From: a virus
DNA length: 64,000 nt
Virus record (IMG/VR): IMGVR_UViG_3300025849_000009
Direction: 5' to 3' (one strand)
Positions 1-64,000 of this stretch are shown here, piece after piece (positions within the stretch are counted from its first letter, which is position 1; the number at the start of each line of letters is the position of its first letter). The notes beneath the pieces are model-generated. The model worked only from the letters and a program-made list of their open reading frames with translations, had not been told where the DNA came from and did no database searches. The position numbers were made by a program, and so were the translations under genes.

Positions 1-772
1 CACCGAATTGCTTAAGATCTTGTACTTGCTCTCTAGTAACTGCAGCAGCAACTTGGAAAGTTTCAGCAGCAACACTTTTAGAGAATAAAGAAAGACCCAT
101 TACTTTATCAGCAGTTCTTTCACCAGCTTCTCTTGACATTGGCTTACCATTAGCGTCAGCACCAGAGAATCCTGGGATATGATCTTCTAATGCAGCAACC
201 AATTCAGCTTTATCGTATCTACCTGCAACGTTCTTTTCAGTTTCAGTGATAGCGTCAACGATTTTGATGATTGATTTTCCGTCAATTCTAGAAGTTCCAA
301 CTTTTACGTCAGCACCTACAGCAATAGAATCTTCATCACCAAACTTGATGTAAGTTGGAGCAGTTGCACCTAATGCAACAGTACCACCTTCGTAAGTAAA
401 GTCTAAGTAAGACAATAAGCCCATAGGACCTGCCATAGGTACAACTGGTACCAAGTCAAGACCGATAGTTTGAGCAGCAACTTGCATTGCCAAAGGCAAT
501 AATGTTGGTGCTTTGTCACCTGAACCAGTATTTGCACCTGCTGCACCGTTAGCCGGAGCACCTGCAGGGAAAGATACTGCACCCATACCTGTTAAGTTCA
601 TTGGGCCAGGGTTGTTAGATAAAGACATGATGTTCGCGTCTTCATAAAGTTTGTGGTTGTGACAGTAAGTCGACATCCACGCTAATTTGCTAGATTCGTT
701 GATACCTGTAGCTTCCGAGATAATCGGTGCCCATGTATTCTTGATCTCAGCTTCGTTTAATAAATTTGCCAT
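1..772 (-). CDS. gp23: Major capsid protein (T4 gp23-like), 5' part; runs off the window
   Basis: Not in the ORF track. Translated by hand from ATG at 772: MANLLNEAEIKNTWAPII...LLPLAMQVAAQTIGLDLVPVVPMAGPMGLLSYLDF, resembling the gp23 VQPMxGPxG region. Directly follows the protease/scaffold gene. Confidence 0.88.
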   Translation of the reverse strand, partial: MANLLNEAEIKNTWAPIISEATGINESSKLAWMSTYCHNHKLYEDANIMSLSNNPGPMNLTGMGAVSFPAGAPANGAAGANTGSGDKAPTLLPLAMQVAAQTIGLDLVPVVPMAGPMGLLSYLDFTYEGGTVALGATAPTYIKFGDEDSIAVGADVKVGTSRIDGKSIIKIVDAITETEKNVAGRYDKAELVAALEDHIPGFSGADANGKPMSREAGERTADKVMGLSLFSKSVAAETFQVAAAVTREQVQDLKQFG

Positions 773-866
773 TTTTAATGATCGTTTTTTTTGTTTATTG
801 TTGTTTAGTTAAAAACTCGACATTCAATGGGTTTTCTGCTTCTGTCACCCTTATCGTCGATTGATT

Positions 867-874
867 TATATATC
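867..874 (-). promoter_or_regulatory. Putative late promoter GATATATA upstream of the capsid gene
   Basis: Same octamer recurs upstream of many structural genes. Confidence 0.7.
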
Positions 875-884
875 TGTTAATTTT

Positions 885-2984
885 TTACTTATTGAACCTT
901 TGTTTGAAAGCATCTGCCATACCTGATACATCATATCCTAATGTTGGTTTAGCTTCTTTCTTAGCTTCAGTTACCATTGCAACTTTTTCTAATTCCACTT
1001 TAGTGTCTCTTAAGTCTCTAGTTTGCCAGAAATTAGCAACTTGATATTCAGTATTTAATGTGTGGTATTTAGATTGTGCGATGATATTATTTTGTTTAGC
1101 TTCAGATAGGTTAGCCCATGCTTCTGAATATTCAGATGGCATAAGAGCAATGAATGTAGGTTGTGTTCCTGCGCTTTCAACAATAAGTTGTGCTTCATTC
1201 ATTACTGACATAATTTCTGATTCTGTCATAAATCCTCTTTTAGAAACGATTCCTCTAACATCTGTTTTAGCAGATTCTGATAATTCGTTATATTTGTTTC
1301 TAGTTGCAGAAGATACTACTTTAAAGAATGAAGGATTTTCATTTTCTTTTTTAGTTGCATTTTCTACTAGTGCGTCTAATTTAGAAGAGATATCTGCTTT
1401 ATAAGCTTCTAATGGATCATGTGCTCCATCTTCACCCTCAGCTTCTTCTTCACCTTCACCAGCCTCAGCTTCTTCAGTCTCGTCTTCGATTTCAGAATCA
1501 GATGTTACAGCATCGTCAGCGTCTTCGTCACCTTCTTTAGCAACTTCTTCACCACCAACGTCGCCTTCTTCTGAATTATCTCCAGCTTCAACTTCTTCGT
1601 CTTCGATTTCTTCAACTTCTTTTCCAGCTTCATCGCTATCTGCAGCAACTGCACCTTCTTCTGAATTATCACCGATGTTTTCTATTTCATCTGTATCTTC
1701 AGCTTCATCTTTATCTTTTGCAGGATCTTCCTCTTCAGTAACTTCTTCGTTATCTTCAGTAACTTCTTCGTTATCTTCACCCGCTTCTTTTGCAACTTCT
1801 TCGCCTTCAACACTATCTGCTGCTTCTACATCTTCTTCTTTATCTTCTTCAGCTTCAACATTAACTTCAACTTCTTCAACTGTTTCGTTTAAAGATTCAG
1901 CAATGTATTCTGCGTATTCGGAAACAGATTGTAAGTTTTCCTTTAAGTATTCAACGTATTCTAATAAAGTATTGTTTGATTCAGCACCTTCGTTATGTGC
2001 TTCTGCTAAATAATTAGCGAAATCTTTAACTTTAGATACTGATTCTGCTAAATGCTCAGTATAAGAAATACCTTGATCTAGTTTTTCAGCAATACTTTCT
2101 GAATAAGAAATAGATTGATCTGTTTTTTCAGCTACGTGTTCAGTATACTGGATAGAGTCATCTAATTGTTCAGCAATATACCCAACATACTCTGTTAAAT
2201 CATTAACTGATTCTACAATGTGGTTATTGTGTTGTGTTAGATTTTCTACTGTGTTGTCACCTGAAGCTGCTTCGTCTTTAGCTTCAATAGACTCTTTTAG
2301 TGTCTTGATCTCATTCGCTAAATACTCAGAGTACTTATTGAAATCCTCAGATTTTACAAATTCTGCCATGTTTTTATTTTCTTTTATTTGTGTGTTTGTA
2401 GTTTTATTTTCAATATTTTCAGTTAAATTAGCTTCACCAACTTCGTATATATAAAGTCCTGTGTCGTTTGAAAAACCATAAGATTCGTTAACTCTCTTTA
2501 ACTCTGCGTTTTCAAAACCAGGGTCAGCTACTAAATCGTATGTAAACAATTGCTTAATTTTTACTTGTCCATTAGATTCAACTGCACCTGCAGCTCTTGA
2601 TGAAATCTGTAAAGGTACACCAGCGTCTACTAAAGCTTTAGCCTGACGACCAGCATCTGTATCTAATAATTTAATACGTCCTCTGACTTCTTTAGAATCT
2701 TTGTCATAAGTTAATTCTTCAATAATGTGAGATACGTTCTTTAAAGAAATATCAAATTGTGCAGGATGATCTAATTCACCCAGTAATTTACTAGCTCCGA
2801 TTTTTTGTTGTAATGCTTCTATCTGAGGAACATATTCGGATTCTGTGTAAATACGGTTATTTTTGTTTTTTTGATCAATTTGACCAAAAACACCCTCCAG
2901 AATGTAGTCTTTATTATCTGATTGAGCAACACTCAATGCAGATGACGACATCTCGACGATCAATAAATCGTTATTATTATTCAT
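885..2984 (-). CDS. gp21: Prohead core protease (gp21-like) fused to an acidic coiled-coil scaffold (gp22-like)
   Basis: LEGVF..KNKNNRIY, LGELDHP, ISSRAAG and YDLVADP protease motifs; then repeated EYxEYxAE helices and a very acidic region; sits between portal and capsid genes. Confidence 0.88.
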   Translation of the reverse strand: MNNNNDLLIVEMSSSALSVAQSDNKDYILEGVFGQIDQKNKNNRIYTESEYVPQIEALQQKIGASKLLGELDHPAQFDISLKNVSHIIEELTYDKDSKEVRGRIKLLDTDAGRQAKALVDAGVPLQISSRAAGAVESNGQVKIKQLFTYDLVADPGFENAELKRVNESYGFSNDTGLYIYEVGEANLTENIENKTTNTQIKENKNMAEFVKSEDFNKYSEYLANEIKTLKESIEAKDEAASGDNTVENLTQHNNHIVESVNDLTEYVGYIAEQLDDSIQYTEHVAEKTDQSISYSESIAEKLDQGISYTEHLAESVSKVKDFANYLAEAHNEGAESNNTLLEYVEYLKENLQSVSEYAEYIAESLNETVEEVEVNVEAEEDKEEDVEAADSVEGEEVAKEAGEDNEEVTEDNEEVTEEEDPAKDKDEAEDTDEIENIGDNSEEGAVAADSDEAGKEVEEIEDEEVEAGDNSEEGDVGGEEVAKEGDEDADDAVTSDSEIEDETEEAEAGEGEEEAEGEDGAHDPLEAYKADISSKLDALVENATKKENENPSFFKVVSSATRNKYNELSESAKTDVRGIVSKRGFMTESEIMSVMNEAQLIVESAGTQPTFIALMPSEYSEAWANLSEAKQNNIIAQSKYHTLNTEYQVANFWQTRDLRDTKVELEKVAMVTEAKKEAKPTLGYDVSGMADAFKQRFNK

Positions 2985-3008
2985 AATATTTTATTTTTGT
3001 ATTTTTAA

Positions 3009-3016
3009 TATATATC
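3009..3016 (-). promoter_or_regulatory. Putative late promoter GATATATA
   Basis: Upstream of the protease gene. Confidence 0.7.
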
Positions 3017-3040
3017 ATACTTTATTATTGAAATATCTTA

Positions 3041-3379
3041 TTACATTCCAGCAAGCGGGTCATCGCTCTCTCCTTCACCGCCTTCTTCTTCCTTTTCAGC
3101 TTCCTTTTCAGCTTCGGCTTCTTCTGCGGATTTGTCTAAATAATAACCTACCAGAATGTCCATTTCGCCCTCTGCAAAAGCAGCTTCGCCGTATGTTTCA
3201 TAAAAATACTGCTTAAATTCTTCATCAGTTAATGCAGCTGTAATAGCTCCTAATATTTCAGCAGATTTAATATCAGGACCAGAATCTAACTTTAAATCGT
3301 CGATTATGACTTTAGAATCTTCTCCAGCTCTAATCGCGTCTTCAGATATGAAGTCACTAAATGTTTTGATAATTTTCAT
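3041..3379 (-). CDS. Small acidic head/prohead core protein with a capsid-targeting-like N-terminus
   Basis: MKIIKTFSDFISE start; located between portal and protease, where T4 has gp67/gp68. Confidence 0.55.
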   Translation of the reverse strand: MKIIKTFSDFISEDAIRAGEDSKVIIDDLKLDSGPDIKSAEILGAITAALTDEEFKQYFYETYGEAAFAEGEMDILVGYYLDKSAEEAEAEKEAEKEEEGGEGESDDPLAGM

Positions 3380-3383
3380 ATTT

Positions 3384-3391
3384 TATATATC
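3384..3391 (-). promoter_or_regulatory. Putative late promoter GATATATA
   Basis: 4 nt upstream of the ATG at 3379. Confidence 0.65.
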
Positions 3392-3406
3392 TTTTTTAAT
3401 CATTGT

Positions 3407-4999
3407 TTACATTGCGAATGGATCTTCAGCCTCTGGCTCTTCAGCAGTCTTCTTTTTCAATTTAGATTTAAAGGCTTCATTTGCTCTAATTTCGTCATCA
3501 CTTAATTTAAGATATTTCTTAACTAGGTATTCTTGATCGAAATAATATTCTTCTTCCATAGTCTCTTGGTTAGTTGTCATTAATGAATCTCTCATAGTAC
3601 CAATAAAGTCTAATCGTTTTTCCATTAATTCCATGTCTTTTAATTCTGAGAACACATTCTCTTCATTAAACCTTAAAGCTACCTGTGATTTAAACTGAGG
3701 ATCATTTGTAAACTCAGGATATTTTAAACACATTTGAATAAATAAAGGCTTAGATAAAATTTCCATGAATATAGATCTCAATCGTTTGATAAACTTACCA
3801 AACTTAATTTCATCTCTAATCATACCATCGGCCGCTAAGTTGAAATCACCACCACCATCTTCATATAAGAATCTTGAGTATGGAATTTTTGAAACGTGTT
3901 TTAATTTATCCGAGAAGTATTTAAGAGCTTCTGTATCTGAAAGATCTGGTCCTTCACTGTTTAATGTTTCTATTTCTGGTGAATCACCATCTTTAGAAGG
4001 TAGCCAATATTCTTTACTAAATTGCAACATGGGTTTACCGTCTGTTGCTAAAGTACCTGATTCCCAATCGAAATCTACAGATTCTTTATAAGAATTCATT
4101 AGCTGCGCCAATGATTGTTTAGCCCTAGTTTTAGATTTACCACCTACAGGAATTACAAATTTCATTCTAAATGAAGCGTTGGTCACTGCCCAGATTACTC
4201 TGGTGTGTTCCATAATTCTTAACAAGTTAAATGCTCTCGTTAATCTCTCAATATATGAAACCCTAGATGCCGTAGTTATAGAGGAATAAGAAATGTATAT
4301 AACTTGCGAATCATATAATTTTCTTTCTTTTACTGGATCATCTTTATATTGTACCCAAACTTTTTTACCATCATCGTGGTTGTAACCTGGAATAAGAGTA
4401 ATAGGATCTAATTCTTTAAAACCTATAATTTCTTTTTGGTCAGGGGAATAAATTATTTCAAAAGAAAGATATCCATCAATAAGAAATTTTCTAAAGAAGT
4501 ACCATGCCGATTGATCAGAGTTAAAACCAAAATAATGATAAATTTGTCTGAAATATTTGTTAAGATCTTTATCAACTTCGTCTGATATATCAATACCTAA
4601 TATTTCAGGATAACAGAAAAAGTTTTTTTCATCATATACTATTGTTTCATCACAAAGAATATCTAAGATATCTTCTACTTCATCGTTTAGTGAAAATTTT
4701 CTAAGTTCTTCTCTTTTACCTTCATATGATTGATCAAAGAACGGAATATTAGATCTTAGGTTAGTGTCTGTCATAGACATTGCTGCAAATGCGCCATAGA
4801 TGTCGTCGTTATCAACACCAAATGGATTCATTTGACCATAACCAATTTCTGCTTCCATTGGTCCAATTGCTTGTGATTGTCTTAGGACTAAATCATCATA
4901 TCGCATACCGAACGAGGATAAAGACTTTAATGCATTTGATATGCTAAAAGGCTTTGATCCATTACTCAATGGTCCGTTTCTATCGTTAAATCCTGCCAT
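3407..4999 (-). CDS. gp20: Portal protein (T4 gp20-like)
   Basis: FLIDG, RAFNLLRIMEH, EYWLP..G..EIETL, RDEIKFGKFIKRLR motifs; 530 aa. Confidence 0.93.
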   Translation of the reverse strand: MAGFNDRNGPLSNGSKPFSISNALKSLSSFGMRYDDLVLRQSQAIGPMEAEIGYGQMNPFGVDNDDIYGAFAAMSMTDTNLRSNIPFFDQSYEGKREELRKFSLNDEVEDILDILCDETIVYDEKNFFCYPEILGIDISDEVDKDLNKYFRQIYHYFGFNSDQSAWYFFRKFLIDGYLSFEIIYSPDQKEIIGFKELDPITLIPGYNHDDGKKVWVQYKDDPVKERKLYDSQVIYISYSSITTASRVSYIERLTRAFNLLRIMEHTRVIWAVTNASFRMKFVIPVGGKSKTRAKQSLAQLMNSYKESVDFDWESGTLATDGKPMLQFSKEYWLPSKDGDSPEIETLNSEGPDLSDTEALKYFSDKLKHVSKIPYSRFLYEDGGGDFNLAADGMIRDEIKFGKFIKRLRSIFMEILSKPLFIQMCLKYPEFTNDPQFKSQVALRFNEENVFSELKDMELMEKRLDFIGTMRDSLMTTNQETMEEEYYFDQEYLVKKYLKLSDDEIRANEAFKSKLKKKTAEEPEAEDPFAM

Positions 5000-5022
5000 A
5001 TTACTATATTATTATGTTCTGT

Positions 5023-5649
5023 TTATATATCTTTTCTTTTTCCGCGTGTTTTAAGGTGTTCCCTGAACGCACGCTTTACTTCGTTAATTCCAATACCGTC
5101 TAAGTCATCTAAATCACATAACGCTATTTTTGCCCAACTTTCATAAGAAACTACCTTTTGATTCTTTTTTAGTTGTGGAATATATTGTCTAATTGCAAAA
5201 TCAAAACCAAATTGTTTTAAAAATTTTACAGCATCTTTATAAATTAGATTTATTTGACCTTGTGTCATTGCATTGTCTTTCGATGCTCTTCCTGATTTTG
5301 ATTTAATCTGCCCTTCCATTCTGTCATAGATCATATCTAATAGATCTTCTTTCATCTGCACTGGTAATAAGTTTAAATTAATACCAACGTCCGTTCCACT
5401 TTCATGTGGATCCAGTGCTAATACTACTGGATTTCTATCCCACCATGGTAGAGTTTTAATATTTTTAGGTTTATCATATCTAAATACATGAATCATACCC
5501 GTTTTAAATGGTTTACTATATTTGGCAACAGAATTATCTCTAATTGATTTGGATGCTTTTTCAAACCATTCTTCGGCACTTCTTCGTGCTTTAGTTTTAC
5601 TACCAGCTTCTTTGCTTAAATCCTTAATGTCCTTTTTTATTTTACCCAT
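5023..5649 (-). CDS. gp2: DNA end protector protein (T4 gp2-like)
   Basis: FRYDKPK..TLPWWDRNPVV..GINLNLLP. Confidence 0.8.
   Translation of the reverse strand: MGKIKKDIKDLSKEAGSKTKARRSAEEWFEKASKSIRDNSVAKYSKPFKTGMIHVFRYDKPKNIKTLPWWDRNPVVLALDPHESGTDVGINLNLLPVQMKEDLLDMIYDRMEGQIKSKSGRASKDNAMTQGQINLIYKDAVKFLKQFGFDFAIRQYIPQLKKNQKVVSYESWAKIALCDLDDLDGIGINEVKRAFREHLKTRGKRKDI
5024..5031 (-). promoter_or_regulatory. Putative late promoter GATATATA (overlaps gp2 stop)
   Basis: Upstream of the portal gene. Confidence 0.65.
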
Positions 5650-6134
5650 TATTTCAGAGATTTTTCAGTCAACACAATAAACCTCCAACCTCTGTTGTCA
5701 GCCCACGCTTGTGCATATTTATATTTATCTCTATTTTTTATATACTGCTCTGCCAAAAACTTATATGACTTCAATGCCTTTTGGCTGTTCTTTTTAGGAG
5801 GTGATGGCTTTGTAATCTGTGCTTCTGGTTTTATCTCAACCAAAAATTCTTTATACGTTTCCACGCCCTCATCAATACTTCTAGTTTTCATGTAGAAATC
5901 TGGATAATACTTGTGTTCTCTTTTATCAAAAGACCAAATATACTTAATCTCTATTGGCTCACTTGACCATTTAATAACGTCTTCTCGCGTATCACACATA
6001 ATCATAAACTTTCTTTCCCATGATGATCTATAAATAATAGGGATTGGGCCAATATACTTTTCTGGATTTTTTGGATTAAAATATCCCTGTATAAAGCCCG
6101 AATTATTAGTAGGTTTAAGATTTTTTATTGACAT
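5649..6134 (-). CDS. gp4: Head completion nuclease (T4 gp4-like, TnsA-type PD-(D/E)xK)
   Basis: YRSSWERKFM, WSSEP, YYPDF, EIKP. Confidence 0.9.
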   Translation of the reverse strand: MSIKNLKPTNNSGFIQGYFNPKNPEKYIGPIPIIYRSSWERKFMIMCDTREDVIKWSSEPIEIKYIWSFDKREHKYYPDFYMKTRSIDEGVETYKEFLVEIKPEAQITKPSPPKKNSQKALKSYKFLAEQYIKNRDKYKYAQAWADNRGWRFIVLTEKSLK

Positions 6135-6135
6135 T
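6120..6135. repeat. 16-bp direct repeat, copy 1 (attttttattgacatt)
   Basis: Identical to 7311-7326. Confidence 0.8.
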
Positions 6136-6400
6136 ATATATTGTCTTGTTCGTTAATTTTTTCGATGAGCATTTTGTCCTTATCGGAGTCTTTAAACCAA
6201 TGGTCAACTACTTTACCAAAGGCTCCGATTAGTGCTCCTAATAATAAGAGTAATATTTCTTTCCATTCACCAGAGATTTCAGTATCTGTATGCATTGCAT
6301 GTCCTATTCCTATAATAACACCGAAGAATGAGAATACTATAATGAATGACATGACAACCCTGCCCAGTAACATTCTTTTAACTATATCTGTGAAATTCAT
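6134..6400 (-). CDS. Small two-TM membrane protein (holin-like size)
   Basis: Two hydrophobic segments and a charged C-terminus. Confidence 0.55.
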   Translation of the reverse strand: MNFTDIVKRMLLGRVVMSFIIVFSFFGVIIGIGHAMHTDTEISGEWKEILLLLLGALIGAFGKVVDHWFKDSDKDKMLIEKINEQDNI

Positions 6401-6403
6401 AAT

Positions 6404-7309
6404 TTATTTCTTTTTCTTCTTCTTCTTTTTCTTACTACCACCGATACCACCAATTATGTTACCAGCTTTTTTGCCAGCATTACCGACAGCATTACCAGCA
6501 TCTTGTATAGGTTGAACAACTGGTTGAGCTGCTCTAGCTGCTTCATCTTTTTTTCTTTGTAATTCTGCTGCGGCTGCATCTGCTTGTCTTTTAGATTCTG
6601 CTGCGGCTTCGTCTAATCTAAGTTTTTCTGCTGTTTCTTCTGCTAGTTTTTGAGCCGCTTCTTGTGCTGGATTAGTATTAACACTTACTGAAGTATCTAC
6701 ATCAACTCCGACTAAAAGTGCTACTTTTCCGTCAACGCCAACTGTTGCAACTCCATCATCCATCGTAGCTCCACCGCCAACTGTGGCTCCTGCTTGAACC
6801 CCAGCTGATACTCCAGCTCCAATTTCAGCACTATTACCATCGTCATCAGATACTGTATTAGATGCTCCAACTCCAACTGATGCTCCAGCTACTGCTCCTG
6901 CATGTCCTTCTGCTCCATCCATACCAACTTGTCCACCTGCCGATACCCCAGCATTTGCTTGAGCTCCTGCATGAACTTCGGTTTCATTTGAAATATCTCC
7001 ATTTTCTACTGTATTAGATGCACCAACTTCTACTGATGTTCCAACTTCTGCTCCAGCTTCTACTTTGGCATTTCTACCATCGAATCCAGCTTCAGCGCCA
7101 GCTTCTACATGTGCTTCTGCATCTGCATGTGCTTCCTGTTTAAGTTCAAAGTCACCAATTGTATCTTTATTTTCTACACCCGCATGAGCTTCAGCTCCCG
7201 CTTGTGCTCCAGCCGATACTGAAGTATCTGTTGTTTCTGTTCCGGCACTTGCTCCTGCAGATGCTCCTAGGTTTTCATCACCTACTGACTTGTTTATTGT
7301 GTCTGCCAT
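6404..7309 (-). CDS. Gly/Ala/Val-rich beta-repeat protein with coiled coil and poly-Lys tail
   Basis: Alternating AGAxAG pattern, helical EAA-rich segment, K9 C-terminus. Confidence 0.6.
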   Translation of the reverse strand: MADTINKSVGDENLGASAGASAGTETTDTSVSAGAQAGAEAHAGVENKDTIGDFELKQEAHADAEAHVEAGAEAGFDGRNAKVEAGAEVGTSVEVGASNTVENGDISNETEVHAGAQANAGVSAGGQVGMDGAEGHAGAVAGASVGVGASNTVSDDDGNSAEIGAGVSAGVQAGATVGGGATMDDGVATVGVDGKVALLVGVDVDTSVSVNTNPAQEAAQKLAEETAEKLRLDEAAAESKRQADAAAAELQRKKDEAARAAQPVVQPIQDAGNAVGNAGKKAGNIIGGIGGSKKKKKKKKK

Positions 7310-7310
7310 A

Positions 7311-7326
7311 ATTTTTTATTGACATT
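7311..7326. repeat. 16-bp direct repeat, copy 2
   Basis: Identical to 6120-6135. Confidence 0.8.
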
Positions 7327-7703
7327 TATATGTTAAACATTCCGCCGTTTTCACTATCACCTCCTGTAGAGATTCGATCAATTGATAACGTGCCTTTATA
7401 TTTCTGTGGATGAATTTTATTCCATCCCTTTGCATATCCTCTTTTTGCTATTTCTGTAAAATATGCAAATGCATTTGGATATTTTGGATTAAAATTTCTC
7501 CAATATTTTAAAAGATCTAATAAAGCAAACTGTAAGCAATCGTTACGATCATCTGAATTAACATAGTTTAATTTGTTAATTGTTCTTTCTGCTAATAACA
7601 CTAACATTTTTTCTGCAGTTGGTGTTAATTTGTCTAATTCTTTTGACTTTACAAGTTCGTTATAAAGATCTTTGTTATTTAAATAATTTTTCTTTCTTGC
7701 CAT
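7326..7703 (-). CDS. gp55: Late-transcription sigma factor (T4 gp55-like)
   Basis: YLNNKDLY and NFNPKYPNAFAYFTEI motifs. Confidence 0.88.
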   Translation of the reverse strand: MARKKNYLNNKDLYNELVKSKELDKLTPTAEKMLVLLAERTINKLNYVNSDDRNDCLQFALLDLLKYWRNFNPKYPNAFAYFTEIAKRGYAKGWNKIHPQKYKGTLSIDRISTGGDSENGGMFNI

Positions 7704-7723
7704 TGTTGTTAGATGTATTTAAC

Positions 7724-7751
7724 CTTATACGAAAAAAAGCCCAATTGTTTC
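7724..7751 (-). promoter_or_regulatory. Putative early/middle promoter GAAAC-N17-TATAAG
   Basis: Recurrent bipartite motif; upstream of gp55. Confidence 0.65.
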
Positions 7752-7763
7752 CAAATGGGCTTT
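7732..7763 (-). terminator. Intrinsic terminator
   Basis: AAAGCCCA...TGGGCTTT stem followed by a T-run on the minus strand. Confidence 0.75.
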
Positions 7764-7784
7764 AAAATAAAATAGTGTAATATT

Positions 7785-8972
7785 TTAAATAGAATCTTCA
7801 GCAGATAACTGAAGCTTGTTTTTCTCTATTCTTAATGGATTGTCGTTTACAAATACTGTTAATATGTCTGTTTTTCCTTGTCCAGCCCATTCTAATGCAT
7901 CTACTTTTACAACAGTACCTTTGGGTATTTCGTCTGATTCATATTTAGTAGAGGCATCAATATAACCATCATCTTTAGTAAGAATATCTTCATTTCCTAG
8001 CGAGTCTAGTTCTTCAGAAATTCTTTTGATTTCAGAGTTTAATAATTGATCTGCTGCTTTGATATCTGGTAAATTTCTATTAGCTTCAGCTAATCTACCT
8101 TTTTGATCTTTTAAAAATGCAATCATTTCATGCATTAATAACATCTTCTCGTTTTTAGCTGCTCTTCTAGATTTATAAGATTCTAAAATATCTTCAACCA
8201 TTGGTGTGATATCTGCACCTGTTTGTTCAGCAACATATTCGATGGCTGCGTCTGCAAGTAATTTAGTAAATTTATCTATTTTGGTAGATTCGTTATATTT
8301 GTATATGAACATATTATTTTCTGCTCTCATTGCCAATACATTAACGTCTCCGTCTTTTGATTCAGAAATAAATTCTAAAAGTCCATAATGTTTATAGTTT
8401 TTAGAAGCAAATTCGAATAAATCAATCAATGCTTTATCTTCATATCTAATATATGCAGATGCAAACATGGATTCTGATAAAGGAAGTGAAGTAGAAACCG
8501 CTAATTCTATATTACCGGTGTAAAATTTGTTTTCTTCTACTCTGTATGATACTTCAATAGTAATTGAATTCTTAAGTAAATCGGTTCTAGATGATTCTAA
8601 AATTGCTAATTCATTTTTAAGTTCATCTACTATAACCGAAGTATTACTGACTTTACTTGAATTTTTAAGACTACTATTTAAAAAGTCAATTTTTTCATTC
8701 AATGCTACAAGTGAGTTAAAATTCTCTACTGAAGATTCTTCAATTTTAGAAACAGACTTCTTATTATTATAATCATAGTAAAAAGAAATGCCTTCGTTTG
8801 TTATTGAAAAAAGTTCATTTGCTTTAACCAATGATTTAAAATCCTCAGAAACATTACTAAATTTTTCTATATGACTTCCTGTCATTTTGAAATTTTGACC
8901 AGCTGCATGAAACACAAAACCTTGTTTTGCTTCAACAAATGGGGAAATAATTCCGTTGTTTAAATTTGTCAT
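7785..8972 (-). CDS. Hypothetical late (probably virion) protein with coiled coils
   Basis: 395-aa ORF preceded by GATATATA (8993-9000). Confidence 0.55.
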   Translation of the reverse strand: MTNLNNGIISPFVEAKQGFVFHAAGQNFKMTGSHIEKFSNVSEDFKSLVKANELFSITNEGISFYYDYNNKKSVSKIEESSVENFNSLVALNEKIDFLNSSLKNSSKVSNTSVIVDELKNELAILESSRTDLLKNSITIEVSYRVEENKFYTGNIELAVSTSLPLSESMFASAYIRYEDKALIDLFEFASKNYKHYGLLEFISESKDGDVNVLAMRAENNMFIYKYNESTKIDKFTKLLADAAIEYVAEQTGADITPMVEDILESYKSRRAAKNEKMLLMHEMIAFLKDQKGRLAEANRNLPDIKAADQLLNSEIKRISEELDSLGNEDILTKDDGYIDASTKYESDEIPKGTVVKVDALEWAGQGKTDILTVFVNDNPLRIEKNKLQLSAEDSI

Positions 8973-8992
8973 TTGTATTATTTAATTTTTAA

Positions 8993-9000
8993 TATATATC
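8993..9000 (-). promoter_or_regulatory. Putative late promoter GATATATA
   Basis: Intergenic motif copy. Confidence 0.65.
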
Positions 9001-9006
9001 TTTAAT

Positions 9007-10107
9007 TTATTCTTTGAATGGTAGATCTGTCGACGAGACATCAAAATTATCACCAAAAAGAGGTTTATCTTTTTCTAGAACATCATTTGAAAACTCTTGA
9101 GAATTACCAATTTTAAACATTCTATTTGAGTTCTTTCTTCTTTTAGAAGTTCTTACTAAATGTGAATTCTTAGTTATTAATTTACCCATATCAGAATCGT
9201 CTACTATAAAATCATCTCCCTTTGGAGATTCCTTTTGTATCCATGATTGTGTTTCTGGATCCCACACCCATATTGAACCTGAAGTATCTGTATACTGTAC
9301 AGTTTGCGGCATATCACCCGCATAATCACTATATAGTATTGCAGGCTCTAGTGCTACGTCATTTGGATCTCCATAATTACCAATAATACCTAGAGGATAA
9401 ACCGATCTTGTAAATTTAGTGTAAATATCATCTTCAAAATCAAATGAAGGTATAAATGTGTTAATCTCTAAACTAAATGTAATTTTATGATTTTCTTTAT
9501 CATCAAATCCATATTCAATTGGACGTTCTTGTGCGTAATCATCTGGCATCATATACTCAGATGAAATCCTATACATACCATCTTCGAGATGTCCTGCATC
9601 AACATGGAAAAAGTTTGCCTTATACATGTTTTTAATAATAGACTCTGTGACCTTAAACATATCTAATTGGCTAGAAACTAATATTTCTATATCTACACCA
9701 ATTACACATGGAATAATTTCAAATTCAGCTACATAACCTTCCATTAAACCCTGATTATTCATCATGGTATAATTACCTAAATTTCTTTTATTTACTAATT
9801 TACCTGGATCAACAGAGAATGACGTTAGATTTACTATACCTCTTGGCACCTTATCATAATTACCATTTGCATATTGACCATCTGGATCACAGCCTTCTCC
9901 ATTTACATTTGAAAATAAGAAATTATCTTTAACGAAGTTTTCATCACCTGATACTGCATAAAAAAATGGCACATCAATTATAGCTCTTTCTTCATTAGAG
10001 ATTTGTCTCCAAAAACTAAGCTTACTATTAAGATCAGCTAATAGACCAATTATGATGTGTCTAATAACTGAATCGTCTTTGTTATACTTAAGATTGTATG
10101 TTGCCAT
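9007..10107 (-). CDS. gp15: Tail sheath terminator/stabilizer (T4 gp15-like)
   Basis: IRHIIIGLL..IDVPFFY..VPRGIVNLTSFSVD pattern. Confidence 0.65.
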   Translation of the reverse strand: MATYNLKYNKDDSVIRHIIIGLLADLNSKLSFWRQISNEERAIIDVPFFYAVSGDENFVKDNFLFSNVNGEGCDPDGQYANGNYDKVPRGIVNLTSFSVDPGKLVNKRNLGNYTMMNNQGLMEGYVAEFEIIPCVIGVDIEILVSSQLDMFKVTESIIKNMYKANFFHVDAGHLEDGMYRISSEYMMPDDYAQERPIEYGFDDKENHKITFSLEINTFIPSFDFEDDIYTKFTRSVYPLGIIGNYGDPNDVALEPAILYSDYAGDMPQTVQYTDTSGSIWVWDPETQSWIQKESPKGDDFIVDDSDMGKLITKNSHLVRTSKRRKNSNRMFKIGNSQEFSNDVLEKDKPLFGDNFDVSSTDLPFKE

Positions 10108-10125
10108 CTATTTCTTTATTTTATT

Positions 10126-10133
10126 TATATATC
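10126..10133 (-). promoter_or_regulatory. Putative late promoter GATATATA
   Basis: Upstream of the gp15-like gene. Confidence 0.65.
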
Positions 10134-11804
10134 TTACTCTATAGTATCTATGGTGAACTTAGAGAACCCGTTCTCTCTATAGATCTGTAGCTTCTTGTCG
10201 AATATTTCATGTGGAAGCACAGAGTGATTGATAACAAATGTATTTATCTTATTTTCTTTGATCACTTGATTTAATATCTTTAATATATTGTAAACACCAT
10301 CATGATCAACTGAAGATAATAACTCATCTAAGAATAATAAGTTTAATTGTGGAAATCTTAATTTTAATATTTTAATAATAGCGATGATAATAATAAAATC
10401 TGCCTTCTTACGCTCACCTGTCGAAAGTGTCATTGGATTGATATCTTCACCTAAATGATTAATAATACAATTAAACTTCTCATCGAATCTAATGTGGAAT
10501 TGTAAGTGCATTGTTTGAGCCATTGCTGCAATATTAGTATTAAGTCCCGGTAGAATAGTTTTAACAGCTAAATTCTTTACTCCATCTTCACCTAAAACCT
10601 GTTCTACAATTTCCATGAAATTATAATCTCCATTTAAGTTATCTTTGCTTTTAGATTTTTCAGCTTCTTTTTCTTCGAACTCTGTAATTAAATTTCTTAA
10701 GTGATCAAAATCCCCACCCGCTGGTGTATTCTTTAATTTAAGTAATTCACCTTTAAGGCCACGCATCGTAACTTTATGATCTGATATTTGGCCTTCTAAA
10801 TCTAGTTTAGATTCTCTGGCGCCAGTGACTTTTTCCGCTAATAAATCCATCTCTCCTTTAAGAGATTTAATACTGTCCATGTTGGTTTTAATATTATCTT
10901 CAAATTCACATATTTGGTTTGTGTGCCAATCAGAAGTTAATTTAGTTTCACATGTTGGACAGTGACCGCTTTCATAAAGCTTTAATTTTTTATTTAGATA
11001 ATCTATTTCTCTTTTAATATCTTTAGCTTCTGAGTGCTTGTCATTATATTGTGTATTAAATTTGGACATCTCGCTCTCGTGACTAGTTCTATCTTTGTCT
11101 AAAGCATCTACATTAGACTTAAGAGAAACTAAACTTTCTTTTAATTCTTCTATTTTAGATTTATTTGCAGTAGTTGATTCTTCTAATAAAGTATTAAGTT
11201 TACCTCTAACAGAACCTATTGAATTCATGATTTCATTGAGTTCACTTTCATATGAATCAATATCCATCTTAACCTGTCTCCTTTCATCCTTTATTTGGCG
11301 CTGCATATCATTAAGAATAGAAAAGCCAAACATCTTGTCAATGATTTGTTTTTTATCTTGATTAGACATTGTTAAAAATGATTTAAAATCATTTACAGAT
11401 AATATAATTATGTTTTTAAATACATGGTATGGTATTCCAAAGATTTCTTCTTCTAAATAATCTTGTACAGATTTTTTACCTGCTTTATCGAACTCAACTC
11501 CATTTAGTTTTACACTAAACTTATTAGGTAATAAACCTCTTTCTATTTCTACATCGATTGGTCCACATGTTAAACCTATTTTAACGTGCAGTTCTTTATT
11601 AATTCTATTTGGCAAATCTGAAAGTTTTACACCTTCAACTCTACCATAAAGAGCATATATAATTGCATTTGCGATGGTTGTTTTACCATCACCATTTTTA
11701 CCAAGCGTTAGGAATAACTTTGATTGTTCTGGATCAAATTCAATTCTTTGTAATTGATTACCATAAGAAGCAAAGTTTTTAAATTCTATAAAATCTATTC
11801 TCAT
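10134..11804 (-). CDS. gp46: Recombination ATPase subunit (gp46/Rad50/SbcC-like)
   Basis: GKNGDGKTT Walker A, CPTC zinc hook, LSTGE signature, LFLDE Walker B. Confidence 0.93.
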   Translation of the reverse strand: MRIDFIEFKNFASYGNQLQRIEFDPEQSKLFLTLGKNGDGKTTIANAIIYALYGRVEGVKLSDLPNRINKELHVKIGLTCGPIDVEIERGLLPNKFSVKLNGVEFDKAGKKSVQDYLEEEIFGIPYHVFKNIIILSVNDFKSFLTMSNQDKKQIIDKMFGFSILNDMQRQIKDERRQVKMDIDSYESELNEIMNSIGSVRGKLNTLLEESTTANKSKIEELKESLVSLKSNVDALDKDRTSHESEMSKFNTQYNDKHSEAKDIKREIDYLNKKLKLYESGHCPTCETKLTSDWHTNQICEFEDNIKTNMDSIKSLKGEMDLLAEKVTGARESKLDLEGQISDHKVTMRGLKGELLKLKNTPAGGDFDHLRNLITEFEEKEAEKSKSKDNLNGDYNFMEIVEQVLGEDGVKNLAVKTILPGLNTNIAAMAQTMHLQFHIRFDEKFNCIINHLGEDINPMTLSTGERKKADFIIIIAIIKILKLRFPQLNLLFLDELLSSVDHDGVYNILKILNQVIKENKINTFVINHSVLPHEIFDKKLQIYRENGFSKFTIDTIE

Positions 11805-12916
11805 ATTTCTCCACCGTTATTATACGCACATTGAGTGTACAATATTTTTAGTTTTTCTTTTAACTTTCCCTTGGTTTCATCATCATCATTTAAACCATCA
11901 ACATACATATTACATAAATTTAATATATTGTAATTCTTATACATTTCTTCTACGTCTTCCATGTCGTAAAAATCTTTATCAATGTAGTTTTCTTCTTGAT
12001 AAATATTTGGTTCTAATTTTCTACTAATGTTTTGTATTTTGTTGATTAATTGACTTAACGCGTTTGTTGTAGCTATGTTAGAAGGTACAAATAGATCTAC
12101 AAAATTATTTCTTATTTGATTTTTAAATTGACCTAATGGAATATCATATAGTTGTATAATATTGTATTTCATAAATTTGGGTGAAACCTCATTTGGGAAA
12201 AATGTTTCTGACATATCTTTTAGATCTACTAAATCAAATCCCTTTGTATTATTAGCGTCTGATCTTGTTAATTGATATGGAGTTCCAACCATTAATAATT
12301 TACCACGCTCTTGTCTAAAGTGAATATGTCCACTATATACTCTTGTATACTTGTCATAAACATTAGAATCAGTTCCGTGTTCATTCTTAACTTTAGCGTT
12401 AAGGTAAATACCTTTAACTTCAGAATGACAATACACAATATCTGCTGTGGGATATTCTGCTAGTGTTTCTGTTTCATGTTCTGAATCTCTCCTCCATGGC
12501 ATCATTAATATTTTCTTGCCAGACCAATTCAATAACTCAGGTTCTTTATAAATCTGAACATTTGGAATCCATTTTAAACTATCAATAGAAGTAACTTCAT
12601 TTGAATTCTTGGCCCATATATCATGATTACCACATATGATATGAACTGGCAAAATCTCACCAAGTCTTTCAAAAAGGTTTACAGCGTAGTTTAATACCCT
12701 GATATTAATACTTTGTCTATTATCAAAAGTGTCACCAACTTGCACTAAAACATCACCTGGTTGTACATGCTTCTTTAGTATTGGAATAAATACTTCTTCG
12801 AAGAATTGTTTTTGTATGTCTAGCCATTCTATAGAATTAGCTCTAACACCAAAATGTAAATCTCCCAGCACCCATACACGATTGGCACCTTTTTTTAAGA
12901 TACTTGGTTCAATCAT
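11801..12916 (-). CDS. gp47: Recombination nuclease subunit (gp47/Mre11/SbcD-like)
   Basis: GDLHFG, GDTFDNR, GNHD, SGHIH metallophosphoesterase motifs. Confidence 0.93.
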   Translation of the reverse strand: MIEPSILKKGANRVWVLGDLHFGVRANSIEWLDIQKQFFEEVFIPILKKHVQPGDVLVQVGDTFDNRQSINIRVLNYAVNLFERLGEILPVHIICGNHDIWAKNSNEVTSIDSLKWIPNVQIYKEPELLNWSGKKILMMPWRRDSEHETETLAEYPTADIVYCHSEVKGIYLNAKVKNEHGTDSNVYDKYTRVYSGHIHFRQERGKLLMVGTPYQLTRSDANNTKGFDLVDLKDMSETFFPNEVSPKFMKYNIIQLYDIPLGQFKNQIRNNFVDLFVPSNIATTNALSQLINKIQNISRKLEPNIYQEENYIDKDFYDMEDVEEMYKNYNILNLCNMYVDGLNDDDETKGKLKEKLKILYTQCAYNNGGEI

Positions 12917-12917
12917 T

Positions 12918-13355
12918 TTAAAAAAGTTTCATTATATTCTTTTGCTTCAATATACCTGTGCGTAAATCTAATTCTTGAATTAAATCTTCTTTGTATACAT
13001 TAGAAAGAGAACTGTAAAATTTTGTAGGATTAATATCGAAATATACACATAATTCACTAAAGATATCTATGCGGCTATTTTTAGCTGCCATTTCATCTAT
13101 GATGTATCCGTATATACTATTAATGTCTGCCTTTTTAAGAGTTGTACATTTACCCAACTCATCTACTTTATTAAAAACTTTAAATCTAGAAAGTTCAATT
13201 AATCTGTGTATTTCTCTGGCTATTAATTCAAAATGAATTTTATCTTCTTCGTCTTTATTATCTTTTACGTTAGGATCTAATTCAAAATTAATATTACCGA
13301 ACTCTGTATCAGGTGATTCAAAATTATTATTAAAAATTTTATCGTTTTTTGCCAT
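12918..13355 (-). CDS. Hypothetical protein; possible gp33-like late transcription co-activator
   Basis: C-terminal helical pattern loosely resembles T4 gp33. Confidence 0.35.
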   Translation of the reverse strand: MAKNDKIFNNNFESPDTEFGNINFELDPNVKDNKDEEDKIHFELIAREIHRLIELSRFKVFNKVDELGKCTTLKKADINSIYGYIIDEMAAKNSRIDIFSELCVYFDINPTKFYSSLSNVYKEDLIQELDLRTGILKQKNIMKLF

Positions 13356-13357
13356 AA

Positions 13358-14674
13358 TTATATGCTATGTAAGTTTGAGTTAGTGGTTTCTTCTGTTTCG
13401 ATTAACCTCATGTAATTCCAATTAATGTTTAATTTACATTTGGTTCCTTTACCTTCACCATCTCTAATTTTTAGAACTTTTAACCAATATTCTGAATTAG
13501 CTCTCATTAGATCATCTTGAATAATACCTAACATAACATCGGCTGTGTGTGAAAGACCTGCAGATTCTGCAATGTCTGTCATACCAATGTCAGATGAATT
13601 ATATCCGTTTCTGGTAATTTGTGTTGCTGTTACAATTAACCAATTATTACGAATACCCATCGCTCTAAGATCTTCAGCAATTTGCTTGATCTTCATATAA
13701 GTGTTTTCTGTATTTTGATTTCTGTAATTAGCAAGAATGTTAATATAGTCAATAACGACTGCACCGACCTTTATTTGTTTTTCTTCTTCTATTTGATTAA
13801 CATAAGCTTCAATATCTAATACTGTTGCTTGTGATGTTGGAAATTGTTTAACGAATAGTGAACCGGGTGGAGTAAAGCCATCGCCTACAGTTTCTAATCT
13901 GCGCTTAACGTGTTCTTTGTTTTTAGCCTTATCTGCGTAGTCATTAATATCTATTGTTAATAGATTTGAGCCTATACGTTTTACAAATTTATGTGCTGCC
14001 ATTTCTGCAGTAACTACTACAGTGTTAGTTCCCATTTTAACAAAATTAGCTGCATCATTTGCTAAATATATTGATTTACCAATATTTTGTTCACCCGCAT
14101 ATACAATTAAATTACCTCCTTTGTCATAACCACCACCTAACATTCTATCTAAAAAGTTATAGCCAGTAGATACTTTCTCTGTATCTTTTTGATCATGTGA
14201 ATCTACTTCAAAGAAATCAAGACCCAAATCAGAATTAAATGATAAGTTATTTCTATCATTAATAAGACCTTTTACTTTAGTAACTATGCTATCTACATTC
14301 TCAGGTGTCACCTGAGTAGTTTTTATAAATTCGATAGTATCTATTAGAGAAGTGTCAAAAGTTCTCCATTTAATCCATGATTCAGCGGTCGTTGTTACCC
14401 ACTCTTCATCATATTGATCTAAATCAACATCAAATACTAGATTTAAAATATCTTCTGTGATTTTTTCTTTTGCCTTTTCACTTCTTTGAACTAACATAAC
14501 TAATTGATCCTTAGTTGGAGTTTCATTAAATCTTTCAAAGAATTTATTGGATAACTGACTTAGAATATCAATTTCTTGTGACGTGTAAAATCCTGTTTTG
14601 ATGCTTTTTAGATACTTAGTTTTAACTAAAGATAATCTAAAGAATATTTTTTCAAAGTCTTGTCCGAATTGCAT
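13358..14674 (-). CDS. gp41: Replicative DnaB-like helicase (T4 gp41-like)
   Basis: GEQNIGKS, VIDYIN, TATQITR, AESAG. Confidence 0.93.
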   Translation of the reverse strand: MQFGQDFEKIFFRLSLVKTKYLKSIKTGFYTSQEIDILSQLSNKFFERFNETPTKDQLVMLVQRSEKAKEKITEDILNLVFDVDLDQYDEEWVTTTAESWIKWRTFDTSLIDTIEFIKTTQVTPENVDSIVTKVKGLINDRNNLSFNSDLGLDFFEVDSHDQKDTEKVSTGYNFLDRMLGGGYDKGGNLIVYAGEQNIGKSIYLANDAANFVKMGTNTVVVTAEMAAHKFVKRIGSNLLTIDINDYADKAKNKEHVKRRLETVGDGFTPPGSLFVKQFPTSQATVLDIEAYVNQIEEEKQIKVGAVVIDYINILANYRNQNTENTYMKIKQIAEDLRAMGIRNNWLIVTATQITRNGYNSSDIGMTDIAESAGLSHTADVMLGIIQDDLMRANSEYWLKVLKIRDGEGKGTKCKLNINWNYMRLIETEETTNSNLHSI

Positions 14675-14689
14675 ATATTGTTTATTACT

Positions 14690-15265
14690 TTATCCTTCTA
14701 TGGACATATTGTTATTTTGTTTCCCTAATGGTAATGTTAACCATAAATTAATAGCGATAGCCTTTCTAGTACCTTTAGTTACTGGCCTAACTGAATGTAC
14801 ATATTTACCTGCATCAAAAATTACTAATCTATTTGGTTTAGCGTACACTACCTCTGGTTCTTTATCTTCACCTTCACTGTAAATTTCTAACATGCCACCC
14901 TCAAACTCTGATTGTTCTGGATAGTATACAGTTCCCATTGAAGGTGTTGCTATTTCTCCTGTTAATTCAAAAAGTTCTTCGTCTTTATCGAAATGACCTC
15001 CTAAATTATTTTCAAATCCCATATTTGGATCTGCTGTTTGAATACCTGTCCAATATTCAAAACCCCTAATTGTTATAGTTTCACTAAGTGGACAATTATC
15101 TGCCCAAATATGTTCTATTAATCTGTGTTTTAGTGACTTAGCTTCACCATTCCACCATCCGTCCCACCAATAATAAACACCAGGATCTGAAAAGAAATTT
15201 ATATCATTTGATATCTCACTTAACAAATCTTGATCTTTAATAAAATTATCTATTACTACTATCAT
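14690..15265 (-). CDS. 2OG-Fe(II) oxygenase
   Basis: HFD...FEGGML...NRLVIFD...HSV...R facial triad and DSBH pattern. Confidence 0.85.
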   Translation of the reverse strand: MIVVIDNFIKDQDLLSEISNDINFFSDPGVYYWWDGWWNGEAKSLKHRLIEHIWADNCPLSETITIRGFEYWTGIQTADPNMGFENNLGGHFDKDEELFELTGEIATPSMGTVYYPEQSEFEGGMLEIYSEGEDKEPEVVYAKPNRLVIFDAGKYVHSVRPVTKGTRKAIAINLWLTLPLGKQNNNMSIEG

Positions 15266-15561
15266 TCGAATGGATTAGTTTTGATTTTCCAAGATTCTTT
15301 ACCACCTGAGGTATTTAATTCTTCTACCAAATCCAATTCCATTAACTCATTAATAGATTCTAATAAATGATTTTCTTCTGTTTCCGGAAACCTATATGTT
15401 TTTAAAGCATGTAAAGTAAAGTTACCCTTATGTCTGTCGGGCATTCTGACACATAATTTAATTTCTGCTAATAATATATCAAATGCACTTGGATAATTTG
15501 GTAAGTCCTTTTCAATACCTAACACGTATTTTATAGGCAACTTATCCTCATTAATCTGCAT
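15262..15561 (-). CDS. Hypothetical protein (possibly winged-helix)
   Basis: 99-aa ORF overlapping both neighbours. Confidence 0.55.
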   Translation of the reverse strand: MQINEDKLPIKYVLGIEKDLPNYPSAFDILLAEIKLCVRMPDRHKGNFTLHALKTYRFPETEENHLLESINELMELDLVEELNTSGGKESWKIKTNPFE

Positions 15562-16660
15562 CTGTTTCTAGTATTTCTTCTAAATCAATTTCTCTTTCTT
15601 CAGTGTTATAATTGAATACATGTTTGATTCTTGCTTCAATTTTCTCAAGTATTTCTTTTGTAAAGACTTTTTCTGAGAAGAAATCTTTATTAGGCACTGA
15701 TTCATCTAAGTGCTTACAAATCCAATTTCTTGCTGTTTTTTTAGGAATCTTCTCACCCTTTTCAATTACGCCTTTAGTAATACCTATATCTTCCCAATCA
15801 ATATATTGCTCTAGTCCAACATACGCATTCATACCTTCGGTAAAATGTAAATGGAATTTAATATTGTGTGGTTTTGCGAATCTGTTTTTGTTAGGTTTTG
15901 CTGTTACTATAATACCTGCTTTTTCACCACTAGATTCTTTAAGCTGTGCCTTTCCTAGATATAAAACAATAGATGCTGCATATTCTGGCCCAGTTCCACC
16001 ACCAGCTACTTGTCTTGAGATAAAGTCTTGAGTCTGATATGTGTGATTAGTAAAAATAAAAGGTATCTTAAGATCTGCCAACGGTGTCATGATGATTCTA
16101 AAAATAGATTTTAAAACCTTAGATCTTGTCATATCTGCTTTCTCAGATCCTGATCTTGCATCGTCAATTTCTTTTTGTGTTGCTAAGTTACCTGCAGAAT
16201 CAAGAATCATCATGATCTTTGGTGTTTTTCCACCATTACGTTTTACTTCTTGCATTTTGCTAGTAAGTGTAGTAACTGATGTTCTAAATTCTTGAACAGT
16301 GTTAATTGGTTGGTAATTAACTTTTGTTACGTCAATTCCAAACTTTTCCATCTGATCTTTATCAACAGCTGCTTCAGAATCAAAGTATATTACATTATAC
16401 CCCATTTCAATTGCCTTTCTAACAGAATTCAACACTAAGAATGTTTTACCTGTTCCTGATGGTCCTGCTATTGAACATGTTCTACTGTTAGGCCATCCAC
16501 CAAATAGTGAACCACTAACACATGCGTTTAAGTGATAGTTACCAGTGTCAATCCATTCTGTAACTTCACTAAATGTAGAGTCAGCCATAATTGATCCCAT
16601 TGGATTTAATGTCTTTAACTCTGCGTTTATATCGTCAAAACTAAAATCTTTCTTTGCCAT
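15551..16660 (-). CDS. uvsX: RecA-like recombinase UvsX
   Basis: IDTG, AGPSGTGKT, FDSE, LDSAGNL, TNHTY, GGG. Confidence 0.93.
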   Translation of the reverse strand: MAKKDFSFDDINAELKTLNPMGSIMADSTFSEVTEWIDTGNYHLNACVSGSLFGGWPNSRTCSIAGPSGTGKTFLVLNSVRKAIEMGYNVIYFDSEAAVDKDQMEKFGIDVTKVNYQPINTVQEFRTSVTTLTSKMQEVKRNGGKTPKIMMILDSAGNLATQKEIDDARSGSEKADMTRSKVLKSIFRIIMTPLADLKIPFIFTNHTYQTQDFISRQVAGGGTGPEYAASIVLYLGKAQLKESSGEKAGIIVTAKPNKNRFAKPHNIKFHLHFTEGMNAYVGLEQYIDWEDIGITKGVIEKGEKIPKKTARNWICKHLDESVPNKDFFSEKVFTKEILEKIEARIKHVFNYNTEEREIDLEEILETDAD

Positions 16661-16680
16661 GTTTATTGTTGTATTTTTAT

Positions 16681-16708
16681 ATTATACCACAAACTAATCG
16701 TTTGTTTC
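16681..16708 (-). promoter_or_regulatory. Putative early/middle promoter GAAAC-N17-TATAAT
   Basis: Upstream of uvsX. Confidence 0.7.
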
Positions 16709-16891
16709 TTCTGTATTGTTTTCTGGAAACATCAACTGCTCTTCTCTTCTAAGTCTATTTAGTTCAGTAAGAGCTTCAGCAGCTTCATCCTTAAGTTTAT
16801 CAATTTTTAATTGAATGCCATTTATTCTATTAAGAATCGCATTATATGCGTCAACATGTTCTTGTTGTTTTGGAGTTAACTTAATGTTCAT
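16694..16891 (-). CDS. Small coiled-coil hypothetical protein
   Basis: 65 aa, in operon orientation. Confidence 0.55.
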   Translation of the reverse strand: MNIKLTPKQQEHVDAYNAILNRINGIQLKIDKLKDEAAEALTELNRLRREEQLMFPENNTEETND

Positions 16892-16894
16892 GTA

Positions 16895-17053
16895 TTAATT
16901 ATTTGGAAATTGTATTTCTAATTGATTTGGATCTTTTTGATTTGATTCTTCAATTTTCCAATCTAAATGCCTAACTGCACTTCCTAATTCCATATCATTA
17001 GGATATTGCTTTATTAAGCTTTTAATTGTTTCGTAAAATGTTGGTGTATTCAT
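16895..17053 (-). CDS. Small hypothetical protein
   Basis: Likely starts at MNTPTF rather than the track start inside the polymerase gene. Confidence 0.5.
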   Translation of the reverse strand: MNTPTFYETIKSLIKQYPNDMELGSAVRHLDWKIEESNQKDPNQLEIQFPNN

Positions 17054-17063
17054 AATAATGTTT

Positions 17064-18272
17064 TTAAAATAATGCCGAAGCATATATTAGATTAGTATCT
17101 AGTGTTTGTAAACCTATTGCGGTGAGTACTCTATTTAGAGGGTCAATCATCGCCTTTTCAAATTGAGTATCATAATCTACTTTGGGTGCTATTTCATAAG
17201 GGTGTTCGTTTGGCATAAAAGCATATACTTCACTAATTTGTCCTATACAATTGTATATTTTAAGTTTTTCACCATTAGCAATAAGTTTATATTTGTTTTT
17301 ATATTTTTTATTGTTATTTAAAATATAATTGTAATATCCTGCGGCTTTTACATTAGCTGGACATTTTAAACCTATTTGTAATTCTTCTTGATCATCGATG
17401 ATATATTTGTCAATATTATTAGTTCTTTTATTAAACGCAATATCATCAATGTCTGCTAATTTAAATTCCTTTTTACACTGCTTCATAAACTCAACCAATT
17501 GTTGTAATTCTTTTGCTGATGGTTGAATCTCTGATGAAAATAAAATTCTAAGTGCTTCTACTAATTTCTCTCTAGCAAACTTAGGGGTTGAAGATTGAAT
17601 TGTATCAAATCCAATAGTTTTTACTTTTTTCAATGAAGGGTGGCGTTCAGTTACTTCTAATTTATCATCCCATGCTAGATTTTGAATGTATTTCTTTTTA
17701 GACATCCAAATACCATTATACGCCAATGATTCTAGTTCAAAGAATAAGAAATTATCTGTGTTTCTTTTCTCTGCATATTTTTCCATGGTTTTAGATATGT
17801 AATCTTTTAATCTAAATGCATAAAACGCTAAAATAAATTCATCAATTGGTAATTTTTTATCTTCTTCTGACCAGATTATAGATTCATATAAATCTTGAAA
17901 CTGCACATAACATGAATCGGTATCAATATAAATTACTGCAGGTTTTTCAATTTTACCTTTTACTTTGATGTTGAATTTCTCATGAACTGCAGTATCTTTG
18001 TGCCAAAAATCATTAACATATTTGTTAAGAATTGTTTCGGAATAAAGAATTGCATTCTTACCTTGTTTGGTAATTGATTCAGCAATGTCAAGATTAAAAA
18101 AGTGAAACCATTTATTACCGAATGCTCCATAAATAGAGTTAAGAGTTAACTTAACGGCTTGCTCATATGCCGTAAATTTGGCAGACAGCTGCTTGTAGTG
18201 GTCTACAAGCAGCTTTGCCTCATCATCTGTAAGTTCTTCAATTGATTTTTGTTCTAACTCTTCTATTGTCAT
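17064..18272 (-). CDS. gp43: Family B DNA polymerase, C-terminal subunit (second finger helix, palm, thumb)
   Basis: KLTLNSIYG (motif B), YIDTDS (motif C), KKKY. Confidence 0.92.
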   Translation of the reverse strand: MTIEELEQKSIEELTDDEAKLLVDHYKQLSAKFTAYEQAVKLTLNSIYGAFGNKWFHFFNLDIAESITKQGKNAILYSETILNKYVNDFWHKDTAVHEKFNIKVKGKIEKPAVIYIDTDSCYVQFQDLYESIIWSEEDKKLPIDEFILAFYAFRLKDYISKTMEKYAEKRNTDNFLFFELESLAYNGIWMSKKKYIQNLAWDDKLEVTERHPSLKKVKTIGFDTIQSSTPKFAREKLVEALRILFSSEIQPSAKELQQLVEFMKQCKKEFKLADIDDIAFNKRTNNIDKYIIDDQEELQIGLKCPANVKAAGYYNYILNNNKKYKNKYKLIANGEKLKIYNCIGQISEVYAFMPNEHPYEIAPKVDYDTQFEKAMIDPLNRVLTAIGLQTLDTNLIYASALF

Positions 18273-18275
18273 TTA

Positions 18276-19019
18276 TTATGCAGTTTGGCAAGTTGAGATT
18301 GTCAATAAAGTTTCTGAATCGTTTGATTCAAATACTACCTTTGAGTCTGACACATATACAGTTTGCTCTTCTTTGTCTAATAAATTTAAATACTTTTTGT
18401 AAACAGTAACCTTACCATTTCCGCTTGTATCAGGTGTAAGAACTACGTTAAATGATTTTCCATTTACATTGATTCCCTGTACATCTGAATTGATACCGAA
18501 TGTTTCATCTTTATCAAGTGAGAATAGGTTTTTAACTTTACCAATAGAATGTGTATCAAGTGTAAAATCAAATTTAGAATCTGATCTTGCAAAGATTGCA
18601 TCACGTTGATCTTGTGAAAGATCTTTAAATCCTAATGAAGGCTCTGAACAAGCAAGTGTAATTTCTAATTCGTCATTGAATATACGCAATGTAGATGCAA
18701 CGAATTCTTCATCGTTTTCAATAAATTCTAATTCTCCTTTAATTGCATCATGATCAAAATGCTTAATTGCTTCAATAACTTTGTTACCTTCAAAGAATGC
18801 AATTTTCATTTCTTTATCAGTGTCTGGCCATTCGCTTACCTGAAATATTTTATCCGCTTGAATAGAATGATGTTTTACAGCATCTCTTTGTGGAAGATAA
18901 ACAGTTGAGTGGATTTGTCCCTCTTTGATTTTCATATAAATAAAAGAGTCAATAAGTTTAACACGATTGATAAACTCTGTTAGTGCATGTTGGTCAATGC
19001 GATCAATTTTTAATTTCAT
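18276..19019 (-). CDS. Probable sliding clamp (gp45/PCNA-like)
   Basis: 247 aa, two-domain alpha/beta pattern, directly upstream of the polymerase gene. Confidence 0.55.
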   Translation of the reverse strand: MKLKIDRIDQHALTEFINRVKLIDSFIYMKIKEGQIHSTVYLPQRDAVKHHSIQADKIFQVSEWPDTDKEMKIAFFEGNKVIEAIKHFDHDAIKGELEFIENDEEFVASTLRIFNDELEITLACSEPSLGFKDLSQDQRDAIFARSDSKFDFTLDTHSIGKVKNLFSLDKDETFGINSDVQGINVNGKSFNVVLTPDTSGNGKVTVYKKYLNLLDKEEQTVYVSDSKVVFESNDSETLLTISTCQTA

Positions 19020-19051
19020 AATTTGTTATTTTTAGATAATGATATTTGAAT

Positions 19052-19080
19052 GTTATACCGTGTTATTTGAAATAGTTTCA
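19052..19080 (-). promoter_or_regulatory. Putative early/middle promoter TGAAAC-N17-TATAAC
   Basis: Upstream of clamp and polymerase C-subunit. Confidence 0.7.
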
Positions 19081-19093
19081 ATAATTAGTGAAC

Positions 19094-19131
19094 AAAAAAA
19101 GGGCAGAGATAGTAGCGAAACTTCTCTGCCC
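19094..19131 (-). terminator. Intrinsic terminator after nrdA
   Basis: GGGCAGAGA...TCTCTGCCC stem followed by T7. Confidence 0.85.
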
Positions 19132-19134
19132 AAG

Positions 19135-19184
19135 CCGTTACGAATAACGGTCCTAAAATGTGGTCTTATTTCATACCACCGGAA
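19135..19184 (-). ncRNA. Candidate structured RNA (two hairpins) in the nrdA 3' region
   Basis: GTGGT..ACCAC stem and CCGTTA-TTCG-TAACGG UUCG hairpin ahead of the terminator. Confidence 0.35.
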
Positions 19185-19187
19185 ATT

Positions 19188-20867
19188 TTAACCTTCACAT
19201 GAAGCACATTCTAAAATATTTCTAGAAAATGATTGTGCGGAACTTTGACTAAATTGATAGTAAAGTGTTTTAACACCAGATTCATGTGCATTTAAGTAAA
19301 GTTTATTAATATCTCTTGCTGAAACACTTGGGTGAATCATTAAATTTAGTGATTGTGATTGATCAATAAATTCTTGTCTCTGACCTGCTTGTAATATCAA
19401 TTCGCTCGGGGAAATTTCAATAAATGATTTAAATACCTCTTTGGTTGGAAAATCTAAGTGTTGTACACTTCCATCTTTTTTTAAGATTTCATCCCATACA
19501 GCTGGTGTATTTAATCCATATTTTTCTAATTCTTCTTCTAAGAATGGATTTTTATAAATTGTTTTTGATTTAGCTAAATCTTTAATAAAGTAATTAGATT
19601 TAATTGGCTCAATACCCATACTTACTGCTCCGTGAATAAATGAACTTGATTTGGTTGGTGCAATTGCAATTAATGTTGTATTAGCAAATCCACTTCTTAA
19701 TGATTTATATCCTTTTTCATCATGTAACCACTTAGATGCTTCTTCTGTTCTTTCTTTAAGAGTTTTAAATATTTGGTGATTTAATTGTTTTGCCTCTAAT
19801 GATTCAAATGCAACTCTTTTAGATTGAAAATAAGAATGATATCCTAGAACACCAACTCCAAGCGCTCTATGTTGCTCAGCAAATCTGTGAGCTCTTGCCA
19901 TTCCTGGTAAATTATAAGATTTTTTTACAAACTCATCCATTACTGCATTTAAAAATAAAGTATACGTTTCAATTGCATCTGTATCTTTTAATTCGTCCCA
20001 GTGTAATAGGTTAATAGAACCTAAACAACATACAAAAGAATTAAATGAATCAGTTGGTAGTTGAATCTCTGAACATAAATTTGATGCTGTAATTTCTAAA
20101 CCTAATTTTTTGTATGGAGAATTATTATTTGAGTTATCTTTAAACATAATATATGGATAACCGAATTCGTTTCTTCTTTGAATAACTTTAGCCCAAATTT
20201 TACGTTTATCTGCATCACCGTCTTTCATTTCTTGAATCCACTGATCAGTAACTGTAACACCGTATTGTAAATTTTGAATAGGATTTCCTTCTGTACCTAT
20301 TTCTAGAAATTCTAGAATATCATTATGTTCTACTGGTAGCCATGCTGCACATGCACCTCTTCTTGCTTCTGATTGTTTACACACATCAACTGTTGTGTCA
20401 TACATTCTGGCATAGTGTACTGGTCCATCTGCTGTTCCTCCTGTAGAAATAGTTGCGCCTCTTTCTCTAATGTTTCCTAAATAAATAGAAGTTCCTCCTC
20501 CATATTTTGACATCATGCCAATTTCTCTTGAACCATTTAAAATACTGTCTAATGTGTCATCTACATTAGAACCGTAACAACTTATAGGAAGACCTTTATC
20601 TTTACCGAAGTTAATCCAAACCGGAGTGGACATACTGTAAAAACCTCTTGCCATGTAATCTTCAAATTTCTTTGCGAATCCTTCGATTTTTAAATACCTT
20701 TCTGCTGTGTTTGCAATATCCTTGATTCGCTGTTCTGGTGTTTCAGTGATGTATCCTCGTGACAAAAATAATCTACTGTCATCGTTTAACCAATAATACT
20801 TTGGTCTTAATTCATTGTTTTTATTCGCGACAGGTTTCTCTGCGAGAGGTGTTCCGGCTTCTTTCAT
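19188..20867 (-). CDS. nrdA: Class I ribonucleotide reductase alpha subunit (no ATP cone)
   Basis: PISCY, GGGT, SNLCSEI, APTKSSS, DQSQSLN, KTLYY, C-terminal CASC. Confidence 0.95.
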   Translation of the reverse strand: MKEAGTPLAEKPVANKNNELRPKYYWLNDDSRLFLSRGYITETPEQRIKDIANTAERYLKIEGFAKKFEDYMARGFYSMSTPVWINFGKDKGLPISCYGSNVDDTLDSILNGSREIGMMSKYGGGTSIYLGNIRERGATISTGGTADGPVHYARMYDTTVDVCKQSEARRGACAAWLPVEHNDILEFLEIGTEGNPIQNLQYGVTVTDQWIQEMKDGDADKRKIWAKVIQRRNEFGYPYIMFKDNSNNNSPYKKLGLEITASNLCSEIQLPTDSFNSFVCCLGSINLLHWDELKDTDAIETYTLFLNAVMDEFVKKSYNLPGMARAHRFAEQHRALGVGVLGYHSYFQSKRVAFESLEAKQLNHQIFKTLKERTEEASKWLHDEKGYKSLRSGFANTTLIAIAPTKSSSFIHGAVSMGIEPIKSNYFIKDLAKSKTIYKNPFLEEELEKYGLNTPAVWDEILKKDGSVQHLDFPTKEVFKSFIEISPSELILQAGQRQEFIDQSQSLNLMIHPSVSARDINKLYLNAHESGVKTLYYQFSQSSAQSFSRNILECASCEG

Positions 20868-20888
20868 ATTATAAATTATTTAATTGGT

Positions 20889-21869
20889 TTAAAATAAATC
20901 GTCTTCTGTAATTGACTTACTCTTTTTGTTATAGTCAACTTGTTTCTTGTAAAAGAAGTCTCCTTCTTTTGTTGCTGTAATTTCTACATCGAACCATAGT
21001 GTTTTTTCAATTTCACTAGGGTCAACGTCAAATACAGGTTTCATTCCTATTCTTGTTAATGAATTATTAAATCTATTTTGTATAAAGTTTTCGATAGTTT
21101 TTTTAGAAAGGAATTCTAATTCTCCTTTTTCAAAAATCCAATCTAGAATTTTAACTTCCGCAGCATATGCTTTTTTACACGCAGAATCGATAAGTTTTTC
21201 AAATTCTTCGTCGAACCATTCTGGGTTTTCAGATTTAATAATGTTGATAATTTCAGATCCAAAATTACCATGAATTTCTTCTTCTTTAGAGGTTGCTTCA
21301 ACTACATTAGAAATACCTTTAAATAGATTTTTCTCTTTGTTAAACGACATCATAATTAGAAATTGGCTAAATAAACTAACATGTTCTATAAATAAAGAAA
21401 ATAATAATACTGATTTAGTATACATTTTATCATCTCTAGATCTTGTTCCGTCTAAATATTTTTTTAAATATGATATTCTATCTTTTATTGCTGGTATTTC
21501 TACGACATTTTGAAATTCTTTTTCTAGTCCCAGTACTCTGAGTAATTGTGCATACGCATCTTTATGTCTTACTTCTGATTCTGCAAATGTCATACCTACA
21601 TCACCTACTTCTGTGATAGGCATTCTCTTATAGAGATCAGCCCAAAAAGTTTTCACATTAACCTCTATTTGAGCAATCGCAAGCATAGCTCTTTTAATAA
21701 CTTCTCTTTCTGAGGCAGAAACTTTAGTTTTAAAATCATCTATGTCTGTTGTAAAATTAAATTCAGTATGAATCCAATATGAATGTCTAATAGCATCTTT
21801 GTATGCTAATAATTGTGGGTACTCATAAGGTAAAATGTTAACTCTAGGTGCAAAGATGTTCTTATTCAT
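20889..21869 (-). CDS. nrdB: Class I ribonucleotide reductase beta subunit
   Basis: W..TE, ESEVRHKDAY, EHVSLFSQF, EEEIH, DFF. Confidence 0.95.
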   Translation of the reverse strand: MNKNIFAPRVNILPYEYPQLLAYKDAIRHSYWIHTEFNFTTDIDDFKTKVSASEREVIKRAMLAIAQIEVNVKTFWADLYKRMPITEVGDVGMTFAESEVRHKDAYAQLLRVLGLEKEFQNVVEIPAIKDRISYLKKYLDGTRSRDDKMYTKSVLLFSLFIEHVSLFSQFLIMMSFNKEKNLFKGISNVVEATSKEEEIHGNFGSEIINIIKSENPEWFDEEFEKLIDSACKKAYAAEVKILDWIFEKGELEFLSKKTIENFIQNRFNNSLTRIGMKPVFDVDPSEIEKTLWFDVEITATKEGDFFYKKQVDYNKKSKSITEDDLF

Positions 21870-21892
21870 ATTGTTGTTTATTTTTAGTAATT

Positions 21893-21900
21893 TATATATC
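21893..21900 (-). promoter_or_regulatory. Putative late promoter GATATATA upstream of nrdB
   Basis: Intergenic motif copy. Confidence 0.6.
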
Positions 21901-21926
21901 AGTTGAATTACTAGTCTCTTGTTAAA

Positions 21927-23330
21927 TTATTTTTTTATTTTTTTTTCTAGTTCATAAGCCTTCTCATAATACGCGTATGAAGTCTTTTTGTAATCTTTTC
22001 TTTGAGAATATAAATCACTTAAAATCTTTTTTAAGATTGAATCTTCCTTTTTATAGACAACACCATTCTCACAAACAATTACGTTTTCATCCTTTCTTCT
22101 TTCGTTAATTTCAGGTTCAGTTACCTGTTCAATGAAAGATTCTGGTGAAATGTTAAACTGTCTCATTATTGATGGATATAGTGAAGCAAAATCAAATGCA
22201 CTTACTCCAGAATAATACCCTACAATTGGTTGTTTTACAAATGCGCCTTCGAATTTACCTTCTTTAAGAGAATCTGCCTTTCCATATTCTACACCTATTT
22301 TCTTATTAGTTTCAGCTAATTTTCTTGCCAACAAAGATTCTGTGATAGCCACGGGTGAAGAAGCTTTATAAAGAGGCATTCTAGTAATAGTTGCTAATGT
22401 TAAAAGAACTTCCATTGATCTTAATTGTTGATCAATATAATATACTAAACACGAATCAATTACATTATAATAAATATATTTAGTAAAATCATTTTCATAT
22501 AAATCCTGTAATGATCCACTGTATTTAATTTTATTAATATCTAATACTGCACCTGAAACAAAATCTAATGAGTTTGATTCTTTTACTGCAACTGAACGAT
22601 CATATTTATCATATAATTGCATATAATCGAGAATACCCATGTGAAGTGGTCTACTATCATTTCTATCAAGTGATCCAGTAATAGCCACATCGTTCAGGTC
22701 GATCTGTAATCTTTTACATCTGTTGACTATATATTGCCAGTCATAGTTTATAAAGTTCCACCCTGTCATCATTGGGAATTTGGGTAGAAACTTATGAAGA
22801 AATGTATATAACATATTATACTCATTATCAAACTTATGATATGAGAATTCCCAATCTTGATCGTAATTCTTTAAATATTCGTTAGTATCATCATTGATCT
22901 TTTTTACTTTATCATGTGGCATATCTTCTAAACCTAATACGATTGCTTTGCGTTCAGGTGTAATGATAGAAAATGATAGGATTCTACTTTTAGCTTCTTC
23001 TGGTTTTGGAAAACCGTCTATGATTTCTGTTTCAATATCGACAAAATATGTTCTTGGCATATTGAATTCATATATTTCTTCTTTGTCTTCTTCGGGCAAA
23101 GAATCCATAAAATATAATAAACTAAATTTGTTAAATGATTTAGCGAAACCTCTTTTAAGTGGACGATCATCCCAGTTTCTATATGTTTTGTCTTTGTATT
23201 TGTCTGTTTCTTTAGTGACTACCCAATTTTGAAATTGATTAACACCGTATCTTTTGAATGAGACTTTACCTTCTTTATTATAGTAAGATATAATTAACTC
23301 ATTACTAGTTTGTTCAATGTCTAATAGCAT
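21927..23330 (-). CDS. gp43: Family B DNA polymerase, N-terminal subunit (3'-5' exonuclease, motif A, first finger helix)
   Basis: DIETE, GWNFINYDWQY, YNVID, FDFASLYPSIM; ends just after YSQRKDYKK. Confidence 0.92.
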   Translation of the reverse strand: MLLDIEQTSNELIISYYNKEGKVSFKRYGVNQFQNWVVTKETDKYKDKTYRNWDDRPLKRGFAKSFNKFSLLYFMDSLPEEDKEEIYEFNMPRTYFVDIETEIIDGFPKPEEAKSRILSFSIITPERKAIVLGLEDMPHDKVKKINDDTNEYLKNYDQDWEFSYHKFDNEYNMLYTFLHKFLPKFPMMTGWNFINYDWQYIVNRCKRLQIDLNDVAITGSLDRNDSRPLHMGILDYMQLYDKYDRSVAVKESNSLDFVSGAVLDINKIKYSGSLQDLYENDFTKYIYYNVIDSCLVYYIDQQLRSMEVLLTLATITRMPLYKASSPVAITESLLARKLAETNKKIGVEYGKADSLKEGKFEGAFVKQPIVGYYSGVSAFDFASLYPSIMRQFNISPESFIEQVTEPEINERRKDENVIVCENGVVYKKEDSILKKILSDLYSQRKDYKKTSYAYYEKAYELEKKIKK

Positions 23331-23797
23331 TAATAATTATTTTTCTGGCGGTTAACGTTCTCTTCTGCTTTTGCAAAGTAGTAATTATATGCAGTTTTAG
23401 CGTCTAGTCCAATTGAGGATGCATAATTAATAAAGAAGTGTAGAATATCTACCCATTCCATATACAATTCTTTCTTATCTCCTTCAGACATATCAGAAAT
23501 TTTTAACTTATTATATTTTGTAAAGTCTTTTTTCCAGTATTTCCATACTGCGTTTCCACTACCGTCTTTAATTCCACCGAGAGCATCTGTCATTTCATGA
23601 ACTTCATCCACCAATGAGTGTGTGTTAACATGCCAGAAATCCATAATTTCTCGGATGGTCATGTTATCAAAGTTAATACCATAAGTTTGCTCTTGCATCT
23701 TCTTTTGGTTTTCCATGATGTCCGCAAGGTGTGTTGTTGATTGGTCGTAAAAATCTTTAACTTCTAGATCTTTACATTCGTTATCGATGTTTGCCAT
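23330..23797 (-). CDS. gp56: dCTP/dUTP pyrophosphatase (T4 gp56-like, all-alpha)
   Basis: NEC start, DEVHEM..ALGG..AVWKYWK, EWVDILHF, NRQKNNY end closely follow T4 gp56. Confidence 0.88.
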   Translation of the reverse strand: MANIDNECKDLEVKDFYDQSTTHLADIMENQKKMQEQTYGINFDNMTIREIMDFWHVNTHSLVDEVHEMTDALGGIKDGSGNAVWKYWKKDFTKYNKLKISDMSEGDKKELYMEWVDILHFFINYASSIGLDAKTAYNYYFAKAEENVNRQKNNY

Positions 23798-23816
23798 AAT
23801 TTAATTTGTTATACTA

Positions 23817-23844
23817 TTAATATGATATTTTAATTTAAAGTTTC
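23817..23844 (-). promoter_or_regulatory. Putative early/middle promoter GAAAC-N17-TATTAA
   Basis: Variant copy upstream of gp56 and the polymerase N-subunit. Confidence 0.55.
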
Positions 23845-23849
23845 AGTTT

Positions 23850-24746
23850 TTATAGGTCCATTTCTAAAACTTCTCCCCACTCTCTTTTTGAATTTGTTTT
23901 TTCTTTAGTTTCTTCTGATTCTGGGTAAGGTTGTCCACCTACGTTCCAAAACCAAGCCCCTTGATTTCCGTGCTTAACCATAAATTCCCAAGCCTTTGCA
24001 TCGTAGTTCATTGCTGATGGAAATGGAGGGGCAAATTCTGGTTTTACATCTGATGCAAATGCCTTTGGATGAGACCAAACTTTAGCTCTACCCAATTCAC
24101 CGTTCTGAATATTTCTAGAAACTGCAACTGCATTAAATTCAGCATCTGGCCATGCAATTTGTAAAGAGCGTTGTAAAACTCCAGTTGATATTGCTGACCA
24201 TACTTCTTCTGGATATCCATGTTTTTCTGCTACATCATATGCAACTTTTACCGCAGCTGCAGTTACCAATTCATGTTTAAGTCCTAACGGAATAAATGTA
24301 GCGTTATTATCTTCTGCCCATTGTTTTGCAATTCTATTTAAATTAGGCATTGCTGCGATTCTTCTAAATTTAGCAATAGCACCTCTTTCAATACATATGG
24401 CTTGGTGATCTGATATTACTTTACCAGATGGCATAAATAATACTAACTTCTTATTGTATTTTTTTGCTAAGTACGCAAGAGAAATTCCTGCGAATCCAAA
24501 TCTGGGCTGTACATATACTAATGTGTCGGTCGGTGCTTTCTGTACTAAGATATCTCCAAATCTACATTTAGATCCAAAGCCCATCATATCATCTCTTACT
24601 ACATTAAATCCTTCATGATTTACAATAATTGGATCATCTAGTGGATCTTGCCAATCTCCAGCTAAATCTAACCAAGCTTGCCTATTTGGCATCATTAGAT
24701 TTAAATCCTGATTCATTGTACTTGTTGTGTGTTTATTATGGGCCAT
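23850..24746 (-). CDS. PLP-dependent enzyme, fold type II
   Basis: RDDxxxxGSKxR lysine motif, GFAGISLAYLAK..KLVLFMP, AISTG, FWNVGG. Confidence 0.75.
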   Translation of the reverse strand: MAHNKHTTSTMNQDLNLMMPNRQAWLDLAGDWQDPLDDPIIVNHEGFNVVRDDMMGFGSKCRFGDILVQKAPTDTLVYVQPRFGFAGISLAYLAKKYNKKLVLFMPSGKVISDHQAICIERGAIAKFRRIAAMPNLNRIAKQWAEDNNATFIPLGLKHELVTAAAVKVAYDVAEKHGYPEEVWSAISTGVLQRSLQIAWPDAEFNAVAVSRNIQNGELGRAKVWSHPKAFASDVKPEFAPPFPSAMNYDAKAWEFMVKHGNQGAWFWNVGGQPYPESEETKEKTNSKREWGEVLEMDL

Positions 24747-25415
24747 TTAAAAGTTTGTTTTTGAATTATTATCTTTATATTTGTTGTGATAATCTGTAAT
24801 TTTTTCTATAGCTTCTTCTGCGGTATCTACAACTCTAAATAAATCAAAGTCTTTTTGACTTATTGCACCGTGTTCCCATATTGTATTTTGCATCCAATCA
24901 ATTAATCCTTCCCAGTATTTTTTACCTACTAGAACAATTGGATATTTTACATTATGTCCACACTGTGCTAGTGTAATGGCTTCGAATAACTCATCTAAAG
25001 TTCCAACCCCACCTGGAAATATTACAAACCCCTGTGAATATTTAAGGAACATTACCTTACGAGTAAAGAAATATCTATTCTCAACTCCGAGATCTACATA
25101 TTCATTCATGCTAGCCTCGAACGGTAATTCAATACCAACACCAATTGATTTTCCACCTGCATTATGGGCACCTTTATTAGCAGCTTCCATAATACCAGGA
25201 CCACCTCCGGTAATTACACCAAAGCCCGATTCAACTAATAATTTACCTAGTTTTTCCGCTTCTTTATAAATTGAATTAGTACTTAATGTTCTTGCACTTC
25301 CAAATACAGAAACACAAGGTCCTTTTAATTCATTAAATGTATCAAACCCTTTTGTAAATTCACCCTGAATTCTAAGTATTTGCCATGCGTCTTCTGCCTT
25401 ATTTTTCATCTTCAT
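24747..25415 (-). CDS. LOG family nucleotide phosphoribohydrolase (TIGR00730-like)
   Basis: VFGSAR, TGGGPGIMEAAN, RKVMF, PGGVGTLDELFE; likely start MKMKN at 25415. Confidence 0.9.
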   Translation of the reverse strand: MKMKNKAEDAWQILRIQGEFTKGFDTFNELKGPCVSVFGSARTLSTNSIYKEAEKLGKLLVESGFGVITGGGPGIMEAANKGAHNAGGKSIGVGIELPFEASMNEYVDLGVENRYFFTRKVMFLKYSQGFVIFPGGVGTLDELFEAITLAQCGHNVKYPIVLVGKKYWEGLIDWMQNTIWEHGAISQKDFDLFRVVDTAEEAIEKITDYHNKYKDNNSKTNF

Positions 25416-25419
25416 TGTT

Positions 25420-26526
25420 TTACTCGTTTGGATATTCTCTACCCCATAAATATTTTGTTGTGCTAGCATTAACTAAAACTTCTTTAGTAGGATGTTTAGC
25501 TAAATTAAAATCACCATCAAATATCCATGTATATGGAATTCTTTTTGTTGGTGATTTTATTCCATGACTAATCGCAATGTGTTTATAGAAGAAGCATGTT
25601 TTATCTTCTACGTTTAAATACTTTTGACTTTCCATTGGATTATTTGGATGATTTACTAATAAATCCATTTGTCTGATCCATTCTTCAGCATGTTTGTTTT
25701 CTGCAACAAATTGACCATTATCGTCAATTGAATATTTTACTTTACCATTTAAGTTAACTCCTCCGAATATTTGTTGCATGCCATCAAAATGTCCAGTTCC
25801 ACCAAATAAAATAGATTCAGGATCAACAAGATCCGGTCTACTCATAGCAACATATCTAGCTGTGTTTTTACATGGATACAATGGTGACCTAAATCCCTGG
25901 TGTTCTTTAAAATAAGCTTCTAATATTTTAGCAAACTCCATCATTGTATATGGTCTTTCTAAATCTTCTAGAATATGAGCCATATCTTTAGCTGCTTTTT
26001 TAGGTCCTTCAATTAACCAATCTTTAACCTTTGTGCCTTTAGGATAATAGATCTGAAATAAATCATTTCTGGCATGCCTGTTTTCTACAAAATGTTCTCT
26101 AGTTTTTTCTTCTCCTTCTTTTATTAATCTCATTATAGTTCCCCAATGTTCGTTAGAAAATGAAAAAACTATTGTATAATAAAGTAATTTTTCTAAATCG
26201 GTTTCATGTTGCATCATATAACAATATGGATGTTCATGCCAGTGTAATCTATGAGAAAATATTTGATAATCTTCTAGAAGTAATTGATCTTCTCTTTTAT
26301 CAAACGCACTGCAAAATTCAAAAAACTTAGCCAATCTTTCTTCTTCGGTCCAATCTTTCATCCAACTCTCAGCTGGTTTTTTCTTTTTGAATTTAATATC
26401 TGCATTTGTTCCAGTATATGTTATGTTTTCGTGTTCATGATTTAACTCATCATCAAATGTAAATAGTACACTCATATTTTTATTTTCTTTTTTTCTTTCT
26501 TTAATATCAGCTTCCATAATTTTCAT
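25420..26526 (-). CDS. Putative aGPT-pyrophosphorylase / amino-acid:DNA transferase-like protein (paralog 2)
   Basis: ESILFGGTGHFDG and NVEDKTCFFYK align with the adjacent paralog. Confidence 0.5.
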   Translation of the reverse strand: MKIMEADIKERKKENKNMSVLFTFDDELNHEHENITYTGTNADIKFKKKKPAESWMKDWTEEERLAKFFEFCSAFDKREDQLLLEDYQIFSHRLHWHEHPYCYMMQHETDLEKLLYYTIVFSFSNEHWGTIMRLIKEGEEKTREHFVENRHARNDLFQIYYPKGTKVKDWLIEGPKKAAKDMAHILEDLERPYTMMEFAKILEAYFKEHQGFRSPLYPCKNTARYVAMSRPDLVDPESILFGGTGHFDGMQQIFGGVNLNGKVKYSIDDNGQFVAENKHAEEWIRQMDLLVNHPNNPMESQKYLNVEDKTCFFYKHIAISHGIKSPTKRIPYTWIFDGDFNLAKHPTKEVLVNASTTKYLWGREYPNE

Positions 26527-27721
26527 TCATTTTTTTATATTCTTCAACTGATACTCCAGCACTTTGTAATATTTTATCGTCAGATGGAAATTGTGTCATT
26601 CCATTAAATGTCTCTACTAAACCTAAGTCTAACATGGCTTTTTGTCTACCATATGGATGATCTTTAATGGAGGAGGAATTCCATAAAGTGTCCATGTTTA
26701 TGTGTGCATAATCTTTTCCAGGTCTTAAATAGTTTTCTATCCATCTGATAAAGTCACATGCAACATCTTCTGCATTATACGGAAGTGAGCCAGTATCTTC
26801 ATAAATCTTTGTCATTACTGCATCTAAAAACTCTTCAGACTTCTTACCTTTCTTTTCTACAGGATCTGCAAGATAACCAATACATTCTACTGCATTAGTT
26901 CCATAATAGAACATCGATTCTCTATTCATGAATTCTGGGTACCAATCACATACATCTGCAATAACTGCGGCGTATTGAAATCTATATGCTCTTAATCCAT
27001 TATCAGCATTCCATTTAAACATCCATTCACCTAATTCTCTTAAATCTTTTTTACCATCTGTTCTTAAGAAGTTTGCCATGTCTCTGGCCATTCTTGGTGC
27101 AAATTCACATAAGAAATAATCTCCTCCTCTTTTATACACATATTCTGGTTCAGTAAAATTAGACATGCCTACGAATGAATCTTCGTTAACATTTGGTTTA
27201 GGTGGCTTCGGAAAGGCAGGAAATTGATATCCTACTGAAGTATAAAATGGAGTTGGATGATATTTTACCTTTTCACACATATCTTCAATAGTATTGCAAT
27301 CATATAAATCGAATAAGATTGTGTTGTGATAGCCTGATGGTTTAGTTGCGTAATTAATTGCAGAGCCACAAACTCTATGTAAAATAAAAATATAAAGCCA
27401 CTCTTCTAATCCAAAAACATCTTGACGACTAGTCCAATTTTTTGCAACCTCTTCTCTTTGGGGGTAAATTTTACCAGCTTGCATGTGTTCCCAATATGGA
27501 TGTTTATCTGTCCATCCATAAAAACAATCATTTACGATTTGACTAAACCCAGCATATTTTCTTTCTACAACATCATATAATTCAATGTGTTCCATTAATG
27601 GGTCATTCATGCCACTTTCAACATGAGGGACCATTCCTAAATTAGAAAGCTCTTGTTGTTTTAGAGCTAGGTTATAATATCTGATGAATTCATCATAATA
27701 TTTTGTGGTCTTAATCTTCAT
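26507..27721 (-). CDS. Putative aGPT-pyrophosphorylase / amino-acid:DNA transferase-like protein (paralog 1)
   Basis: DPLM..YDVVERK, FQYAAVIAD, FYYGTNA and NAEDVACDFIRW resemble the DPIL..NV.R / GPGA / E..LCEFDKY pattern of the family. Confidence 0.55.
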   Translation of the reverse strand: MKIKTTKYYDEFIRYYNLALKQQELSNLGMVPHVESGMNDPLMEHIELYDVVERKYAGFSQIVNDCFYGWTDKHPYWEHMQAGKIYPQREEVAKNWTSRQDVFGLEEWLYIFILHRVCGSAINYATKPSGYHNTILFDLYDCNTIEDMCEKVKYHPTPFYTSVGYQFPAFPKPPKPNVNEDSFVGMSNFTEPEYVYKRGGDYFLCEFAPRMARDMANFLRTDGKKDLRELGEWMFKWNADNGLRAYRFQYAAVIADVCDWYPEFMNRESMFYYGTNAVECIGYLADPVEKKGKKSEEFLDAVMTKIYEDTGSLPYNAEDVACDFIRWIENYLRPGKDYAHINMDTLWNSSSIKDHPYGRQKAMLDLGLVETFNGMTQFPSDDKILQSAGVSVEEYKKMNENYGS

Positions 27722-27866
27722 GTGTTGCTAGTATTTCCCATTTAAGAGGATCTCTATTTCTTTGATATTGATCCATAGACCAATCAAGATCTTCTGTTTC
27801 TAATTCTAAAACATATGATGCATCTGCTGCGTGAAATGGTGTGATTTTAATTTTATATTTTTTCAT
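27711..27866 (-). CDS. Small hypothetical protein (51 aa)
   Basis: Hand-translated MKKYKIKITPFHAAD...WEILATHED; fills the gap within the operon. Confidence 0.6.
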   Translation of the reverse strand: MKKYKIKITPFHAADASYVLELETEDLDWSMDQYQRNRDPLKWEILATHED

Positions 27867-27869
27867 ATA

Positions 27870-28931
27870 TTAAAATAAAGATAGTGTTTGTTTAATTAAA
27901 TTTTTATTTGGTTGATTTGTTTCCATGTTCCATCTGTAATACTCTCTAGAAATATGAACTGATTTGGGCTTTTCCATAACATCAAATGTTAATTCTTCTT
28001 TTGCATTAAAATAAACTTCTGGGTGTTTATAAACTTTCCAGTTATTTCTTTTAGCCATATCATCAATGCCTAAATTAATTTCATTTACAAGAACATTACG
28101 CTCTGACCATGTTCCAGCAAATGGCGTTCCTTTGTAATAACCTGTTTTTGGCAATGGTCTAGATTCGTTTTCAATTGGCAAAACATGTACAATCTCAATG
28201 TCACTAATACCCAAACTAATAAGTTCATCTTCATATTTTTTTAGAAGTGTTTTTACAGAATCTGAAGGATTAGATTGGCGCATCAAATGATGTCTTACAT
28301 CAATATTACCCATATAAACTGTTAGACTTTTAACCCATGGATATACATAACTTTGTAAACCTCTTTTTAATGCACCATGCATAGTTAATCCATCGTGTCT
28401 TTGACACATATATCCTGCTTGATACATTCCAAAAGAGTGACTATCACCGAAACATAGTTTTTCTGTTTTGTCTATGTGATCTACACGATGTATATTTTTA
28501 CACAGTTCGGTTGCTTCTTCAATTCTAGTTTCAAGTGTTTTAAATAAATCAGTTCCCGCTTTGAGTCTAGTTTGAATCAAATTACCAATATCTGGCATAT
28601 CATGATGTAAAGAATATTTTTTAACGGGGGAAAATAACCTCATTAATTGGTGATATAAATCATCATTAGATCCTCCGAATATATTGAAGGTGCCTTTAAA
28701 TTCCATACCATGATCAATTAGAATTGCGTCATAGTCATTCCAATCAGTTTGGTTAGATGTGATTACTTCTGCATTAGAATACCCTGCGTTTTGTAATTGA
28801 TTACATAGCATGTGGGCCCATGCGCCTTTATGTGATGAGATTTTAGGGCTAATCTTACCGACTAATGCACATATACCTACTCTAATCGATTTGTCGGTTT
28901 CCTTTTCTGTAAAAAATGTTAGTTCTGTCAT
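27870..28931 (-). CDS. Protein with a C-terminal SGNH/GDSL hydrolase-like domain
   Basis: FGDSH, MGNIDVRHH and late SVH motifs. Confidence 0.6.
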   Translation of the reverse strand: MTELTFFTEKETDKSIRVGICALVGKISPKISSHKGAWAHMLCNQLQNAGYSNAEVITSNQTDWNDYDAILIDHGMEFKGTFNIFGGSNDDLYHQLMRLFSPVKKYSLHHDMPDIGNLIQTRLKAGTDLFKTLETRIEEATELCKNIHRVDHIDKTEKLCFGDSHSFGMYQAGYMCQRHDGLTMHGALKRGLQSYVYPWVKSLTVYMGNIDVRHHLMRQSNPSDSVKTLLKKYEDELISLGISDIEIVHVLPIENESRPLPKTGYYKGTPFAGTWSERNVLVNEINLGIDDMAKRNNWKVYKHPEVYFNAKEELTFDVMEKPKSVHISREYYRWNMETNQPNKNLIKQTLSLF

Positions 28932-28934
28932 AAT

Positions 28935-29243
28935 TTATTTTATTGGATCTTCAGTGTCTTTATAACCGTGCTTTTCAACATAGTTATCTAGTGCACCTAA
29001 ATATGCAACTGCATCTAGCAGATTGTCTTGTTTATAATTATAAGAGTGTCGACTTAGTTTAAGTGCCACAAGTGCAGCATACATATCTGAGCCGTTTAGT
29101 TCTTTACCTGTCATGCCATTAAAAATCATAGCAGCTCTTCGCATACCTTCTTCGAATGGACCATATTGACGTGATTTTTCTTCTGAGCGATTGTTTACTA
29201 TTTCGTTAGCTTCAGATAGGATGTTTGTTTTCTTTTTAGACAT
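28935..29243 (-). CDS. DUF6378-like small helical protein (nucleotide-modification associated)
   Basis: ILxEA..IV..R...YG, KLSR, DNLLDAVAY. Confidence 0.7.
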   Translation of the reverse strand: MSKKKTNILSEANEIVNNRSEEKSRQYGPFEEGMRRAAMIFNGMTGKELNGSDMYAALVALKLSRHSYNYKQDNLLDAVAYLGALDNYVEKHGYKDTEDPIK

Positions 29244-29258
29244 ATAAAACGTTTAGTA

Positions 29259-29286
29259 GTTATACACACAAGCTTAAATTTGTTTA
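29259..29286 (-). promoter_or_regulatory. Putative early/middle promoter TAAAC-N17-TATAAC
   Basis: Variant copy heading the modification cluster. Confidence 0.55.
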
Positions 29287-29406
29287 ATTATATATTCGGT
29301 TTAATTTGGGTGCGACACAGAGATGCTCCCATGATTAATGATTACTTAAATGCATATTACTATGATTATGTTTATTACTGTGTTACAGATCACTGGTGAA
29401 CTTATA

Positions 29407-29625
29407 TTAATATAGTTTATTTTCAGATTGTCGTTTTATAAACCATTCTAACTTGGTAGTAAAATATTTGATTTGTTCTACATCAAGATTGTCAACTGCA
29501 CTTGACAATTGGGCTTGATAATATTCAATCTTTGGCGTGTAGCCATTAGGATATTTGGATGCTCTTACTGATCCGTATCTTGTTTTGTTAAGAAATAACT
29601 GGTGTTCATGGTGTGGATTACTCAT
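29407..29625 (-). CDS. Hypothetical protein (72 aa)
   Basis: ORF track; A-rich leader. Confidence 0.55.
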   Translation of the reverse strand: MSNPHHEHQLFLNKTRYGSVRASKYPNGYTPKIEYYQAQLSSAVDNLDVEQIKYFTTKLEWFIKRQSENKLY

Positions 29626-29677
29626 GTTTGATTGTTTTATGAGGCATTAACCTCGATTAGTATACTACTAATATAAC

Positions 29678-29708
29678 AAAAAAAAGCCAAACAAAAAAAT
29701 GTTTGGCT
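29678..29708 (-). terminator. Intrinsic terminator ending the internal-protein cluster
   Basis: AGCCAAACA-TTTTT-TGTTTGGCT followed by a T-run. Confidence 0.8.
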
Positions 29709-29734
29709 AGTTATTTTAATAAAGTTACGAACAA

Positions 29735-30355
29735 TTATCCGTGTTTCTTAACTATTTTTGTTAATTCATCTAGAGATTTGCTAACATGCTCTCCGAAATC
29801 TGCATGTAAATCATCATCAGTATCTAAAGGTTGCATATCTTTCCACTCTGTGTACTTAGCAATAAAGGCTTCACTTGCATCTACTATTTTTTTAATATCT
29901 GATTTTGCATAATCCTTTCCATAGTAACTATTAGGATCTACATCTTGTCTTGCTGTTTCGTCAGTAAATGGATTTTTAATATCGATACCCTCGTAATCAA
30001 AGCTAAATGCCTCAAATGTTTTTAAATGTTTCATTTTTTTATTTCTTTTCTTTTTCTTCTTGTATTCTTCTTCGGCATCACCTTGGCCAGCCGGCACATC
30101 ACCTGAACCTATTGTTCCATTTCCAGGTAATACGATTGGTCCCATTCCAGAAACATTAGCTATTCCAATATTTTCTTCTACATATTGTGGAAGGCCATCG
30201 TGTTTTGTACTTGCAAAATCTTTGAGTTGTTTAAGAGTCATTGAATCTGCTAATTCTTGTACTTCGGCACTAGCATCTTTTGGATCTAGTTCACCCTTTT
30301 TTAAAGCATATGCCATGCCCATTAATCTTTGTTGTGACTTACTTACAGAAGGCAT
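29735..30355 (-). CDS. DUF3008-like N-terminal domain plus a module with an internal KHLKTFEAF motif
   Basis: MPSVSKSQQRLMG..SMTLKQLKDFASTKHDGLP. Confidence 0.65.
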   Translation of the reverse strand: MPSVSKSQQRLMGMAYALKKGELDPKDASAEVQELADSMTLKQLKDFASTKHDGLPQYVEENIGIANVSGMGPIVLPGNGTIGSGDVPAGQGDAEEEYKKKKKRNKKMKHLKTFEAFSFDYEGIDIKNPFTDETARQDVDPNSYYGKDYAKSDIKKIVDASEAFIAKYTEWKDMQPLDTDDDLHADFGEHVSKSLDELTKIVKKHG

Positions 30356-30356
30356 A

Positions 30357-30896
30357 TTATTTTTTATCTATTTGAATAACTTCAGTATCTCTAATTTCAA
30401 GATTGTTATTACCAACTGATGCATCGTATTCACCATAAATAAGATCTCTCTTACCTGCTAACGGAGAATTCATCATTCCAATCTTATCGATTTTTCTTTT
30501 GAATTTTGAGCCATTAACATCATCCATAAAGCCTACGTTAATTACTACCTCGTATGAAAGATATAATGTATCTGAATCTGGATTATTTAAACCATTAACC
30601 TCATCTATAGCGAATCCATTAAAAAGATTGGCAGTAACAAATAAGATACCATCCATGCCACCTGCTCCTTTTTCTACTTGATCTAAAATAATCTTCTTAG
30701 CTGTATCTTCAAACTTAGCCCATTCTTTATTGACTTCTTCTTGAGTCACTACATTAATACCTTCGTATTTTACTGTTTTAATTTCTTGTCTAAACGCTTG
30801 CATTACTTTGCCCACCAAACCTTTTGCGGCATAGATACCAGTCATTCTATATGACTTCTCGTTTAAAAATGCTTCGAATAATTTTACGTGTTTCAT
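30357..30896 (-). CDS. Putative internal head protein
   Basis: MKHVKLFEAFLNE N-terminus; late promoter upstream. Confidence 0.6.
   Translation of the reverse strand: MKHVKLFEAFLNEKSYRMTGIYAAKGLVGKVMQAFRQEIKTVKYEGINVVTQEEVNKEWAKFEDTAKKIILDQVEKGAGGMDGILFVTANLFNGFAIDEVNGLNNPDSDTLYLSYEVVINVGFMDDVNGSKFKRKIDKIGMMNSPLAGKRDLIYGEYDASVGNNNLEIRDTEVIQIDKK
30867..30896. repeat. 30-bp repeat encoding MKHVKLFEAF (also 31688-31717; 27 bp at 32818-32844)
   Basis: aaatgcttcgaataattttacgtgtttcat identical between copies. Confidence 0.85.
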
Positions 30897-30906
30897 GATT
30901 TGTTTA

Positions 30907-30938
30907 TTTTTTATGTGTTATTATTTTATTATATATCT
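30907..30938. repeat. 32-bp promoter/leader repeat containing GATATATA (identical at 40550-40581)
   Basis: ttttttatgtgttattattttattatatatct at both sites. Confidence 0.85.
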
Positions 30939-30942
30939 GTTT

Positions 30943-31717
30943 TTATTCGTACATGCTAAGACCTTCATCATCTTCTAGAAGTTTAGCCAATTTGACAGCA
31001 TCTTTGGCTTTACATAATGTACCGGAATATATGTGATGCAAGTAACATACCTTTCCACTTATAGATGGAAATGTCAGCATCACCATGCGGGTCTTCATCA
31101 CCAAAACCGTCTAGTGAAAAAGATTTAACCCCTTTACCTTCTTCCTCTACTATTTCAGGGAAGTATTCACCTAACCAGACTAGATCTCCTAGATCTGCCA
31201 CACCGAAGGCTTTTAATACCGGCTCCCATTTAGCTTCTGCTTCAGGACCACCTAGACCGTTGTCTCCACTTTCTGATAAAGGTAGAAAATCACTAACCTT
31301 ATATGTTTTAGCTTTCTTTTTCGTATATTCCCACTGGCCTCTGTAAATTCTGTATTGCCCCGGCATATAACTTATATTTGCGTCGTTGCTTTTGTCTAAT
31401 GGAAAACCATGCTCCTTTTGATGAGTTGACATTGCTTTCTTATCGTCTTTAGGTTCCCATACATTAATAGTGTCATAACCCATATCATGAGAGGTTCTGA
31501 TTCTAATTAAAACGCCATTGAAATCATAATCCATTACCTTTAATCCCTTAGACGGGCTCCAAATAAGAAGTCCGGATTTCTTCAGTTGGTCATAAGCTTT
31601 TTTAATTCCGATTCCGGAAGCCATAATCTCTTCGATTCCGTCTATTAGTGGCCCATGGAAGCCCTCGTTTAATTTCTGTGAAGCTACAAATGCTTCGAAT
31701 AATTTTACGTGTTTCAT
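30943..31717 (-). CDS. Putative internal head protein, apparently frameshifted near 31030
   Basis: MKHVKLFEAF..LNE start; track ORF stops at 31010 but another frame continues YSGTLCKAK...SMYE to 30943. Confidence 0.55.
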
Positions 31718-31745
31718 AATTTTATATTTTTGTTTTCATGTTTTA

Positions 31746-32189
31746 TTAATCTAGTGATCCATGTTTTCCTGAAGACATTGCTTTTCCAAAATTATCGCTA
31801 CGTTCAGTTCTATATGAAATATATGCAGGATCGGAGTTGTGGTTTCTACCACCAGCTCCATAATATGATGATAACAAATAAGTGTGTATTACTTCGCCGT
31901 TATTATCAAATGCTTTATCTGCATCTTTAACTAATTTAACGACCTTGTTAATTTTTGAAGAATTAAAAGGGCCTTTAATCTCTGTTGATGCGGGGTTAAA
32001 AGAAGAAGTACCTGTTTGAACTTTAATAGATTCTAAAGTTTCAGGTATTCCTTTTATTAGCTTAATAAAATCTTTTAGGCTATCTGCAGAGCCTGCCCAA
32101 TCAGATTCTATTTTTTTGCCGTTAATAGTAGAATATGAATATTCTATTTTCTCGTTAACGTATTGTTTAAATAACTTTACATGTTTCAT
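31746..32189 (-). CDS. Putative internal head protein
   Basis: MKHVKLFKQYVNE N-terminus. Confidence 0.6.
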   Translation of the reverse strand: MKHVKLFKQYVNEKIEYSYSTINGKKIESDWAGSADSLKDFIKLIKGIPETLESIKVQTGTSSFNPASTEIKGPFNSSKINKVVKLVKDADKAFDNNGEVIHTYLLSSYYGAGGRNHNSDPAYISYRTERSDNFGKAMSSGKHGSLD

Positions 32190-32190
32190 T

Positions 32191-33279
32191 TTAGTGATTG
32201 TTCATTATATCTATTAAATTATTAGCTGTTCCATTATTAAAAGAATAACTTGAGTTTGTTAATCCAATTGTACTATAATTAGTACCTGATGAATAGTCAA
32301 ACATAACACCGCCGTCTGATGAATTATATTCATCTAGTACAAACATTAATTCATAAATTTCTTGAAACATTTTATCTTTAATTTTTGAATCAATTCCACT
32401 ACCACATGTGACTGCAATTAAAAACGTTCTTCTACCACCTGGGTTAAAGTTTGATCTGCCTTGAATTTGTCCACCAACAGTAGATCTCATTGTTCCAGAC
32501 CATCCGCCTGCTGCAGGGACTGAAGATTCCTCAGTTTCATATTTTTTATATTTCTTAATAACTTTAGAAATAGCTTCTGCTAGTTTTACAGCGTTTCTGC
32601 CCTGAAAAATGTCGTAAGAATCTTTTGCAGTATCACCTTGTACCATTAATGGTTCTTTATAACTTGGTAATTTACCTGATTTTAAAGTAGATTCAACAGC
32701 GTTTAAAATCCCACTGTATGAATCTCCCCATTTTTCTACTGCTATTTTAGCAAGCCTAAGCTTGTCTTCTAATTTAGCTTTAATTCCTTTTTTACCAAAA
32801 GACACTGCCTCGTTTACAAATGCTTCGAATAATTTTACGTGTTTAAGTTTATGCGTATTTTGAATTTTAGATTCATTTATATCCATACCGTCCCAATCCC
32901 ATTTGTAATGTTTACCATCAGCAGCAGTACCTAGATAACCATACATTCCTTTTTTAAAGCCATCAAAGAAAATGGCAGCACCATACTCTCCAAGTTCATC
33001 TTGAACATACTCTCTTGCACCGGCTTCATCAAATTCTTCTACAAAAACACCACCTTCTTCAAAGAAGAATAAAATTCCAGATCTTGTGTTAATTGAATCA
33101 CCCTCAAACCATGCGTCATTATCCTCGTCGTATGAATCTCCTTCATCATCTGGATCACCATACATGTCGAAACCCGACCATTGAGATATACCATATGCTA
33201 GTGCTTCTTTTTCTGTCTTAAAGAAATTCATTTGAGCATAATCTCCAGATCTTTCTCTTACGTAAAATATTTTTGCCAT
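32191..33279 (-). CDS. Two-module putative internal head protein
   Basis: N-domain paralogous to 33304-35253; internal KHVKLFEAFVNE. Confidence 0.6.
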   Translation of the reverse strand: MAKIFYVRERSGDYAQMNFFKTEKEALAYGISQWSGFDMYGDPDDEGDSYDEDNDAWFEGDSINTRSGILFFFEEGGVFVEEFDEAGAREYVQDELGEYGAAIFFDGFKKGMYGYLGTAADGKHYKWDWDGMDINESKIQNTHKLKHVKLFEAFVNEAVSFGKKGIKAKLEDKLRLAKIAVEKWGDSYSGILNAVESTLKSGKLPSYKEPLMVQGDTAKDSYDIFQGRNAVKLAEAISKVIKKYKKYETEESSVPAAGGWSGTMRSTVGGQIQGRSNFNPGGRRTFLIAVTCGSGIDSKIKDKMFQEIYELMFVLDEYNSSDGGVMFDYSSGTNYSTIGLTNSSYSFNNGTANNLIDIMNNH

Positions 33280-33303
33280 CGTGTTATTATTTTTGTTTGT
33301 TAA

Positions 33304-35253
33304 TTACCACGCGTAATCAAATGTTTTGATTTTATTAATTCTATCCTTGATATTCTTAGCATAGTTTTTAGTTTCTCTTTCGTACCAGCTTTCAGCTGCT
33401 CCATATCTTTCTTTAGATTCTTCGCCCTGTCTAACATAATCACAATATCTAGAATAGTCATCTAATATATTTGACATATGATTAGAAGCATCTCTTAATT
33501 TAACAACAGATCCTCTTTTGTTTGTTCCAATCATGATTTCACCATATTTGGTTTTCTCACCTTTTTTTAATCCATTTTGAATTTGTGCAGTTAATTCATC
33601 AATTGCATCTGAGACCATTTTATCTAGTGGCAATTTAGCCGCGTTGTTAGCTAAAATAGTTTCGTATCTTTTCTTATTTTCAGATTTAAAATCATCATGT
33701 GATTTAAATGCTGTAGCTCCTGATTTTGCTGCTGCTCTATCTGCTCTTTTATTTGCAGTTGAATACTTTTGTTGTAATAAATCAACGTTGATAACAATAG
33801 CTCTATCTGCAACTTCTGCAATTCTCTTTACATTGTAGAGTCCAGTTGCATCCCATCCTTTGTATTTTTTACCAATACCTATAGAATCTGTTGGATTATT
33901 ATCTACTGCTTTAAGGTTTCTATCTTTGTTTTTTCCACGGAATCGACTAGTCGATGACCAAACTTGATCATAGAATTTATTACCACCAGAAGTAACAGCT
34001 AATAAATAACCTCCACCTGGGATAGTTTTATTACTTACATATGCATCATAAGGTGCATGTGGATTTTCTTTTTCATTGTCTGAAATATAAAAAATAATAG
34101 AATTTGATTGTTTTGCTTTATATGCAGTTTGTGGGTCTGTAGTAATAAGATCTTCATCTTGTACTTTGTCTAATGCTACTTTAGTAGAACCATAAAATGC
34201 GCTTGCTAAATGTTTGTCTAATTTACCAGATTTTCCTCTAAATAATTCAGCAAGTCTTTGTGAACCGAATGCTTCATTAACTGTTGATTCGTTTAAAGAG
34301 TTAACAAACTCGCTAAATGATTCGTAAATAAATGTTGTTTTGTTTTTTGGTGTTTCCATTTTTATATTTGATGTATTTTCTTTTACTAATTTTGGATTTT
34401 TATTCAAAAGCTCTTCCATGTCTATTTCAGTTAATGACATAAAACTATTTTCTCCATACTTTTTAGATAATCTATCTGCTTTTTTAATGTCTATTACTTT
34501 AGATAAATCGTCATAATCTAAAGTTGCTACTCCAAATTCTCCAAACATTTCTTCCGCCATTGCGTTTGCAACTTTAAAAGGAGTTGCCTTCTCGTTAAGT
34601 GTAACCGCTGTTGATGGAATGATTGATTTTAATATTCTCATACCTGTTTTAGAAAGAGAGATACCATCTTCACTTACGTTAAAATACGCTGTGTTTCTTC
34701 TTAACCATCTTGTAGAATCAGTTGTCATTTCTTTAACAATACTTTTAAATTCTTCTTGGGAAATTTTACCATCTTTAACAGCTTCTAATACTTTATTTCT
34801 AATTTTAGCAGCTTTACCAACAGATTTTGCTGGATGGTTTTCAGTATACTTTCTTTTAACAATTATATTTCTTTCTTCTATAGATTCATTAACCTCACCA
34901 TCTTCAAATTTCCAGGTGTAACCTTTACCTTCTGCACCCTTTTTACTTAAAATCCCATACATACCTTTTTTAAAACTATCAAAGAAAAGGGCAGAATCAG
35001 CTTCTTTTTTTGTATATTTTCTTGCCTCTTTATCGCTATTATGCCCCTGGATGTATGCTCCGTCTTGCCATGTTAGTAAAATGCCAGTGATAGCGAAATC
35101 TCCTTCCCATCGTATATCTTTAACTCGGGCCCATTCCATTTCAAAGTCTGAAAATTGAGATTTGCCATATTTTAATGCTTCTTCTTTTGTTTTAAAGAAA
35201 TTGAACTGCTCACTATCTTTAGTTTTTTTACTTACGTAGTATATCTTTGCCAT
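33304..35253 (-). CDS. Multi-module putative internal head polyprotein
   Basis: Modules separated by VNE, LNE and ESFSEFVNSLNESTVNE linkers. Confidence 0.6.
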   Translation of the reverse strand: MAKIYYVSKKTKDSEQFNFFKTKEEALKYGKSQFSDFEMEWARVKDIRWEGDFAITGILLTWQDGAYIQGHNSDKEARKYTKKEADSALFFDSFKKGMYGILSKKGAEGKGYTWKFEDGEVNESIEERNIIVKRKYTENHPAKSVGKAAKIRNKVLEAVKDGKISQEEFKSIVKEMTTDSTRWLRRNTAYFNVSEDGISLSKTGMRILKSIIPSTAVTLNEKATPFKVANAMAEEMFGEFGVATLDYDDLSKVIDIKKADRLSKKYGENSFMSLTEIDMEELLNKNPKLVKENTSNIKMETPKNKTTFIYESFSEFVNSLNESTVNEAFGSQRLAELFRGKSGKLDKHLASAFYGSTKVALDKVQDEDLITTDPQTAYKAKQSNSIIFYISDNEKENPHAPYDAYVSNKTIPGGGYLLAVTSGGNKFYDQVWSSTSRFRGKNKDRNLKAVDNNPTDSIGIGKKYKGWDATGLYNVKRIAEVADRAIVINVDLLQQKYSTANKRADRAAAKSGATAFKSHDDFKSENKKRYETILANNAAKLPLDKMVSDAIDELTAQIQNGLKKGEKTKYGEIMIGTNKRGSVVKLRDASNHMSNILDDYSRYCDYVRQGEESKERYGAAESWYERETKNYAKNIKDRINKIKTFDYAW

Positions 35254-35278
35254 TGTGTTTTTTATATTTCTTTATATT

Positions 35279-37126
35279 CTATATATTCTTAATAAATTGA
35301 TCGAATGTTAGTGTTGCTATTTCAGTCTCTTCTAAAACTCCCATAGAATCTTCTAATTTAGATTTTAATTCATTATACATATCATGTATCGGTTTTGGTG
35401 TTAGCTTCTTAAATAGCTTCTCATCACCATCTAACATTGCATTTCTTACTTGTGTTGCTGATATATTCTTGCCAGTTCTTGGTATTTCATAAAGTCCAAA
35501 ATCAGTTCTAACTCCAAGATCTTCTCTATATTCTGGTTTATCTACTTGAAATCCATAAGTTTTCATTCTGTCACTTCCGGTTCCCCATAACACTGGTTCG
35601 TATTTTGGCCTCATTGCATTAAACATAGTGTCAATACCGCCCGTTGGAATTACAAAAACTTCTTCAATTGGATATTTAGATTTTAATCTATTAATCATTG
35701 CAACTTGAGTGTCCTCATCATAAGGTCTTTTAAATGCATCTTCTTTTTTCTTTTTCTTAGCCTTTACTAATAAGATTACGACCGGGTGACCATTTTGTTT
35801 ATGAATAGTTTCAACTACTTTAGCATGGCCCAACGTAAAAGGCTGAAATCTACCAACAAACATATTAACTAATTTCTTACCATGTTCTGGGTAATCTACC
35901 TTTAATGCTTCTAAAACAGGAGATTCATTATATTGTAATTTTTGATTTAACAGATATGACTTAAAATTAAGAACATCATTTTCATTTGTTTTTGCCATTA
36001 CTATTGCATCTATACTATCAACTATTTCATTGATCTGCGACATTAAATCTTTATTAATAATATCTGTTTCTTTGTTTCTCTTTTTTCTAAAACTACCCAA
36101 TGCTATTTTATACAATTCTGATAAAATGTCATTCTGTATTAATGATAGTGTTTTTTCATTTGTAATAAAAACTGGATTTAATTTAAAACTTTTGTTTTCT
36201 GAAAAATCCGCAGAATTAAAACTAGCTCCTACATATTTAGAAGCATTCTTTTCAATGTATGCATTAAAGATGTGTGAAATTAATTCAATGTATCGTTCTG
36301 CTGAATCTTCTGATTCTAAAGAAATTTCTTCAAGATTAAACTCTGTAATATACTCTACTAAATCTAATATTGCAATCTGATACATGTCAGATGGCTCTCT
36401 TTTTTTGGCATCCTTCCTGTCAAATCTTTCAAGTTTAAAACTTTTTTGATTTTTACCTTCATAGAAGTTTACTATTAAACCATCTATATCATTATCTAAA
36501 TTAGAATTTAACGTTGGATTATTAAGACCTATGTTAAATATATTAAATATAGCTCTTGTAAAAGATTGATCTTTGAATTTGATTTTAAAATCAGAATCAG
36601 AAAGTTCTAGTAATCTAATTAAGTCATCTTTTTGATTTGATTGTAAAACTCCTTGAAATATAACCGGAGGTTTTTGAACACCTAATAATTCTGACCACTT
36701 ATTTAAGACCTGTGGATCTCTAATAACTTTTTTGATTTGTGTGGGATTTTTAGGATTTAATATTTGTATATGTGTTAGTATTAAGTGATTTTTAGGAAGA
36801 CTTTCATATTCGATATCTACTGTCTTATTGTCAATCATGTAGTCAAATCCGAATTTCCAATCATGTGGCATATCTTCTTTTACATCTTTAGGAATAGCTT
36901 TAAAGTAATTGATACCATTTTCATAGTATCTTACCATAGTTCTATCTACTTTATCCATTTTATGTTTAGAACCACTTTTAAAATATTCATAACCAGTACT
37001 AGTGCTTTTAACATGAAACGAAGATGCTTGTATTTTTTCTGATACAACACATGTTAATTTCAACATTGAATTAAAATCATTAATGTTGGTTGATTGAAAA
37101 TATGTTCTTAAATTTTGTAATGCCAT
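35279..37126 (-). CDS. Degenerate RNA-ligase-like domain fused to a HIGH-family (cytidylyltransferase-like) nucleotidyltransferase
   Basis: SEKIQAS, DGLIV and FKL; GRFQPFTLGH, GSDR, ISATQVR. Confidence 0.7.
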   Translation of the reverse strand: MALQNLRTYFQSTNINDFNSMLKLTCVVSEKIQASSFHVKSTSTGYEYFKSGSKHKMDKVDRTMVRYYENGINYFKAIPKDVKEDMPHDWKFGFDYMIDNKTVDIEYESLPKNHLILTHIQILNPKNPTQIKKVIRDPQVLNKWSELLGVQKPPVIFQGVLQSNQKDDLIRLLELSDSDFKIKFKDQSFTRAIFNIFNIGLNNPTLNSNLDNDIDGLIVNFYEGKNQKSFKLERFDRKDAKKREPSDMYQIAILDLVEYITEFNLEEISLESEDSAERYIELISHIFNAYIEKNASKYVGASFNSADFSENKSFKLNPVFITNEKTLSLIQNDILSELYKIALGSFRKKRNKETDIINKDLMSQINEIVDSIDAIVMAKTNENDVLNFKSYLLNQKLQYNESPVLEALKVDYPEHGKKLVNMFVGRFQPFTLGHAKVVETIHKQNGHPVVILLVKAKKKKKEDAFKRPYDEDTQVAMINRLKSKYPIEEVFVIPTGGIDTMFNAMRPKYEPVLWGTGSDRMKTYGFQVDKPEYREDLGVRTDFGLYEIPRTGKNISATQVRNAMLDGDEKLFKKLTPKPIHDMYNELKSKLEDSMGVLEETEIATLTFDQFIKNI

Positions 37127-38409
37127 TATCTTCCGTATTTTATGATACCCATTAATTGATTAATGGCTGCAAACGTACCTGTTAATTTCATTGTTTTTCC
37201 TTTGTACACAAAAACTATTCCTTCAGTTGGTATAATAGATTCTATTCCTCCAATTCTGTCTAACCTAGCAAGTTCAGCTTCAACCTTTGCGATCTGAGCT
37301 GCACCTCCTGTTTTCTTAATACCTTCAGCTTCTGTTCTTATTTGATCGTGCAACCTTTGCATTTCAGCATCTGGGTTTGCTGCAACAAAATTAGAAGCAT
37401 TCTTAAGGATAATAGAACCCAATTCTAAGAATAAATCCTCAAATGGTCTAATGTTTTCCTTGTATTTTTTCTTAACATCTTCTTTATCAAATTTCTTAAT
37501 AAGAGATGCTTTATCTTTACCTAAATCTTTGTCTAATGATCTTAAGTTTAGTGTCTTTTTATCACCATACGCCCATCTTAAAAGAAGTCCTTCTTTATGA
37601 TCTTGTTCTAAATCAGAAAAGTTTGTATCAATAGTTTCTCTCCACCACATTTCGTGATATCTTGAAACTTGATCATCATCTGATAAACCATAACGATCTC
37701 TTAGTGATTCTACTTGTTTGATAAATTTAGCTTTGTTCTTTTCAAAATCTAAATCTTTTCCTATTTTAATAACTTGAGGTGGAATTACTGTAAATGTTTT
37801 GCCAACATTAATTTTAAGATCTTGCATTGCTTTAGCGATTGATCTTGCTGGTTTGTTATCATCTCCAATAGTATTACCTTCACCGTCAGTTTTCTTTATA
37901 CCATGAAATTGAATAACATCACGATCATAATAGATTACATTAGGATTCTTAGAGTAAATTAACTCCATATTCATAAAGTTTTTACCATTATCAAAAACTT
38001 CTAAATCTTTAGGGGATAATTTATTTAACGAGCTTGCTAAATCTTCTGCAGCAAATTGAAAAGTATCTTGTACTAATGGACTAGCATGTCCTTCAAACTT
38101 ATTCTTAAAAGTAGCAAGGTCCATTGGATTTGCTAATTCAGTTTTATTTCTGGCAAATTTTACTTCTCCATCTTGAACTGTTGCAAATACATTTTGACCG
38201 TCAGTTTTTTCAGTTGCTTCTTCTTCGAAGTTTAGTTCACCATATAATCCTGCTTCAATAATTTTCTTAAAATCACTAAATGTTAAATCTTTCTCATCAA
38301 ATGGATGTGACATGTGACCTGCTGCACCACCTTCTAAAATAAGAGATTCTGGTACACTAATATGTAGTCGTTCAGTTATAAATTCATTAAAATTAGTAAA
38401 GATCTTCAT
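37126..38409 (-). CDS. ATP-dependent ligase-fold protein (DUF6267-like)
   Basis: GHMSHPF, EKTDGQN (KxDG), EGIVF, KLTG. Confidence 0.7.
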   Translation of the reverse strand: MKIFTNFNEFITERLHISVPESLILEGGAAGHMSHPFDEKDLTFSDFKKIIEAGLYGELNFEEEATEKTDGQNVFATVQDGEVKFARNKTELANPMDLATFKNKFEGHASPLVQDTFQFAAEDLASSLNKLSPKDLEVFDNGKNFMNMELIYSKNPNVIYYDRDVIQFHGIKKTDGEGNTIGDDNKPARSIAKAMQDLKINVGKTFTVIPPQVIKIGKDLDFEKNKAKFIKQVESLRDRYGLSDDDQVSRYHEMWWRETIDTNFSDLEQDHKEGLLLRWAYGDKKTLNLRSLDKDLGKDKASLIKKFDKEDVKKKYKENIRPFEDLFLELGSIILKNASNFVAANPDAEMQRLHDQIRTEAEGIKKTGGAAQIAKVEAELARLDRIGGIESIIPTEGIVFVYKGKTMKLTGTFAAINQLMGIIKYGR

Positions 38410-38429
38410 AAGGTATTTATCTTGTTTTA

Positions 38430-40538
38430 TTATTGTCCCAATGAGCTAGTTAACATACCAACTGCAGTACCATAATCTCCATCTGCTTTAGATAAAATAC
38501 CGTCTATAACTTTTTTAGCTTTGGTTTTGTCAAAATCCTCTCCAAATGCTTTTTGCAAAACAGTTATCGCATATTCTTCAAATTCTTCATCCGAATTAAC
38601 TTCTGATTCAGTAACTACTGATTCAAAGTAATCTTCATAATCAGAAACTGAATCCGGACCCCATACATCAGCTAAGACCTTTTCAATATCTTTTCTTTTA
38701 CCAGTTAATTTAACTTCAGGGTAACCATGGTCTCCTTCTTCTTTTTCAACTTCCATTTCAACCCTGTTCTTCTTTAAAGATTGAACTAAAGGTTTGAATT
38801 TAGTTGGGTGGATGCCATCGTCGTTTCCAAATTCTATACCTGAAAGAGAGGCTTCAGTAACTACTGATTCATTGTATAAATGAACATAGTTTTTATTTTT
38901 CTCAGAATAAACTGATTTGATTTCAAATTCTTTTTGTCCTTTTGTATAATATGCTTTAAAGAATAAATTTTCATCAAACTCTCCAAAGAAATGATCTGAT
39001 TTACCGATAAAGAATTCAGCGTTTGGATAAATTTCAAGAACCTCTTCTTTTGTAGTTGCCTTTAAAACCGCGTTATCAAAGTCTTTTACGAATTTAGCTT
39101 CTGTGACTGATTCACTTAATGAATTTCTTAGACCACAGTGTGTACATTCTACTGTTCCATCTTTATCAATTTGCTTATATAGGTGTCCTTTTCTATTAGT
39201 ACACTTAGGTTCGTCTGATTCAGTAACTACTGATTCTTCAATAGTAGCCTCATTATAACTTACAATATCAGAATATTCAATTTCATGTTCTTCTCCGTCT
39301 TGGTCCAATGCAAATATTGTTTTATCTCCCCACATGTCATCATTACTATCGTTGCCATTACCATATGCATAAATAACATACTCTTGTCCGTTTCCTAATT
39401 GAATCATACCATCATCAGCTTTCATAGCTTTCATTAAAGACTTTTTATTATATGATTTCTCATTAAGCGCATCTCCTTCGTCATATGCAAATGACTCAAA
39501 CATATTAAATGCATTTAGTAAAGCTTGACCTGATGCTTCTTCTTTAATACTCTCTAAATAAAGAGCAGTACCTTCAACAATCCCAATTCCTGACCAACCA
39601 GCTGCATTTGCAAGATCACTATAGTGTTTGTCTAAAATTCTTTTTGTAGTAGTAGCACCGATTGTTAAAAAGTGATTACCTAAACCTGCTACTTTTAATT
39701 CAAATGAACCTATTCTACCTTTAATGTTCTTAGATATAACTTTTTCTCTATGAAAGTTAGCATCTGTCATTGCTTCTTCGAAAAGATACTTAATACAACC
39801 TAATGTGCCTACTTTATCCATTGCACCAAAATCTGTTAGTTTCTTAGTAAATAAATTTTTATAGACGGTTAAAACTTTTTTTGCATCTCTTTTATATTGA
39901 ACTGAAATAGCTTCATTTACTGAAGTAGTTAAAGATTCAAATGCTGGATAAACATCATCATATCCTTTACCGTAAATATCTGCCATTAACCATTCTTTAT
40001 TAGCTTCATCCCATAAATATACAAATTCGGCACCGCCATCATTTGCAACATCTCTTAAATATTTAGATATATTGGCAACTTTACCTTTAGATGCTGTAAA
40101 GTTTCCATAATAATTCATCCCTGTTGGATCAGCTTCTAAACCTGAATTATCTCCATTTTTAAGAACAATGTTTAGCGGTGAGCCACCCTTTAAATATGTT
40201 TTCTTAATAAGCGGTAACACGTTTTCAGGATATGAATCATAATGCATGTATACAGAAGTGATATTTCCTCTTTTGTCAATTTTACCAATTTGTCCTCTAG
40301 TTCCTTCTTCGATTAAAACAACAGCTTCATTAATCTCAGCTCCTCTTAATTTAGTAAAAAACTCAATTCTTTGCTCTTCGGTTAATTCTTTGATAGAAGT
40401 AACTTTAAATTCACTAAGTAAATTTTTATACGTTTCTGCTTCAGTAGTTCTTTTAGTAGAATTTTCTTCTTCTATTTGCCTAGATCTATTGATTTGCGAT
40501 TCAGTTGAAAACTGATCAAAAGATTTTAATTTATGCAT
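38430..40538 (-). CDS. Modular internal head polyprotein with repeated ESVVTE linkers
   Basis: KLKSFDQFSTE N-terminus; about 8 unrelated modules separated by xNE/ESVVTE linkers. Confidence 0.65.
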   Translation of the reverse strand: MHKLKSFDQFSTESQINRSRQIEEENSTKRTTEAETYKNLLSEFKVTSIKELTEEQRIEFFTKLRGAEINEAVVLIEEGTRGQIGKIDKRGNITSVYMHYDSYPENVLPLIKKTYLKGGSPLNIVLKNGDNSGLEADPTGMNYYGNFTASKGKVANISKYLRDVANDGGAEFVYLWDEANKEWLMADIYGKGYDDVYPAFESLTTSVNEAISVQYKRDAKKVLTVYKNLFTKKLTDFGAMDKVGTLGCIKYLFEEAMTDANFHREKVISKNIKGRIGSFELKVAGLGNHFLTIGATTTKRILDKHYSDLANAAGWSGIGIVEGTALYLESIKEEASGQALLNAFNMFESFAYDEGDALNEKSYNKKSLMKAMKADDGMIQLGNGQEYVIYAYGNGNDSNDDMWGDKTIFALDQDGEEHEIEYSDIVSYNEATIEESVVTESDEPKCTNRKGHLYKQIDKDGTVECTHCGLRNSLSESVTEAKFVKDFDNAVLKATTKEEVLEIYPNAEFFIGKSDHFFGEFDENLFFKAYYTKGQKEFEIKSVYSEKNKNYVHLYNESVVTEASLSGIEFGNDDGIHPTKFKPLVQSLKKNRVEMEVEKEEGDHGYPEVKLTGKRKDIEKVLADVWGPDSVSDYEDYFESVVTESEVNSDEEFEEYAITVLQKAFGEDFDKTKAKKVIDGILSKADGDYGTAVGMLTSSLGQ
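38607..39236. repeat. Three identical 18-bp in-frame repeats encoding ESVVTE (38607-38624, 38853-38870, 39219-39236) and one degenerate copy (39099-39113)
   Basis: ttcagtaactactgattc read directly. Confidence 0.88.
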
Positions 40539-40571
40539 AATGATATTATTTTTTTATGTGTTATTATTTTA

Positions 40572-42080
40572 TTATATATCTCCTTCAAAATCTACATTTT
40601 TTACATCATATTTAAATTTCTGTTCCTTGTAGATCCTTTGCCTTTCTTTGGAGTGTCTTATTAGGTAATTATCCCAATCAGGGGAACTTAAATCATCTAC
40701 AAAATCTATAATATTAACCGAGTCTTTAGAGCTATGTTGCCTTAAACCCCTACCAATAGATTGTCTAATAATTACTTCTGATTTAAATGATTCTGTGAAG
40801 AATATGTTGTGAATTTTTTTGATGGATATACCAGTTGAGAATGTACCATATGAAGCGACAATGACGACTTGGTTTCCAGCTTCCATTTTCTTTTTGTGTT
40901 CTTCTCTAATATCTTTATCAATTCCACCATCAACATAATAAACGGATTTATCACTCTCCTGTCTGAGCTTTTCATATATTTTTTTGCCATGTTCAATTCT
41001 ATGAAAAAGAACTAAACTATTACCCTTAACCCTAGATATAATACTTGTTATAAAATTAAGCCTTCCAGGTGAATTGATCACATAGTTTTGCTCAAATTTA
41101 AAAACGTCTTTACTTTCATATCTATTCTGAGACATTTCTCTAAATGCGTCTTTTGTAGATTGAGGTGCATAGTCCATTTTAATTACCTTTACTTTACACC
41201 CTGCGATGTGTCCTTCGTTTTGTAAATAATGTGCACTTATTTCTGTAATTAATGGACCAGTATATGCCATTAACGTTAATCTATCTAACGTGCCTTCTTT
41301 TGGAATAGTTCCAGATAAACCATATTTATAATCTGCATTAATACATTTTTGTAAAATAGTTTTAATAGAGGCTGATTTTGCTTTGTGTGTTTCATCAACA
41401 ATTACTGCATCAAATTCTTCAAAATATGCTTTATCTTTTTTAACAAGTGATTGATATGTCCCAATAATGACATTTCTACCTGCCCTTAATTTTTGACCAC
41501 TATATATTTGTTGTACTTTAATATCTATTGCGTTTCTATAATTATAGTCTAAAAAATCTTCACTAGCCTGTACAACTAATGATACATTAGGTACAATAAA
41601 TAAGATCTTTTTTGCTTTTTGTTGTTCTAGTAAATATGATACTGTTAAGAATGATATTAGTGTTTTACCTGCAGAAGTTGCAAGCTCACTTAAACATCTT
41701 CTAAATTTTAGTATATTAAATGCTGCCTCTATTTGATAATCTCTTGGAGTTATCTCTGACTTTTCGAAAAAGTCTAAAGCCCATTTTGTAAATTTTTCTT
41801 GATTAATATTGGTATCAAACATGTCAGTAATACCATTGAGTTTAAACTCAAATTTATATTCTTTACATATTTGCATGACTTCTCTCCATAATCCTGAAGG
41901 AATCCATTTATCGTCTTTTATATATGAAACATATCCATCCCATAAACCCTTTTTAACCAAAGGATTAAATCGCCATGAATCAATTCTTCTATTTAAAGAA
42001 ATATTGAGTTGTTCCAGTTCTAATTCAGTTGCTTCATCAATACGTAGCAGCTGTTTGTTTTCAGTTAAACTAAGCTCCAC
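40572..42080 (-). CDS. uvsW: SF2 helicase UvsW
   Basis: PRDYQ, ATSAGKT, DETH, GLSGT, STGISIK, QSIGRGLR. Confidence 0.93.
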   Translation of the reverse strand: MELSLTENKQLLRIDEATELELEQLNISLNRRIDSWRFNPLVKKGLWDGYVSYIKDDKWIPSGLWREVMQICKEYKFEFKLNGITDMFDTNINQEKFTKWALDFFEKSEITPRDYQIEAAFNILKFRRCLSELATSAGKTLISFLTVSYLLEQQKAKKILFIVPNVSLVVQASEDFLDYNYRNAIDIKVQQIYSGQKLRAGRNVIIGTYQSLVKKDKAYFEEFDAVIVDETHKAKSASIKTILQKCINADYKYGLSGTIPKEGTLDRLTLMAYTGPLITEISAHYLQNEGHIAGCKVKVIKMDYAPQSTKDAFREMSQNRYESKDVFKFEQNYVINSPGRLNFITSIISRVKGNSLVLFHRIEHGKKIYEKLRQESDKSVYYVDGGIDKDIREEHKKKMEAGNQVVIVASYGTFSTGISIKKIHNIFFTESFKSEVIIRQSIGRGLRQHSSKDSVNIIDFVDDLSSPDWDNYLIRHSKERQRIYKEQKFKYDVKNVDFEGDI

Positions 42081-42105
42081 ATTGTTAGAGCATTTTTATT
42101 TTTCG

Positions 42106-42528
42106 TTATAGATCTTTTAATGCTAGTCTATTACGAATGGCAAATCCCATATTATCTAGGGTTTTTACCGAATCTCTAAAAAACTCAACTTGATTTTCTA
42201 GATGCGACAGTATCATATTTTCATCTGCTAAATCTGTCTCTATAAATCTTTCTTTTTGTTTTTCTCCGAGTTTATAATCATATTCATAGTATCTAATATA
42301 AGCTTCTCTATATCTGATGGCTACTTTTGCTTTTTGTTCTTTTACCTTCATATTTAAATATGACATTTGTTCCACTAGAGATTGACGCGAAGATAAAACT
42401 TCAGCAATTGTTTCTTCCATTAAATTTAAGTTTCTCAAACTCTGTGCCAATTTTTTTATATTATTTGTCCACTCAGTTCTTTGTCTGCTTAATTTTCCGT
42501 CTAATGCTAGTATGTTTTCTTTAGTCAT
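42106..42528 (-). CDS. uvsY: Recombination mediator UvsY-like
   Basis: Helical; C-terminal VEFFRDSVKTLDNMGFAIRN; adjacent to uvsW. Confidence 0.7.
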   Translation of the reverse strand: MTKENILALDGKLSRQRTEWTNNIKKLAQSLRNLNLMEETIAEVLSSRQSLVEQMSYLNMKVKEQKAKVAIRYREAYIRYYEYDYKLGEKQKERFIETDLADENMILSHLENQVEFFRDSVKTLDNMGFAIRNRLALKDL

Positions 42529-42529
42529 A

Positions 42530-42751
42530 TTAAAATAATGATTTCTTGTTAGGATTTGGTTTAATAAATTTTGATGTTATTTGCCTCTTCTTAAATTTAG
42601 GTTTTGGCATTTCCATTTCTGGAGAATTGACACTAAGATCTAATGGCTTGAAATCTATCAAAAGTTTCATACCCTTAAATCTATCACTGTCTTTTTGGAA
42701 CTCATCAAAGTTATCCTCAACCATGTCGTTAATCGTTTCTATACATACCAT
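42530..42751 (-). CDS. Hypothetical protein (73 aa)
   Basis: ORF track; ends in SLF, a possible clamp-binding tail. Confidence 0.5.
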   Translation of the reverse strand: MVCIETINDMVEDNFDEFQKDSDRFKGMKLLIDFKPLDLSVNSPEMEMPKPKFKKRQITSKFIKPNPNKKSLF

Positions 42752-43818
42752 AAATCTAATTGATTAGAAGTGAAATAATTATCGATCTTTTTATGAGCAT
42801 CGATTTTAAGCTCAAAACACTTCAATATTAAATCATTTAGATCCTTAATATTATATGTATCTAGTTTATTTTCACTAAGAAATTTAGTCCACATGAAAAC
42901 AGGACGTCCTTTTTTTAGCTTTTCTGCCATCTTCTTTTTACCTGTTGCATCATTATCAAACATGTATCTAACAGTTGGTATCTCATCAAAATCATCTGTT
43001 GATCTACCGGCAGTTGCCAAAGCCAATGAGTTATTCATAAATTTAGCATCTAATGGTCCTTCGAACATTGTTATAGGTCTTTGGAAATTTAATTGCATAA
43101 TTCCAAAAAGCGTTGATATCTTTGTAAGAGTGTTTAGTTCCTCGTTACTCATTTCTAATGGCTTACCCATTTCTTCATATAATTTTGGTAAATCATAAGT
43201 TAGATATCTTTGACCATATCCTTTCATTCTACGTGTCTGCGCGCCTATAATTTTACCATCTGTACTATAATTAAGAATCCATAGGCGAAACTCTTTATCT
43301 GAATATAGAAATTCTTCGGATCTATTATGTAATAACCTATCTTTTAATTGAAACCAAATCCAATCACCGGGTTCTATTACTTTAGCTTTAAAATGTTTCT
43401 TGAATTCTTCAACATCAATTGCTAGATTATGTATCTTTTCTAGTGCTTGGTGTTTCAATACAGACTCTGGGTTTACCTGTATTTTGTTTTGTTTGATGTA
43501 ATCGATGACCATAAAAGAGTCATTAGATGTGTCCATCTTAACATCATGATCCTTTAAAAAAGAATATAAATTAGTGTGATAACTGCAATTATAGCAATGG
43601 TATTGTAATGTATCCCAAAATATATTACCTCTCTTCTTGGTATCATCTGAATGAGAATCGCCACAATATGGACATGCACAGGTTATTCGCCCATGCATGT
43701 CCTTTAGTAGCTTCTTATTAGGAGTGGAATGTATTTGAGATACTACTTGTTTAAGTGCATATCTAATTTTATCCTTTAACTCTTCAGTAAGTTCTATGTT
43801 ATTAGATGTCGAGGTCAT
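42739..43818 (-). CDS. gp61: DNA primase (T4 gp61-like)
   Basis: CPYCGDS..KKRG, HCYNC, FEGPLDA, FDND, KDLND. Confidence 0.92.
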   Translation of the reverse strand: MTSTSNNIELTEELKDKIRYALKQVVSQIHSTPNKKLLKDMHGRITCACPYCGDSHSDDTKKRGNIFWDTLQYHCYNCSYHTNLYSFLKDHDVKMDTSNDSFMVIDYIKQNKIQVNPESVLKHQALEKIHNLAIDVEEFKKHFKAKVIEPGDWIWFQLKDRLLHNRSEEFLYSDKEFRLWILNYSTDGKIIGAQTRRMKGYGQRYLTYDLPKLYEEMGKPLEMSNEELNTLTKISTLFGIMQLNFQRPITMFEGPLDAKFMNNSLALATAGRSTDDFDEIPTVRYMFDNDATGKKKMAEKLKKGRPVFMWTKFLSENKLDTYNIKDLNDLILKCFELKIDAHKKIDNYFTSNQLDLWYV

Positions 43819-44722
43819 TCAAGAAAGAATCTAGATCATCATCTGTTGATACACTTGAAGTTGATTCTGACGTTGATGCCACAGGTGCCGCTGCTGGCTT
43901 TTCTTTTACTGCTGTTGCAGTTTTAGTTGCTGCCTTTGGAGTACTCGATGTCATCGACGCAATAGAATCACCTGGATTAAGATACATTCTTAATACATCA
44001 TTCACAAATGATCTTGTATCTTCGTCCCATGCTTGATAATCATATCCTTTTAATGAAGGAGCCGCTTCTAATTCTTCTTTGATAGTAGTCATAGTTTCTT
44101 TACTACGTTCTGCCGGAGCATCACCCATAATAATAGCTGACTTACTAGAAGAAAATTTAGATGTATCGTAGTTATTATATTCACCTTGTCTAGTGATAAC
44201 TAACTCAAAGTTTTTACCTTCGAACAAATCGAATACTTGTGTTGGTTCACCAAAGTTTGGTTTTAATTCTGCGTCGATCTTTTCTTTAATCTTATATCCA
44301 AATTTAAATACCTTGTAAGTACCTTCTAGTTCTGGATTTTGTGGATCTTTTACGATCTTTACTAAAGAATAGTATTGTTGGCGTCTTTTCAGTTTATCTG
44401 AAGATTTTCTATCTACAGCTGAATCTGATTTACGCAATTTCCAAAATACATCTGCGATAGGGCATTTTTCTCCGATTGTTGCTGGAGAATCAACTAATTT
44501 ACCATCGCCACTAGAGTTTGTTAACCAGTGTACATATTTTTGGATTAGGGAATTACGAGGGTTTTCTGGATTTGGTACAAAACGTATTAATGCTTTGTAA
44601 GTTCCGTCTTTACCGTCGTCTGCGGTTGGTTTGTAGATCTCGTTAGTAGAACTACTTGCTTGTACTTGATGCGTTTCTACGTCTTCCACGCCCAAGTTAA
44701 AAATGTCAAATGAATCACTCAT
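43802..44722 (-). CDS. gp32: Single-stranded DNA-binding protein (T4 gp32-like)
   Basis: ALIRFVP, KDPQNPELEG, FGYKI, NYDTSKF, acidic DDDLDSFL tail. Confidence 0.93.
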   Translation of the reverse strand: MSDSFDIFNLGVEDVETHQVQASSSTNEIYKPTADDGKDGTYKALIRFVPNPENPRNSLIQKYVHWLTNSSGDGKLVDSPATIGEKCPIADVFWKLRKSDSAVDRKSSDKLKRRQQYYSLVKIVKDPQNPELEGTYKVFKFGYKIKEKIDAELKPNFGEPTQVFDLFEGKNFELVITRQGEYNNYDTSKFSSSKSAIIMGDAPAERSKETMTTIKEELEAAPSLKGYDYQAWDEDTRSFVNDVLRMYLNPGDSIASMTSSTPKAATKTATAVKEKPAAAPVASTSESTSSVSTDDDLDSFLNDLDI

Positions 44723-44787
44723 ACCTTTAAATTGTTTAGTTTGTTAAAATTGTTTACCTTGAAATTACTTTAATGTTCTTTCGTTTC

Positions 44788-44815
44788 TTTATATTGTATA
44801 ATAATAAATAGTTTC
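44788..44815 (-). promoter_or_regulatory. Putative early/middle promoter GAAAC-N17-TATAAA
   Basis: Upstream of gp32. Confidence 0.7.
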
Positions 44816-44984
44816 AATTAATTGATAAGATTCCTCCAGAAGGTTCCTTCCATTTATTCTCCTCTAACTTAATCAGTCCTGATTTGTGAAGTAACTCTGA
44901 CGCTTGCTTTTCAGTAAGCTGGTTCGCTATCACCATTTTTTGTAGGATGTTTAATAAACGAAGGTAATCTGTTGTAACTAACAT
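44814..44984 (-). CDS. Small hypothetical protein (56 aa)
   Basis: Hand-translated MLVTTDYLRLLNILQK...GGILSIN; has its own promoter. Confidence 0.6.
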   Translation of the reverse strand: MLVTTDYLRLLNILQKMVIANQLTEKQASELLHKSGLIKLEENKWKEPSGGILSIN

Positions 44985-45011
44985 GTAATTTATACTTTTG
45001 TTATTATACTT

Positions 45012-45039
45012 ATTATATATCTAACCTTTAATTTGTTTC
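45012..45039 (-). promoter_or_regulatory. Overlapping GAAAC-N17-TATAAT and GATATATA promoters
   Basis: TGAAACAAATTAAAGGTTAGATATATAAT. Confidence 0.65.
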
Positions 45040-45074
45040 ATCTGGGATTAATTTTAATTTTTTTTAAAATAAAA

Positions 45075-45104
45075 TGAAACAGTTTTTCGGTAAGTGCATA
45101 TAAC
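45075..45104 (+). promoter_or_regulatory. Plus-strand promoter-like motif TGAAAC-N18-TATAAC
   Basis: Divergent from the 45012-45039 promoter; the only plus-strand copy noticed. Confidence 0.4.
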
Positions 45105-45130
45105 AAATGTTAGTTAAGCCAGAAGTTAGA

Positions 45131-45781
45131 TTAGGCTTGGGGGTTTGAAACGTATGATGCTAGAAAATAAGCGTCCACTAAGTCATCTAATGGCTTCGGG
45201 ATCTTCTTCCCAATTTCTAGGTCTTTGACTATTTTCCACAAAGGGCTTTTAGCCAAGATTTGGTCTTCGTTCACATTTTTCTGGTAAGCTTCAAATAATT
45301 GTAGTTTATTCATGTTACCCTTACCTGCAAACTTCTTAATTGTAGTAGGAGCAACAGTAAGTAAATCTTCTGGATTTAAGGTCTTTAAAAGTTTAAGCTT
45401 TAAGATTGCGGCTCCTGCTGCCATATCAATCATATTGTTAGTTCCCATTTTGGAACCATATGATGTACCTTCGAATGCTATGGTGAAACCATCACCCTCA
45501 AAAGAATTTTGTAATATTAGGTTGATTAAGTCATCAGCCATTTTATCATATCTCTTTACCTTTAAGAGTTCGGCACTTGAGAAAGCTTCATTGTTTGTAA
45601 AATCAGGTTGATTAACTAAAGTGACATCTTCTAATAGAGAAATCTCTTCTTGAAGTCTTTGTTCTGCTTTAGTTCCTGTTTTAGGTTTTATATAACTAAT
45701 AAAATGATAACTCTTTTTTTTATCATTATATATGGCTAAACCTGGAGAATTTAAAGAAAAATCTACTGCTAAATAATTCAT
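45131..45781 (-). CDS. RuvC-like (RNase H fold) nuclease/resolvase
   Basis: AVDFSLNSPG, AFEG, PTTIKKFAGKGN, DDLVDAY. Confidence 0.8.
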   Translation of the reverse strand: MNYLAVDFSLNSPGLAIYNDKKKSYHFISYIKPKTGTKAEQRLQEEISLLEDVTLVNQPDFTNNEAFSSAELLKVKRYDKMADDLINLILQNSFEGDGFTIAFEGTSYGSKMGTNNMIDMAAGAAILKLKLLKTLNPEDLLTVAPTTIKKFAGKGNMNKLQLFEAYQKNVNEDQILAKSPLWKIVKDLEIGKKIPKPLDDLVDAYFLASYVSNPQA

Positions 45782-46150
45782 TTACAGTTTTTTACCTAGA
45801 GCAGCACCTAATGCGGCGCCTACAAGTCTAGAAGTTAGTAAATCATAAAATACACCTTTTTGGATACCAAGAACTTTTGCTAGCATTTTACCAATAGATT
45901 TCCCTAAAGCAAAACCTGTAAGTCCACCAATAATCGATCCAAAGAAACCTTCATTAGTCATCTCTTCATTAAGTCTCTCAATATCATAAGAACCATCTTC
46001 GTTTTGATATTCTGAGGCAAAAGATTCTAACGCCGCATCTATTTTCTCTTCTAACTCTGGAGTCCAAGTTTCTTGAAGTCCCTCATTAATAAGTTCTAAA
46101 TCCTGTTCGTTAACAGCGTTTTCAATTAAATATGTATTAAATGTTTTCAT
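45782..46150 (-). CDS. Putative virion protein: targeting motif, acidic pro-region, glycine-zipper membrane segment
   Basis: MKTFNTYLIE...TNE-GFFGSIIGGLTGFALG...GAALGAALGKKL. Confidence 0.6.
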   Translation of the reverse strand: MKTFNTYLIENAVNEQDLELINEGLQETWTPELEEKIDAALESFASEYQNEDGSYDIERLNEEMTNEGFFGSIIGGLTGFALGKSIGKMLAKVLGIQKGVFYDLLTSRLVGAALGAALGKKL

Positions 46151-46154
46151 GTAT

Positions 46155-46162
46155 TATATATC
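46155..46162 (-). promoter_or_regulatory. Putative late promoter GATATATA
   Basis: 4 nt upstream of the ATG at 46150. Confidence 0.65.
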
Positions 46163-46167
46163 TTATT

Positions 46168-46722
46168 TTATTCTAATTCTAATCTAAGGTTTAATCTATT
46201 GTAAAAGAACGTAACTTCAAACGTTTGAAAAGATGCAACGTTTTCTGCAAAATTTAAATTTAATTCATTAATAGAGTTCATGATACAATCTGTAAATTCC
46301 ATGTATGCAACTGATGCCCCTTCCGCATCTAATATTCTTAAAGTTAATGGAGATTCTATATGAGACTGTTTAGTGGATCTAGCATAATACCATAAAAGTG
46401 TATCCATCATGATCCAATAATTAATAAACCCATCTAGTAATTGCATACTAACCGTGAATTCTCTATTAATTGTATTTTGTATAGGTATTGCACCTCTGTG
46501 ATACCTTATAGAGCCATCATTATCTTCTTGTGTTAACGGATTAAAAGAAACACCTGGTATATTAATACCTTGAATGCTATAGTTTATAAAATCCACAGGT
46601 TCAGATAATAAACCACCTGGCACATTGTTAATGTATTTTTTATATTTATCAGCAACTTCTTTAGGTACAAATCCTCTTGGAAATCTAAAGTCGAATGAAT
46701 TATTTCTACTATTTAAGATCAT
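46168..46722 (-). CDS. Tail tube terminator/tube-fold protein (T4 gp3-like)
   Basis: QGINIPGVSF, FINYWIMMD, LRILD, FEVTFFY. Confidence 0.65.
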   Translation of the reverse strand: MILNSRNNSFDFRFPRGFVPKEVADKYKKYINNVPGGLLSEPVDFINYSIQGINIPGVSFNPLTQEDNDGSIRYHRGAIPIQNTINREFTVSMQLLDGFINYWIMMDTLLWYYARSTKQSHIESPLTLRILDAEGASVAYMEFTDCIMNSINELNLNFAENVASFQTFEVTFFYNRLNLRLELE

Positions 46723-46731
46723 CGTTTTTTA

Positions 46732-48795
46732 TTATTTCTTAAATTTACCAGACATGATCATATTCTCATCAATGCCATTATTAACACTAATATAAAACTT
46801 ATTGTTTTTCATACCTCTAATAGTATTAGCATTAGCTTCGCTTATTTTAAACAAAACTTCACCTTCACCCATATCAATATCCTTGTTTGATATATGATTA
46901 AATTTTAATTTTTGTTTTCCATCGCCAAATGTTAATATTACATTTTCAGCATTTGTAAAAGAAATAAATTCAACATCATCACCCTTTCTTTTAGCAATCA
47001 CAAATTTGTAATATGAAGTAAATGGTGGTATGTCAATATTTAGTTTTGTTTCATTTACAAATTCAGAAGTATCTACCTCGGTAATACTCTGTGTCATTAT
47101 ATTTTCATTAGAAGAATCAAACACTATTTTTGATTTTGATGCAATAACGTTATGCCTCTCTATAAACGTAGGAACATACTTTATACTTTTAGGTAAGTTG
47201 TCTGTAAATATTCCTTCTATAATTTTATTGGAAGATAATTCAGGCAAAACATTATAAACTTCAGTCAACTGATTTGGGGAATTAATTTTTAATTTATTTA
47301 ATCTTTTACCATATTTTGCAGCTTGTGTTAAAGTTAAACTAGCTCTTTTTACTATTTGTGTATTATCAGTTTGATTCCAAATTCTCATAGTTACATCTAC
47401 TGAAAAACTAGAAGCAGTATTACTATTGATAATTACTGGCCTAAAAACAATAGGTGTATTGAAATCTTCATATTGTGTATATGATGTTTGGAATGTTTTA
47501 ACATCAACGCCCCCTATAGTTTCGAAAATATCAACATCAAACATTACAACTATATCATCTGAAGTTTTAGTTATTTGATTTAGTATGTATGCTTCAAATG
47601 CACCTATAGAATTATCTTTTTCTCCATATATTTTAAAGTAATCGCCATCAGTAGCATCTTCTACTACCACGGTAAAATCTTGAAATTCATCTTCTCTAGA
47701 AATAGTAAAACTATTCTCTTCACCCGTAAGGAAATAATCAAATCCATTAATAGTTTGTAGCGTATCTATTAACTTAAATGTCATTTCATAATTAGAAGTT
47801 GGATCTAAATCACTAGAGCCTGCGCTTCCATCTCCATAAAATAAATCATTAAATTCTTCATTCTGTTCCACAAGAGTAGGAACTTTAATATCAATAAATT
47901 TACTATATAATGTCTCACCTAAAATAAAAGGCTTGGGATTAGCATATTCGTAGTTACTGGTATTTAAGTATACTAACTGTGTTAAATTGTTTCTAACACC
48001 TGAATTTCTTTTAGTTGCTATTTCAAATAAAAACCCTTCATATCCCCTAGCAGCAAAACTATACCCACTTCTAAGGTGTAATCTAATACTATCATATTTG
48101 ATATAATTAATATTTGCAGTTGCATTGGTTTGGCTATTTAAAAGATCGGTTTCATTTCCACCTGACCAATCAACATTATTATTAACGTAATTAAACATTT
48201 CATAATCTCCCGTTGAATCATAACCCAATAGAGCATATTTAGTACCAGTAGTACCAGACTTTACAGCATGATATCTTCCAATAGTTTGATTAATATCATT
48301 ACCAGTATTTTCATCTGGATTTGCAAATAATGGATTTGCTCTTGTGTCTACTATTATTTTACCTCCAATTAAACCTTCATAAGAATATTCTATTATTCCA
48401 TTTTGATTAGGTGTAAATTGTGCAATCTTAGTTACATCAGAATAAGAGTATATTCCTAAAGCTCCGCTGATTTCAAACAAACTAGGATCTGTTAATAAAC
48501 TTAAATTAAATTTATAAGTTTTTCCGTTTTGTAAAAGTAAAGTTCTTGATGCAAAGTTTTCAACCGATAAATATCCTGAAGTTTCTGTTATATCAAAGTT
48601 TACAACAGCACTACCCAACTCATTGATCAAGTGCCTTTTTTCTGAAGTAACTCCTTTTACAGTATCTAGGAATTTTACCTCACTGCCATTATCGTCCACC
48701 TCTATTTGATACTTAGAAGGATTTCCTTGATCATGATAAATGAATTCTAATAAAATATCAGAATCTAAATAAAAATATCTTGATGATTGTGCCAT
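46732..48795 (-). CDS. Hypothetical structural protein (baseplate/tail region)
   Basis: 687 aa, beta-rich, inside the structural operon. Confidence 0.5.
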   Translation of the reverse strand: MAQSSRYFYLDSDILLEFIYHDQGNPSKYQIEVDDNGSEVKFLDTVKGVTSEKRHLINELGSAVVNFDITETSGYLSVENFASRTLLLQNGKTYKFNLSLLTDPSLFEISGALGIYSYSDVTKIAQFTPNQNGIIEYSYEGLIGGKIIVDTRANPLFANPDENTGNDINQTIGRYHAVKSGTTGTKYALLGYDSTGDYEMFNYVNNNVDWSGGNETDLLNSQTNATANINYIKYDSIRLHLRSGYSFAARGYEGFLFEIATKRNSGVRNNLTQLVYLNTSNYEYANPKPFILGETLYSKFIDIKVPTLVEQNEEFNDLFYGDGSAGSSDLDPTSNYEMTFKLIDTLQTINGFDYFLTGEENSFTISREDEFQDFTVVVEDATDGDYFKIYGEKDNSIGAFEAYILNQITKTSDDIVVMFDVDIFETIGGVDVKTFQTSYTQYEDFNTPIVFRPVIINSNTASSFSVDVTMRIWNQTDNTQIVKRASLTLTQAAKYGKRLNKLKINSPNQLTEVYNVLPELSSNKIIEGIFTDNLPKSIKYVPTFIERHNVIASKSKIVFDSSNENIMTQSITEVDTSEFVNETKLNIDIPPFTSYYKFVIAKRKGDDVEFISFTNAENVILTFGDGKQKLKFNHISNKDIDMGEGEVLFKISEANANTIRGMKNNKFYISVNNGIDENMIMSGKFKK

Positions 48796-48809
48796 TTAAT
48801 TATTTTATT

Positions 48810-49613
48810 TTAAAACCTTAAAAATTTAGGTGAGTAATATAATCCTATCCCAATAGAGGGTCCAGTACTAATCACTTGATTATTATTTAAATTAATTCCA
48901 TACCCAACGCCAAATCCAATGGCCCATCCACCTTTCTTTTGACTTTTCCTGTTTAATCTCGTGTTAATTAAGTTAATATTTTCTATATCTTTAATTTCTA
49001 GACCCGGATACGTAGTACTTAATTTAAGCCTATCTGCACCGTCAACATTTTCTATTGCTGCCATTAAACTTAGTGTTTGTGTTAATTCAAATTTACTATC
49101 TAAAACCTTGAACTGACCAAAATCATATTTTAAAGTTGATTTTCCAAATAAACTCCTGCTGTTACCATTACCATAATCCTTAAATGATTCGTATTTAACT
49201 TCAGCAGTTGTAGAATCTATTTGAGTTACACTTGCATTTGCTAATAAGCTATCTTTAATTTCTAACTCAGCAGAAATTAAAGAGTTTACATCACTTAAAT
49301 CTTCATTTAAATCTAAAGCATTTTTATACTTTTTTGTCATTTTAATAAGATTATTGTCTTTAATAGATAAATCTACTTTAAATGACCTGATCTGTGCTAA
49401 TTGATCTCCGTTGTCATTTCTTAAAATAGAAATAGAATCTTGAGATGCCTTTAAATTATTTAAAGATATGTTAGCGTCTTCCCTTGCATATTTAACATCT
49501 TGTTTTAAAGAAGATATACTATCACATTGTTTTAAAAACATTAAAACGAAAAGAGCACCCAACACAAAAGTGAGGGTGTTCTTATTACTTATTACTTTAT
49601 TTAAAAAACTCAT
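48810..49613 (-). CDS. Membrane-anchored coiled-coil protein with a C-terminal aromatic/Gly beta-hairpin (spanin-like candidate)
   Basis: N-terminal TM ending KQC, coiled coil, WAIGFGVGYG...IGIGLYYSPKFLRF. Confidence 0.5.
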   Translation of the reverse strand: MSFLNKVISNKNTLTFVLGALFVLMFLKQCDSISSLKQDVKYAREDANISLNNLKASQDSISILRNDNGDQLAQIRSFKVDLSIKDNNLIKMTKKYKNALDLNEDLSDVNSLISAELEIKDSLLANASVTQIDSTTAEVKYESFKDYGNGNSRSLFGKSTLKYDFGQFKVLDSKFELTQTLSLMAAIENVDGADRLKLSTTYPGLEIKDIENINLINTRLNRKSQKKGGWAIGFGVGYGINLNNNQVISTGPSIGIGLYYSPKFLRF

Positions 49614-49624
49614 ATTTAACTTTA

Positions 49625-51184
49625 TTAGTATATGCCTTCGTCTCCAAATTCGTCGTCGCCGGTCCCTTCAGAATCTTTTTCAAGATCTTCAACATTGTGT
49701 ACAACTATACCATTTGCAAAGTATAAATCACATTCTTCAACATTGAACGAATAGGTTGTAAATCTTTCAGGAACTGTTACCAGTTCTATAGATGTAATAT
49801 CTACCCATATATTGTCTTCGTTTAACAGCCAATCTGAATTAACAATATCTCTCACTTGTTTAAAGTAAATATCGCCTACCATGTCTTTTACTAGAACTGG
49901 ATGCTCTTCTGTTATTTTTAATAATCCATTATTAAAGTTGTAATATTTATCAAAATCCAAGACATTGATGCCTGTAACGACAGTGCTTGTATATTCAGGT
50001 TCTAGAGTTTCTTCTCTTCTTTTCCATTCTTGCCATTCTCCGTCCAAACTAAATCCATCGAAGTTAATAGATAATAGGTCATCCCCTATAACTATATTCT
50101 CTACCGCTTTAGTTTCTCCATTGGCTAATGTAAGTAATTCTCCAGCTACGTGACATCCGCCACCGCCACCGCCACCAAAGCCGCCGCCACATAATGCAGG
50201 GCTATCGTATGTACAGTCAAATGGTGTTTGTGAATCACCTATATACTGAGTACCAGTAAATTCGTAAATTGTTCCGGATTGGTTAGGGCAATTAGTAGTT
50301 CCAGCAATCTTGTTTGATAGAATATTAACACTTCTTAAAATTTTAGCTGTACCTCCATCACATGGCGTAGCTGATCTAAAATAAAAAGTTTGTGATGTTG
50401 CAGATGGAACTGGTGTCGGCATCGCAGTTGGAGCTGGCCCTGAGCCACTTCCACTTCCACTAGTTGGAGATGGAGCCGGAGTTGGGGTTCTATTGCTTCC
50501 CGAATTAGCTTCGAGTACACAGTACCATGTGTCGGATGTGCCATAAGGTGCATTTACAGTACAGTCAACATTCATATTACTTACAGGTGAAAAAGTTTTA
50601 GTAAACCTATACGTTCCACTAAATACATTAGAGTCTTGTGTTACAGTTGGACCAGATAAGTTTGTTCCACTAACACCCGTAGTACTAAAATTACTAGGTG
50701 CCGCTGGACTAGTCTGACCATCAGCTACAATTGTATATGCTACATCAGCACCAAGTGACTGAGGTGTAAATACAAATCTATTACCAGATGTTGTATTAGT
50801 TGCGAACGTGAACGCTGGGGTTGGACCTAACGTTGGTTGTGCTGTTGGAACTGGGGTTGGTTGTGCTGTTGGAACTGGGGTTGGTTGTGCTGTTGGAACT
50901 GGCGTTGCAGTCGGAACCGAAGTTGGGACTGGCGTTGCAGTCGGATCAGGTACACCCGCACCTTCAGCTTGATTTACAGTAATAGTGTCAACCGTTGTTG
51001 AATTAGCATGTCTAACAGTGAGTGTTGCGCTTCGCGCAGCACCGTTGTTTTGTTCTAGTGTAATTGTCCAGTCGTCAGAGTTAACAGAAACTCTTGTTAT
51101 AGTAATCCAATTAGGAGTAGCATCCCATGAATAGGATGTACTTACTGGTGTAATTGAGACAGTTCTTGTATAATCGTAGCTCAT
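49625..51184 (-). CDS. BACON-like domain, PT linkers and a C-terminal Hint (intein-like) domain
   Basis: WITI..NNGAARSATLTV; G-rich linker then CHVAG...TEEHPV...YFANGIVVHN. Confidence 0.8.
   Translation of the reverse strand: MSYDYTRTVSITPVSTSYSWDATPNWITITRVSVNSDDWTITLEQNNGAARSATLTVRHANSTTVDTITVNQAEGAGVPDPTATPVPTSVPTATPVPTAQPTPVPTAQPTPVPTAQPTLGPTPAFTFATNTTSGNRFVFTPQSLGADVAYTIVADGQTSPAAPSNFSTTGVSGTNLSGPTVTQDSNVFSGTYRFTKTFSPVSNMNVDCTVNAPYGTSDTWYCVLEANSGSNRTPTPAPSPTSGSGSGSGPAPTAMPTPVPSATSQTFYFRSATPCDGGTAKILRSVNILSNKIAGTTNCPNQSGTIYEFTGTQYIGDSQTPFDCTYDSPALCGGGFGGGGGGGCHVAGELLTLANGETKAVENIVIGDDLLSINFDGFSLDGEWQEWKRREETLEPEYTSTVVTGINVLDFDKYYNFNNGLLKITEEHPVLVKDMVGDIYFKQVRDIVNSDWLLNEDNIWVDITSIELVTVPERFTTYSFNVEECDLYFANGIVVHNVEDLEKDSEGTGDDEFGDEGIY
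50832..50902. repeat. 24-bp tandem repeat x3 (PVPTAQPT)
   Basis: gttggttgtgctgttggaactggg. Confidence 0.85.
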
Positions 51185-51202
51185 TGTTTTGTTTATTTTT
51201 TA

Positions 51203-51210
51203 TATATATC
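51203..51210 (-). promoter_or_regulatory. Putative late promoter GATATATA
   Basis: Upstream of the BACON-Hint gene. Confidence 0.65.
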
Positions 51211-51231
51211 TTACTTATCGTGTTTGTACTT

Positions 51232-52623
51232 TTAATAGTTTAAAAATCCTGTTCCAGTTCCTGAACTAGTTCCTCCACTTCCACCTGATTGAGATGGTGT
51301 TGGTTGTGCTGTTGGAATTGGACCATCACCTGTTCCTGAACCTGTTCCCGAACCTGTTCCGCTAGTCGGGACAGGTGTTGGTTGTGCTGTTGGAATTGGA
51401 CCATCACCTGTTCCTGAACCTGTTCCCGAACCTGTTCCGCTAGTCGGGACAGGTGTTGGTTGTGCTGTTGGAATTGGACCTGAACCACTTCCACTTCCAC
51501 TAGTTGGAACTGGTGTTGGCTGTGCCGTTGGAACTGGCGTTGGTTGTGCTGTTGGACTTGGACCTGAACCACTTCCACTTCCACTAGTTGGAACTGGGGT
51601 TGGTTGTGCTGTTGGAACTGGGGTTGCAGTCGGATCAGGTACATTTGAATTTGGTGACCCGTCACTGTTTGCATCAATGTCTCCACCTCCAATAGAAATG
51701 GTGTCAGTTATTACTGGACTTCCATCAGCATATGCATTAATGTCTCCGCCTATAATTCCAATACTATCTGCTACTCCGCTACCACAATCTGTACATAATT
51801 CTCTCCATTCCGGTGAACCACCATTATAATAATAAGCTTCAGCAATATCTAAATCACTATTAAATCTTATCATACCTACTTGTGGATTTACTGGTCTTTG
51901 TCCAGTTCCACCATAAGGCAATCTTACATAACCTTTAAATTCGGCATTTATATCTACATCTAATATACCACTACCTGAAGCTTCTAAACTAAGGTTGTTT
52001 GATCCAGTCGTTTTAATTGCTACACCTTCACCTTGAAAATATGCATTAGAACTAGTAGCAACCAAAGATATTTTATTGGTAGTTGCACCAAACTCTATAT
52101 TATTACTACCAAAATTATTTTTAAAAGCAAATCTTTTATAAGCTCCGCTTTCTTCACTAGTTAATACTAAACCATGAATTGAGTCATGAAACAATTTTAG
52201 ATAATTTGCAAAAACACTATCAGTTGCTATTGTCAATCTTGCATTTGATGAAACATCGCCGTCATTAGAATCTTCTTCAAATGTAGAATCTCCTAGCCAA
52301 ATTATAGGAAGTTGTAAATCAGTTCCTCTTTTAGGTTTTAGAATAGTAACCTCATTTTGTCCATCTGAATTAGCATCTAATTCAACTTTGTACCATGGAC
52401 TATCAGTTGCTCCTGAATCTCCTTTTAGACCAGTATTACCAATCTCACCTTTTTCACCTTTTTGTCCTGTAGAACCAACTTGACCTTGATCTCCTTTTTG
52501 CCCTTTAGGACCAACAGGTCCACCTCCGTTTGCCAATATCTGGTCAAAGTTATAGTTGATTTTTTCAAACTTAATAGAGTCTGAATCACTCGGGTGTAGT
52601 ATCTCTTGAATGTTAATTGCCAT
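51232..52623 (-). CDS. Tail fibre-like protein with collagen repeat and PT/GS-rich tail
   Basis: KINYNF, (GXY)n, LPYGGTGQRP..GMIRFN, PTAQPTPVPT repeats. Confidence 0.7.
   Translation of the reverse strand: MAINIQEILHPSDSDSIKFEKINYNFDQILANGGGPVGPKGQKGDQGQVGSTGQKGEKGEIGNTGLKGDSGATDSPWYKVELDANSDGQNEVTILKPKRGTDLQLPIIWLGDSTFEEDSNDGDVSSNARLTIATDSVFANYLKLFHDSIHGLVLTSEESGAYKRFAFKNNFGSNNIEFGATTNKISLVATSSNAYFQGEGVAIKTTGSNNLSLEASGSGILDVDINAEFKGYVRLPYGGTGQRPVNPQVGMIRFNSDLDIAEAYYYNGGSPEWRELCTDCGSGVADSIGIIGGDINAYADGSPVITDTISIGGGDIDANSDGSPNSNVPDPTATPVPTAQPTPVPTSGSGSGSGPSPTAQPTPVPTAQPTPVPTSGSGSGSGPIPTAQPTPVPTSGTGSGTGSGTGDGPIPTAQPTPVPTSGTGSGTGSGTGDGPIPTAQPTPSQSGGSGGTSSGTGTGFLNY
51296..51480. repeat. 78-bp tandem repeat (~2.4 copies)
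   Basis: Units start at 51296, 51374 and 51452. Confidence 0.85.
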
Positions 52624-52624
52624 T

Positions 52625-55600
52625 TTATGACTTTATTTTTATCATAGGTTTAATGTCGTAAGAATATCCTAATCTTTTATTATATATCAATCTAAAATTC
52701 ATAGGCTTTTGTTTATGAGATTTAAATCTAAAATTATTATCCGGTGTAAATCCACCAGCACGAATATCTTCATATATGTTTATTATCGATGAAGGTCTTC
52801 CTTTAAAATCCCTGGTATACAGCGATATAGAATCTACCACAAATTTTTCAATAATATTATTATTAATATAGAAGTTTGCATCATCAACTAACGTTGTTTT
52901 ATCTCCAGCTGAATCTTCAACATTCACATATTTATTTATTACATCAAACACTCCGTCATTTCTTAGCAACCTAGTGGCAGCATCAGTAATATAAAAATCT
53001 GCAACTATTTGTTTTTCATCCTCAAACATAGTTACTTCAGTTTTATTTATACCATTCTTTAAAATAAAATCTAAGTCTTCTTGGCTGTCTACACTCTGAT
53101 ATGTAAAAGAAGTAATGTCATACTCATTTTTAATTTTCATCGCGGTAGATCCAAGATAAGATTTTTCTTCAGTGTTATCTAGCGTTCCCGGTATATCCTC
53201 TGATTTACCACCAGATAGTGCCCTAGTGTAATAATTTGCATCCCACGAAGATCTAAATACATTCACATCTTTTTTAGAAATAGCAATTTCATTAATAAGT
53301 GGATATAATGGTAATTTATCGGAAGACTCTGATAGTTTAGTGATACCGTTTGGATTTATTTCATTTACCTTGTGATAAAAATGATTTTTTATAATACCCC
53401 AACTAGAATCATGGATGTTGTTGTCTATGATAAGTCCCACATTAAATGTAGTACCACATCTATTATATCTGTTATAATATGATTTAGCAGTTTTTAATTC
53501 ATATGAATCATTCATAGCATGCCTGTATAAAAATGACTCAAATTGAGCTTCTCTATTGTCTACTGTAGCCTGTACTCTATTAGATTTAAAATGAGTATAC
53601 ATATCAGTAAATGTAACAACAGGTTTAAATCCTACGGTATATGATCCACTGTGTCTTATTAAGAATGGATAATATTCTGCATCATTTGATTTAATCAAAT
53701 TATAACCAATAATACCTTTAAATAATTTAAAACTCTTTGGTTTATCATTATCTTCTTCTACAGAAAGGGTCGCATATTTTATAATTTCATTTCCATCTTC
53801 AAAATTAATAGTAAACCTATTTGTGTTTATTTCTCCATCTTCCTCTATTGTAGTATATTTAACACTATCATCATTTAAGTTTATCATTTCTGCAACACTA
53901 TTAATAGATAGTTTTTCTAAAAGAACTTTGTGTATATTTGTTCCACCATCTTTATAGTAATATTTTATTTTACTTTGTAAATAGTTGGGTAAAAACTCTA
54001 CATCTAGAATATCAGATGGATCATTCACATTTACAGGTTTCCCTTGTACTTTAATAATATTATCACCTTCTACAGTGTAAATTGAAAACTTATAAATTGT
54101 ATTTCCAGGAGTTTCAGGATATAAGTCCATTAAAACATCACCATATAATCCATTTTCTCCTAATAAAATTTGATCATCGAAATTAGGCATACTTCCGTCA
54201 ATATGAGGAATACCTTCTATTGTAAATGGTAATTCCCCTGAAAAATCAGCTTGGTTCCAATTTAGCGCACCATCAAACGAAGTGTTGGCATAAATATAAT
54301 CTTCACCCGCATGATCATATACGATTTTGTGATTTAATTCATATAATAGTTTTCTATTCATGTTTCCTTTCACCCAATAATCGCTAAGATTCATTGTAAT
54401 AAAAAAGATTACATACTTAAACTTCTTGTTTTGAATAACTTCAAATTCTATATCATTTGTTTCAGTGTCAGTATTTGTTTTTAATAAAATACTAAATTTA
54501 TAACCATTAAATTCACTACTTTTAACAAAATCAAGTGCAGTTTTATTTGCAAATTCTTTTCTATTTTTTAATACAACTTTTAAACCTTTGAATATAGTGT
54601 TAGCAAAAGCATTTGTATCACCGCCATCTATCAATGTATATTTTTTCTTTAATTCTGTTTTAAAGAACGTATTATTAATATCATCAGGGTTTAAATAACC
54701 CTCTGTGTATTCTCCGAATTTTTGAAATATAGATTCTAAATCTTCCTGATTTAGATTTTTTTCAAATCCTTCAGAAATCATAAATTTATCAAAATAATTA
54801 TTTTTAGTACTTTTGAATAAATCAGATGTTAATTCAAAATCTTCAATAAAGTTTACATATGAAAAACCTTGGTTTAATTCGTCGTATCTTAAATACTTTG
54901 GATTTTTATCCATGTAAAACCATTCATGTGTCATGTCATTTTTATTACGACCAATTGCACTTAAATCAGGGGAGAAATTAGTTCTACCAAACGCTTCGTT
55001 AGTATTTAAGTAGTATGGTTGTTCTTTAACATTTAATGAATCTTTTAGAACCCACTTGTTAATATTAGGAACAACTCTAGATTTAGTAGCAAATTCTTTT
55101 AATTCGTTTTCTTTTAATCTATCAAATTCACTTGTAATATTTTCAGATAATTCTTCGTCGATAGTTTCTTCAGATAATATTCCGGATAAATTAGAAAAAT
55201 AATCAACAGGTTCTAGTGCATAATTATCATCAAATATGTCACTGGCAGCTAATATTGAATTAAATTCAGATGTGATTGGATCTATATTTAATATAGCGCT
55301 TTCATATGGTTCGTAATTTATATTGCTTCTTGTTTCTAAAGAAAGTTCCTTTAAATTAGAATTTGAAGTGTCATAAAAATCAAAGTCCATGTCATATAGA
55401 TCATACACCGAGAACAAACCAACATGTACTATATTGTTATTAAAGACCCTTGCTTCTCCGTCATTAATATCTGAATCTAAAGACAATATTATTTTAGATC
55501 TAGTAGAGTTAACAGAATCAATATCTTCGACAATATCTAAAACTTTGTTGTAAATACCTTTATAATTAGTTTCTAAATAATCACCAACTGATATTTCACT

Positions 55601-58600
55601 TAAAGTTGTATTATCAACAAACACTGATCTGTTACGAGTGTTACCTCCATTTAAATAATGAGCTCTCCAATTTTCTTTTATAGAATTGGCACCTTTTTTG
55701 AGGTTTAATATATTATTTAAATCTTCATTTTCTACTTTAATAAAATCAGTAACATTCTCTTTGTTTACCAATACAACATGTTGTTTTAGTCTATATCCAG
55801 GTACATTTGTTTTTACAAAAACATCTGACCCTACATTATATGACTCTAATTCACCTTCATCGTTTTGTATCGCAGACGCCAACGCGGATGCTATATCTCC
55901 AGTAGTTCCTTGATTAGAAAATTGTTGTCCTTTATAAGTTCCTTTTGGTAGTGTATAATTAGAAACATATGTTCTATCTTGTAAATTAACATTAGATTGG
56001 AGTTGATCAACTCTAACAATAGAACTGATTGCACCTACAACTCTCATATTAAGATTGCCTAGATTTGTTTTAATTTCAGTTATATTTACAGACTTAGTAT
56101 TATAATCAAAAGTAATGTTTAAGTTTGCATCTTTTGGTGCAGCTATAATGTTAGCTACGGTAGTTTCAAAATCAACACCTAATTCTATATCATTATCGAA
56201 CAAATCAGATTCGATACCATCTTCTTCTATTTTAATATTAATTAATTCTCCAGGTGCGTGTTTAATAAACGTAAACTTATATGATTCTTCTCTTGATTCT
56301 AATACAGCTATTTTATCAGCACTATCAGGTGCACCTGTTATTGTCATTTTAACAAAATCAAAACCTTGATCTTCATTTCTAGTTAAATTAACAGATCTAC
56401 CAACATGAGAAATACCTATGGTTTTTGATATAACTTCATTGTTGCCGTCTACTTTAACTTCTAATTTTGAAGGATTGTAAAAACCAGAGTTTGATATCTT
56501 ATAAAAAATATCATTTATCTTTACATAACCTAAAGTCGGTGATGTAGACATTTGTTTATAACTAGGAATTGCCGTAATTGAATTTGTACTATCAATTAAT
56601 GAATCAATTTTACCAAAAGTAATTACATTGTTACTAACAGAATTAATTTCACCTACACCAGAATCCACAGTATCAACATATAATCCAAAATATCTACTAA
56701 CACTATAATCAGACCCTTCGTTATCGTCAAATAAGAATTCCAAATTCAATATATTAGCACATAACATGTCATTTCTTTTAAAACCATCGGTTATAAAATC
56801 ATTGGCCTCAATAAGGGGTTTGTCAGTTTCTACAAAATCTTTGTAAATGTATTCACCCTTGCTAGTTAATTCACCTGATTTTAAATCTATACCATTATAA
56901 TTAGTATTTTCATTTTTGTTAAACGAAACAGTTAACGGTGCTTTAGGGAAAGTTTCTTGTTGAACATGAGATCTAATATATTTTCCTAAATCTGAATCTT
57001 TTGATAAATCAAATGATTTAATTATCTCAGCATTTTTTAACATGCTGGAAATTCTATCAGCGTTGCTACTATTCGTATGAGTAGAATCCAATAAACTAGG
57101 ATCTTTTACTTTAAATATTACAAAATTATTTGGCATATTATTATCTGCCCATATAGGTGCAAACATTTTATAACTCTCATCATAATTTTTAGAATAATTA
57201 TAAGTAGTTCCATATTGATATTCCTCTTCTACTTGTTTATTATAAGAATCATGTACCGTTAAATCAGAATTAACTCTTTTTGTTAAGTATATTAAATCAG
57301 ATGGAGTTCCAGTAGCTCTAAAAAAAGAAGATACGTCTTTGGCATAATTTCCATTTGGATTAATAGGATTTTTTTTATATTTTATTCCCGCTAATTTTTC
57401 ACTGGCGCTTATACTCTCCAAATATACCGTACCACTAGAATCTGTAACTATTTTTATATTTCCAGATAATTTAGGATTAGTTCTTAATAAAGGCTTGGCG
57501 ACATTATCTAGTTTATAATTAGTTTCCGTGTTAAAATTTGGACCAGCTTTAACAGAATCATAACCACTAACGAATGGAAACGTATATGTTTTATTAATTT
57601 CAATTTCACTACCAAGAACGCATGGTGCACCATTATTTTCATAAATGTTAATAGTCTCTTCGCTACTAAAACCTAGTTCAATTCCACTAGAAACAACGGG
57701 CCTTATTTTAGAATCATTAAAATTATTTTTTAGTAATAACACGGCATCATCTATGTCTTCTGCAATAATTCTAGAAACATATGATAAACATTCTCCAGTG
57801 TTGTTAGACACAACTACATTTCCTATCGTTAAATCATCTATAAAATCTTTTATGTGACTGCCCGTGTCTCCTGATGTATTTGTATGTAGACCATCTATTA
57901 CATAGACTGGCCAAAATATATCTTCAGTTGTATAACCACCATCTGGCCCTTCGGGTCCTTCGATTTCAGGAGTATAAGAATAGAATGCATAAAAGTTATT
58001 ATTAGCAGAGTCACCTTCAATAAGATCTGAAATATTAATGTCAGGCCTATTATTATATGTTGAACAAGAACCCAGTTCAAAAATATTATTTCCAACCGCT
58101 AACTTATTATTGACATCATAACCATACCAATTTAAATTTTTACCATCACCTAAATTATCCCATGCTAAATATTCATCGCTGTTTCCTACTGCGAATATAT
58201 TTGATTCAAATAAATCCAATGGATCCTGTCCTTGTGCACCTAAACTAGATTTGTATATTGCAATATTTGATTTTCCTAATTCTAACAAGGTAGTAATAGC
58301 AGGCGCACCCACATCTCTACTAAACCATAAAACAACGTCTTCGAGTTCACCAGAATATTGTCCTGTACAAAATTCATTTAAATTTGGATCATCAAAGTTT
58401 GGTAAATATTGAACAATAATTTGTTTTATTTCTTGTGCAACTTCTTTTTCACACTCAAACTCAAATCCAGCTGGTTCATTGTTGTTTTCTCCCCATGTGT
58501 TATTAGATGATCTTTTATAAAATACATCTAAAGCAATATCGGTATCTCCATAAACTCCGCTTTCTATTGAGCTCTGTACTACATTAGTGATAGTGAATAA

Positions 58601-60664
58601 ATCTGAGTCATACTCGTTAGAGAATATTTGTATAGAACCATTTACCAATTCAAGTAAAGTTTTTGGACCATTATCACCGTTATACCAAAGATCTGTAATC
58701 TGTATATCATCGTCACAATATGCATTTTCACTACTTGCATACCTAACGGCCGTGGATATAGAACTAGCATTACTTTCACAATCTTTAATACTAGTGATCA
58801 CTCCGTTAGCATTGATACCTAATACTCTAGTTTTACTAGAATCAGAAACCTTTATGTATATTGCAGTATTACTTGGCCTTGTAACCTTATTATTTAAATC
58901 TTGATCATAATAAACTGTGTCACCTATTGATAATTCACTAGTATTGTTTGCATATGTTGTTCCACCATAAACATTTGTAGTTGCAGGTGCGATACACATA
59001 GCATCTGGATCACTACCAAACGATGATGCATCCATTTCGAAATACGGAACAGCCTCAATGGCAAAGTTAATAGTTAGTGGAGCTGATTGTTCTTCTTTAC
59101 TATCCCGGCCTATGATGACCCATGTATCTCCACCAAAATGGCCAAGATTAGGCGTATATGTTACCTCTAGATTATTAGATGTTTGTATTAATTGAATTGT
59201 ACCATTTGAAACAACAGTATCTTCAATAATTGTTATAGCGTCGTTATCAGCGTCCTGTATACCAATGTTAAATACAACGCTTGAGTTTTGTTGTAGTTGT
59301 ATTAATCCAGGATCTGTTAAAACAGGCGCAAAGTTTATTGGGTTTATTGTTATTGTACCAGGAAGAGAAACGTTCCCTTCTGAATCGGTCGCTGTAAAAG
59401 TAAAAGAATCTTGTCCGTATACTGCTGCAGTGTGAGTATAAGTAAAGAGATCACCGCCATCTGCGGCTAATGTTCCTTTAGTTGGCTGATCTACTATAGT
59501 ATATGTTAAACCACCAGAAGAGTCCACGTTATCAGAAGCTTCTAATATAATAGAGAGCGATCCGTTCCAACTTATATCATATGCCTCGTTTTCTGGAACT
59601 GGAGCCGAAGTATCATTTACGTTAACAACACGAGTTACTTCTACTGCGTCATTATTATTTGAATCAGTTACGTTATATGTTATATTATATTGACCAACCG
59701 TTGTGTTGTCAACTGTATCACCACCTACAACTACAAGACCAGTAAGAGTTGCATTGTTGTCATAATTATCGGTTGCCGCGAAACCAGGATCGCTATATGG
59801 ATCACCAATATTGATATTTAGTGGATTATCTCCTTGAAGTACAATTTCAGGTATTGTAGTATCTACGACACGAACTTCTCTAGTAACTTCAACTGCATTG
59901 TTTCCTGAGGCGTCACTAACATTATATGTAATTGTATAAACACCAACAGTGGTTGGATCTACATCATTGAAAACAACAATGTTACCAGAAATGTCACCAT
60001 CTACATCATCTGACGCAGTAGCACCTTGATCGATGTAGGGACCTGCAAAAAATGGATCTACCTCGATAGTTACTATAGCATTACCAGTGAGTGATATTAC
60101 GGGAGCAACCGTATCTGGAACTGGTGTTGGTTGTACAGTTGGAGCTGGTGTTGGAGTCGGAACTACATTTACAGTTCTAATTACCGTAGCTGCGTTAGGA
60201 TATGTATATGTTACTGTATAACTACCAGGAGTGGTGTCATCTACTTGATTGTCTATGACTATAGTTCCACCAGTACTATACTCCTCTTCTAAAGTAGCAC
60301 CCTGATCAGTATATGTGGTGCCTGCTTCGTGATCATCAATAAGATTATTACCATTTAACGTAATTACAGGAGTACAAAACGGTGCGCCACCACTTGTATC
60401 ATTTGAGAATAACTCTTTAACTTCACCATTTGAGTCTATTCTTAATACATATAAACCTAGTTCTGAAATATACCATTTATCTTGTCCGTCCCATGTAAGA
60501 GTTTGAGCGATATCTGAATATAAGAATGTTCCCGAATTTGTACCATCGTTTGCAGTTAATGTTCCAGTGTAATTTAAAGTTACTATTCCATCAACACCAC
60601 TAAAACACAGATCAGCTGCTTGATCCGCACCATTATTAGAATTTCTTAATACAATATTTGCCAT
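52625..60664 (-). CDS. Very large structural protein with N-terminal Ig-like (DUF5011-type, cadherin-like) domains
   Basis: Repeated PVI.L.G...Y.D.GATA.D..DG...G.Y.ITYNV.D; 2679 aa. Confidence 0.7.
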   Translation of the reverse strand: MANIVLRNSNNGADQAADLCFSGVDGIVTLNYTGTLTANDGTNSGTFLYSDIAQTLTWDGQDKWYISELGLYVLRIDSNGEVKELFSNDTSGGAPFCTPVITLNGNNLIDDHEAGTTYTDQGATLEEEYSTGGTIVIDNQVDDTTPGSYTVTYTYPNAATVIRTVNVVPTPTPAPTVQPTPVPDTVAPVISLTGNAIVTIEVDPFFAGPYIDQGATASDDVDGDISGNIVVFNDVDPTTVGVYTITYNVSDASGNNAVEVTREVRVVDTTIPEIVLQGDNPLNINIGDPYSDPGFAATDNYDNNATLTGLVVVGGDTVDNTTVGQYNITYNVTDSNNNDAVEVTRVVNVNDTSAPVPENEAYDISWNGSLSIILEASDNVDSSGGLTYTIVDQPTKGTLAADGGDLFTYTHTAAVYGQDSFTFTATDSEGNVSLPGTITINPINFAPVLTDPGLIQLQQNSSVVFNIGIQDADNDAITIIEDTVVSNGTIQLIQTSNNLEVTYTPNLGHFGGDTWVIIGRDSKEEQSAPLTINFAIEAVPYFEMDASSFGSDPDAMCIAPATTNVYGGTTYANNTSELSIGDTVYYDQDLNNKVTRPSNTAIYIKVSDSSKTRVLGINANGVITSIKDCESNASSISTAVRYASSENAYCDDDIQITDLWYNGDNGPKTLLELVNGSIQIFSNEYDSDLFTITNVVQSSIESGVYGDTDIALDVFYKRSSNNTWGENNNEPAGFEFECEKEVAQEIKQIIVQYLPNFDDPNLNEFCTGQYSGELEDVVLWFSRDVGAPAITTLLELGKSNIAIYKSSLGAQGQDPLDLFESNIFAVGNSDEYLAWDNLGDGKNLNWYGYDVNNKLAVGNNIFELGSCSTYNNRPDINISDLIEGDSANNNFYAFYSYTPEIEGPEGPDGGYTTEDIFWPVYVIDGLHTNTSGDTGSHIKDFIDDLTIGNVVVSNNTGECLSYVSRIIAEDIDDAVLLLKNNFNDSKIRPVVSSGIELGFSSEETINIYENNGAPCVLGSEIEINKTYTFPFVSGYDSVKAGPNFNTETNYKLDNVAKPLLRTNPKLSGNIKIVTDSSGTVYLESISASEKLAGIKYKKNPINPNGNYAKDVSSFFRATGTPSDLIYLTKRVNSDLTVHDSYNKQVEEEYQYGTTYNYSKNYDESYKMFAPIWADNNMPNNFVIFKVKDPSLLDSTHTNSSNADRISSMLKNAEIIKSFDLSKDSDLGKYIRSHVQQETFPKAPLTVSFNKNENTNYNGIDLKSGELTSKGEYIYKDFVETDKPLIEANDFITDGFKRNDMLCANILNLEFLFDDNEGSDYSVSRYFGLYVDTVDSGVGEINSVSNNVITFGKIDSLIDSTNSITAIPSYKQMSTSPTLGYVKINDIFYKISNSGFYNPSKLEVKVDGNNEVISKTIGISHVGRSVNLTRNEDQGFDFVKMTITGAPDSADKIAVLESREESYKFTFIKHAPGELINIKIEEDGIESDLFDNDIELGVDFETTVANIIAAPKDANLNITFDYNTKSVNITEIKTNLGNLNMRVVGAISSIVRVDQLQSNVNLQDRTYVSNYTLPKGTYKGQQFSNQGTTGDIASALASAIQNDEGELESYNVGSDVFVKTNVPGYRLKQHVVLVNKENVTDFIKVENEDLNNILNLKKGANSIKENWRAHYLNGGNTRNRSVFVDNTTLSEISVGDYLETNYKGIYNKVLDIVEDIDSVNSTRSKIILSLDSDINDGEARVFNNNIVHVGLFSVYDLYDMDFDFYDTSNSNLKELSLETRSNINYEPYESAILNIDPITSEFNSILAASDIFDDNYALEPVDYFSNLSGILSEETIDEELSENITSEFDRLKENELKEFATKSRVVPNINKWVLKDSLNVKEQPYYLNTNEAFGRTNFSPDLSAIGRNKNDMTHEWFYMDKNPKYLRYDELNQGFSYVNFIEDFELTSDLFKSTKNNYFDKFMISEGFEKNLNQEDLESIFQKFGEYTEGYLNPDDINNTFFKTELKKKYTLIDGGDTNAFANTIFKGLKVVLKNRKEFANKTALDFVKSSEFNGYKFSILLKTNTDTETNDIEFEVIQNKKFKYVIFFITMNLSDYWVKGNMNRKLLYELNHKIVYDHAGEDYIYANTSFDGALNWNQADFSGELPFTIEGIPHIDGSMPNFDDQILLGENGLYGDVLMDLYPETPGNTIYKFSIYTVEGDNIIKVQGKPVNVNDPSDILDVEFLPNYLQSKIKYYYKDGGTNIHKVLLEKLSINSVAEMINLNDDSVKYTTIEEDGEINTNRFTINFEDGNEIIKYATLSVEEDNDKPKSFKLFKGIIGYNLIKSNDAEYYPFLIRHSGSYTVGFKPVVTFTDMYTHFKSNRVQATVDNREAQFESFLYRHAMNDSYELKTAKSYYNRYNRCGTTFNVGLIIDNNIHDSSWGIIKNHFYHKVNEINPNGITKLSESSDKLPLYPLINEIAISKKDVNVFRSSWDANYYTRALSGGKSEDIPGTLDNTEEKSYLGSTAMKIKNEYDITSFTYQSVDSQEDLDFILKNGINKTEVTMFEDEKQIVADFYITDAATRLLRNDGVFDVINKYVNVEDSAGDKTTLVDDANFYINNNIIEKFVVDSISLYTRDFKGRPSSIINIYEDIRAGGFTPDNNFRFKSHKQKPMNFRLIYNKRLGYSYDIKPMIKIKS
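52681..52688 (-). promoter_or_regulatory. Putative late promoter GATATATA inside the 3' end of the upstream gene
   Basis: About 58 nt upstream of the ATG at 52623. Confidence 0.5.
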
Positions 60665-60704
60665 CTATTAAAATCTTTTTTGCATACAATACTTTTGTCT
60701 GTAT

Positions 60705-60712
60705 TATATATC
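60705..60712 (-). promoter_or_regulatory. Putative late promoter GATATATA
   Basis: Upstream of the 2679-aa gene. Confidence 0.65.
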
Positions 60713-60744
60713 CAGATTTATTATAGACTATCGTATGTCGTGGT

Positions 60745-63700
60745 TTATCTGGCGAATCTAGTTAGCTTCGCGGCTCTAATAGAATTTAAGTTTTTACCTT
60801 TAGCTCTATATTTGGCAAACACTTCTAGATCAAATGAGAATTGTTGATCATATTTGTCAAAAATATCTAATCCTATTTTCTTAGTGTATGTAAGATTTGG
60901 GAATCTTAACTTAGCTTGACCACCTACTCTACCAATATCAGAATCAGGATCATTACCAAAATAATCTGTCATTCTATACTGAAATATAATATCAACTGAA
61001 AGAGCATTAGAACTATCTAAAGTACCAACCTTCTTTTTAATACTTTTTCTGCTTTGTTTAGCATCACCTTCAACTTTTAAAGTATCTAAATTAATAGGTG
61101 ACAAAAATAAGAATGCTCCACATGAACGTCCACCTAAAAGAAATTGATCATTTGCATCAAATGACATTTTAAATGTTCTATCTCCAGATTTAATAAAATC
61201 GTCTGTGGTTTTTTGAAATGCTAATTGTTTTGTAGCTTTAACTGCATCCACCAGTGGCGATGAAAAACTTGAGCCTATCAGTGGATTATTATAAACAAAT
61301 GTTGTTCCAGTTGCATATGTAGAAGTAATTGGCATTGTATAAAGCGCATTATCTACAACATCTTGTAAATTAGCTTTCTGATCTGCCAAAGAAACACTAC
61401 CTGAATTAGGTGCAGTTTCAGAAACATGTGAATATATGTTCTCTAAATCTGGATGGTCCTTGTGAAGATATAAGCCATTGTTATAATTTGCAGCACCTAT
61501 AGTTCCAATACTACATACATCTATTTTATCAGGTTGAAAACCTTCGCTTAAGTCTGCATTTGTAGAATTATTATGTGTGCCAAACGTTCCGGTCCAGATA
61601 AAATCTACTGAATTACCATTACCAGTTGGTTGGTTAATACTGATTGCATTTGAATCACCCTCAAATATAGCATATCCTAAACCATATTCATAACTATTAA
61701 AATTTGCCTGTCCACTGCCAAGTAATGATTCAGTAACATATAGCGGATTTTGATTTGAAACATCCATGAATCTAGAATAAACAAATTGACCACGTCTTTG
61801 AGCCGATTGATATGGTGCTTCAGCTAATAAATCATAAGAATTAATAGAAGATGTGTTTATGTTTTGAAACTGAATAGGAACTAAATCATATTTACCTTCA
61901 GATGTATAATAATTATCTGACGAAATTTTGTTATCTGTATCAGCAACTCCTAAATCATTTAATTTTACACCAAATCCATTATCAGCAATGCTAGTACCAG
62001 ATGCACTAGATCTATATGCTGGCAAGTTTCTATCTCCAACTAATCTTGAAACTAATTCAAGTTTAGTAGCTTTTGTGTTTTCTAATAGAAGTTTAAATGT
62101 CTTTGTAACAATGTGTCCTTTTTTAACAGTAAGACTCGCAACCTCGTCAGTATAATAACCAGCGAATATTTGGTTTTTGGTGTTATTATTAATAACGGTA
62201 ACTGTACCGTCTTCATCCATTATTTTAACAACTAATTCACCTATTTCAACTTCTACAGTACCCTTAAGTTCTGAAATTTGTAATTCTAACTCAGCAATTT
62301 TATCATATACTGAGATGGGTTTTTGTTCAGCTGATAAGAATCCCGATGCAATTGATGTTGCGTTATGTGCATAGTATTTTTCATTAGCACTAAATGAATC
62401 ATCAATATGTGTAAATACACCCTTAGAAGTAAGTTCTTGAGATATTTTAACAGACGCTGTTTCGGCCGCGTTTGACATTAACAATGCATCAACGTTAGTA
62501 GTGTCAATTTCTGTAATAGGAAAATCAATTGTAATTGATTCTGACCAATCAGAATATATTGGGTTTGCAGGATATCCAGCTTCAGATACTGATTTAACTC
62601 TAATTTCAACTAATTCACCTTCGTTAATTGCAAGATCTAATTGATTAAAGTTTACCTCTTGTGCATCTTCTACTAAACTATCTTTCCACTCAAATTTTCT
62701 AGTGATAGAATTTCTGTATCTAGATCTAACTTTAGTTTCCATTTCATTCCAGTTAGAAAAGACTGCTGTTTTTTCTCTTGTTCCATCAGTAAATGGTAGT
62801 TGAGTAACTTCACTTGCTTTTCCGCTAGTTGACAAATATCTATATTGTACAACAAATCTCACAATGTTTTGATCCAATGTATCAGCAACTTTCTTTGCCA
62901 CTGGAATTTCCCAGAAACCTCTAACTCTATATTTAGGGGCAATTTTTGGAGCATTACTTCCAGATGCTAATGACTGAATTTGATTTACGATACTATTGTA
63001 TAAACTAGTTTCACTAGTTCTCTCTGTAATAAGTGAGTTCAATTCGTTTCTATCTTTATCCTGCTGTATCGAAGATTCATATTTTTTAGTAGAAATTTCA
63101 GAACGTTTCTTAACAATAGTTTCATCTAATTTCTTAATCTTTTCTTCTACATTAATTTTATCAGCAGATAGCTTTTTGATTTTATCAGCAGTATCATTAG
63201 CTGTCAAGTGAGAGTTAATTTGAACTACTTTAAAGTTATTATTATTTAAAGAAGGTGCATCAGGTGTAATACCCTGTGCAGCTGGAGGAATAGCATCTTC
63301 CTTAAGCGCAGTAATATATTTACCAAAATCAGCAACTTCCGCTTTGTAATAATCATCTAATCTAATTGATGATCCATCGGCTTGAATTAATGTTAATTCA
63401 TTTGAATAAAATCCAATACCTGGTGACCAGTTTTCAGCCAATATTTTAGAATCTGAATCTATGGCTTTAACAAAAACCAATGTTCTTTCATTAAATCCTA
63501 CATTAATGTCTATGCTTAAGTTAGCCTCATTGTTTTTATATATGCCCAGCTGATTAGCACCAATCTTAATAGATTCATATCCTTCTACTATTAATAGTTC
63601 AACCTGATTAGTCGAACCATCGATTCTAGTTATTTTATACCTGGTATTTCTAGCACCGCTTTGAACCATAAGTTCATCTCCAACTTTAAGTGCTTCAGTA

Positions 63701-64000
63701 TCTTTTAGATCCTTGTTAGAATCAGAGTACGTTAAAGAATCTATCGTATATAATTTTATAGCTTTCTTTTTAGTAACACCATCAACTAAAACTTCTCTTT
63801 TAGAATTACTAATTTTTAACACATCGAATTTACCAGTAAATTGTGCTGTTCTATATGGAAGATCACGAGTATCTTCATCTAATATATATGTTAGGCTATT
63901 ATTTGCAATATCTCTAATTACAGTGTTATAGTCTAGGTTTTCTTTGTTTTTAAAATTAGTATTAAAATATTCAACAGTGACTGCGTTTGTAGAATCAAAT
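60745..64000 (-). CDS. Large structural protein, 5'-truncated by the window
   Basis: The frame stays open from 63822 to the window end, so the real start lies outside. Confidence 0.65.
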   Translation of the reverse strand, partial: FDSTNAVTVEYFNTNFKNKENLDYNTVIRDIANNSLTYILDEDTRDLPYRTAQFTGKFDVLKISNSKREVLVDGVTKKKAIKLYTIDSLTYSDSNKDLKDTEALKVGDELMVQSGARNTRYKITRIDGSTNQVELLIVEGYESIKIGANQLGIYKNNEANLSIDINVGFNERTLVFVKAIDSDSKILAENWSPGIGFYSNELTLIQADGSSIRLDDYYKAEVADFGKYITALKEDAIPPAAQGITPDAPSLNNNNFKVVQINSHLTANDTADKIKKLSADKINVEEKIKKLDETIVKKRSEISTKKYESSIQQDKDRNELNSLITERTSETSLYNSIVNQIQSLASGSNAPKIAPKYRVRGFWEIPVAKKVADTLDQNIVRFVVQYRYLSTSGKASEVTQLPFTDGTREKTAVFSNWNEMETKVRSRYRNSITRKFEWKDSLVEDAQEVNFNQLDLAINEGELVEIRVKSVSEAGYPANPIYSDWSESITIDFPITEIDTTNVDALLMSNAAETASVKISQELTSKGVFTHIDDSFSANEKYYAHNATSIASGFLSAEQKPISVYDKIAELELQISELKGTVEVEIGELVVKIMDEDGTVTVINNNTKNQIFAGYYTDEVASLTVKKGHIVTKTFKLLLENTKATKLELVSRLVGDRNLPAYRSSASGTSIADNGFGVKLNDLGVADTDNKISSDNYYTSEGKYDLVPIQFQNINTSSINSYDLLAEAPYQSAQRRGQFVYSRFMDVSNQNPLYVTESLLGSGQANFNSYEYGLGYAIFEGDSNAISINQPTGNGNSVDFIWTGTFGTHNNSTNADLSEGFQPDKIDVCSIGTIGAANYNNGLYLHKDHPDLENIYSHVSETAPNSGSVSLADQKANLQDVVDNALYTMPITSTYATGTTFVYNNPLIGSSFSSPLVDAVKATKQLAFQKTTDDFIKSGDRTFKMSFDANDQFLLGGRSCGAFLFLSPINLDTLKVEGDAKQSRKSIKKKVGTLDSSNALSVDIIFQYRMTDYFGNDPDSDIGRVGGQAKLRFPNLTYTKKIGLDIFDKYDQQFSFDLEVFAKYRAKGKNLNSIRAAKLTRFAR

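Follow-up and report, generated by a model that had tools for sequence, protein, structure and literature searches.

A variable gene island with a shared tag resembling the T4 capsid-targeting sequence in an uncultured marine phage

Phage P1 loads its Dar antirestriction proteins into the capsid and injects them, and the term "capsid targeting sequence" (CTS) is used in the literature on them. P1 is another type of phage with hierarchical loading, and a cleavable tag common to many families is not known to us from the Dar system. Most of what is known about capsid targeting of the T4 type concerns a few small T-even proteins and Alt. In T4, a Glu-to-Asp change stops the cut and leaves loading intact. 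In the T4 CTS, targeting needs residues 4 and 7 (Y and F) and processing needs residues 8 and 10 (I and E) (PMC9026906). The T4 propeptides, as read from AF158101, are of 10 residues in IPII and IPIII and of 19 residues in IPI. Alt is a precedent for both a large enzyme cargo and C-terminal processing (PMC9026906, PMC5694885). In the giant phages phiKZ, 201phi2-1 and SPN3US, a gp21-related protease processes ejection and inner-body proteins at [S/A/G]-x-E or A-x-E. Cleavage after Glu affects many of their head-internal proteins, conserved N-termini may be common to paralogues, and the propeptides have been proposed to be CTS-like (PMC5694885). Short conserved sequences at gene boundaries, known as PeSL cassettes, appear to mediate insertion, deletion and replacement in the variable regions of T4-type phages (PMC2839356, PMC4122927).

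The window analysed in this work is a stretch of 64,000 nucleotides (IMG/VR record IMGVR_UViG_3300025849_000009) from an uncultured, low-GC, T4-like marine phage. It harbours a gp21-family prohead protease together with a T4-type head module; phrog and BLASTP matches revealed a head and late gene set of gp21-like protease, portal, major capsid protein (MCP), gp2, gp4 and gp55. There are no tRNA genes in the window. Relatives were represented by 80 related IMG/VR contigs; counts for the protease and its neighbour refer to 78 relatives. No cultured close relative was found in the searches of GenBank phages and related contigs, and megablast of the island described below against GenBank phages gave zero matches. 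In the 462-kb phage LR756500, with 55% portal identity to the window, uvsW is followed by the same island. Homologues are present in Tara and in many further marine datasets.

The island (29735-40538) consists of nine co-directional genes on the minus strand, located between uvsW and an intrinsic terminator (29685-29708, minus strand; 9-bp stem with 4 G-C pairs, followed by a T-run), and its gene set amounts to approximately 3,500 residues of putative cargo. We consider it likely that this locus corresponds, in enlarged form, to the internal-protein (IP) loci of T4, and that the phage is a distant T4-like one. Probably, the tagged proteins enter the virion, lose the tag to the head protease and reach the host together with the DNA.

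The shared tag and its fit to the T4 targeting sequence

Every island gene carries at least one copy of a tag made of two aromatic residues three apart followed by hydrophobic-x-Glu (consensus M-K-H-[VIL]-K-L-F-E-Q-F-[ILV]-N-E). It is N-terminal in the 179-, 235-, 147-, 427- and 702-aa genes, internal in the 206-aa (aa 108-117), 362-aa (aa 145-157) and 649-aa (aa 311-322) genes and C-terminal in the 615-aa gene. The earlier note on this DNA had described such a shared motif; all nine instances were recovered at the places it gave, in minus-strand genes, as were the two further copies that start the genes ending at 3379 and 46150.

N-terminal tags were enriched in the island (5 of its 9 genes vs. 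2 of the 49 other genes of the window; Fisher p = 5e-4). In the 80 related contigs, the loose N-terminal pattern matched 297 of 439 island ORFs vs. 95 of 969 ORFs outside, and the strict pattern 151 of 439 vs. 82 of 969; nearly all of the strict matches outside the island were orthologues of the gene ending at 46150. Glu stood three residues past the second aromatic in 93 of 151 non-redundant leaders, Glu being absent from the search pattern. In related 235-kb records the strict N-terminal tag gave 18-19 matches, on one strand only and in approximately 7 clusters, and a reversed control pattern gave none. The loose motif at any protein position (F-x-x-F/Y) is unspecific, many other proteins of the window containing one.

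The consensus agrees with the T4 CTS at each of its four mapped positions. In the gene ending at 46150 (45782-46150, minus strand), these positions are in the exact T4 register (residues 4, 7, 8 and 10); its 122-aa product continues with an acidic pro-region and a hydrophobic, Gly-rich C-terminus, and the tag was retained by its orthologues in nearly all of the 80 relatives. The tag of the 702-aa family fits less well, with Ser or Ala instead of a hydrophobic residue three positions before Glu, and this counts against the T4 reading. Substitutions within the tag are conservative (F/Y, I/L/V). In a set of 161 different tag-coding sequences, the conserved positions keep their amino acids but use varying synonymous codons, which points to selection on the protein. 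As a minor observation, the amphipathicity of the tag was only modestly above that of shuffled versions.

Island genes and their modules

The first gene (38430-40538) encodes a 702-aa modular polyprotein with the tag at aa 1-13 and modules linked by E-S-V-V-T-E or x-V-N-E; it contains six [LIV][NT]E[AS] sites. Two of the three copies of its linker DNA (repeat D5) are identical, and the third is 83% identical. In its homologues of 423-765 aa, modules were inserted, lost or permuted at the linkers (alignment A1 of the relatives).

The second gene (37126-38409) encodes a 427-aa protein with the tag at aa 1-13. It had no sequence match in the PDB, and every top fold match of its AlphaFold2 model (pLDDT 90) was an RNA ligase (Naegleria RNA ligase, Z 9.8; Trl1, 8.9; T4 Rnl1, 8.5; 172-204 aligned residues). 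Motif I (K-x-D-G) is invariant in the family (E67, K68, D70 and G71). By this model the payload is of the nucleotidyltransferase fold and a candidate Rnl1/Trl1-like ATP-dependent RNA ligase. Residues 1-30 are of low confidence, with a lone detached helix at 7-15 corresponding to the tag, and distant homologues of the ligase domain align only from approximately residue 19, indicating that the tag is an add-on. In these distant homologues the domain is often the last module of proteins of 600-1900 aa, commonly right after an x-N-E-[SG] junction.

The third gene (35279-37126) encodes a 615-aa protein with an N-domain without known family, an NMNAT-like HIGH nucleotidyltransferase domain (aa 419-595), a cut-like site and the C-terminal tag (last 10 aa, 35282-35311). 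The nucleotidyltransferase domain was NMNAT-like in Pfam, PDB and NCBIfam searches and has a Rossmann-like fold with a G-x-F-x-P-x-T-x-G-H motif. Its scores against the NCBIfam equivalog models were far under the cut-offs. The fold matches of the 615-aa model were all filled by this domain; the match to an archaeal NMNAT (Z 15.3, rmsd 2.5, 153 residues) was closely followed by NadD and PPAT (Z of approximately 14), and the fold consequently does not settle the substrate. A profile comparison between the ligase family and the 615-aa protein revealed no relationship, which leaves the idea of a pseudo-ligase N-domain unsupported. At the C-terminus, the relatives keep a hydrophobic-x-E-S site ahead of the tag; in the model of the 615-aa protein, residues 596-606 are predicted as disordered and 608-614 as a helix.

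The 649-aa basic protein (33304-35253) is composed of a mobile N-domain, a V-N-E-S joint, a core, the internal tag (34288-34323) and a C-terminal half. Its residues 123-649 correspond to a stand-alone 533-aa gene in one relative (L006), and residues 313-649 match a stand-alone 353-aa gene of another (L020) with the tag at its start. No known fold or family was found for it (the ESM Atlas leads were all below 0.9 and its own model was poor), and tblastn against GenBank phages gave no match. The 362-aa protein (32191-33279) shares its N-domain with the 649-aa protein, followed by an I-N-E-S joint, the internal tag (32809-32847) and a payload; its residues 145-362 are a stand-alone 218-aa gene in a third relative (L010), again with the tag at the start. 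This gene and the 179- and 235-aa genes have the same DNA over approximately 30 nt of the tag (repeat D1). A stand-alone N-domain protein has the same layout of C-terminal cut-like site and tag as the 615-aa protein.

The four remaining genes are smaller. The 147-aa protein (31746-32189) has its tag written in different synonymous codons. The 235-aa protein (31010-31717) has a longer tag of 18 aa that ends in L-N-E, a layout resembling the 19-aa propeptide of T4 IPI. The 179-aa protein (30357-30896) has the N-terminal tag. The 206-aa protein (29735-30355) combines a DUF3008 domain (PF11450, E = 1.8e-10), a Lys-rich linker, an internal tag with retained Met (30005-30034) and a short C-terminal domain. 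Its family retains the Lys-rich stretch and the tag, some members stopping directly after the tag, and the DUF3008 protein of LR756500 has a tag-like motif as its C-terminal end. No clear cut site follows the tag of the 206-aa protein, which counts against processing there. No family emerged from Pfam, PHROGs or NCBIfam for five proteins (179, 235, 147, 362 and 649 aa). The sole hit among these five, a sub-threshold Peptidase_C25 match, was disregarded.

In the 80 related contigs this hyperplastic locus comprises 61 protein families, of which 32 carry the tag; mutually unrelated mature domains share it, at loci that vary between close relatives. Internal tags are credible because they match the N-terminal leaders of stand-alone homologues in the relatives, in one case sharing their DNA. 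The earlier note had called the internal and C-terminal placement unusual, but both have ordinary explanations: on sequence comparison, internal tags mark fusions of genes that are stand-alone and tag-initial in relatives, and the C-terminal tag of the 615-aa protein, placed behind a cut-like site, mirrors the N-terminal layout.

Cut-like sites, promoter-like motifs and the proposed fate of the tagged proteins

[LIV][NT]E[AS] occurs 11 times in the island, compared to 0.8 ± 0.9 expected from shuffles. Outside the island there are only 7 copies in 17,180 residues, 4 of which belong to the MCP propeptide and the protease-scaffold protein and are conserved in relatives. The motif recurs in tags and linkers, at the boundary of the protease and at the N-terminus of the MCP, where it is a putative maturation site. 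The 699-aa protease-scaffold protein (885-2984, minus strand) is a gp21-like prohead protease (phrog_207, E = 4.7e-44; BLASTP to T4 gp21, E = 4e-9) fused to an acidic scaffold-like tail; it has 32 [LIV]-x-E sites, and an R-V-N-E-[SA] site past the protease domain was present in 72 of 78 relatives. The protease domain spans residues 1 to approximately 165. The N-terminal part of the gp23-like MCP (2-772, minus strand) has a propeptide with L-L-N-E-A and G-I-N-E-S, both kept in relatives, the former also in LR756500. Between the portal and protease genes, in the gp67/gp68 slot, is a 112-aa acidic tagged protein (3041-3379, minus strand), and the gene immediately upstream of the protease has an N-terminal tag in nearly all of the 78 relatives.

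A promoter-like motif, G-ATATATAA, likely a late promoter, precedes the first island gene (40572-40580, minus strand). A second copy (30929-30937, minus strand) has approximately 30 nt of upstream sequence in common with that before the 702-aa gene. There are 11 sense and 0 antisense copies in the window, including copies upstream of the MCP, portal, gp67-slot and tail-fibre-like genes; sense/antisense counts in relatives were 207/0 and 242/0, and the motif was found upstream of 71 of 77 homologues of the 702-aa gene and 59 of 63 MCP genes. It also stands before some non-structural genes, such as that of the RNR small subunit, and this counts against a strictly head-type signal. Sigma-70-like promoter sites were not enriched within the island, and its coding strand has no convincing intrinsic terminator other than the closing one (29708-29685).

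These features suggest the following scheme. The island genes would be transcribed late from the promoter type used by the head genes. The tag would form a short amphipathic helix, with its two aromatics three apart, that docks the protein on the scaffold core during prohead formation. The gp21-like prohead protease would cut at the hydrophobic-x-Glu site between the tag and the mature domain (here typically [LIV]-[NT]-E, then A or S), removing N- and C-terminal tags and separating the modules of polyproteins; the mature domains would remain in the head and exit with the DNA at infection. Two enzyme-like proteins, of RNA-ligase fold and of NMNAT-like nucleotidyltransferase type, would be among the cargo, alongside a large basic protein and numerous small modules, and the conserved coding sequences of tag and linker would double as recombination joints, shuffling cargo between related phages. 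The anatomy of the island, the motif statistics, the conservation, the shuffling and the two folds are what the analysis shows. We infer from them docking, cleavage, retention in the virion, ejection and function in the host, including any anti-defence role. The earlier note had proposed a packaged and protease-matured set of proteins; the element of this proposal that has gained sequence-level support is a T4-type tag on variable proteins, through the mapped T4 positions, the gp21-like protease, the tag in the gp67 slot, the cut motif of the MCP propeptide, the head-type promoter motif and the hyperplastic locus. Further points count against capsid cargo: the island is surrounded by the replication module and not by the head module; 6 of the 9 mature domains have a pI of 4.9-5.7, most being acidic or neutral compared to the basic T4 IPII and IPIII; and a cargo of approximately 3,500 residues would need head space at unspecified copy numbers.

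The tagged proteins might instead be prohead core or scaffold only, targeted and cut, serving assembly or filling, and degraded or expelled at maturation without delivery of effectors. The gp67-slot protein with the same tag is plainly of the acidic core type, many island proteins are acidic, and the protease-scaffold and 702-aa proteins are both rich in [LIV]-x-E. However, folded enzyme domains (ligase motif I, NMNAT-like HIGH) conserved in all relatives and in LR756500 are hard to square with filler, the folded ligase domain is poor in internal cut-like sites (0.9 per 100 residues), and the small payloads turn over fast in the manner of the internal proteins of T-even phages, a group with some members that counter host defences (PMC3012670, PMC4122927). 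We regard this explanation as improbable, if the best of the alternatives.

Slightly less probable again is a sorting, docking or regulatory peptide for a non-capsid partner, such as a membrane site, a replication-complex hub, a chaperone or a cytoplasmic protease. The replication genes around the island, the N-terminal, internal and C-terminal positions of the tag (like those of a short linear docking motif) and a T4 similarity that spans only approximately nine residues would all agree with it. It is opposed by the same tag on the head-module gene between portal and protease, by the cut motif common to the MCP propeptide and the protease's own C-terminal boundary, and by the promoter motif of the head genes; moreover, no other protease or hub gene co-varying with the island was found in the 80 relatives. 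A DNA-level, PeSL-like cassette (promoter or translation start plus first codons) spread by recombination and encoding a functionless peptide is very unlikely: PeSL-mediated shuffling is on record (PMC2839356, PMC4122927), three window genes have identical tag-coding DNA, two share upstream DNA and the linker DNA of the 702-aa gene is repeated, but amino acids are kept under varying codons, tags also lie at C-termini and inside proteins, far from starts, the repeats have no stem-loop terminator except at the island end, and recombination at tag sequences is compatible with, and part of, the explanation by capsid cargo.

Going beyond the likely T4-type cargo island, we tentatively propose a plug-in system in which one short tag and one protease-site linker combine the roles of capsid address, maturation cut site and recombination joint. 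A widespread clade of marine jumbo phages might use it to string together, swap and release dozens of modules, including a pre-packaged RNA ligase and an NMNAT-like enzyme, that could act at DNA entry before phage expression, e.g. in RNA repair after host nucleases or in offsetting NAD-depleting defences. If packaging is true, the T4 principle would be a general and expandable delivery system in abundant ocean phages. The tag would then offer a sequence-only route to candidate injected proteins in uncultured phages, a rich hunting ground for counter-defence. Foreign proteins might also be loaded into capsids with the new tags and protease sites that the system would provide.

Comparison with known systems

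Like the PeSL regions, the island has short conserved sequences at gene boundaries of a variable region. The PeSL composite of early promoter and stem-loop terminator between shuffled genes was not found in the island, whose repeat unit is instead coding (tag or linker) or a late-type promoter motif. In the phiKZ type, several propeptides are longer than 100 residues, the residue three before Glu is small and not hydrophobic, and a short shared tag is not known from published descriptions. Apart from protease, portal and MCP, that lineage has no relation to the window phage.

The closest likeness is to IPI, IPII, IPIII and Alt of T4, with their short N-terminal tag, aromatics three apart and then hydrophobic-x-Glu, combined with a gp21-family protease and head genes of the gp20/gp23 type; in both cases the mature domains are unrelated and the loci differ from one relative to another. 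By contrast to T4, most copies of the island tag have three extra residues at the N-terminus, Asn or Thr usually precedes the Glu, tags are also internal and C-terminal, and the putative cargo is often acidic. A single island here holds nine genes and 3.5k residues, with dozens of families across relatives; it has multi-module polyproteins joined by repeated cut-like linkers, and the protease is fused to a scaffold-like protein.

A shared tag in the island and in related genomes

The nine consecutive minus-strand genes at 29735-40538 (702, 427, 615, 649, 362, 147, 235, 179 and 206 aa, named here by product length) most likely represent, as judged from sequence, a T4-type system for directing proteins to the capsid and trimming them by protease, enlarged here to a modular cargo locus. 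Every island protein carries at least one short tag resembling the T4 capsid targeting sequence (two aromatics three apart, then hydrophobic-x-Glu). It is N-terminal in five genes, internal in three and C-terminal in one. The genes ending at 3379 (112-aa ORF, 3041-3379) and 46150 (122-aa ORF, 45782-46150) likewise begin with the tag; all these placements, described in the earlier note, were borne out on the window ORFs, which were called mechanically.

N-terminal tags were found in 5/9 island genes vs. 2/49 other window genes (p = 5e-4). The note had also called for a search across related genomes. In 80 related IMG/VR contigs fetched via UvsW (80-99% identity), the tag stood at the ORF start in 297/439 cases in the equivalent island vs. 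95/969 outside, where matches to the strict pattern were nearly all orthologues of the 46150 gene. The consensus among relatives was M-K-H-[VIL]-K-L-F-E-Q-F-[ILV]-N-E; its Glu was present in 62% of non-redundant leaders, although absent from the search pattern. In the tag of the 702-aa family, Ser or Ala occupies the position expected to be hydrophobic, a weak point of the reading. Synonymous codons vary freely at the conserved tag positions, indicating selection on the peptide. The shared tag is real and highly non-random.

Head genes, cut-like sites and a promoter-like motif

All window genes are on the minus strand (GC ~31%). PHROG and Pfam scans recognised a T4-type gene set: a gp23-like major capsid protein (MCP, start only), gp21-like prohead protease, portal, gp2, gp4, gp55 late sigma factor, gp46/47, gp41, UvsX, split gp43, ribonucleotide reductase (RNR), gp32, primase and UvsW. 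Matches to the DNA polymerase fall in two separate minus-strand ORFs (17064-18272 and 21927-23330), and the ~3.6 kb between them holds the RNR genes and a 247-aa ORF. Portal identity was 55% with the uncultured 462-kb phage LR756500 and 31-37% with other huge phages, Lak phages, Sphingomonas phage PAU and Tenacibaculum phage PTm1.

The 3379 gene occupies the gp67/gp68 slot of T4, between portal and protease. Its product resembles T4 gp67 (small, with an acidic tail), and in almost every one of 78 relatives fetched via the protease the tag stands at its start. The tetrapeptide [LIV]-[NT]-E-[AS], the typical form of the candidate prohead-protease (cut-like) site, occurred 11 times in the island vs. 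0.8 ± 0.9 in shuffles, and 7 times in the remaining 17,180 window residues. Four of these seven copies fell either within the first 27 MCP residues or in the protease-scaffold protein. Relatives conserve all four, including one that directly follows the protease domain.

The protease-scaffold protein (699 aa, 885-2984, minus strand) is a gp21-like protease fused to a very acidic, scaffold-like tail of ~500 residues (pI 4.2, 32 [LIV]-x-E sites, repeated Y-[ILV]-A-E units). LR756500 encodes a similar protein of 632 aa; in T4, gp21 and gp22 are encoded by separate genes. The 122-aa protein (45782-46150, minus strand) combines its tag, kept in nearly all 80 relatives, with an acidic region crowded with cut-like sites and a C-terminus that is hydrophobic and rich in Gly; a promoter-like motif lies upstream.

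This motif, G-ATATATAA, had 11 sense and 0 antisense copies in the window (207/0 and 242/0 in relatives), at positions including 873, 3390, 5030, 30936, 40579, 51207, 52687 and 60711. It lies upstream of the MCP, portal, gp67-slot and tail-fibre-like genes, of the first island gene in 71/77 relatives, and of the 179-aa gene; a few non-structural genes are also preceded by it. Being strand-specific and ahead of head genes, it is probably the late promoter of this phage clade, and is unlike T4 TATAAATA. A predicted terminator (29708-29685) closes the island. A 2679-aa ORF (52625-60664, minus strand), with a 1025-aa ORF upstream, also stands behind the motif; its single PHROG match is of unknown function.

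Add-on tags, gene fusions and putative cargo

Terminal tags are generally separated from the folded part by a cut-like site. The 427-aa protein is a predicted RNA-ligase-fold enzyme (pLDDT 90; best structural matches RNA ligases throughout, Z 8.5-9.8; ligase motif I invariant), in which residues 1-30 are unstructured save for a single helix (7-15). The homologue of this domain in Microcystis phage Mel-JY01 begins at residue 19 of the 427-aa protein, with a nucleotidyltransferase fused ahead of it. Among 150 diverse representatives, similarity to the ligase protein sets in at residue 10-25 in nearly every case, and the domain usually forms the C-terminal module of proteins of 600-1900 aa. The junction immediately ahead of it is commonly x-N-E-[SG], and several roughly domain-sized versions begin with the tag. 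The tag is an add-on to the folded domain. Some long relatives of the ligase domain (proteins P0137, P0155, P0158, P0188 and others) carry an upstream segment, N-L-x-I-x-x-H-S-I-N-E-S-K-G, reminiscent of an HNH-type nuclease motif.

Homology to stand-alone genes indicates that internal tag copies mark gene fusions. Residues 145-362 of the 362-aa protein correspond to a 218-aa gene with the tag at its start in a relative, residues 313-649 of the 649-aa protein match a tagged 353-aa gene, and its residues 123-649 correspond to a 533-aa gene. Both proteins share a mobile N-domain, joined to different partners by [LI]-N-E-S; in one relative this domain stands alone, ending in a cut-like site and then a C-terminal tag. 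The 615-aa protein has a conserved C-terminus (hydrophobic-x-E-S site, short spacer, tag), modelled as a disordered stretch and terminal helix. DUF3008 proteins retain a Lys-rich stretch and the tag, sometimes as the final residues.

In the 80 relatives, 61 protein families were counted in the island, and 32 of these are tagged. The 702-aa protein has homologues of 423 to 765 aa, with modules gained, lost or moved at E-S-V-[VN]-[NT]-E linkers. In the window, linker DNA and tag DNA contain identical repeats, which probably serve as recombination joints. LR756500 has the same island after uvsW, and marine metagenomes commonly contain homologues of its proteins (contigs up to ~250 kb). Related 235-kb records have 18-19 strict N-terminal tag matches apiece in ~7 clusters, all on the coding strand; three such IMG/VR records (L178, L181 and L194) look like a single jumbo phage genome in circularly permuted form.

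Other predicted payloads are an NMNAT-like HIGH nucleotidyltransferase following an N-domain (615-aa protein), a DUF3008 protein and small modules; no recognisable fold was found for the basic 649-aa protein. The nucleotidyltransferase domain matched archaeal NMNAT at Z 15.3, and NadD and PPAT scored only slightly lower. An anti-defence role would be a guess, reasonable because of the T4 precedent.

Comparison with T4 internal proteins

The earlier note had given a Glu-ended T4 signal of ~10 aa; the T4 record agrees for IPII and IPIII (10-residue propeptides) and gives 19 residues, ending I-T-E, for IPI. Suppressor mapping in T4 assigned targeting to residues 4 and 7 (Tyr, Phe) and processing to residues 8 and 10 (Ile, Glu) (PMC9026906). 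The island tag has aromatic, aromatic, hydrophobic and Glu at the equivalent positions, and the 46150-gene tag has all four in exact T4 register. This fit, the gp67-slot tag, the cut-like motif in the MCP and the promoter-like motif shared with head genes lend the note's capsid-targeting reading support at the sequence level. Most predicted island cargo is acidic or neutral, which we count as a weak point of the T4-type reading. Literature searches returned no published description of such a system outside T-even phages.

The T4 record AF158101 (108.6-114.4 kb; L085) has inh (prohead-protease inhibitor), hoc and rnlB (RNA ligase 2) next to uvsW, a loose echo of the window, where uvsW lies beside head-related cargo including an RNA-ligase-fold gene. 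The note had called internal and C-terminal placement unusual; these copies are real, but the former are accounted for by the fusions and the latter have a precedent in the C-terminal processing of T4 Alt and gp21 (PMC9026906). Reviews present the T-even internal proteins as diverse, with the capsid targeting sequence alone in common (PMC3012670, PMC4122927), and the island proteins resemble them in being dissimilar while bearing one common tag.

Follow-up and report, generated by a model that had tools for sequence, protein, structure and literature searches.

A probable polyprotein of capsid cargo in a marine T4-like phage, with modules shuffled at an in-frame connector

In an uncultured marine T4-like phage we found a gene that is probably best understood as a polyprotein composed of internal (capsid cargo) proteins of the T4 type, whose pieces would be released by a protease and whose cassettes are shuffled at a short connector. 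The recombination half of this reading we regard as demonstrated at the level of sequence comparison; the protease and cargo half is predicted and is supported indirectly. The gene occupies positions 38430..40538 on the minus strand of the window, the whole stretch of 64,000 nucleotides that was analysed, and is a single ORF of 702 aa. Its product, P0001, has a mass of 79 kDa and a pI of 4.9.

Results

Module map and connector copies

P0001 was divided into a leader and eight modules, M1 to M8, as follows.

40500..40538, minus strand: leader MHKLKSFDQFSTE (aa 1-13); pattern of the T4 capsid targeting sequence (CTS), with two aromatics at a spacing of three and then x-x-E
40305..40499, minus strand: module M1 (aa 14-78); helical; C-terminal border LIEE before G
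39912..40304, minus strand: module M2 (aa 79-209); alpha/beta; match to phrog_1987 (function unknown); border FESLTTSVNE before A
39459..39911, minus strand: module M3 (aa 210-360); mostly helical; pI 9; border ALNE before K
39219..39458, minus strand: module M4 (aa 361-440); small beta-barrel; net charge about -16; terminates in ESVVTE copy 1 (39219-39236)
39099..39218, minus strand: module M5 (aa 441-480); C/H/CxxC zinc-ribbon-like; low model confidence; terminates in ESVTE (39099-39113)
38853..39098, minus strand: module M6 (aa 481-562); terminates in connector copy 2 (38853-38870)
38607..38852, minus strand: module M7 (aa 563-644); match to phrog_5922; terminates in connector copy 3 (38607-38624)
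38433..38606, minus strand: module M8 (aa 645-702); three-helix; in final position in nearly all cases; C-terminus ...MLTSSLGQ

The first-pass annotation had claimed a DNA-identical ESVVTE linker, and the connector GAATCAGTAGTTACTGAA was indeed present in three exact copies on the minus strand (38607-38624, 38853-38870 and 39219-39236), together with one ESVTE copy. At the protein level the exact copies correspond to ESVVTE at aa 435, 557 and 639; aa 476 is the position of the degenerate ESVTE. Two of the copies share an identity of 23 nt. With up to 3 mismatches (<=3) allowed, 0.10 matches were expected by chance in shuffles, and 4 matches were reached in 0/100. The sizes given earlier for the last four modules (35, 76, 76 and 58 aa) are correct with the connector subtracted. 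Among the borders proposed for the preceding modules, LIEE (aa 78), SVNE (aa 209) and ALNE (aa 360) were retained, but YNE as a border of its own was not: in P0001 it lies at aa 428-430, just ahead of the first ESVVTE. In the relative P0034, YNE is the junction.

Independent folding of the modules

P0001 is not one folding unit. The AF2 model of the whole protein had a pTM of 0.29, and the pLDDT fell below 50 at each border (70-78, 202-209, 348-361, 431-451, 471-485, 555-561 and 641-644). Within M2, M3, M7 and M8 of the same model the pLDDT was 80-93. When aa 79-360 were modelled alone, the pLDDT was 85.6 and the dip at the border between M2 and M3 was reproduced. As modelled, P0001 is a beads-on-a-string chain of eight independently folding modules.

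A tblastn search of P0001 against a cultured-phage collection of 50,697 records gave zero matches, as did searches of Pfam and PADLOC, and the PHROGs search returned just two families, both of unknown function. The sole match in a profile search of PDB sequences presented M1 as protein-A-like; it was rejected as a spurious helix match. Foldseek with the model of the whole protein found nothing below E 0.001. Weak local Sm/DUF903-like small-barrel rows, which Foldseek gives without a query range, were assigned to M4 by fold. For the M2+M3 model, Foldseek and VIA-align wide gave a best Z of 4.7 for a generic helical arrangement, and in the ESM Atlas M2 fell into unnamed viral clusters only. In the Pfam, PADLOC, PDB and structure searches, none of the eight modules could be matched to an anti-defence protein already known, to a Pfam family or to a solved fold, and this weighs against the cargo reading.

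Cassette shuffling among relatives

We compared P0001 with 240 relatives and with 44 related loci from IMG/VR. The module content of the orthologues is not fixed: cassettes were gained, lost, duplicated and reordered, and cassettes were also common to different genes. Among 120 homologues about 30 cassette families occurred in varying number and order (for example 3-4-2-1, 3-4-5-1, 2-2-3-1, 8-3-4-2-1 and 9-4-3-1), and the N-terminal modules were permuted too. In blastn comparisons with the loci L004, L001 and L010 the homology breakpoints fell at the connector, at gene nt 1688 and 1914/1915, and the alignments showed one cassette swapped, one cleanly deleted, one duplicated and one relocated. 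Together with the uniform codons of the connector and the presence of its DNA in other genes, both described below, these breakpoints bear out the earlier proposal that the linker doubles as an in-frame recombination site.

Compared with L006, the flanking genes were 94-97% identical, the core of the polyprotein gene 90% and the next gene 80%; compared with L010, the cassettes were 90-95% and the flanks 78-82% identical. We counted this divergence pattern, which resembles an arms-race signature, in favour of the cargo reading.

That an assembly or gene-calling artefact has fused separate small genes is hardly conceivable. Some modules are separate leader-led genes elsewhere, as such a fusion would have it, but the 702 codons are open without internal starts at the borders, and the architecture recurs with conserved synteny in dozens of metagenome contigs that are independent of each other and stem from different samples. 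Internal translation starts were likewise discarded, there being no start codons at the borders of the ORF, and frameshifting or 2A-like skipping was discarded because the frame is continuous and the motif unrelated.

The connector at the DNA level

Codon use in the connector differed from the background for Ser (TCA, 91% vs 37%), the first Val (GTA, 92% vs 34%), the second Val (GTT, 96% vs 62%) and Thr (ACT, 100% vs 57%). The control was limited to conserved residues with fourfold- or sixfold-degenerate codons; for conserved S, V, T, A, G, L, P and R residues in the core of these genes, the most frequent codon had a mean share of 0.70. The connector codons are thus far more uniform than those at conserved residues elsewhere in the gene. 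Across the 44 loci, all of the extra copies of the 18-mer (23/23) lay in other genes, on the coding strand and in frame. A hairpin or palindrome role for the 18-mer was considered and rejected, the arms being 6 nt and the spacer 2 nt, and the common ESVVNE variant disrupts them.

The same data bear on a reading in which the 18-mer serves first of all as a signal in the DNA, for instance as the site at which a site-specific nuclease or recombinase acts to mobilise cassettes, and its translation is incidental. The synonymous positions, more uniform than conserved residues elsewhere, and the core TCAGTA-GT-TACTGA, a 6+6 inverted repeat, speak for such a signal. Yet the variants ESKVNE, ESLVTE and ESVINE alter the DNA and destroy the inverted repeat while phi-x-E before A is retained, and the borders LIEE before G and SVNE before A follow the same protein rule despite very different DNA. 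In the 44 loci every occurrence of the element was in frame and on the coding strand, and no dedicated recombinase was seen adjoining the polyprotein gene. We consider a primary DNA signal very unlikely.

Borders as predicted protease sites

The phi-x-E motif is short, and P0001 is rich in Glu. We found phi-x-E followed by A/G/S 11 times in P0001, a threefold enrichment over the 3.7 +/- 1.9 expected by composition. Of the 11, six coincide exactly with a border, three fall no more than 7 residues away from one and only two are inside folded modules, and the motif is concentrated in the disordered linkers. Junction logos were made from module starts projected by BLAST, with no motif search involved. 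At six junctions P1 was Glu in 40/40, 33/34, 20/20, 35/36, 33/33 and 90/90 contexts. P3 was V/I/L in 205/213 contexts at five of the six, the M5 junction being too poorly projected for scoring, and P1' was mostly A/G/S. The published cleavage logo of gp21 is L/I-X-E with a Glu-Ala bond (PMC9026906). The pattern common to all borders, V/I/L-x-E before A/G/S, equals this T4 logo as a predicted cleavage site.

A presumed cognate protease is encoded in the same window.

885..2984, minus strand: presumed cognate prohead protease, gp21-family (Peptidase_S77), fused to an acidic scaffold-like tail

This ORF matched PF03420 (E 1.9e-10), phrog_207 (E 4.7e-44) and, by BLASTP, T4 gp21 itself (E 4e-10). 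Its catalytic His and Ser motifs align to those of T4 gp21, LGELDHP on LGELNHP and SSR on SSR; its protease part covers about aa 1-230, and its tail holds six Y-x-E-x-[IVL]-A-E repeats. By analogy we infer that the protease specificity in this phage is as in T4. When the phage's capsid protein was aligned to T4 gp23, the T4 cleavage position fell on a Glu-free stretch, and the site could not be placed.

Multiple predicted cut sites also fit the scaffold/core family. The T4 core proteins are cleaved by gp21 into many fragments and then expelled (PMC9026906), and P0001 could in principle belong with T4 gp22, gp67 and gp68 as a scaffold or core protein, multiply cut, with pieces that exit the prohead to make room for DNA and have no cargo function. 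The long helix of M1 and the acidity of the chain, as in scaffolds, agree with this. Against it, the folded globular pieces vary freely in number, order and identity among close and near-identical phages; a size-determining scaffold is unlikely because it would not tolerate such variation. A protease-scaffold fusion is, moreover, already present in the window. We assign a scaffold role only a slight chance.

Leaders and their exchange with the connector

In T4 the roles of the CTS positions are described as aromatics at residues 4 and 7 and hydrophobic-x-Glu as the processing residues (PMC9026906). The T4 leaders (NC_000866) are MKTYQEFIAE before A for ipII and ipIII and MKTFKEFTSTTTPVSTITE before A for ipI; those in the window are MHKLKSFDQFSTE, MKIFTNFNEFITE, MKHVKLFEAFLNE and MKIIKTFSDFISE. 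The N-terminus of P0001 had been called targeting-like, and MHKLKSFDQFSTE does resemble T4 MKTYQEFIAE and MKTFKEFTS...ITE, a similarity of pattern only. Glu is absent at leader position 13 in many orthologues (for example MAKLQSFSDFSTF and MKKLNSFAEFSAAK), so the leader is not always removable at this position. In T4, Asp at P1 prevents processing but leaves targeting intact.

In seven other proteins M7 stands directly after the leader MKH[VI]KL[FY]EEFTSELNE, its sequence beginning ASLSGI, and this border is identical to that of P0001, ESVVTE before ASLSGI. Some leaders end in the connector itself, for example MKIVTSFNQFVNESTVTE before A. By these sequences, leader and connector can stand in for each other where the cassette border is identical. 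In length and pattern every connector matches the CTS core. For this reason the earlier notion of one packaging signal for the whole chain may be too narrow, and each connector could itself be a targeting signal.

These borders were weighed against a chain that is never cut, a multidomain protein whose connectors are flexible tethers kept for domain swapping and which acts, in the cell or the virion, as a 79-kDa polyvalent chain. Polyvalent proteins with 2-15 domains have been described in phages, some of them packaged without being processed (PMC5512222), and for P0001 connector recombination is demonstrated but cleavage only predicted. A tether, however, needs no invariant Glu, with V/I/L two before and Ala/Gly/Ser after it, across six junction types. 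Nor does it need the border motif to equal the logo of a protease family encoded in the window, or M7 to start at the identical residue directly behind a Glu-ending N-terminal leader. We regard the uncleaved chain as unlikely and retain processed capsid cargo as the preferred reading.

Genomic setting and neighbours

Three further features of the surroundings are relevant.

40572..40580, minus strand: promoter-like motif GATATATAA, 42 nt upstream of the P0001 start
32191..33279, minus strand: two-part neighbour protein of 362 aa, with an internal leader copy KHVKLFEAFVNE (aa 145-157) in the role of the connector
33304..35253, minus strand: multi-part neighbour protein, with ESTVNE at aa 322-327 and VNE before S at aa 122

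The motif GATATATAA overlaps the last codons of the UvsW gene, and its conservation upstream of P0001 is therefore not independent. The form GATATATA[AT] (n=14) was always intergenic and on the coding strand, ahead of capsid, protease, portal, tail and polyprotein genes. Expression of the polyprotein gene is predicted from this to be late-gene-like or structural. The gene sits among replication genes (UvsW, primase), with a ligase-like gene also nearby, and outside the head cluster, a point against the cargo reading, although the ip genes of T4 are likewise scattered. The second half of the two-part neighbour is a free-standing leader-led gene in the loci L030, L002 and L006, and the first module of the multi-part neighbour is missing from most orthologues.

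Discussion

In the reading that we favour, the CTS-like leader, and probably each CTS-like connector too, would direct the chain into the prohead's scaffolding core. The gp21-family serine protease would then cut past the Glu of each V/I/L-x-E junction ahead of A/G/S and free eight small folded proteins, mostly acidic and of 4-18 kDa. These would remain among the DNA and be ejected with it into the host, where they would most plausibly inhibit host defences, by analogy with T4 Ip1-3. Judging from the comparison of relatives, homologous recombination at the connector adds, deletes, duplicates, reorders and exchanges cassettes, always in frame, both across phage lineages and across different polyprotein genes. 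The gene would be a reshufflable cargo array that delivers its pieces in equimolar amounts.

The T4 proteins IPI, IPII, IPIII and Alt share with P0001 a leader with two aromatics three apart that ends in hydrophobic-x-Glu before Ala. In both systems, too, the genome encodes a gp21-family protease, the passengers are small and unrelated, and the locus is hypervariable and lies apart from the cluster of head genes. In T4, however, each gene holds one passenger with one leader, whereas the P0001 ORF holds eight modules and its orthologues a variable number, so that chains of this type carry up to eight or more passengers and an internal processing motif that is repeated and DNA-conserved. No similarity of P0001 to any T4 IP was found at the sequence level.

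MARTX toxins hold effector domains in one chain, which are freed by an internal cysteine protease. Like the cargo proposed here, these effectors form beads on a string, vary between strains and are freed by inter-domain cuts after delivery or assembly. They are, however, bacterial and secreted, with an autoprocessing domain in the chain that is Leu-specific, whereas for P0001 a separate protease in the phage prohead is proposed.

Phage polyvalent proteins (Iyer et al. 2017, PMC5512222) resemble P0001 in their many unrelated effector domains of variable content and in their predicted delivery with the invading DNA. With eight modules that fold independently in the models, P0001 would lie within the two to fifteen distinct domains of that class. 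Polyvalent proteins have large recognisable enzymatic or DNA-binding domains, often with their own metallopeptidase (MPTase), and occur in MuF/portal or T4SS contexts (PMC5512222), but none of these was found for P0001 in Pfam, PADLOC, PDB or among the neighbours. The uniform connector of P0001 is absent from polyvalent proteins.

In the hyperplastic regions of T4-type phages, PeSL shuffling (PMC2839356, PMC4122927) also uses short conserved flanks as mini-homologies for recombination. PeSLs are intergenic promoter-terminator (stem-loop) cassettes that move whole genes, whereas the connector of P0001 is an 18-nt coding repeat that keeps one frame. In phiKZ and SPN3US (PMC5694885, PMC10052503) many of the head proteins are processed behind the Glu of a short motif by a gp21-like protease that has diverged, and ejection proteins are abundant. 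There, however, propeptides are cut from individual proteins, and an in-frame cassette array with a fixed connector is unreported. Our literature search did not find a description of such a cargo array.

A wider claim we put forward tentatively, at somewhat less than even confidence. The connector would be dual-coded, as a targeting and release signal in the protein and as an 18-nt in-frame crossover in the DNA, and a whole clade of marine phages would share a pool of dozens of small cassettes that fit any of several polyprotein genes. This would be an integron-like in-frame device for injecting combinatorial sets of anti-defence proteins at fixed stoichiometry.

All three internal proteins of T4 inhibit specific type IV restriction enzymes (PMC12373910), and injected internal proteins are among the earliest phage molecules that face host immunity. 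The DNA of the phage studied here appears to be hypermodified. The reading predicts new N-termini at defined residues, for which proteomics data already available from marine viromes offer a check. If true, it would provide dozens of candidate defence inhibitors that are small, foldable and of unknown fold, and a route to multi-cargo phage capsids, extending the single-CTS packaging already used in T4 engineering. It would also explain the fast diversification of the first-strike arsenal in large marine phages.

A chain of independent modules

The polyprotein is encoded by one uninterrupted reading frame, and its connector, the 18-mer GAATCAGTAGTTACTGAA, was present there in three exact copies (39219-39236, 38853-38870 and 38607-38624), two of them sharing 23 nt of identity; dinucleotide-preserving shuffles gave on average 0.10 matches with up to three mismatches. 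In translation the connector reads ESVVTE (residues 435, 557 and 639), and a shortened form, ESVTE, was found at residue 476. An AlphaFold2 model of the full polyprotein, built on a 70-sequence alignment, had a pTM of 0.29, with confidence below 50 at residues 70-78, 202-209, 348-361, 431-451, 471-485, 555-561 and 641-644, and of 80-93 between the dips for M2, M3, M7 and M8. When residues 79-360 were modelled alone the pLDDT was 85.6 and the sole dip fell at the M2/M3 border. From these dips the chain was divided into a leader and eight modules, most of them acidic.

Polyprotein and its parts
38430..40538, minus strand, polyprotein ORF, 702 residues
Residues 1-13, leader
Residues 14-78, M1
Residues 79-209, M2
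Residues 210-360, M3
Residues 361-440, M4
Residues 441-480, M5
Residues 481-562, M6
Residues 563-644, M7
Residues 645-702, M8

The first-pass annotation had described three identical connector copies and a degenerate one, which the exact-match count and the translation confirmed, and its module sizes were correct. Its view of the protein as a chain of independent domains is borne out, at the level of the model, by the low pTM and the dips at the borders. For M1-M8 no Pfam, PADLOC, PDB-sequence or PDB-fold relative was found. Foldseek gave weak local matches to Sm/DUF903-type barrels of about 60 residues, without a query range in the output; we assigned these to M4, because in the model it is the only all-beta module. 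M2 matched phrog_1987 and M7 phrog_5922, both families of unknown function. The polyprotein had no match among 50,697 phage records, and marine metagenomes yielded more than 1,100 relatives, the longest of their contigs being about 255 kb.

Module junctions and the prohead protease

The module starts were placed by projection from BLAST alignments, without recourse to a motif; M5, whose start was poorly projected, was left out of the scoring. A Glu stood directly before the module start in 40 of 40 distinct contexts for M2, 33/34 for M3, 20/20 for M4, 35/36 for M6, 33/33 for M7 and 90/90 for M8. For M2, M3, M4, M7 and M8 taken together, V, I or L stood two positions before this Glu in 205 of 213 contexts; for M6 the count was 34 of 36. 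The residue after the predicted cut was mostly Ala (72%), Ser (11%) or Gly (5% of 229 contexts), and the remaining connector positions were more variable. The borders LIEE/G and SVNE/A (slash, predicted cut), though different in sequence, follow the same universal rule: a hydrophobic residue, any residue, Glu, then a small residue. Within the polyprotein, phi-x-E/[AGS] occurred 11 times against 3.7 expected, and nine of the 11 sites lay at a border or at most 7 residues away. To judge by sequence, this rule is the published specificity of gp21, the T4 prohead protease (L/I-X-E, originally found at a Glu-Ala bond; PMC9026906).

The window, with 32% G+C and every gene on the minus strand, is part of a distant T4-type myovirus. 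It also encodes gp2-, gp4- and gp15-like proteins, the UvsW helicase and the following head genes.

2..772, minus strand, N-terminal part of the Gp23 capsid protein
885..2984, minus strand, protease-scaffold fusion of 699 residues (Peptidase_S77, phrog_207)
3407..4999, minus strand, T4-like portal

The first third of ORF 885..2984 is a gp21-family prohead protease; by BLASTP against T4 gp21, LGELDHP aligns with LGELNHP and ISSRAAG with VSSRGLG. Acidic and scaffold-like in character, the remainder contains six Y-x-E-x-[IVL]-A-E repeats at residues 266-363. This region also holds a Glu/Asp-rich tract of about 150 residues. Protease and scaffold-like region are fused here, whereas T4 encodes gp21 and gp22 by separate genes. 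The closest sequenced phages were uncultured huge phages (portal 55% identical to LR756500), phage PAU and Lak phages.

Equivalence of leader and connector

In T4, ipII and ipIII start with MKTYQEFIAE/A and ipI with MKTFKEFTSTTTPVSTITE/A (NC_000866); targeting is governed by residues 4 and 7 of this capsid targeting sequence (CTS), and processing by residues 8 and 10 (PMC9026906). Seven ORFs of the window share this pattern at their starts: MHKLKSFDQFSTE, MKIFTNFNEFITE, MKHVKLFEAFLNE, MKHVKLFKQYVNE, MKIIKTFSDFISE, MKTFNTYLIE and MKHVKLFEAFVAS. In seven shorter metagenomic proteins the M7 cassette follows MKH[VI]KL[FY]EEFTSELNE/ASLSGI, so that its first residue is identical after a leader (ELNE/ASLSGI) and after a connector (ESVVTE/ASLSGI). 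The leaders of two proteins terminate with the connector: MKIVTSFNQFVNESTVTE/A and MKKVKLFEEFIGESLVTE/A. A 362-residue neighbour (32191-33279) carries a mid-protein leader copy, KHVKLFEAFVNE/A, at residue 145, and in the related loci L030, L002 and L006 the portion that follows this copy is a separate gene with a leader of its own. At the sequence level leader and connector are thus interchangeable, which is the decisive link to the CTS: we read the N-terminus as a CTS because the two swap at an identical M7 border. When aligned on the final Glu, in our own reading, the connector (hydrophobic at -6/-7, then E-S-V-V-T-E) resembles the T4 CTS core Y-Q-E-F-I-A-E in length and hydrophobic pattern.

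Other observations on neighbouring genes were as follows.

29735-30355, minus strand, internal leader copy MKHLKTFEAF at residue 107; like 32191-33279 (minus strand), by appearance an in-frame fusion of two leader-led genes
35279-37126, minus strand, 615 aa, a cytidylyltransferase-like (NMNAT-type) domain joined to some 400 residues of unknown function; in related loci always the next gene after the ligase-like one
37126-38409, minus strand, 427 aa, CTS-like leader MKIFTNFNEFITE, no Pfam match, KxDG-like stretch EKTDGQN recalling ligase/capping nucleotidyltransferases; identity of only 78-80% between phages with 94-99% identity in the flanking genes; possibly a packaged enzyme
45782-46150, minus strand, 122 aa, CTS-like leader MKTFNTYLIE, C-terminal glycine-zipper membrane-like segment; possibly a packaged membrane-active protein

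Cassette exchange at a connector conserved as DNA

When 120 homologues were split at the connector and the pieces clustered, we obtained a shared core, a 58-residue module that was nearly always terminal and, lying between these two, about 30 families of cassettes. The cassette order is 3-4-2-1 in the window, and in relatives 3-4-5-1, 4-1, 2-2-3-1, 8-3-4-2-1, 2-6-1, 9-4-3-1 or 3-5-4-12-1; in some the N-terminal modules were permuted too. In one related locus, L042 (about 1380-1440, plus strand), a connector and then an M4-type cassette come after M8 (...LTSSLG), so that M8 need not be C-terminal.

Between the window and L004 the DNA homology ends at nt 1688 of the gene, the final base pair of a connector, and restarts with the first base of the following connector, nt 1914/1915, an unrelated cassette lying in between. 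L001 has cleanly lost one cassette across a common connector. In L010 the M7 cassette is present in two copies and the M5 cassette has moved elsewhere; these cassettes are 90-95% identical to those of the window, the core just 85% and the flanks 78-82%. In the comparison with L006, identity is 94-97% in the flanks, 90% in the polyprotein core and 80% in the next gene. Identity along the locus is mosaic. About 40 loci share the gene order primase, p140, UvsW, polyprotein, ligase-like gene, cytidylyltransferase fusion, p649.

Codon use in 56 connectors from 34 non-redundant genes (background, same genes)
Ser, TCA, 91% of connectors, background 37%
First Val, GTA, 92%, background 34%
Second Val, GTT, 96%, background 62%
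Thr, ACT, 100%, background 57%

The control was a set of 38 columns in the core of these genes at which a fourfold- or sixfold-degenerate residue (S, V, T, A, G, L, P, R) is conserved. Their mean major-codon share was 0.70 (range 0.38 to 1.0; 0.38 to 0.91 in the eight with Ser, Val or Thr), and no exact probability is given because the samples are of common ancestry. In 44 loci the 18-mer (at most 2 mismatches) had 83 occurrences within the main gene and 23 elsewhere. Each of the 23 lay in another gene, in frame on its coding strand, and reads ES-x-V-[TN]-E, for example in a downstream gene of L034 with an M6-type cassette; the same DNA connector therefore joins cassettes in several genes. The connector is conserved as DNA, and cassette turnover happens at it. 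Modules are gained and lost at the linkers, in differing number and order, and the earlier proposal of an in-frame recombination site is upheld by the breakpoints, the codon uniformity and the copies in other genes.

Putative late expression

The motif GATATATA[AT] occurred 14 times in the window, always intergenic and on the coding strand (for example, on the minus strand, at 40580, 30937, 10133, 5031, 3391, 3016 and 874). Thirteen copies lay 12-65 nt ahead of a start codon and the remaining one about 100 nt ahead of the capsid gene. The motif precedes the capsid, protease-scaffold, portal, gp15-like and other large structural genes, as well as three leader-bearing small proteins and the polyprotein ORF, a placement that suggests late co-expression; the polyprotein's copy carries reduced weight because it overlaps the last codons of UvsW. 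It is probably the late promoter of this phage, related to that of T4, TATAAATA, but not the same. The polyprotein and a 179-aa leader-bearing gene have near-identical spacers of about 30 nt between motif and start codon, GATATATAATAAAATAATAACACATAAAAAA (40580-40539 and 30937-30897, respectively, on the minus strand), which suggests a common regulatory or recombination unit.

Discussion

A CTS, gp21 processing, diverse internal proteins and mini-homology shuffling are known in T4-type phages (PMC9026906, PMC3012670, PMC2839356). T4 Ip1-3, with the leader alone in common, all act as specific inhibitors of GmrSD type IV restriction enzymes (PMC12373910), and the concept of a single delivered chain with many effector domains is known from polyvalent proteins (PMC5512222). 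What is new here is an in-frame array of small passengers, not described in the literature that we searched, with a predicted processing/targeting motif that is repeated internally and doubles as a DNA crossover site common to genes and lineages. The interpretation put forward in the first-pass annotation is supported, and the polyprotein would be a variant of the T4 internal-protein system, its protease-release and cargo steps being predicted from sequence. We infer that it would enter the prohead core via its leader or connectors and be cut at the junctions by the gp21-type protease, and that the pieces would stay with the DNA and then be ejected. More tentatively, by analogy, the released pieces might have an anti-defence role. 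If the 79-kDa chain is cut into pieces of 4-18 kDa, their size would be compatible with passage through the tail channel.
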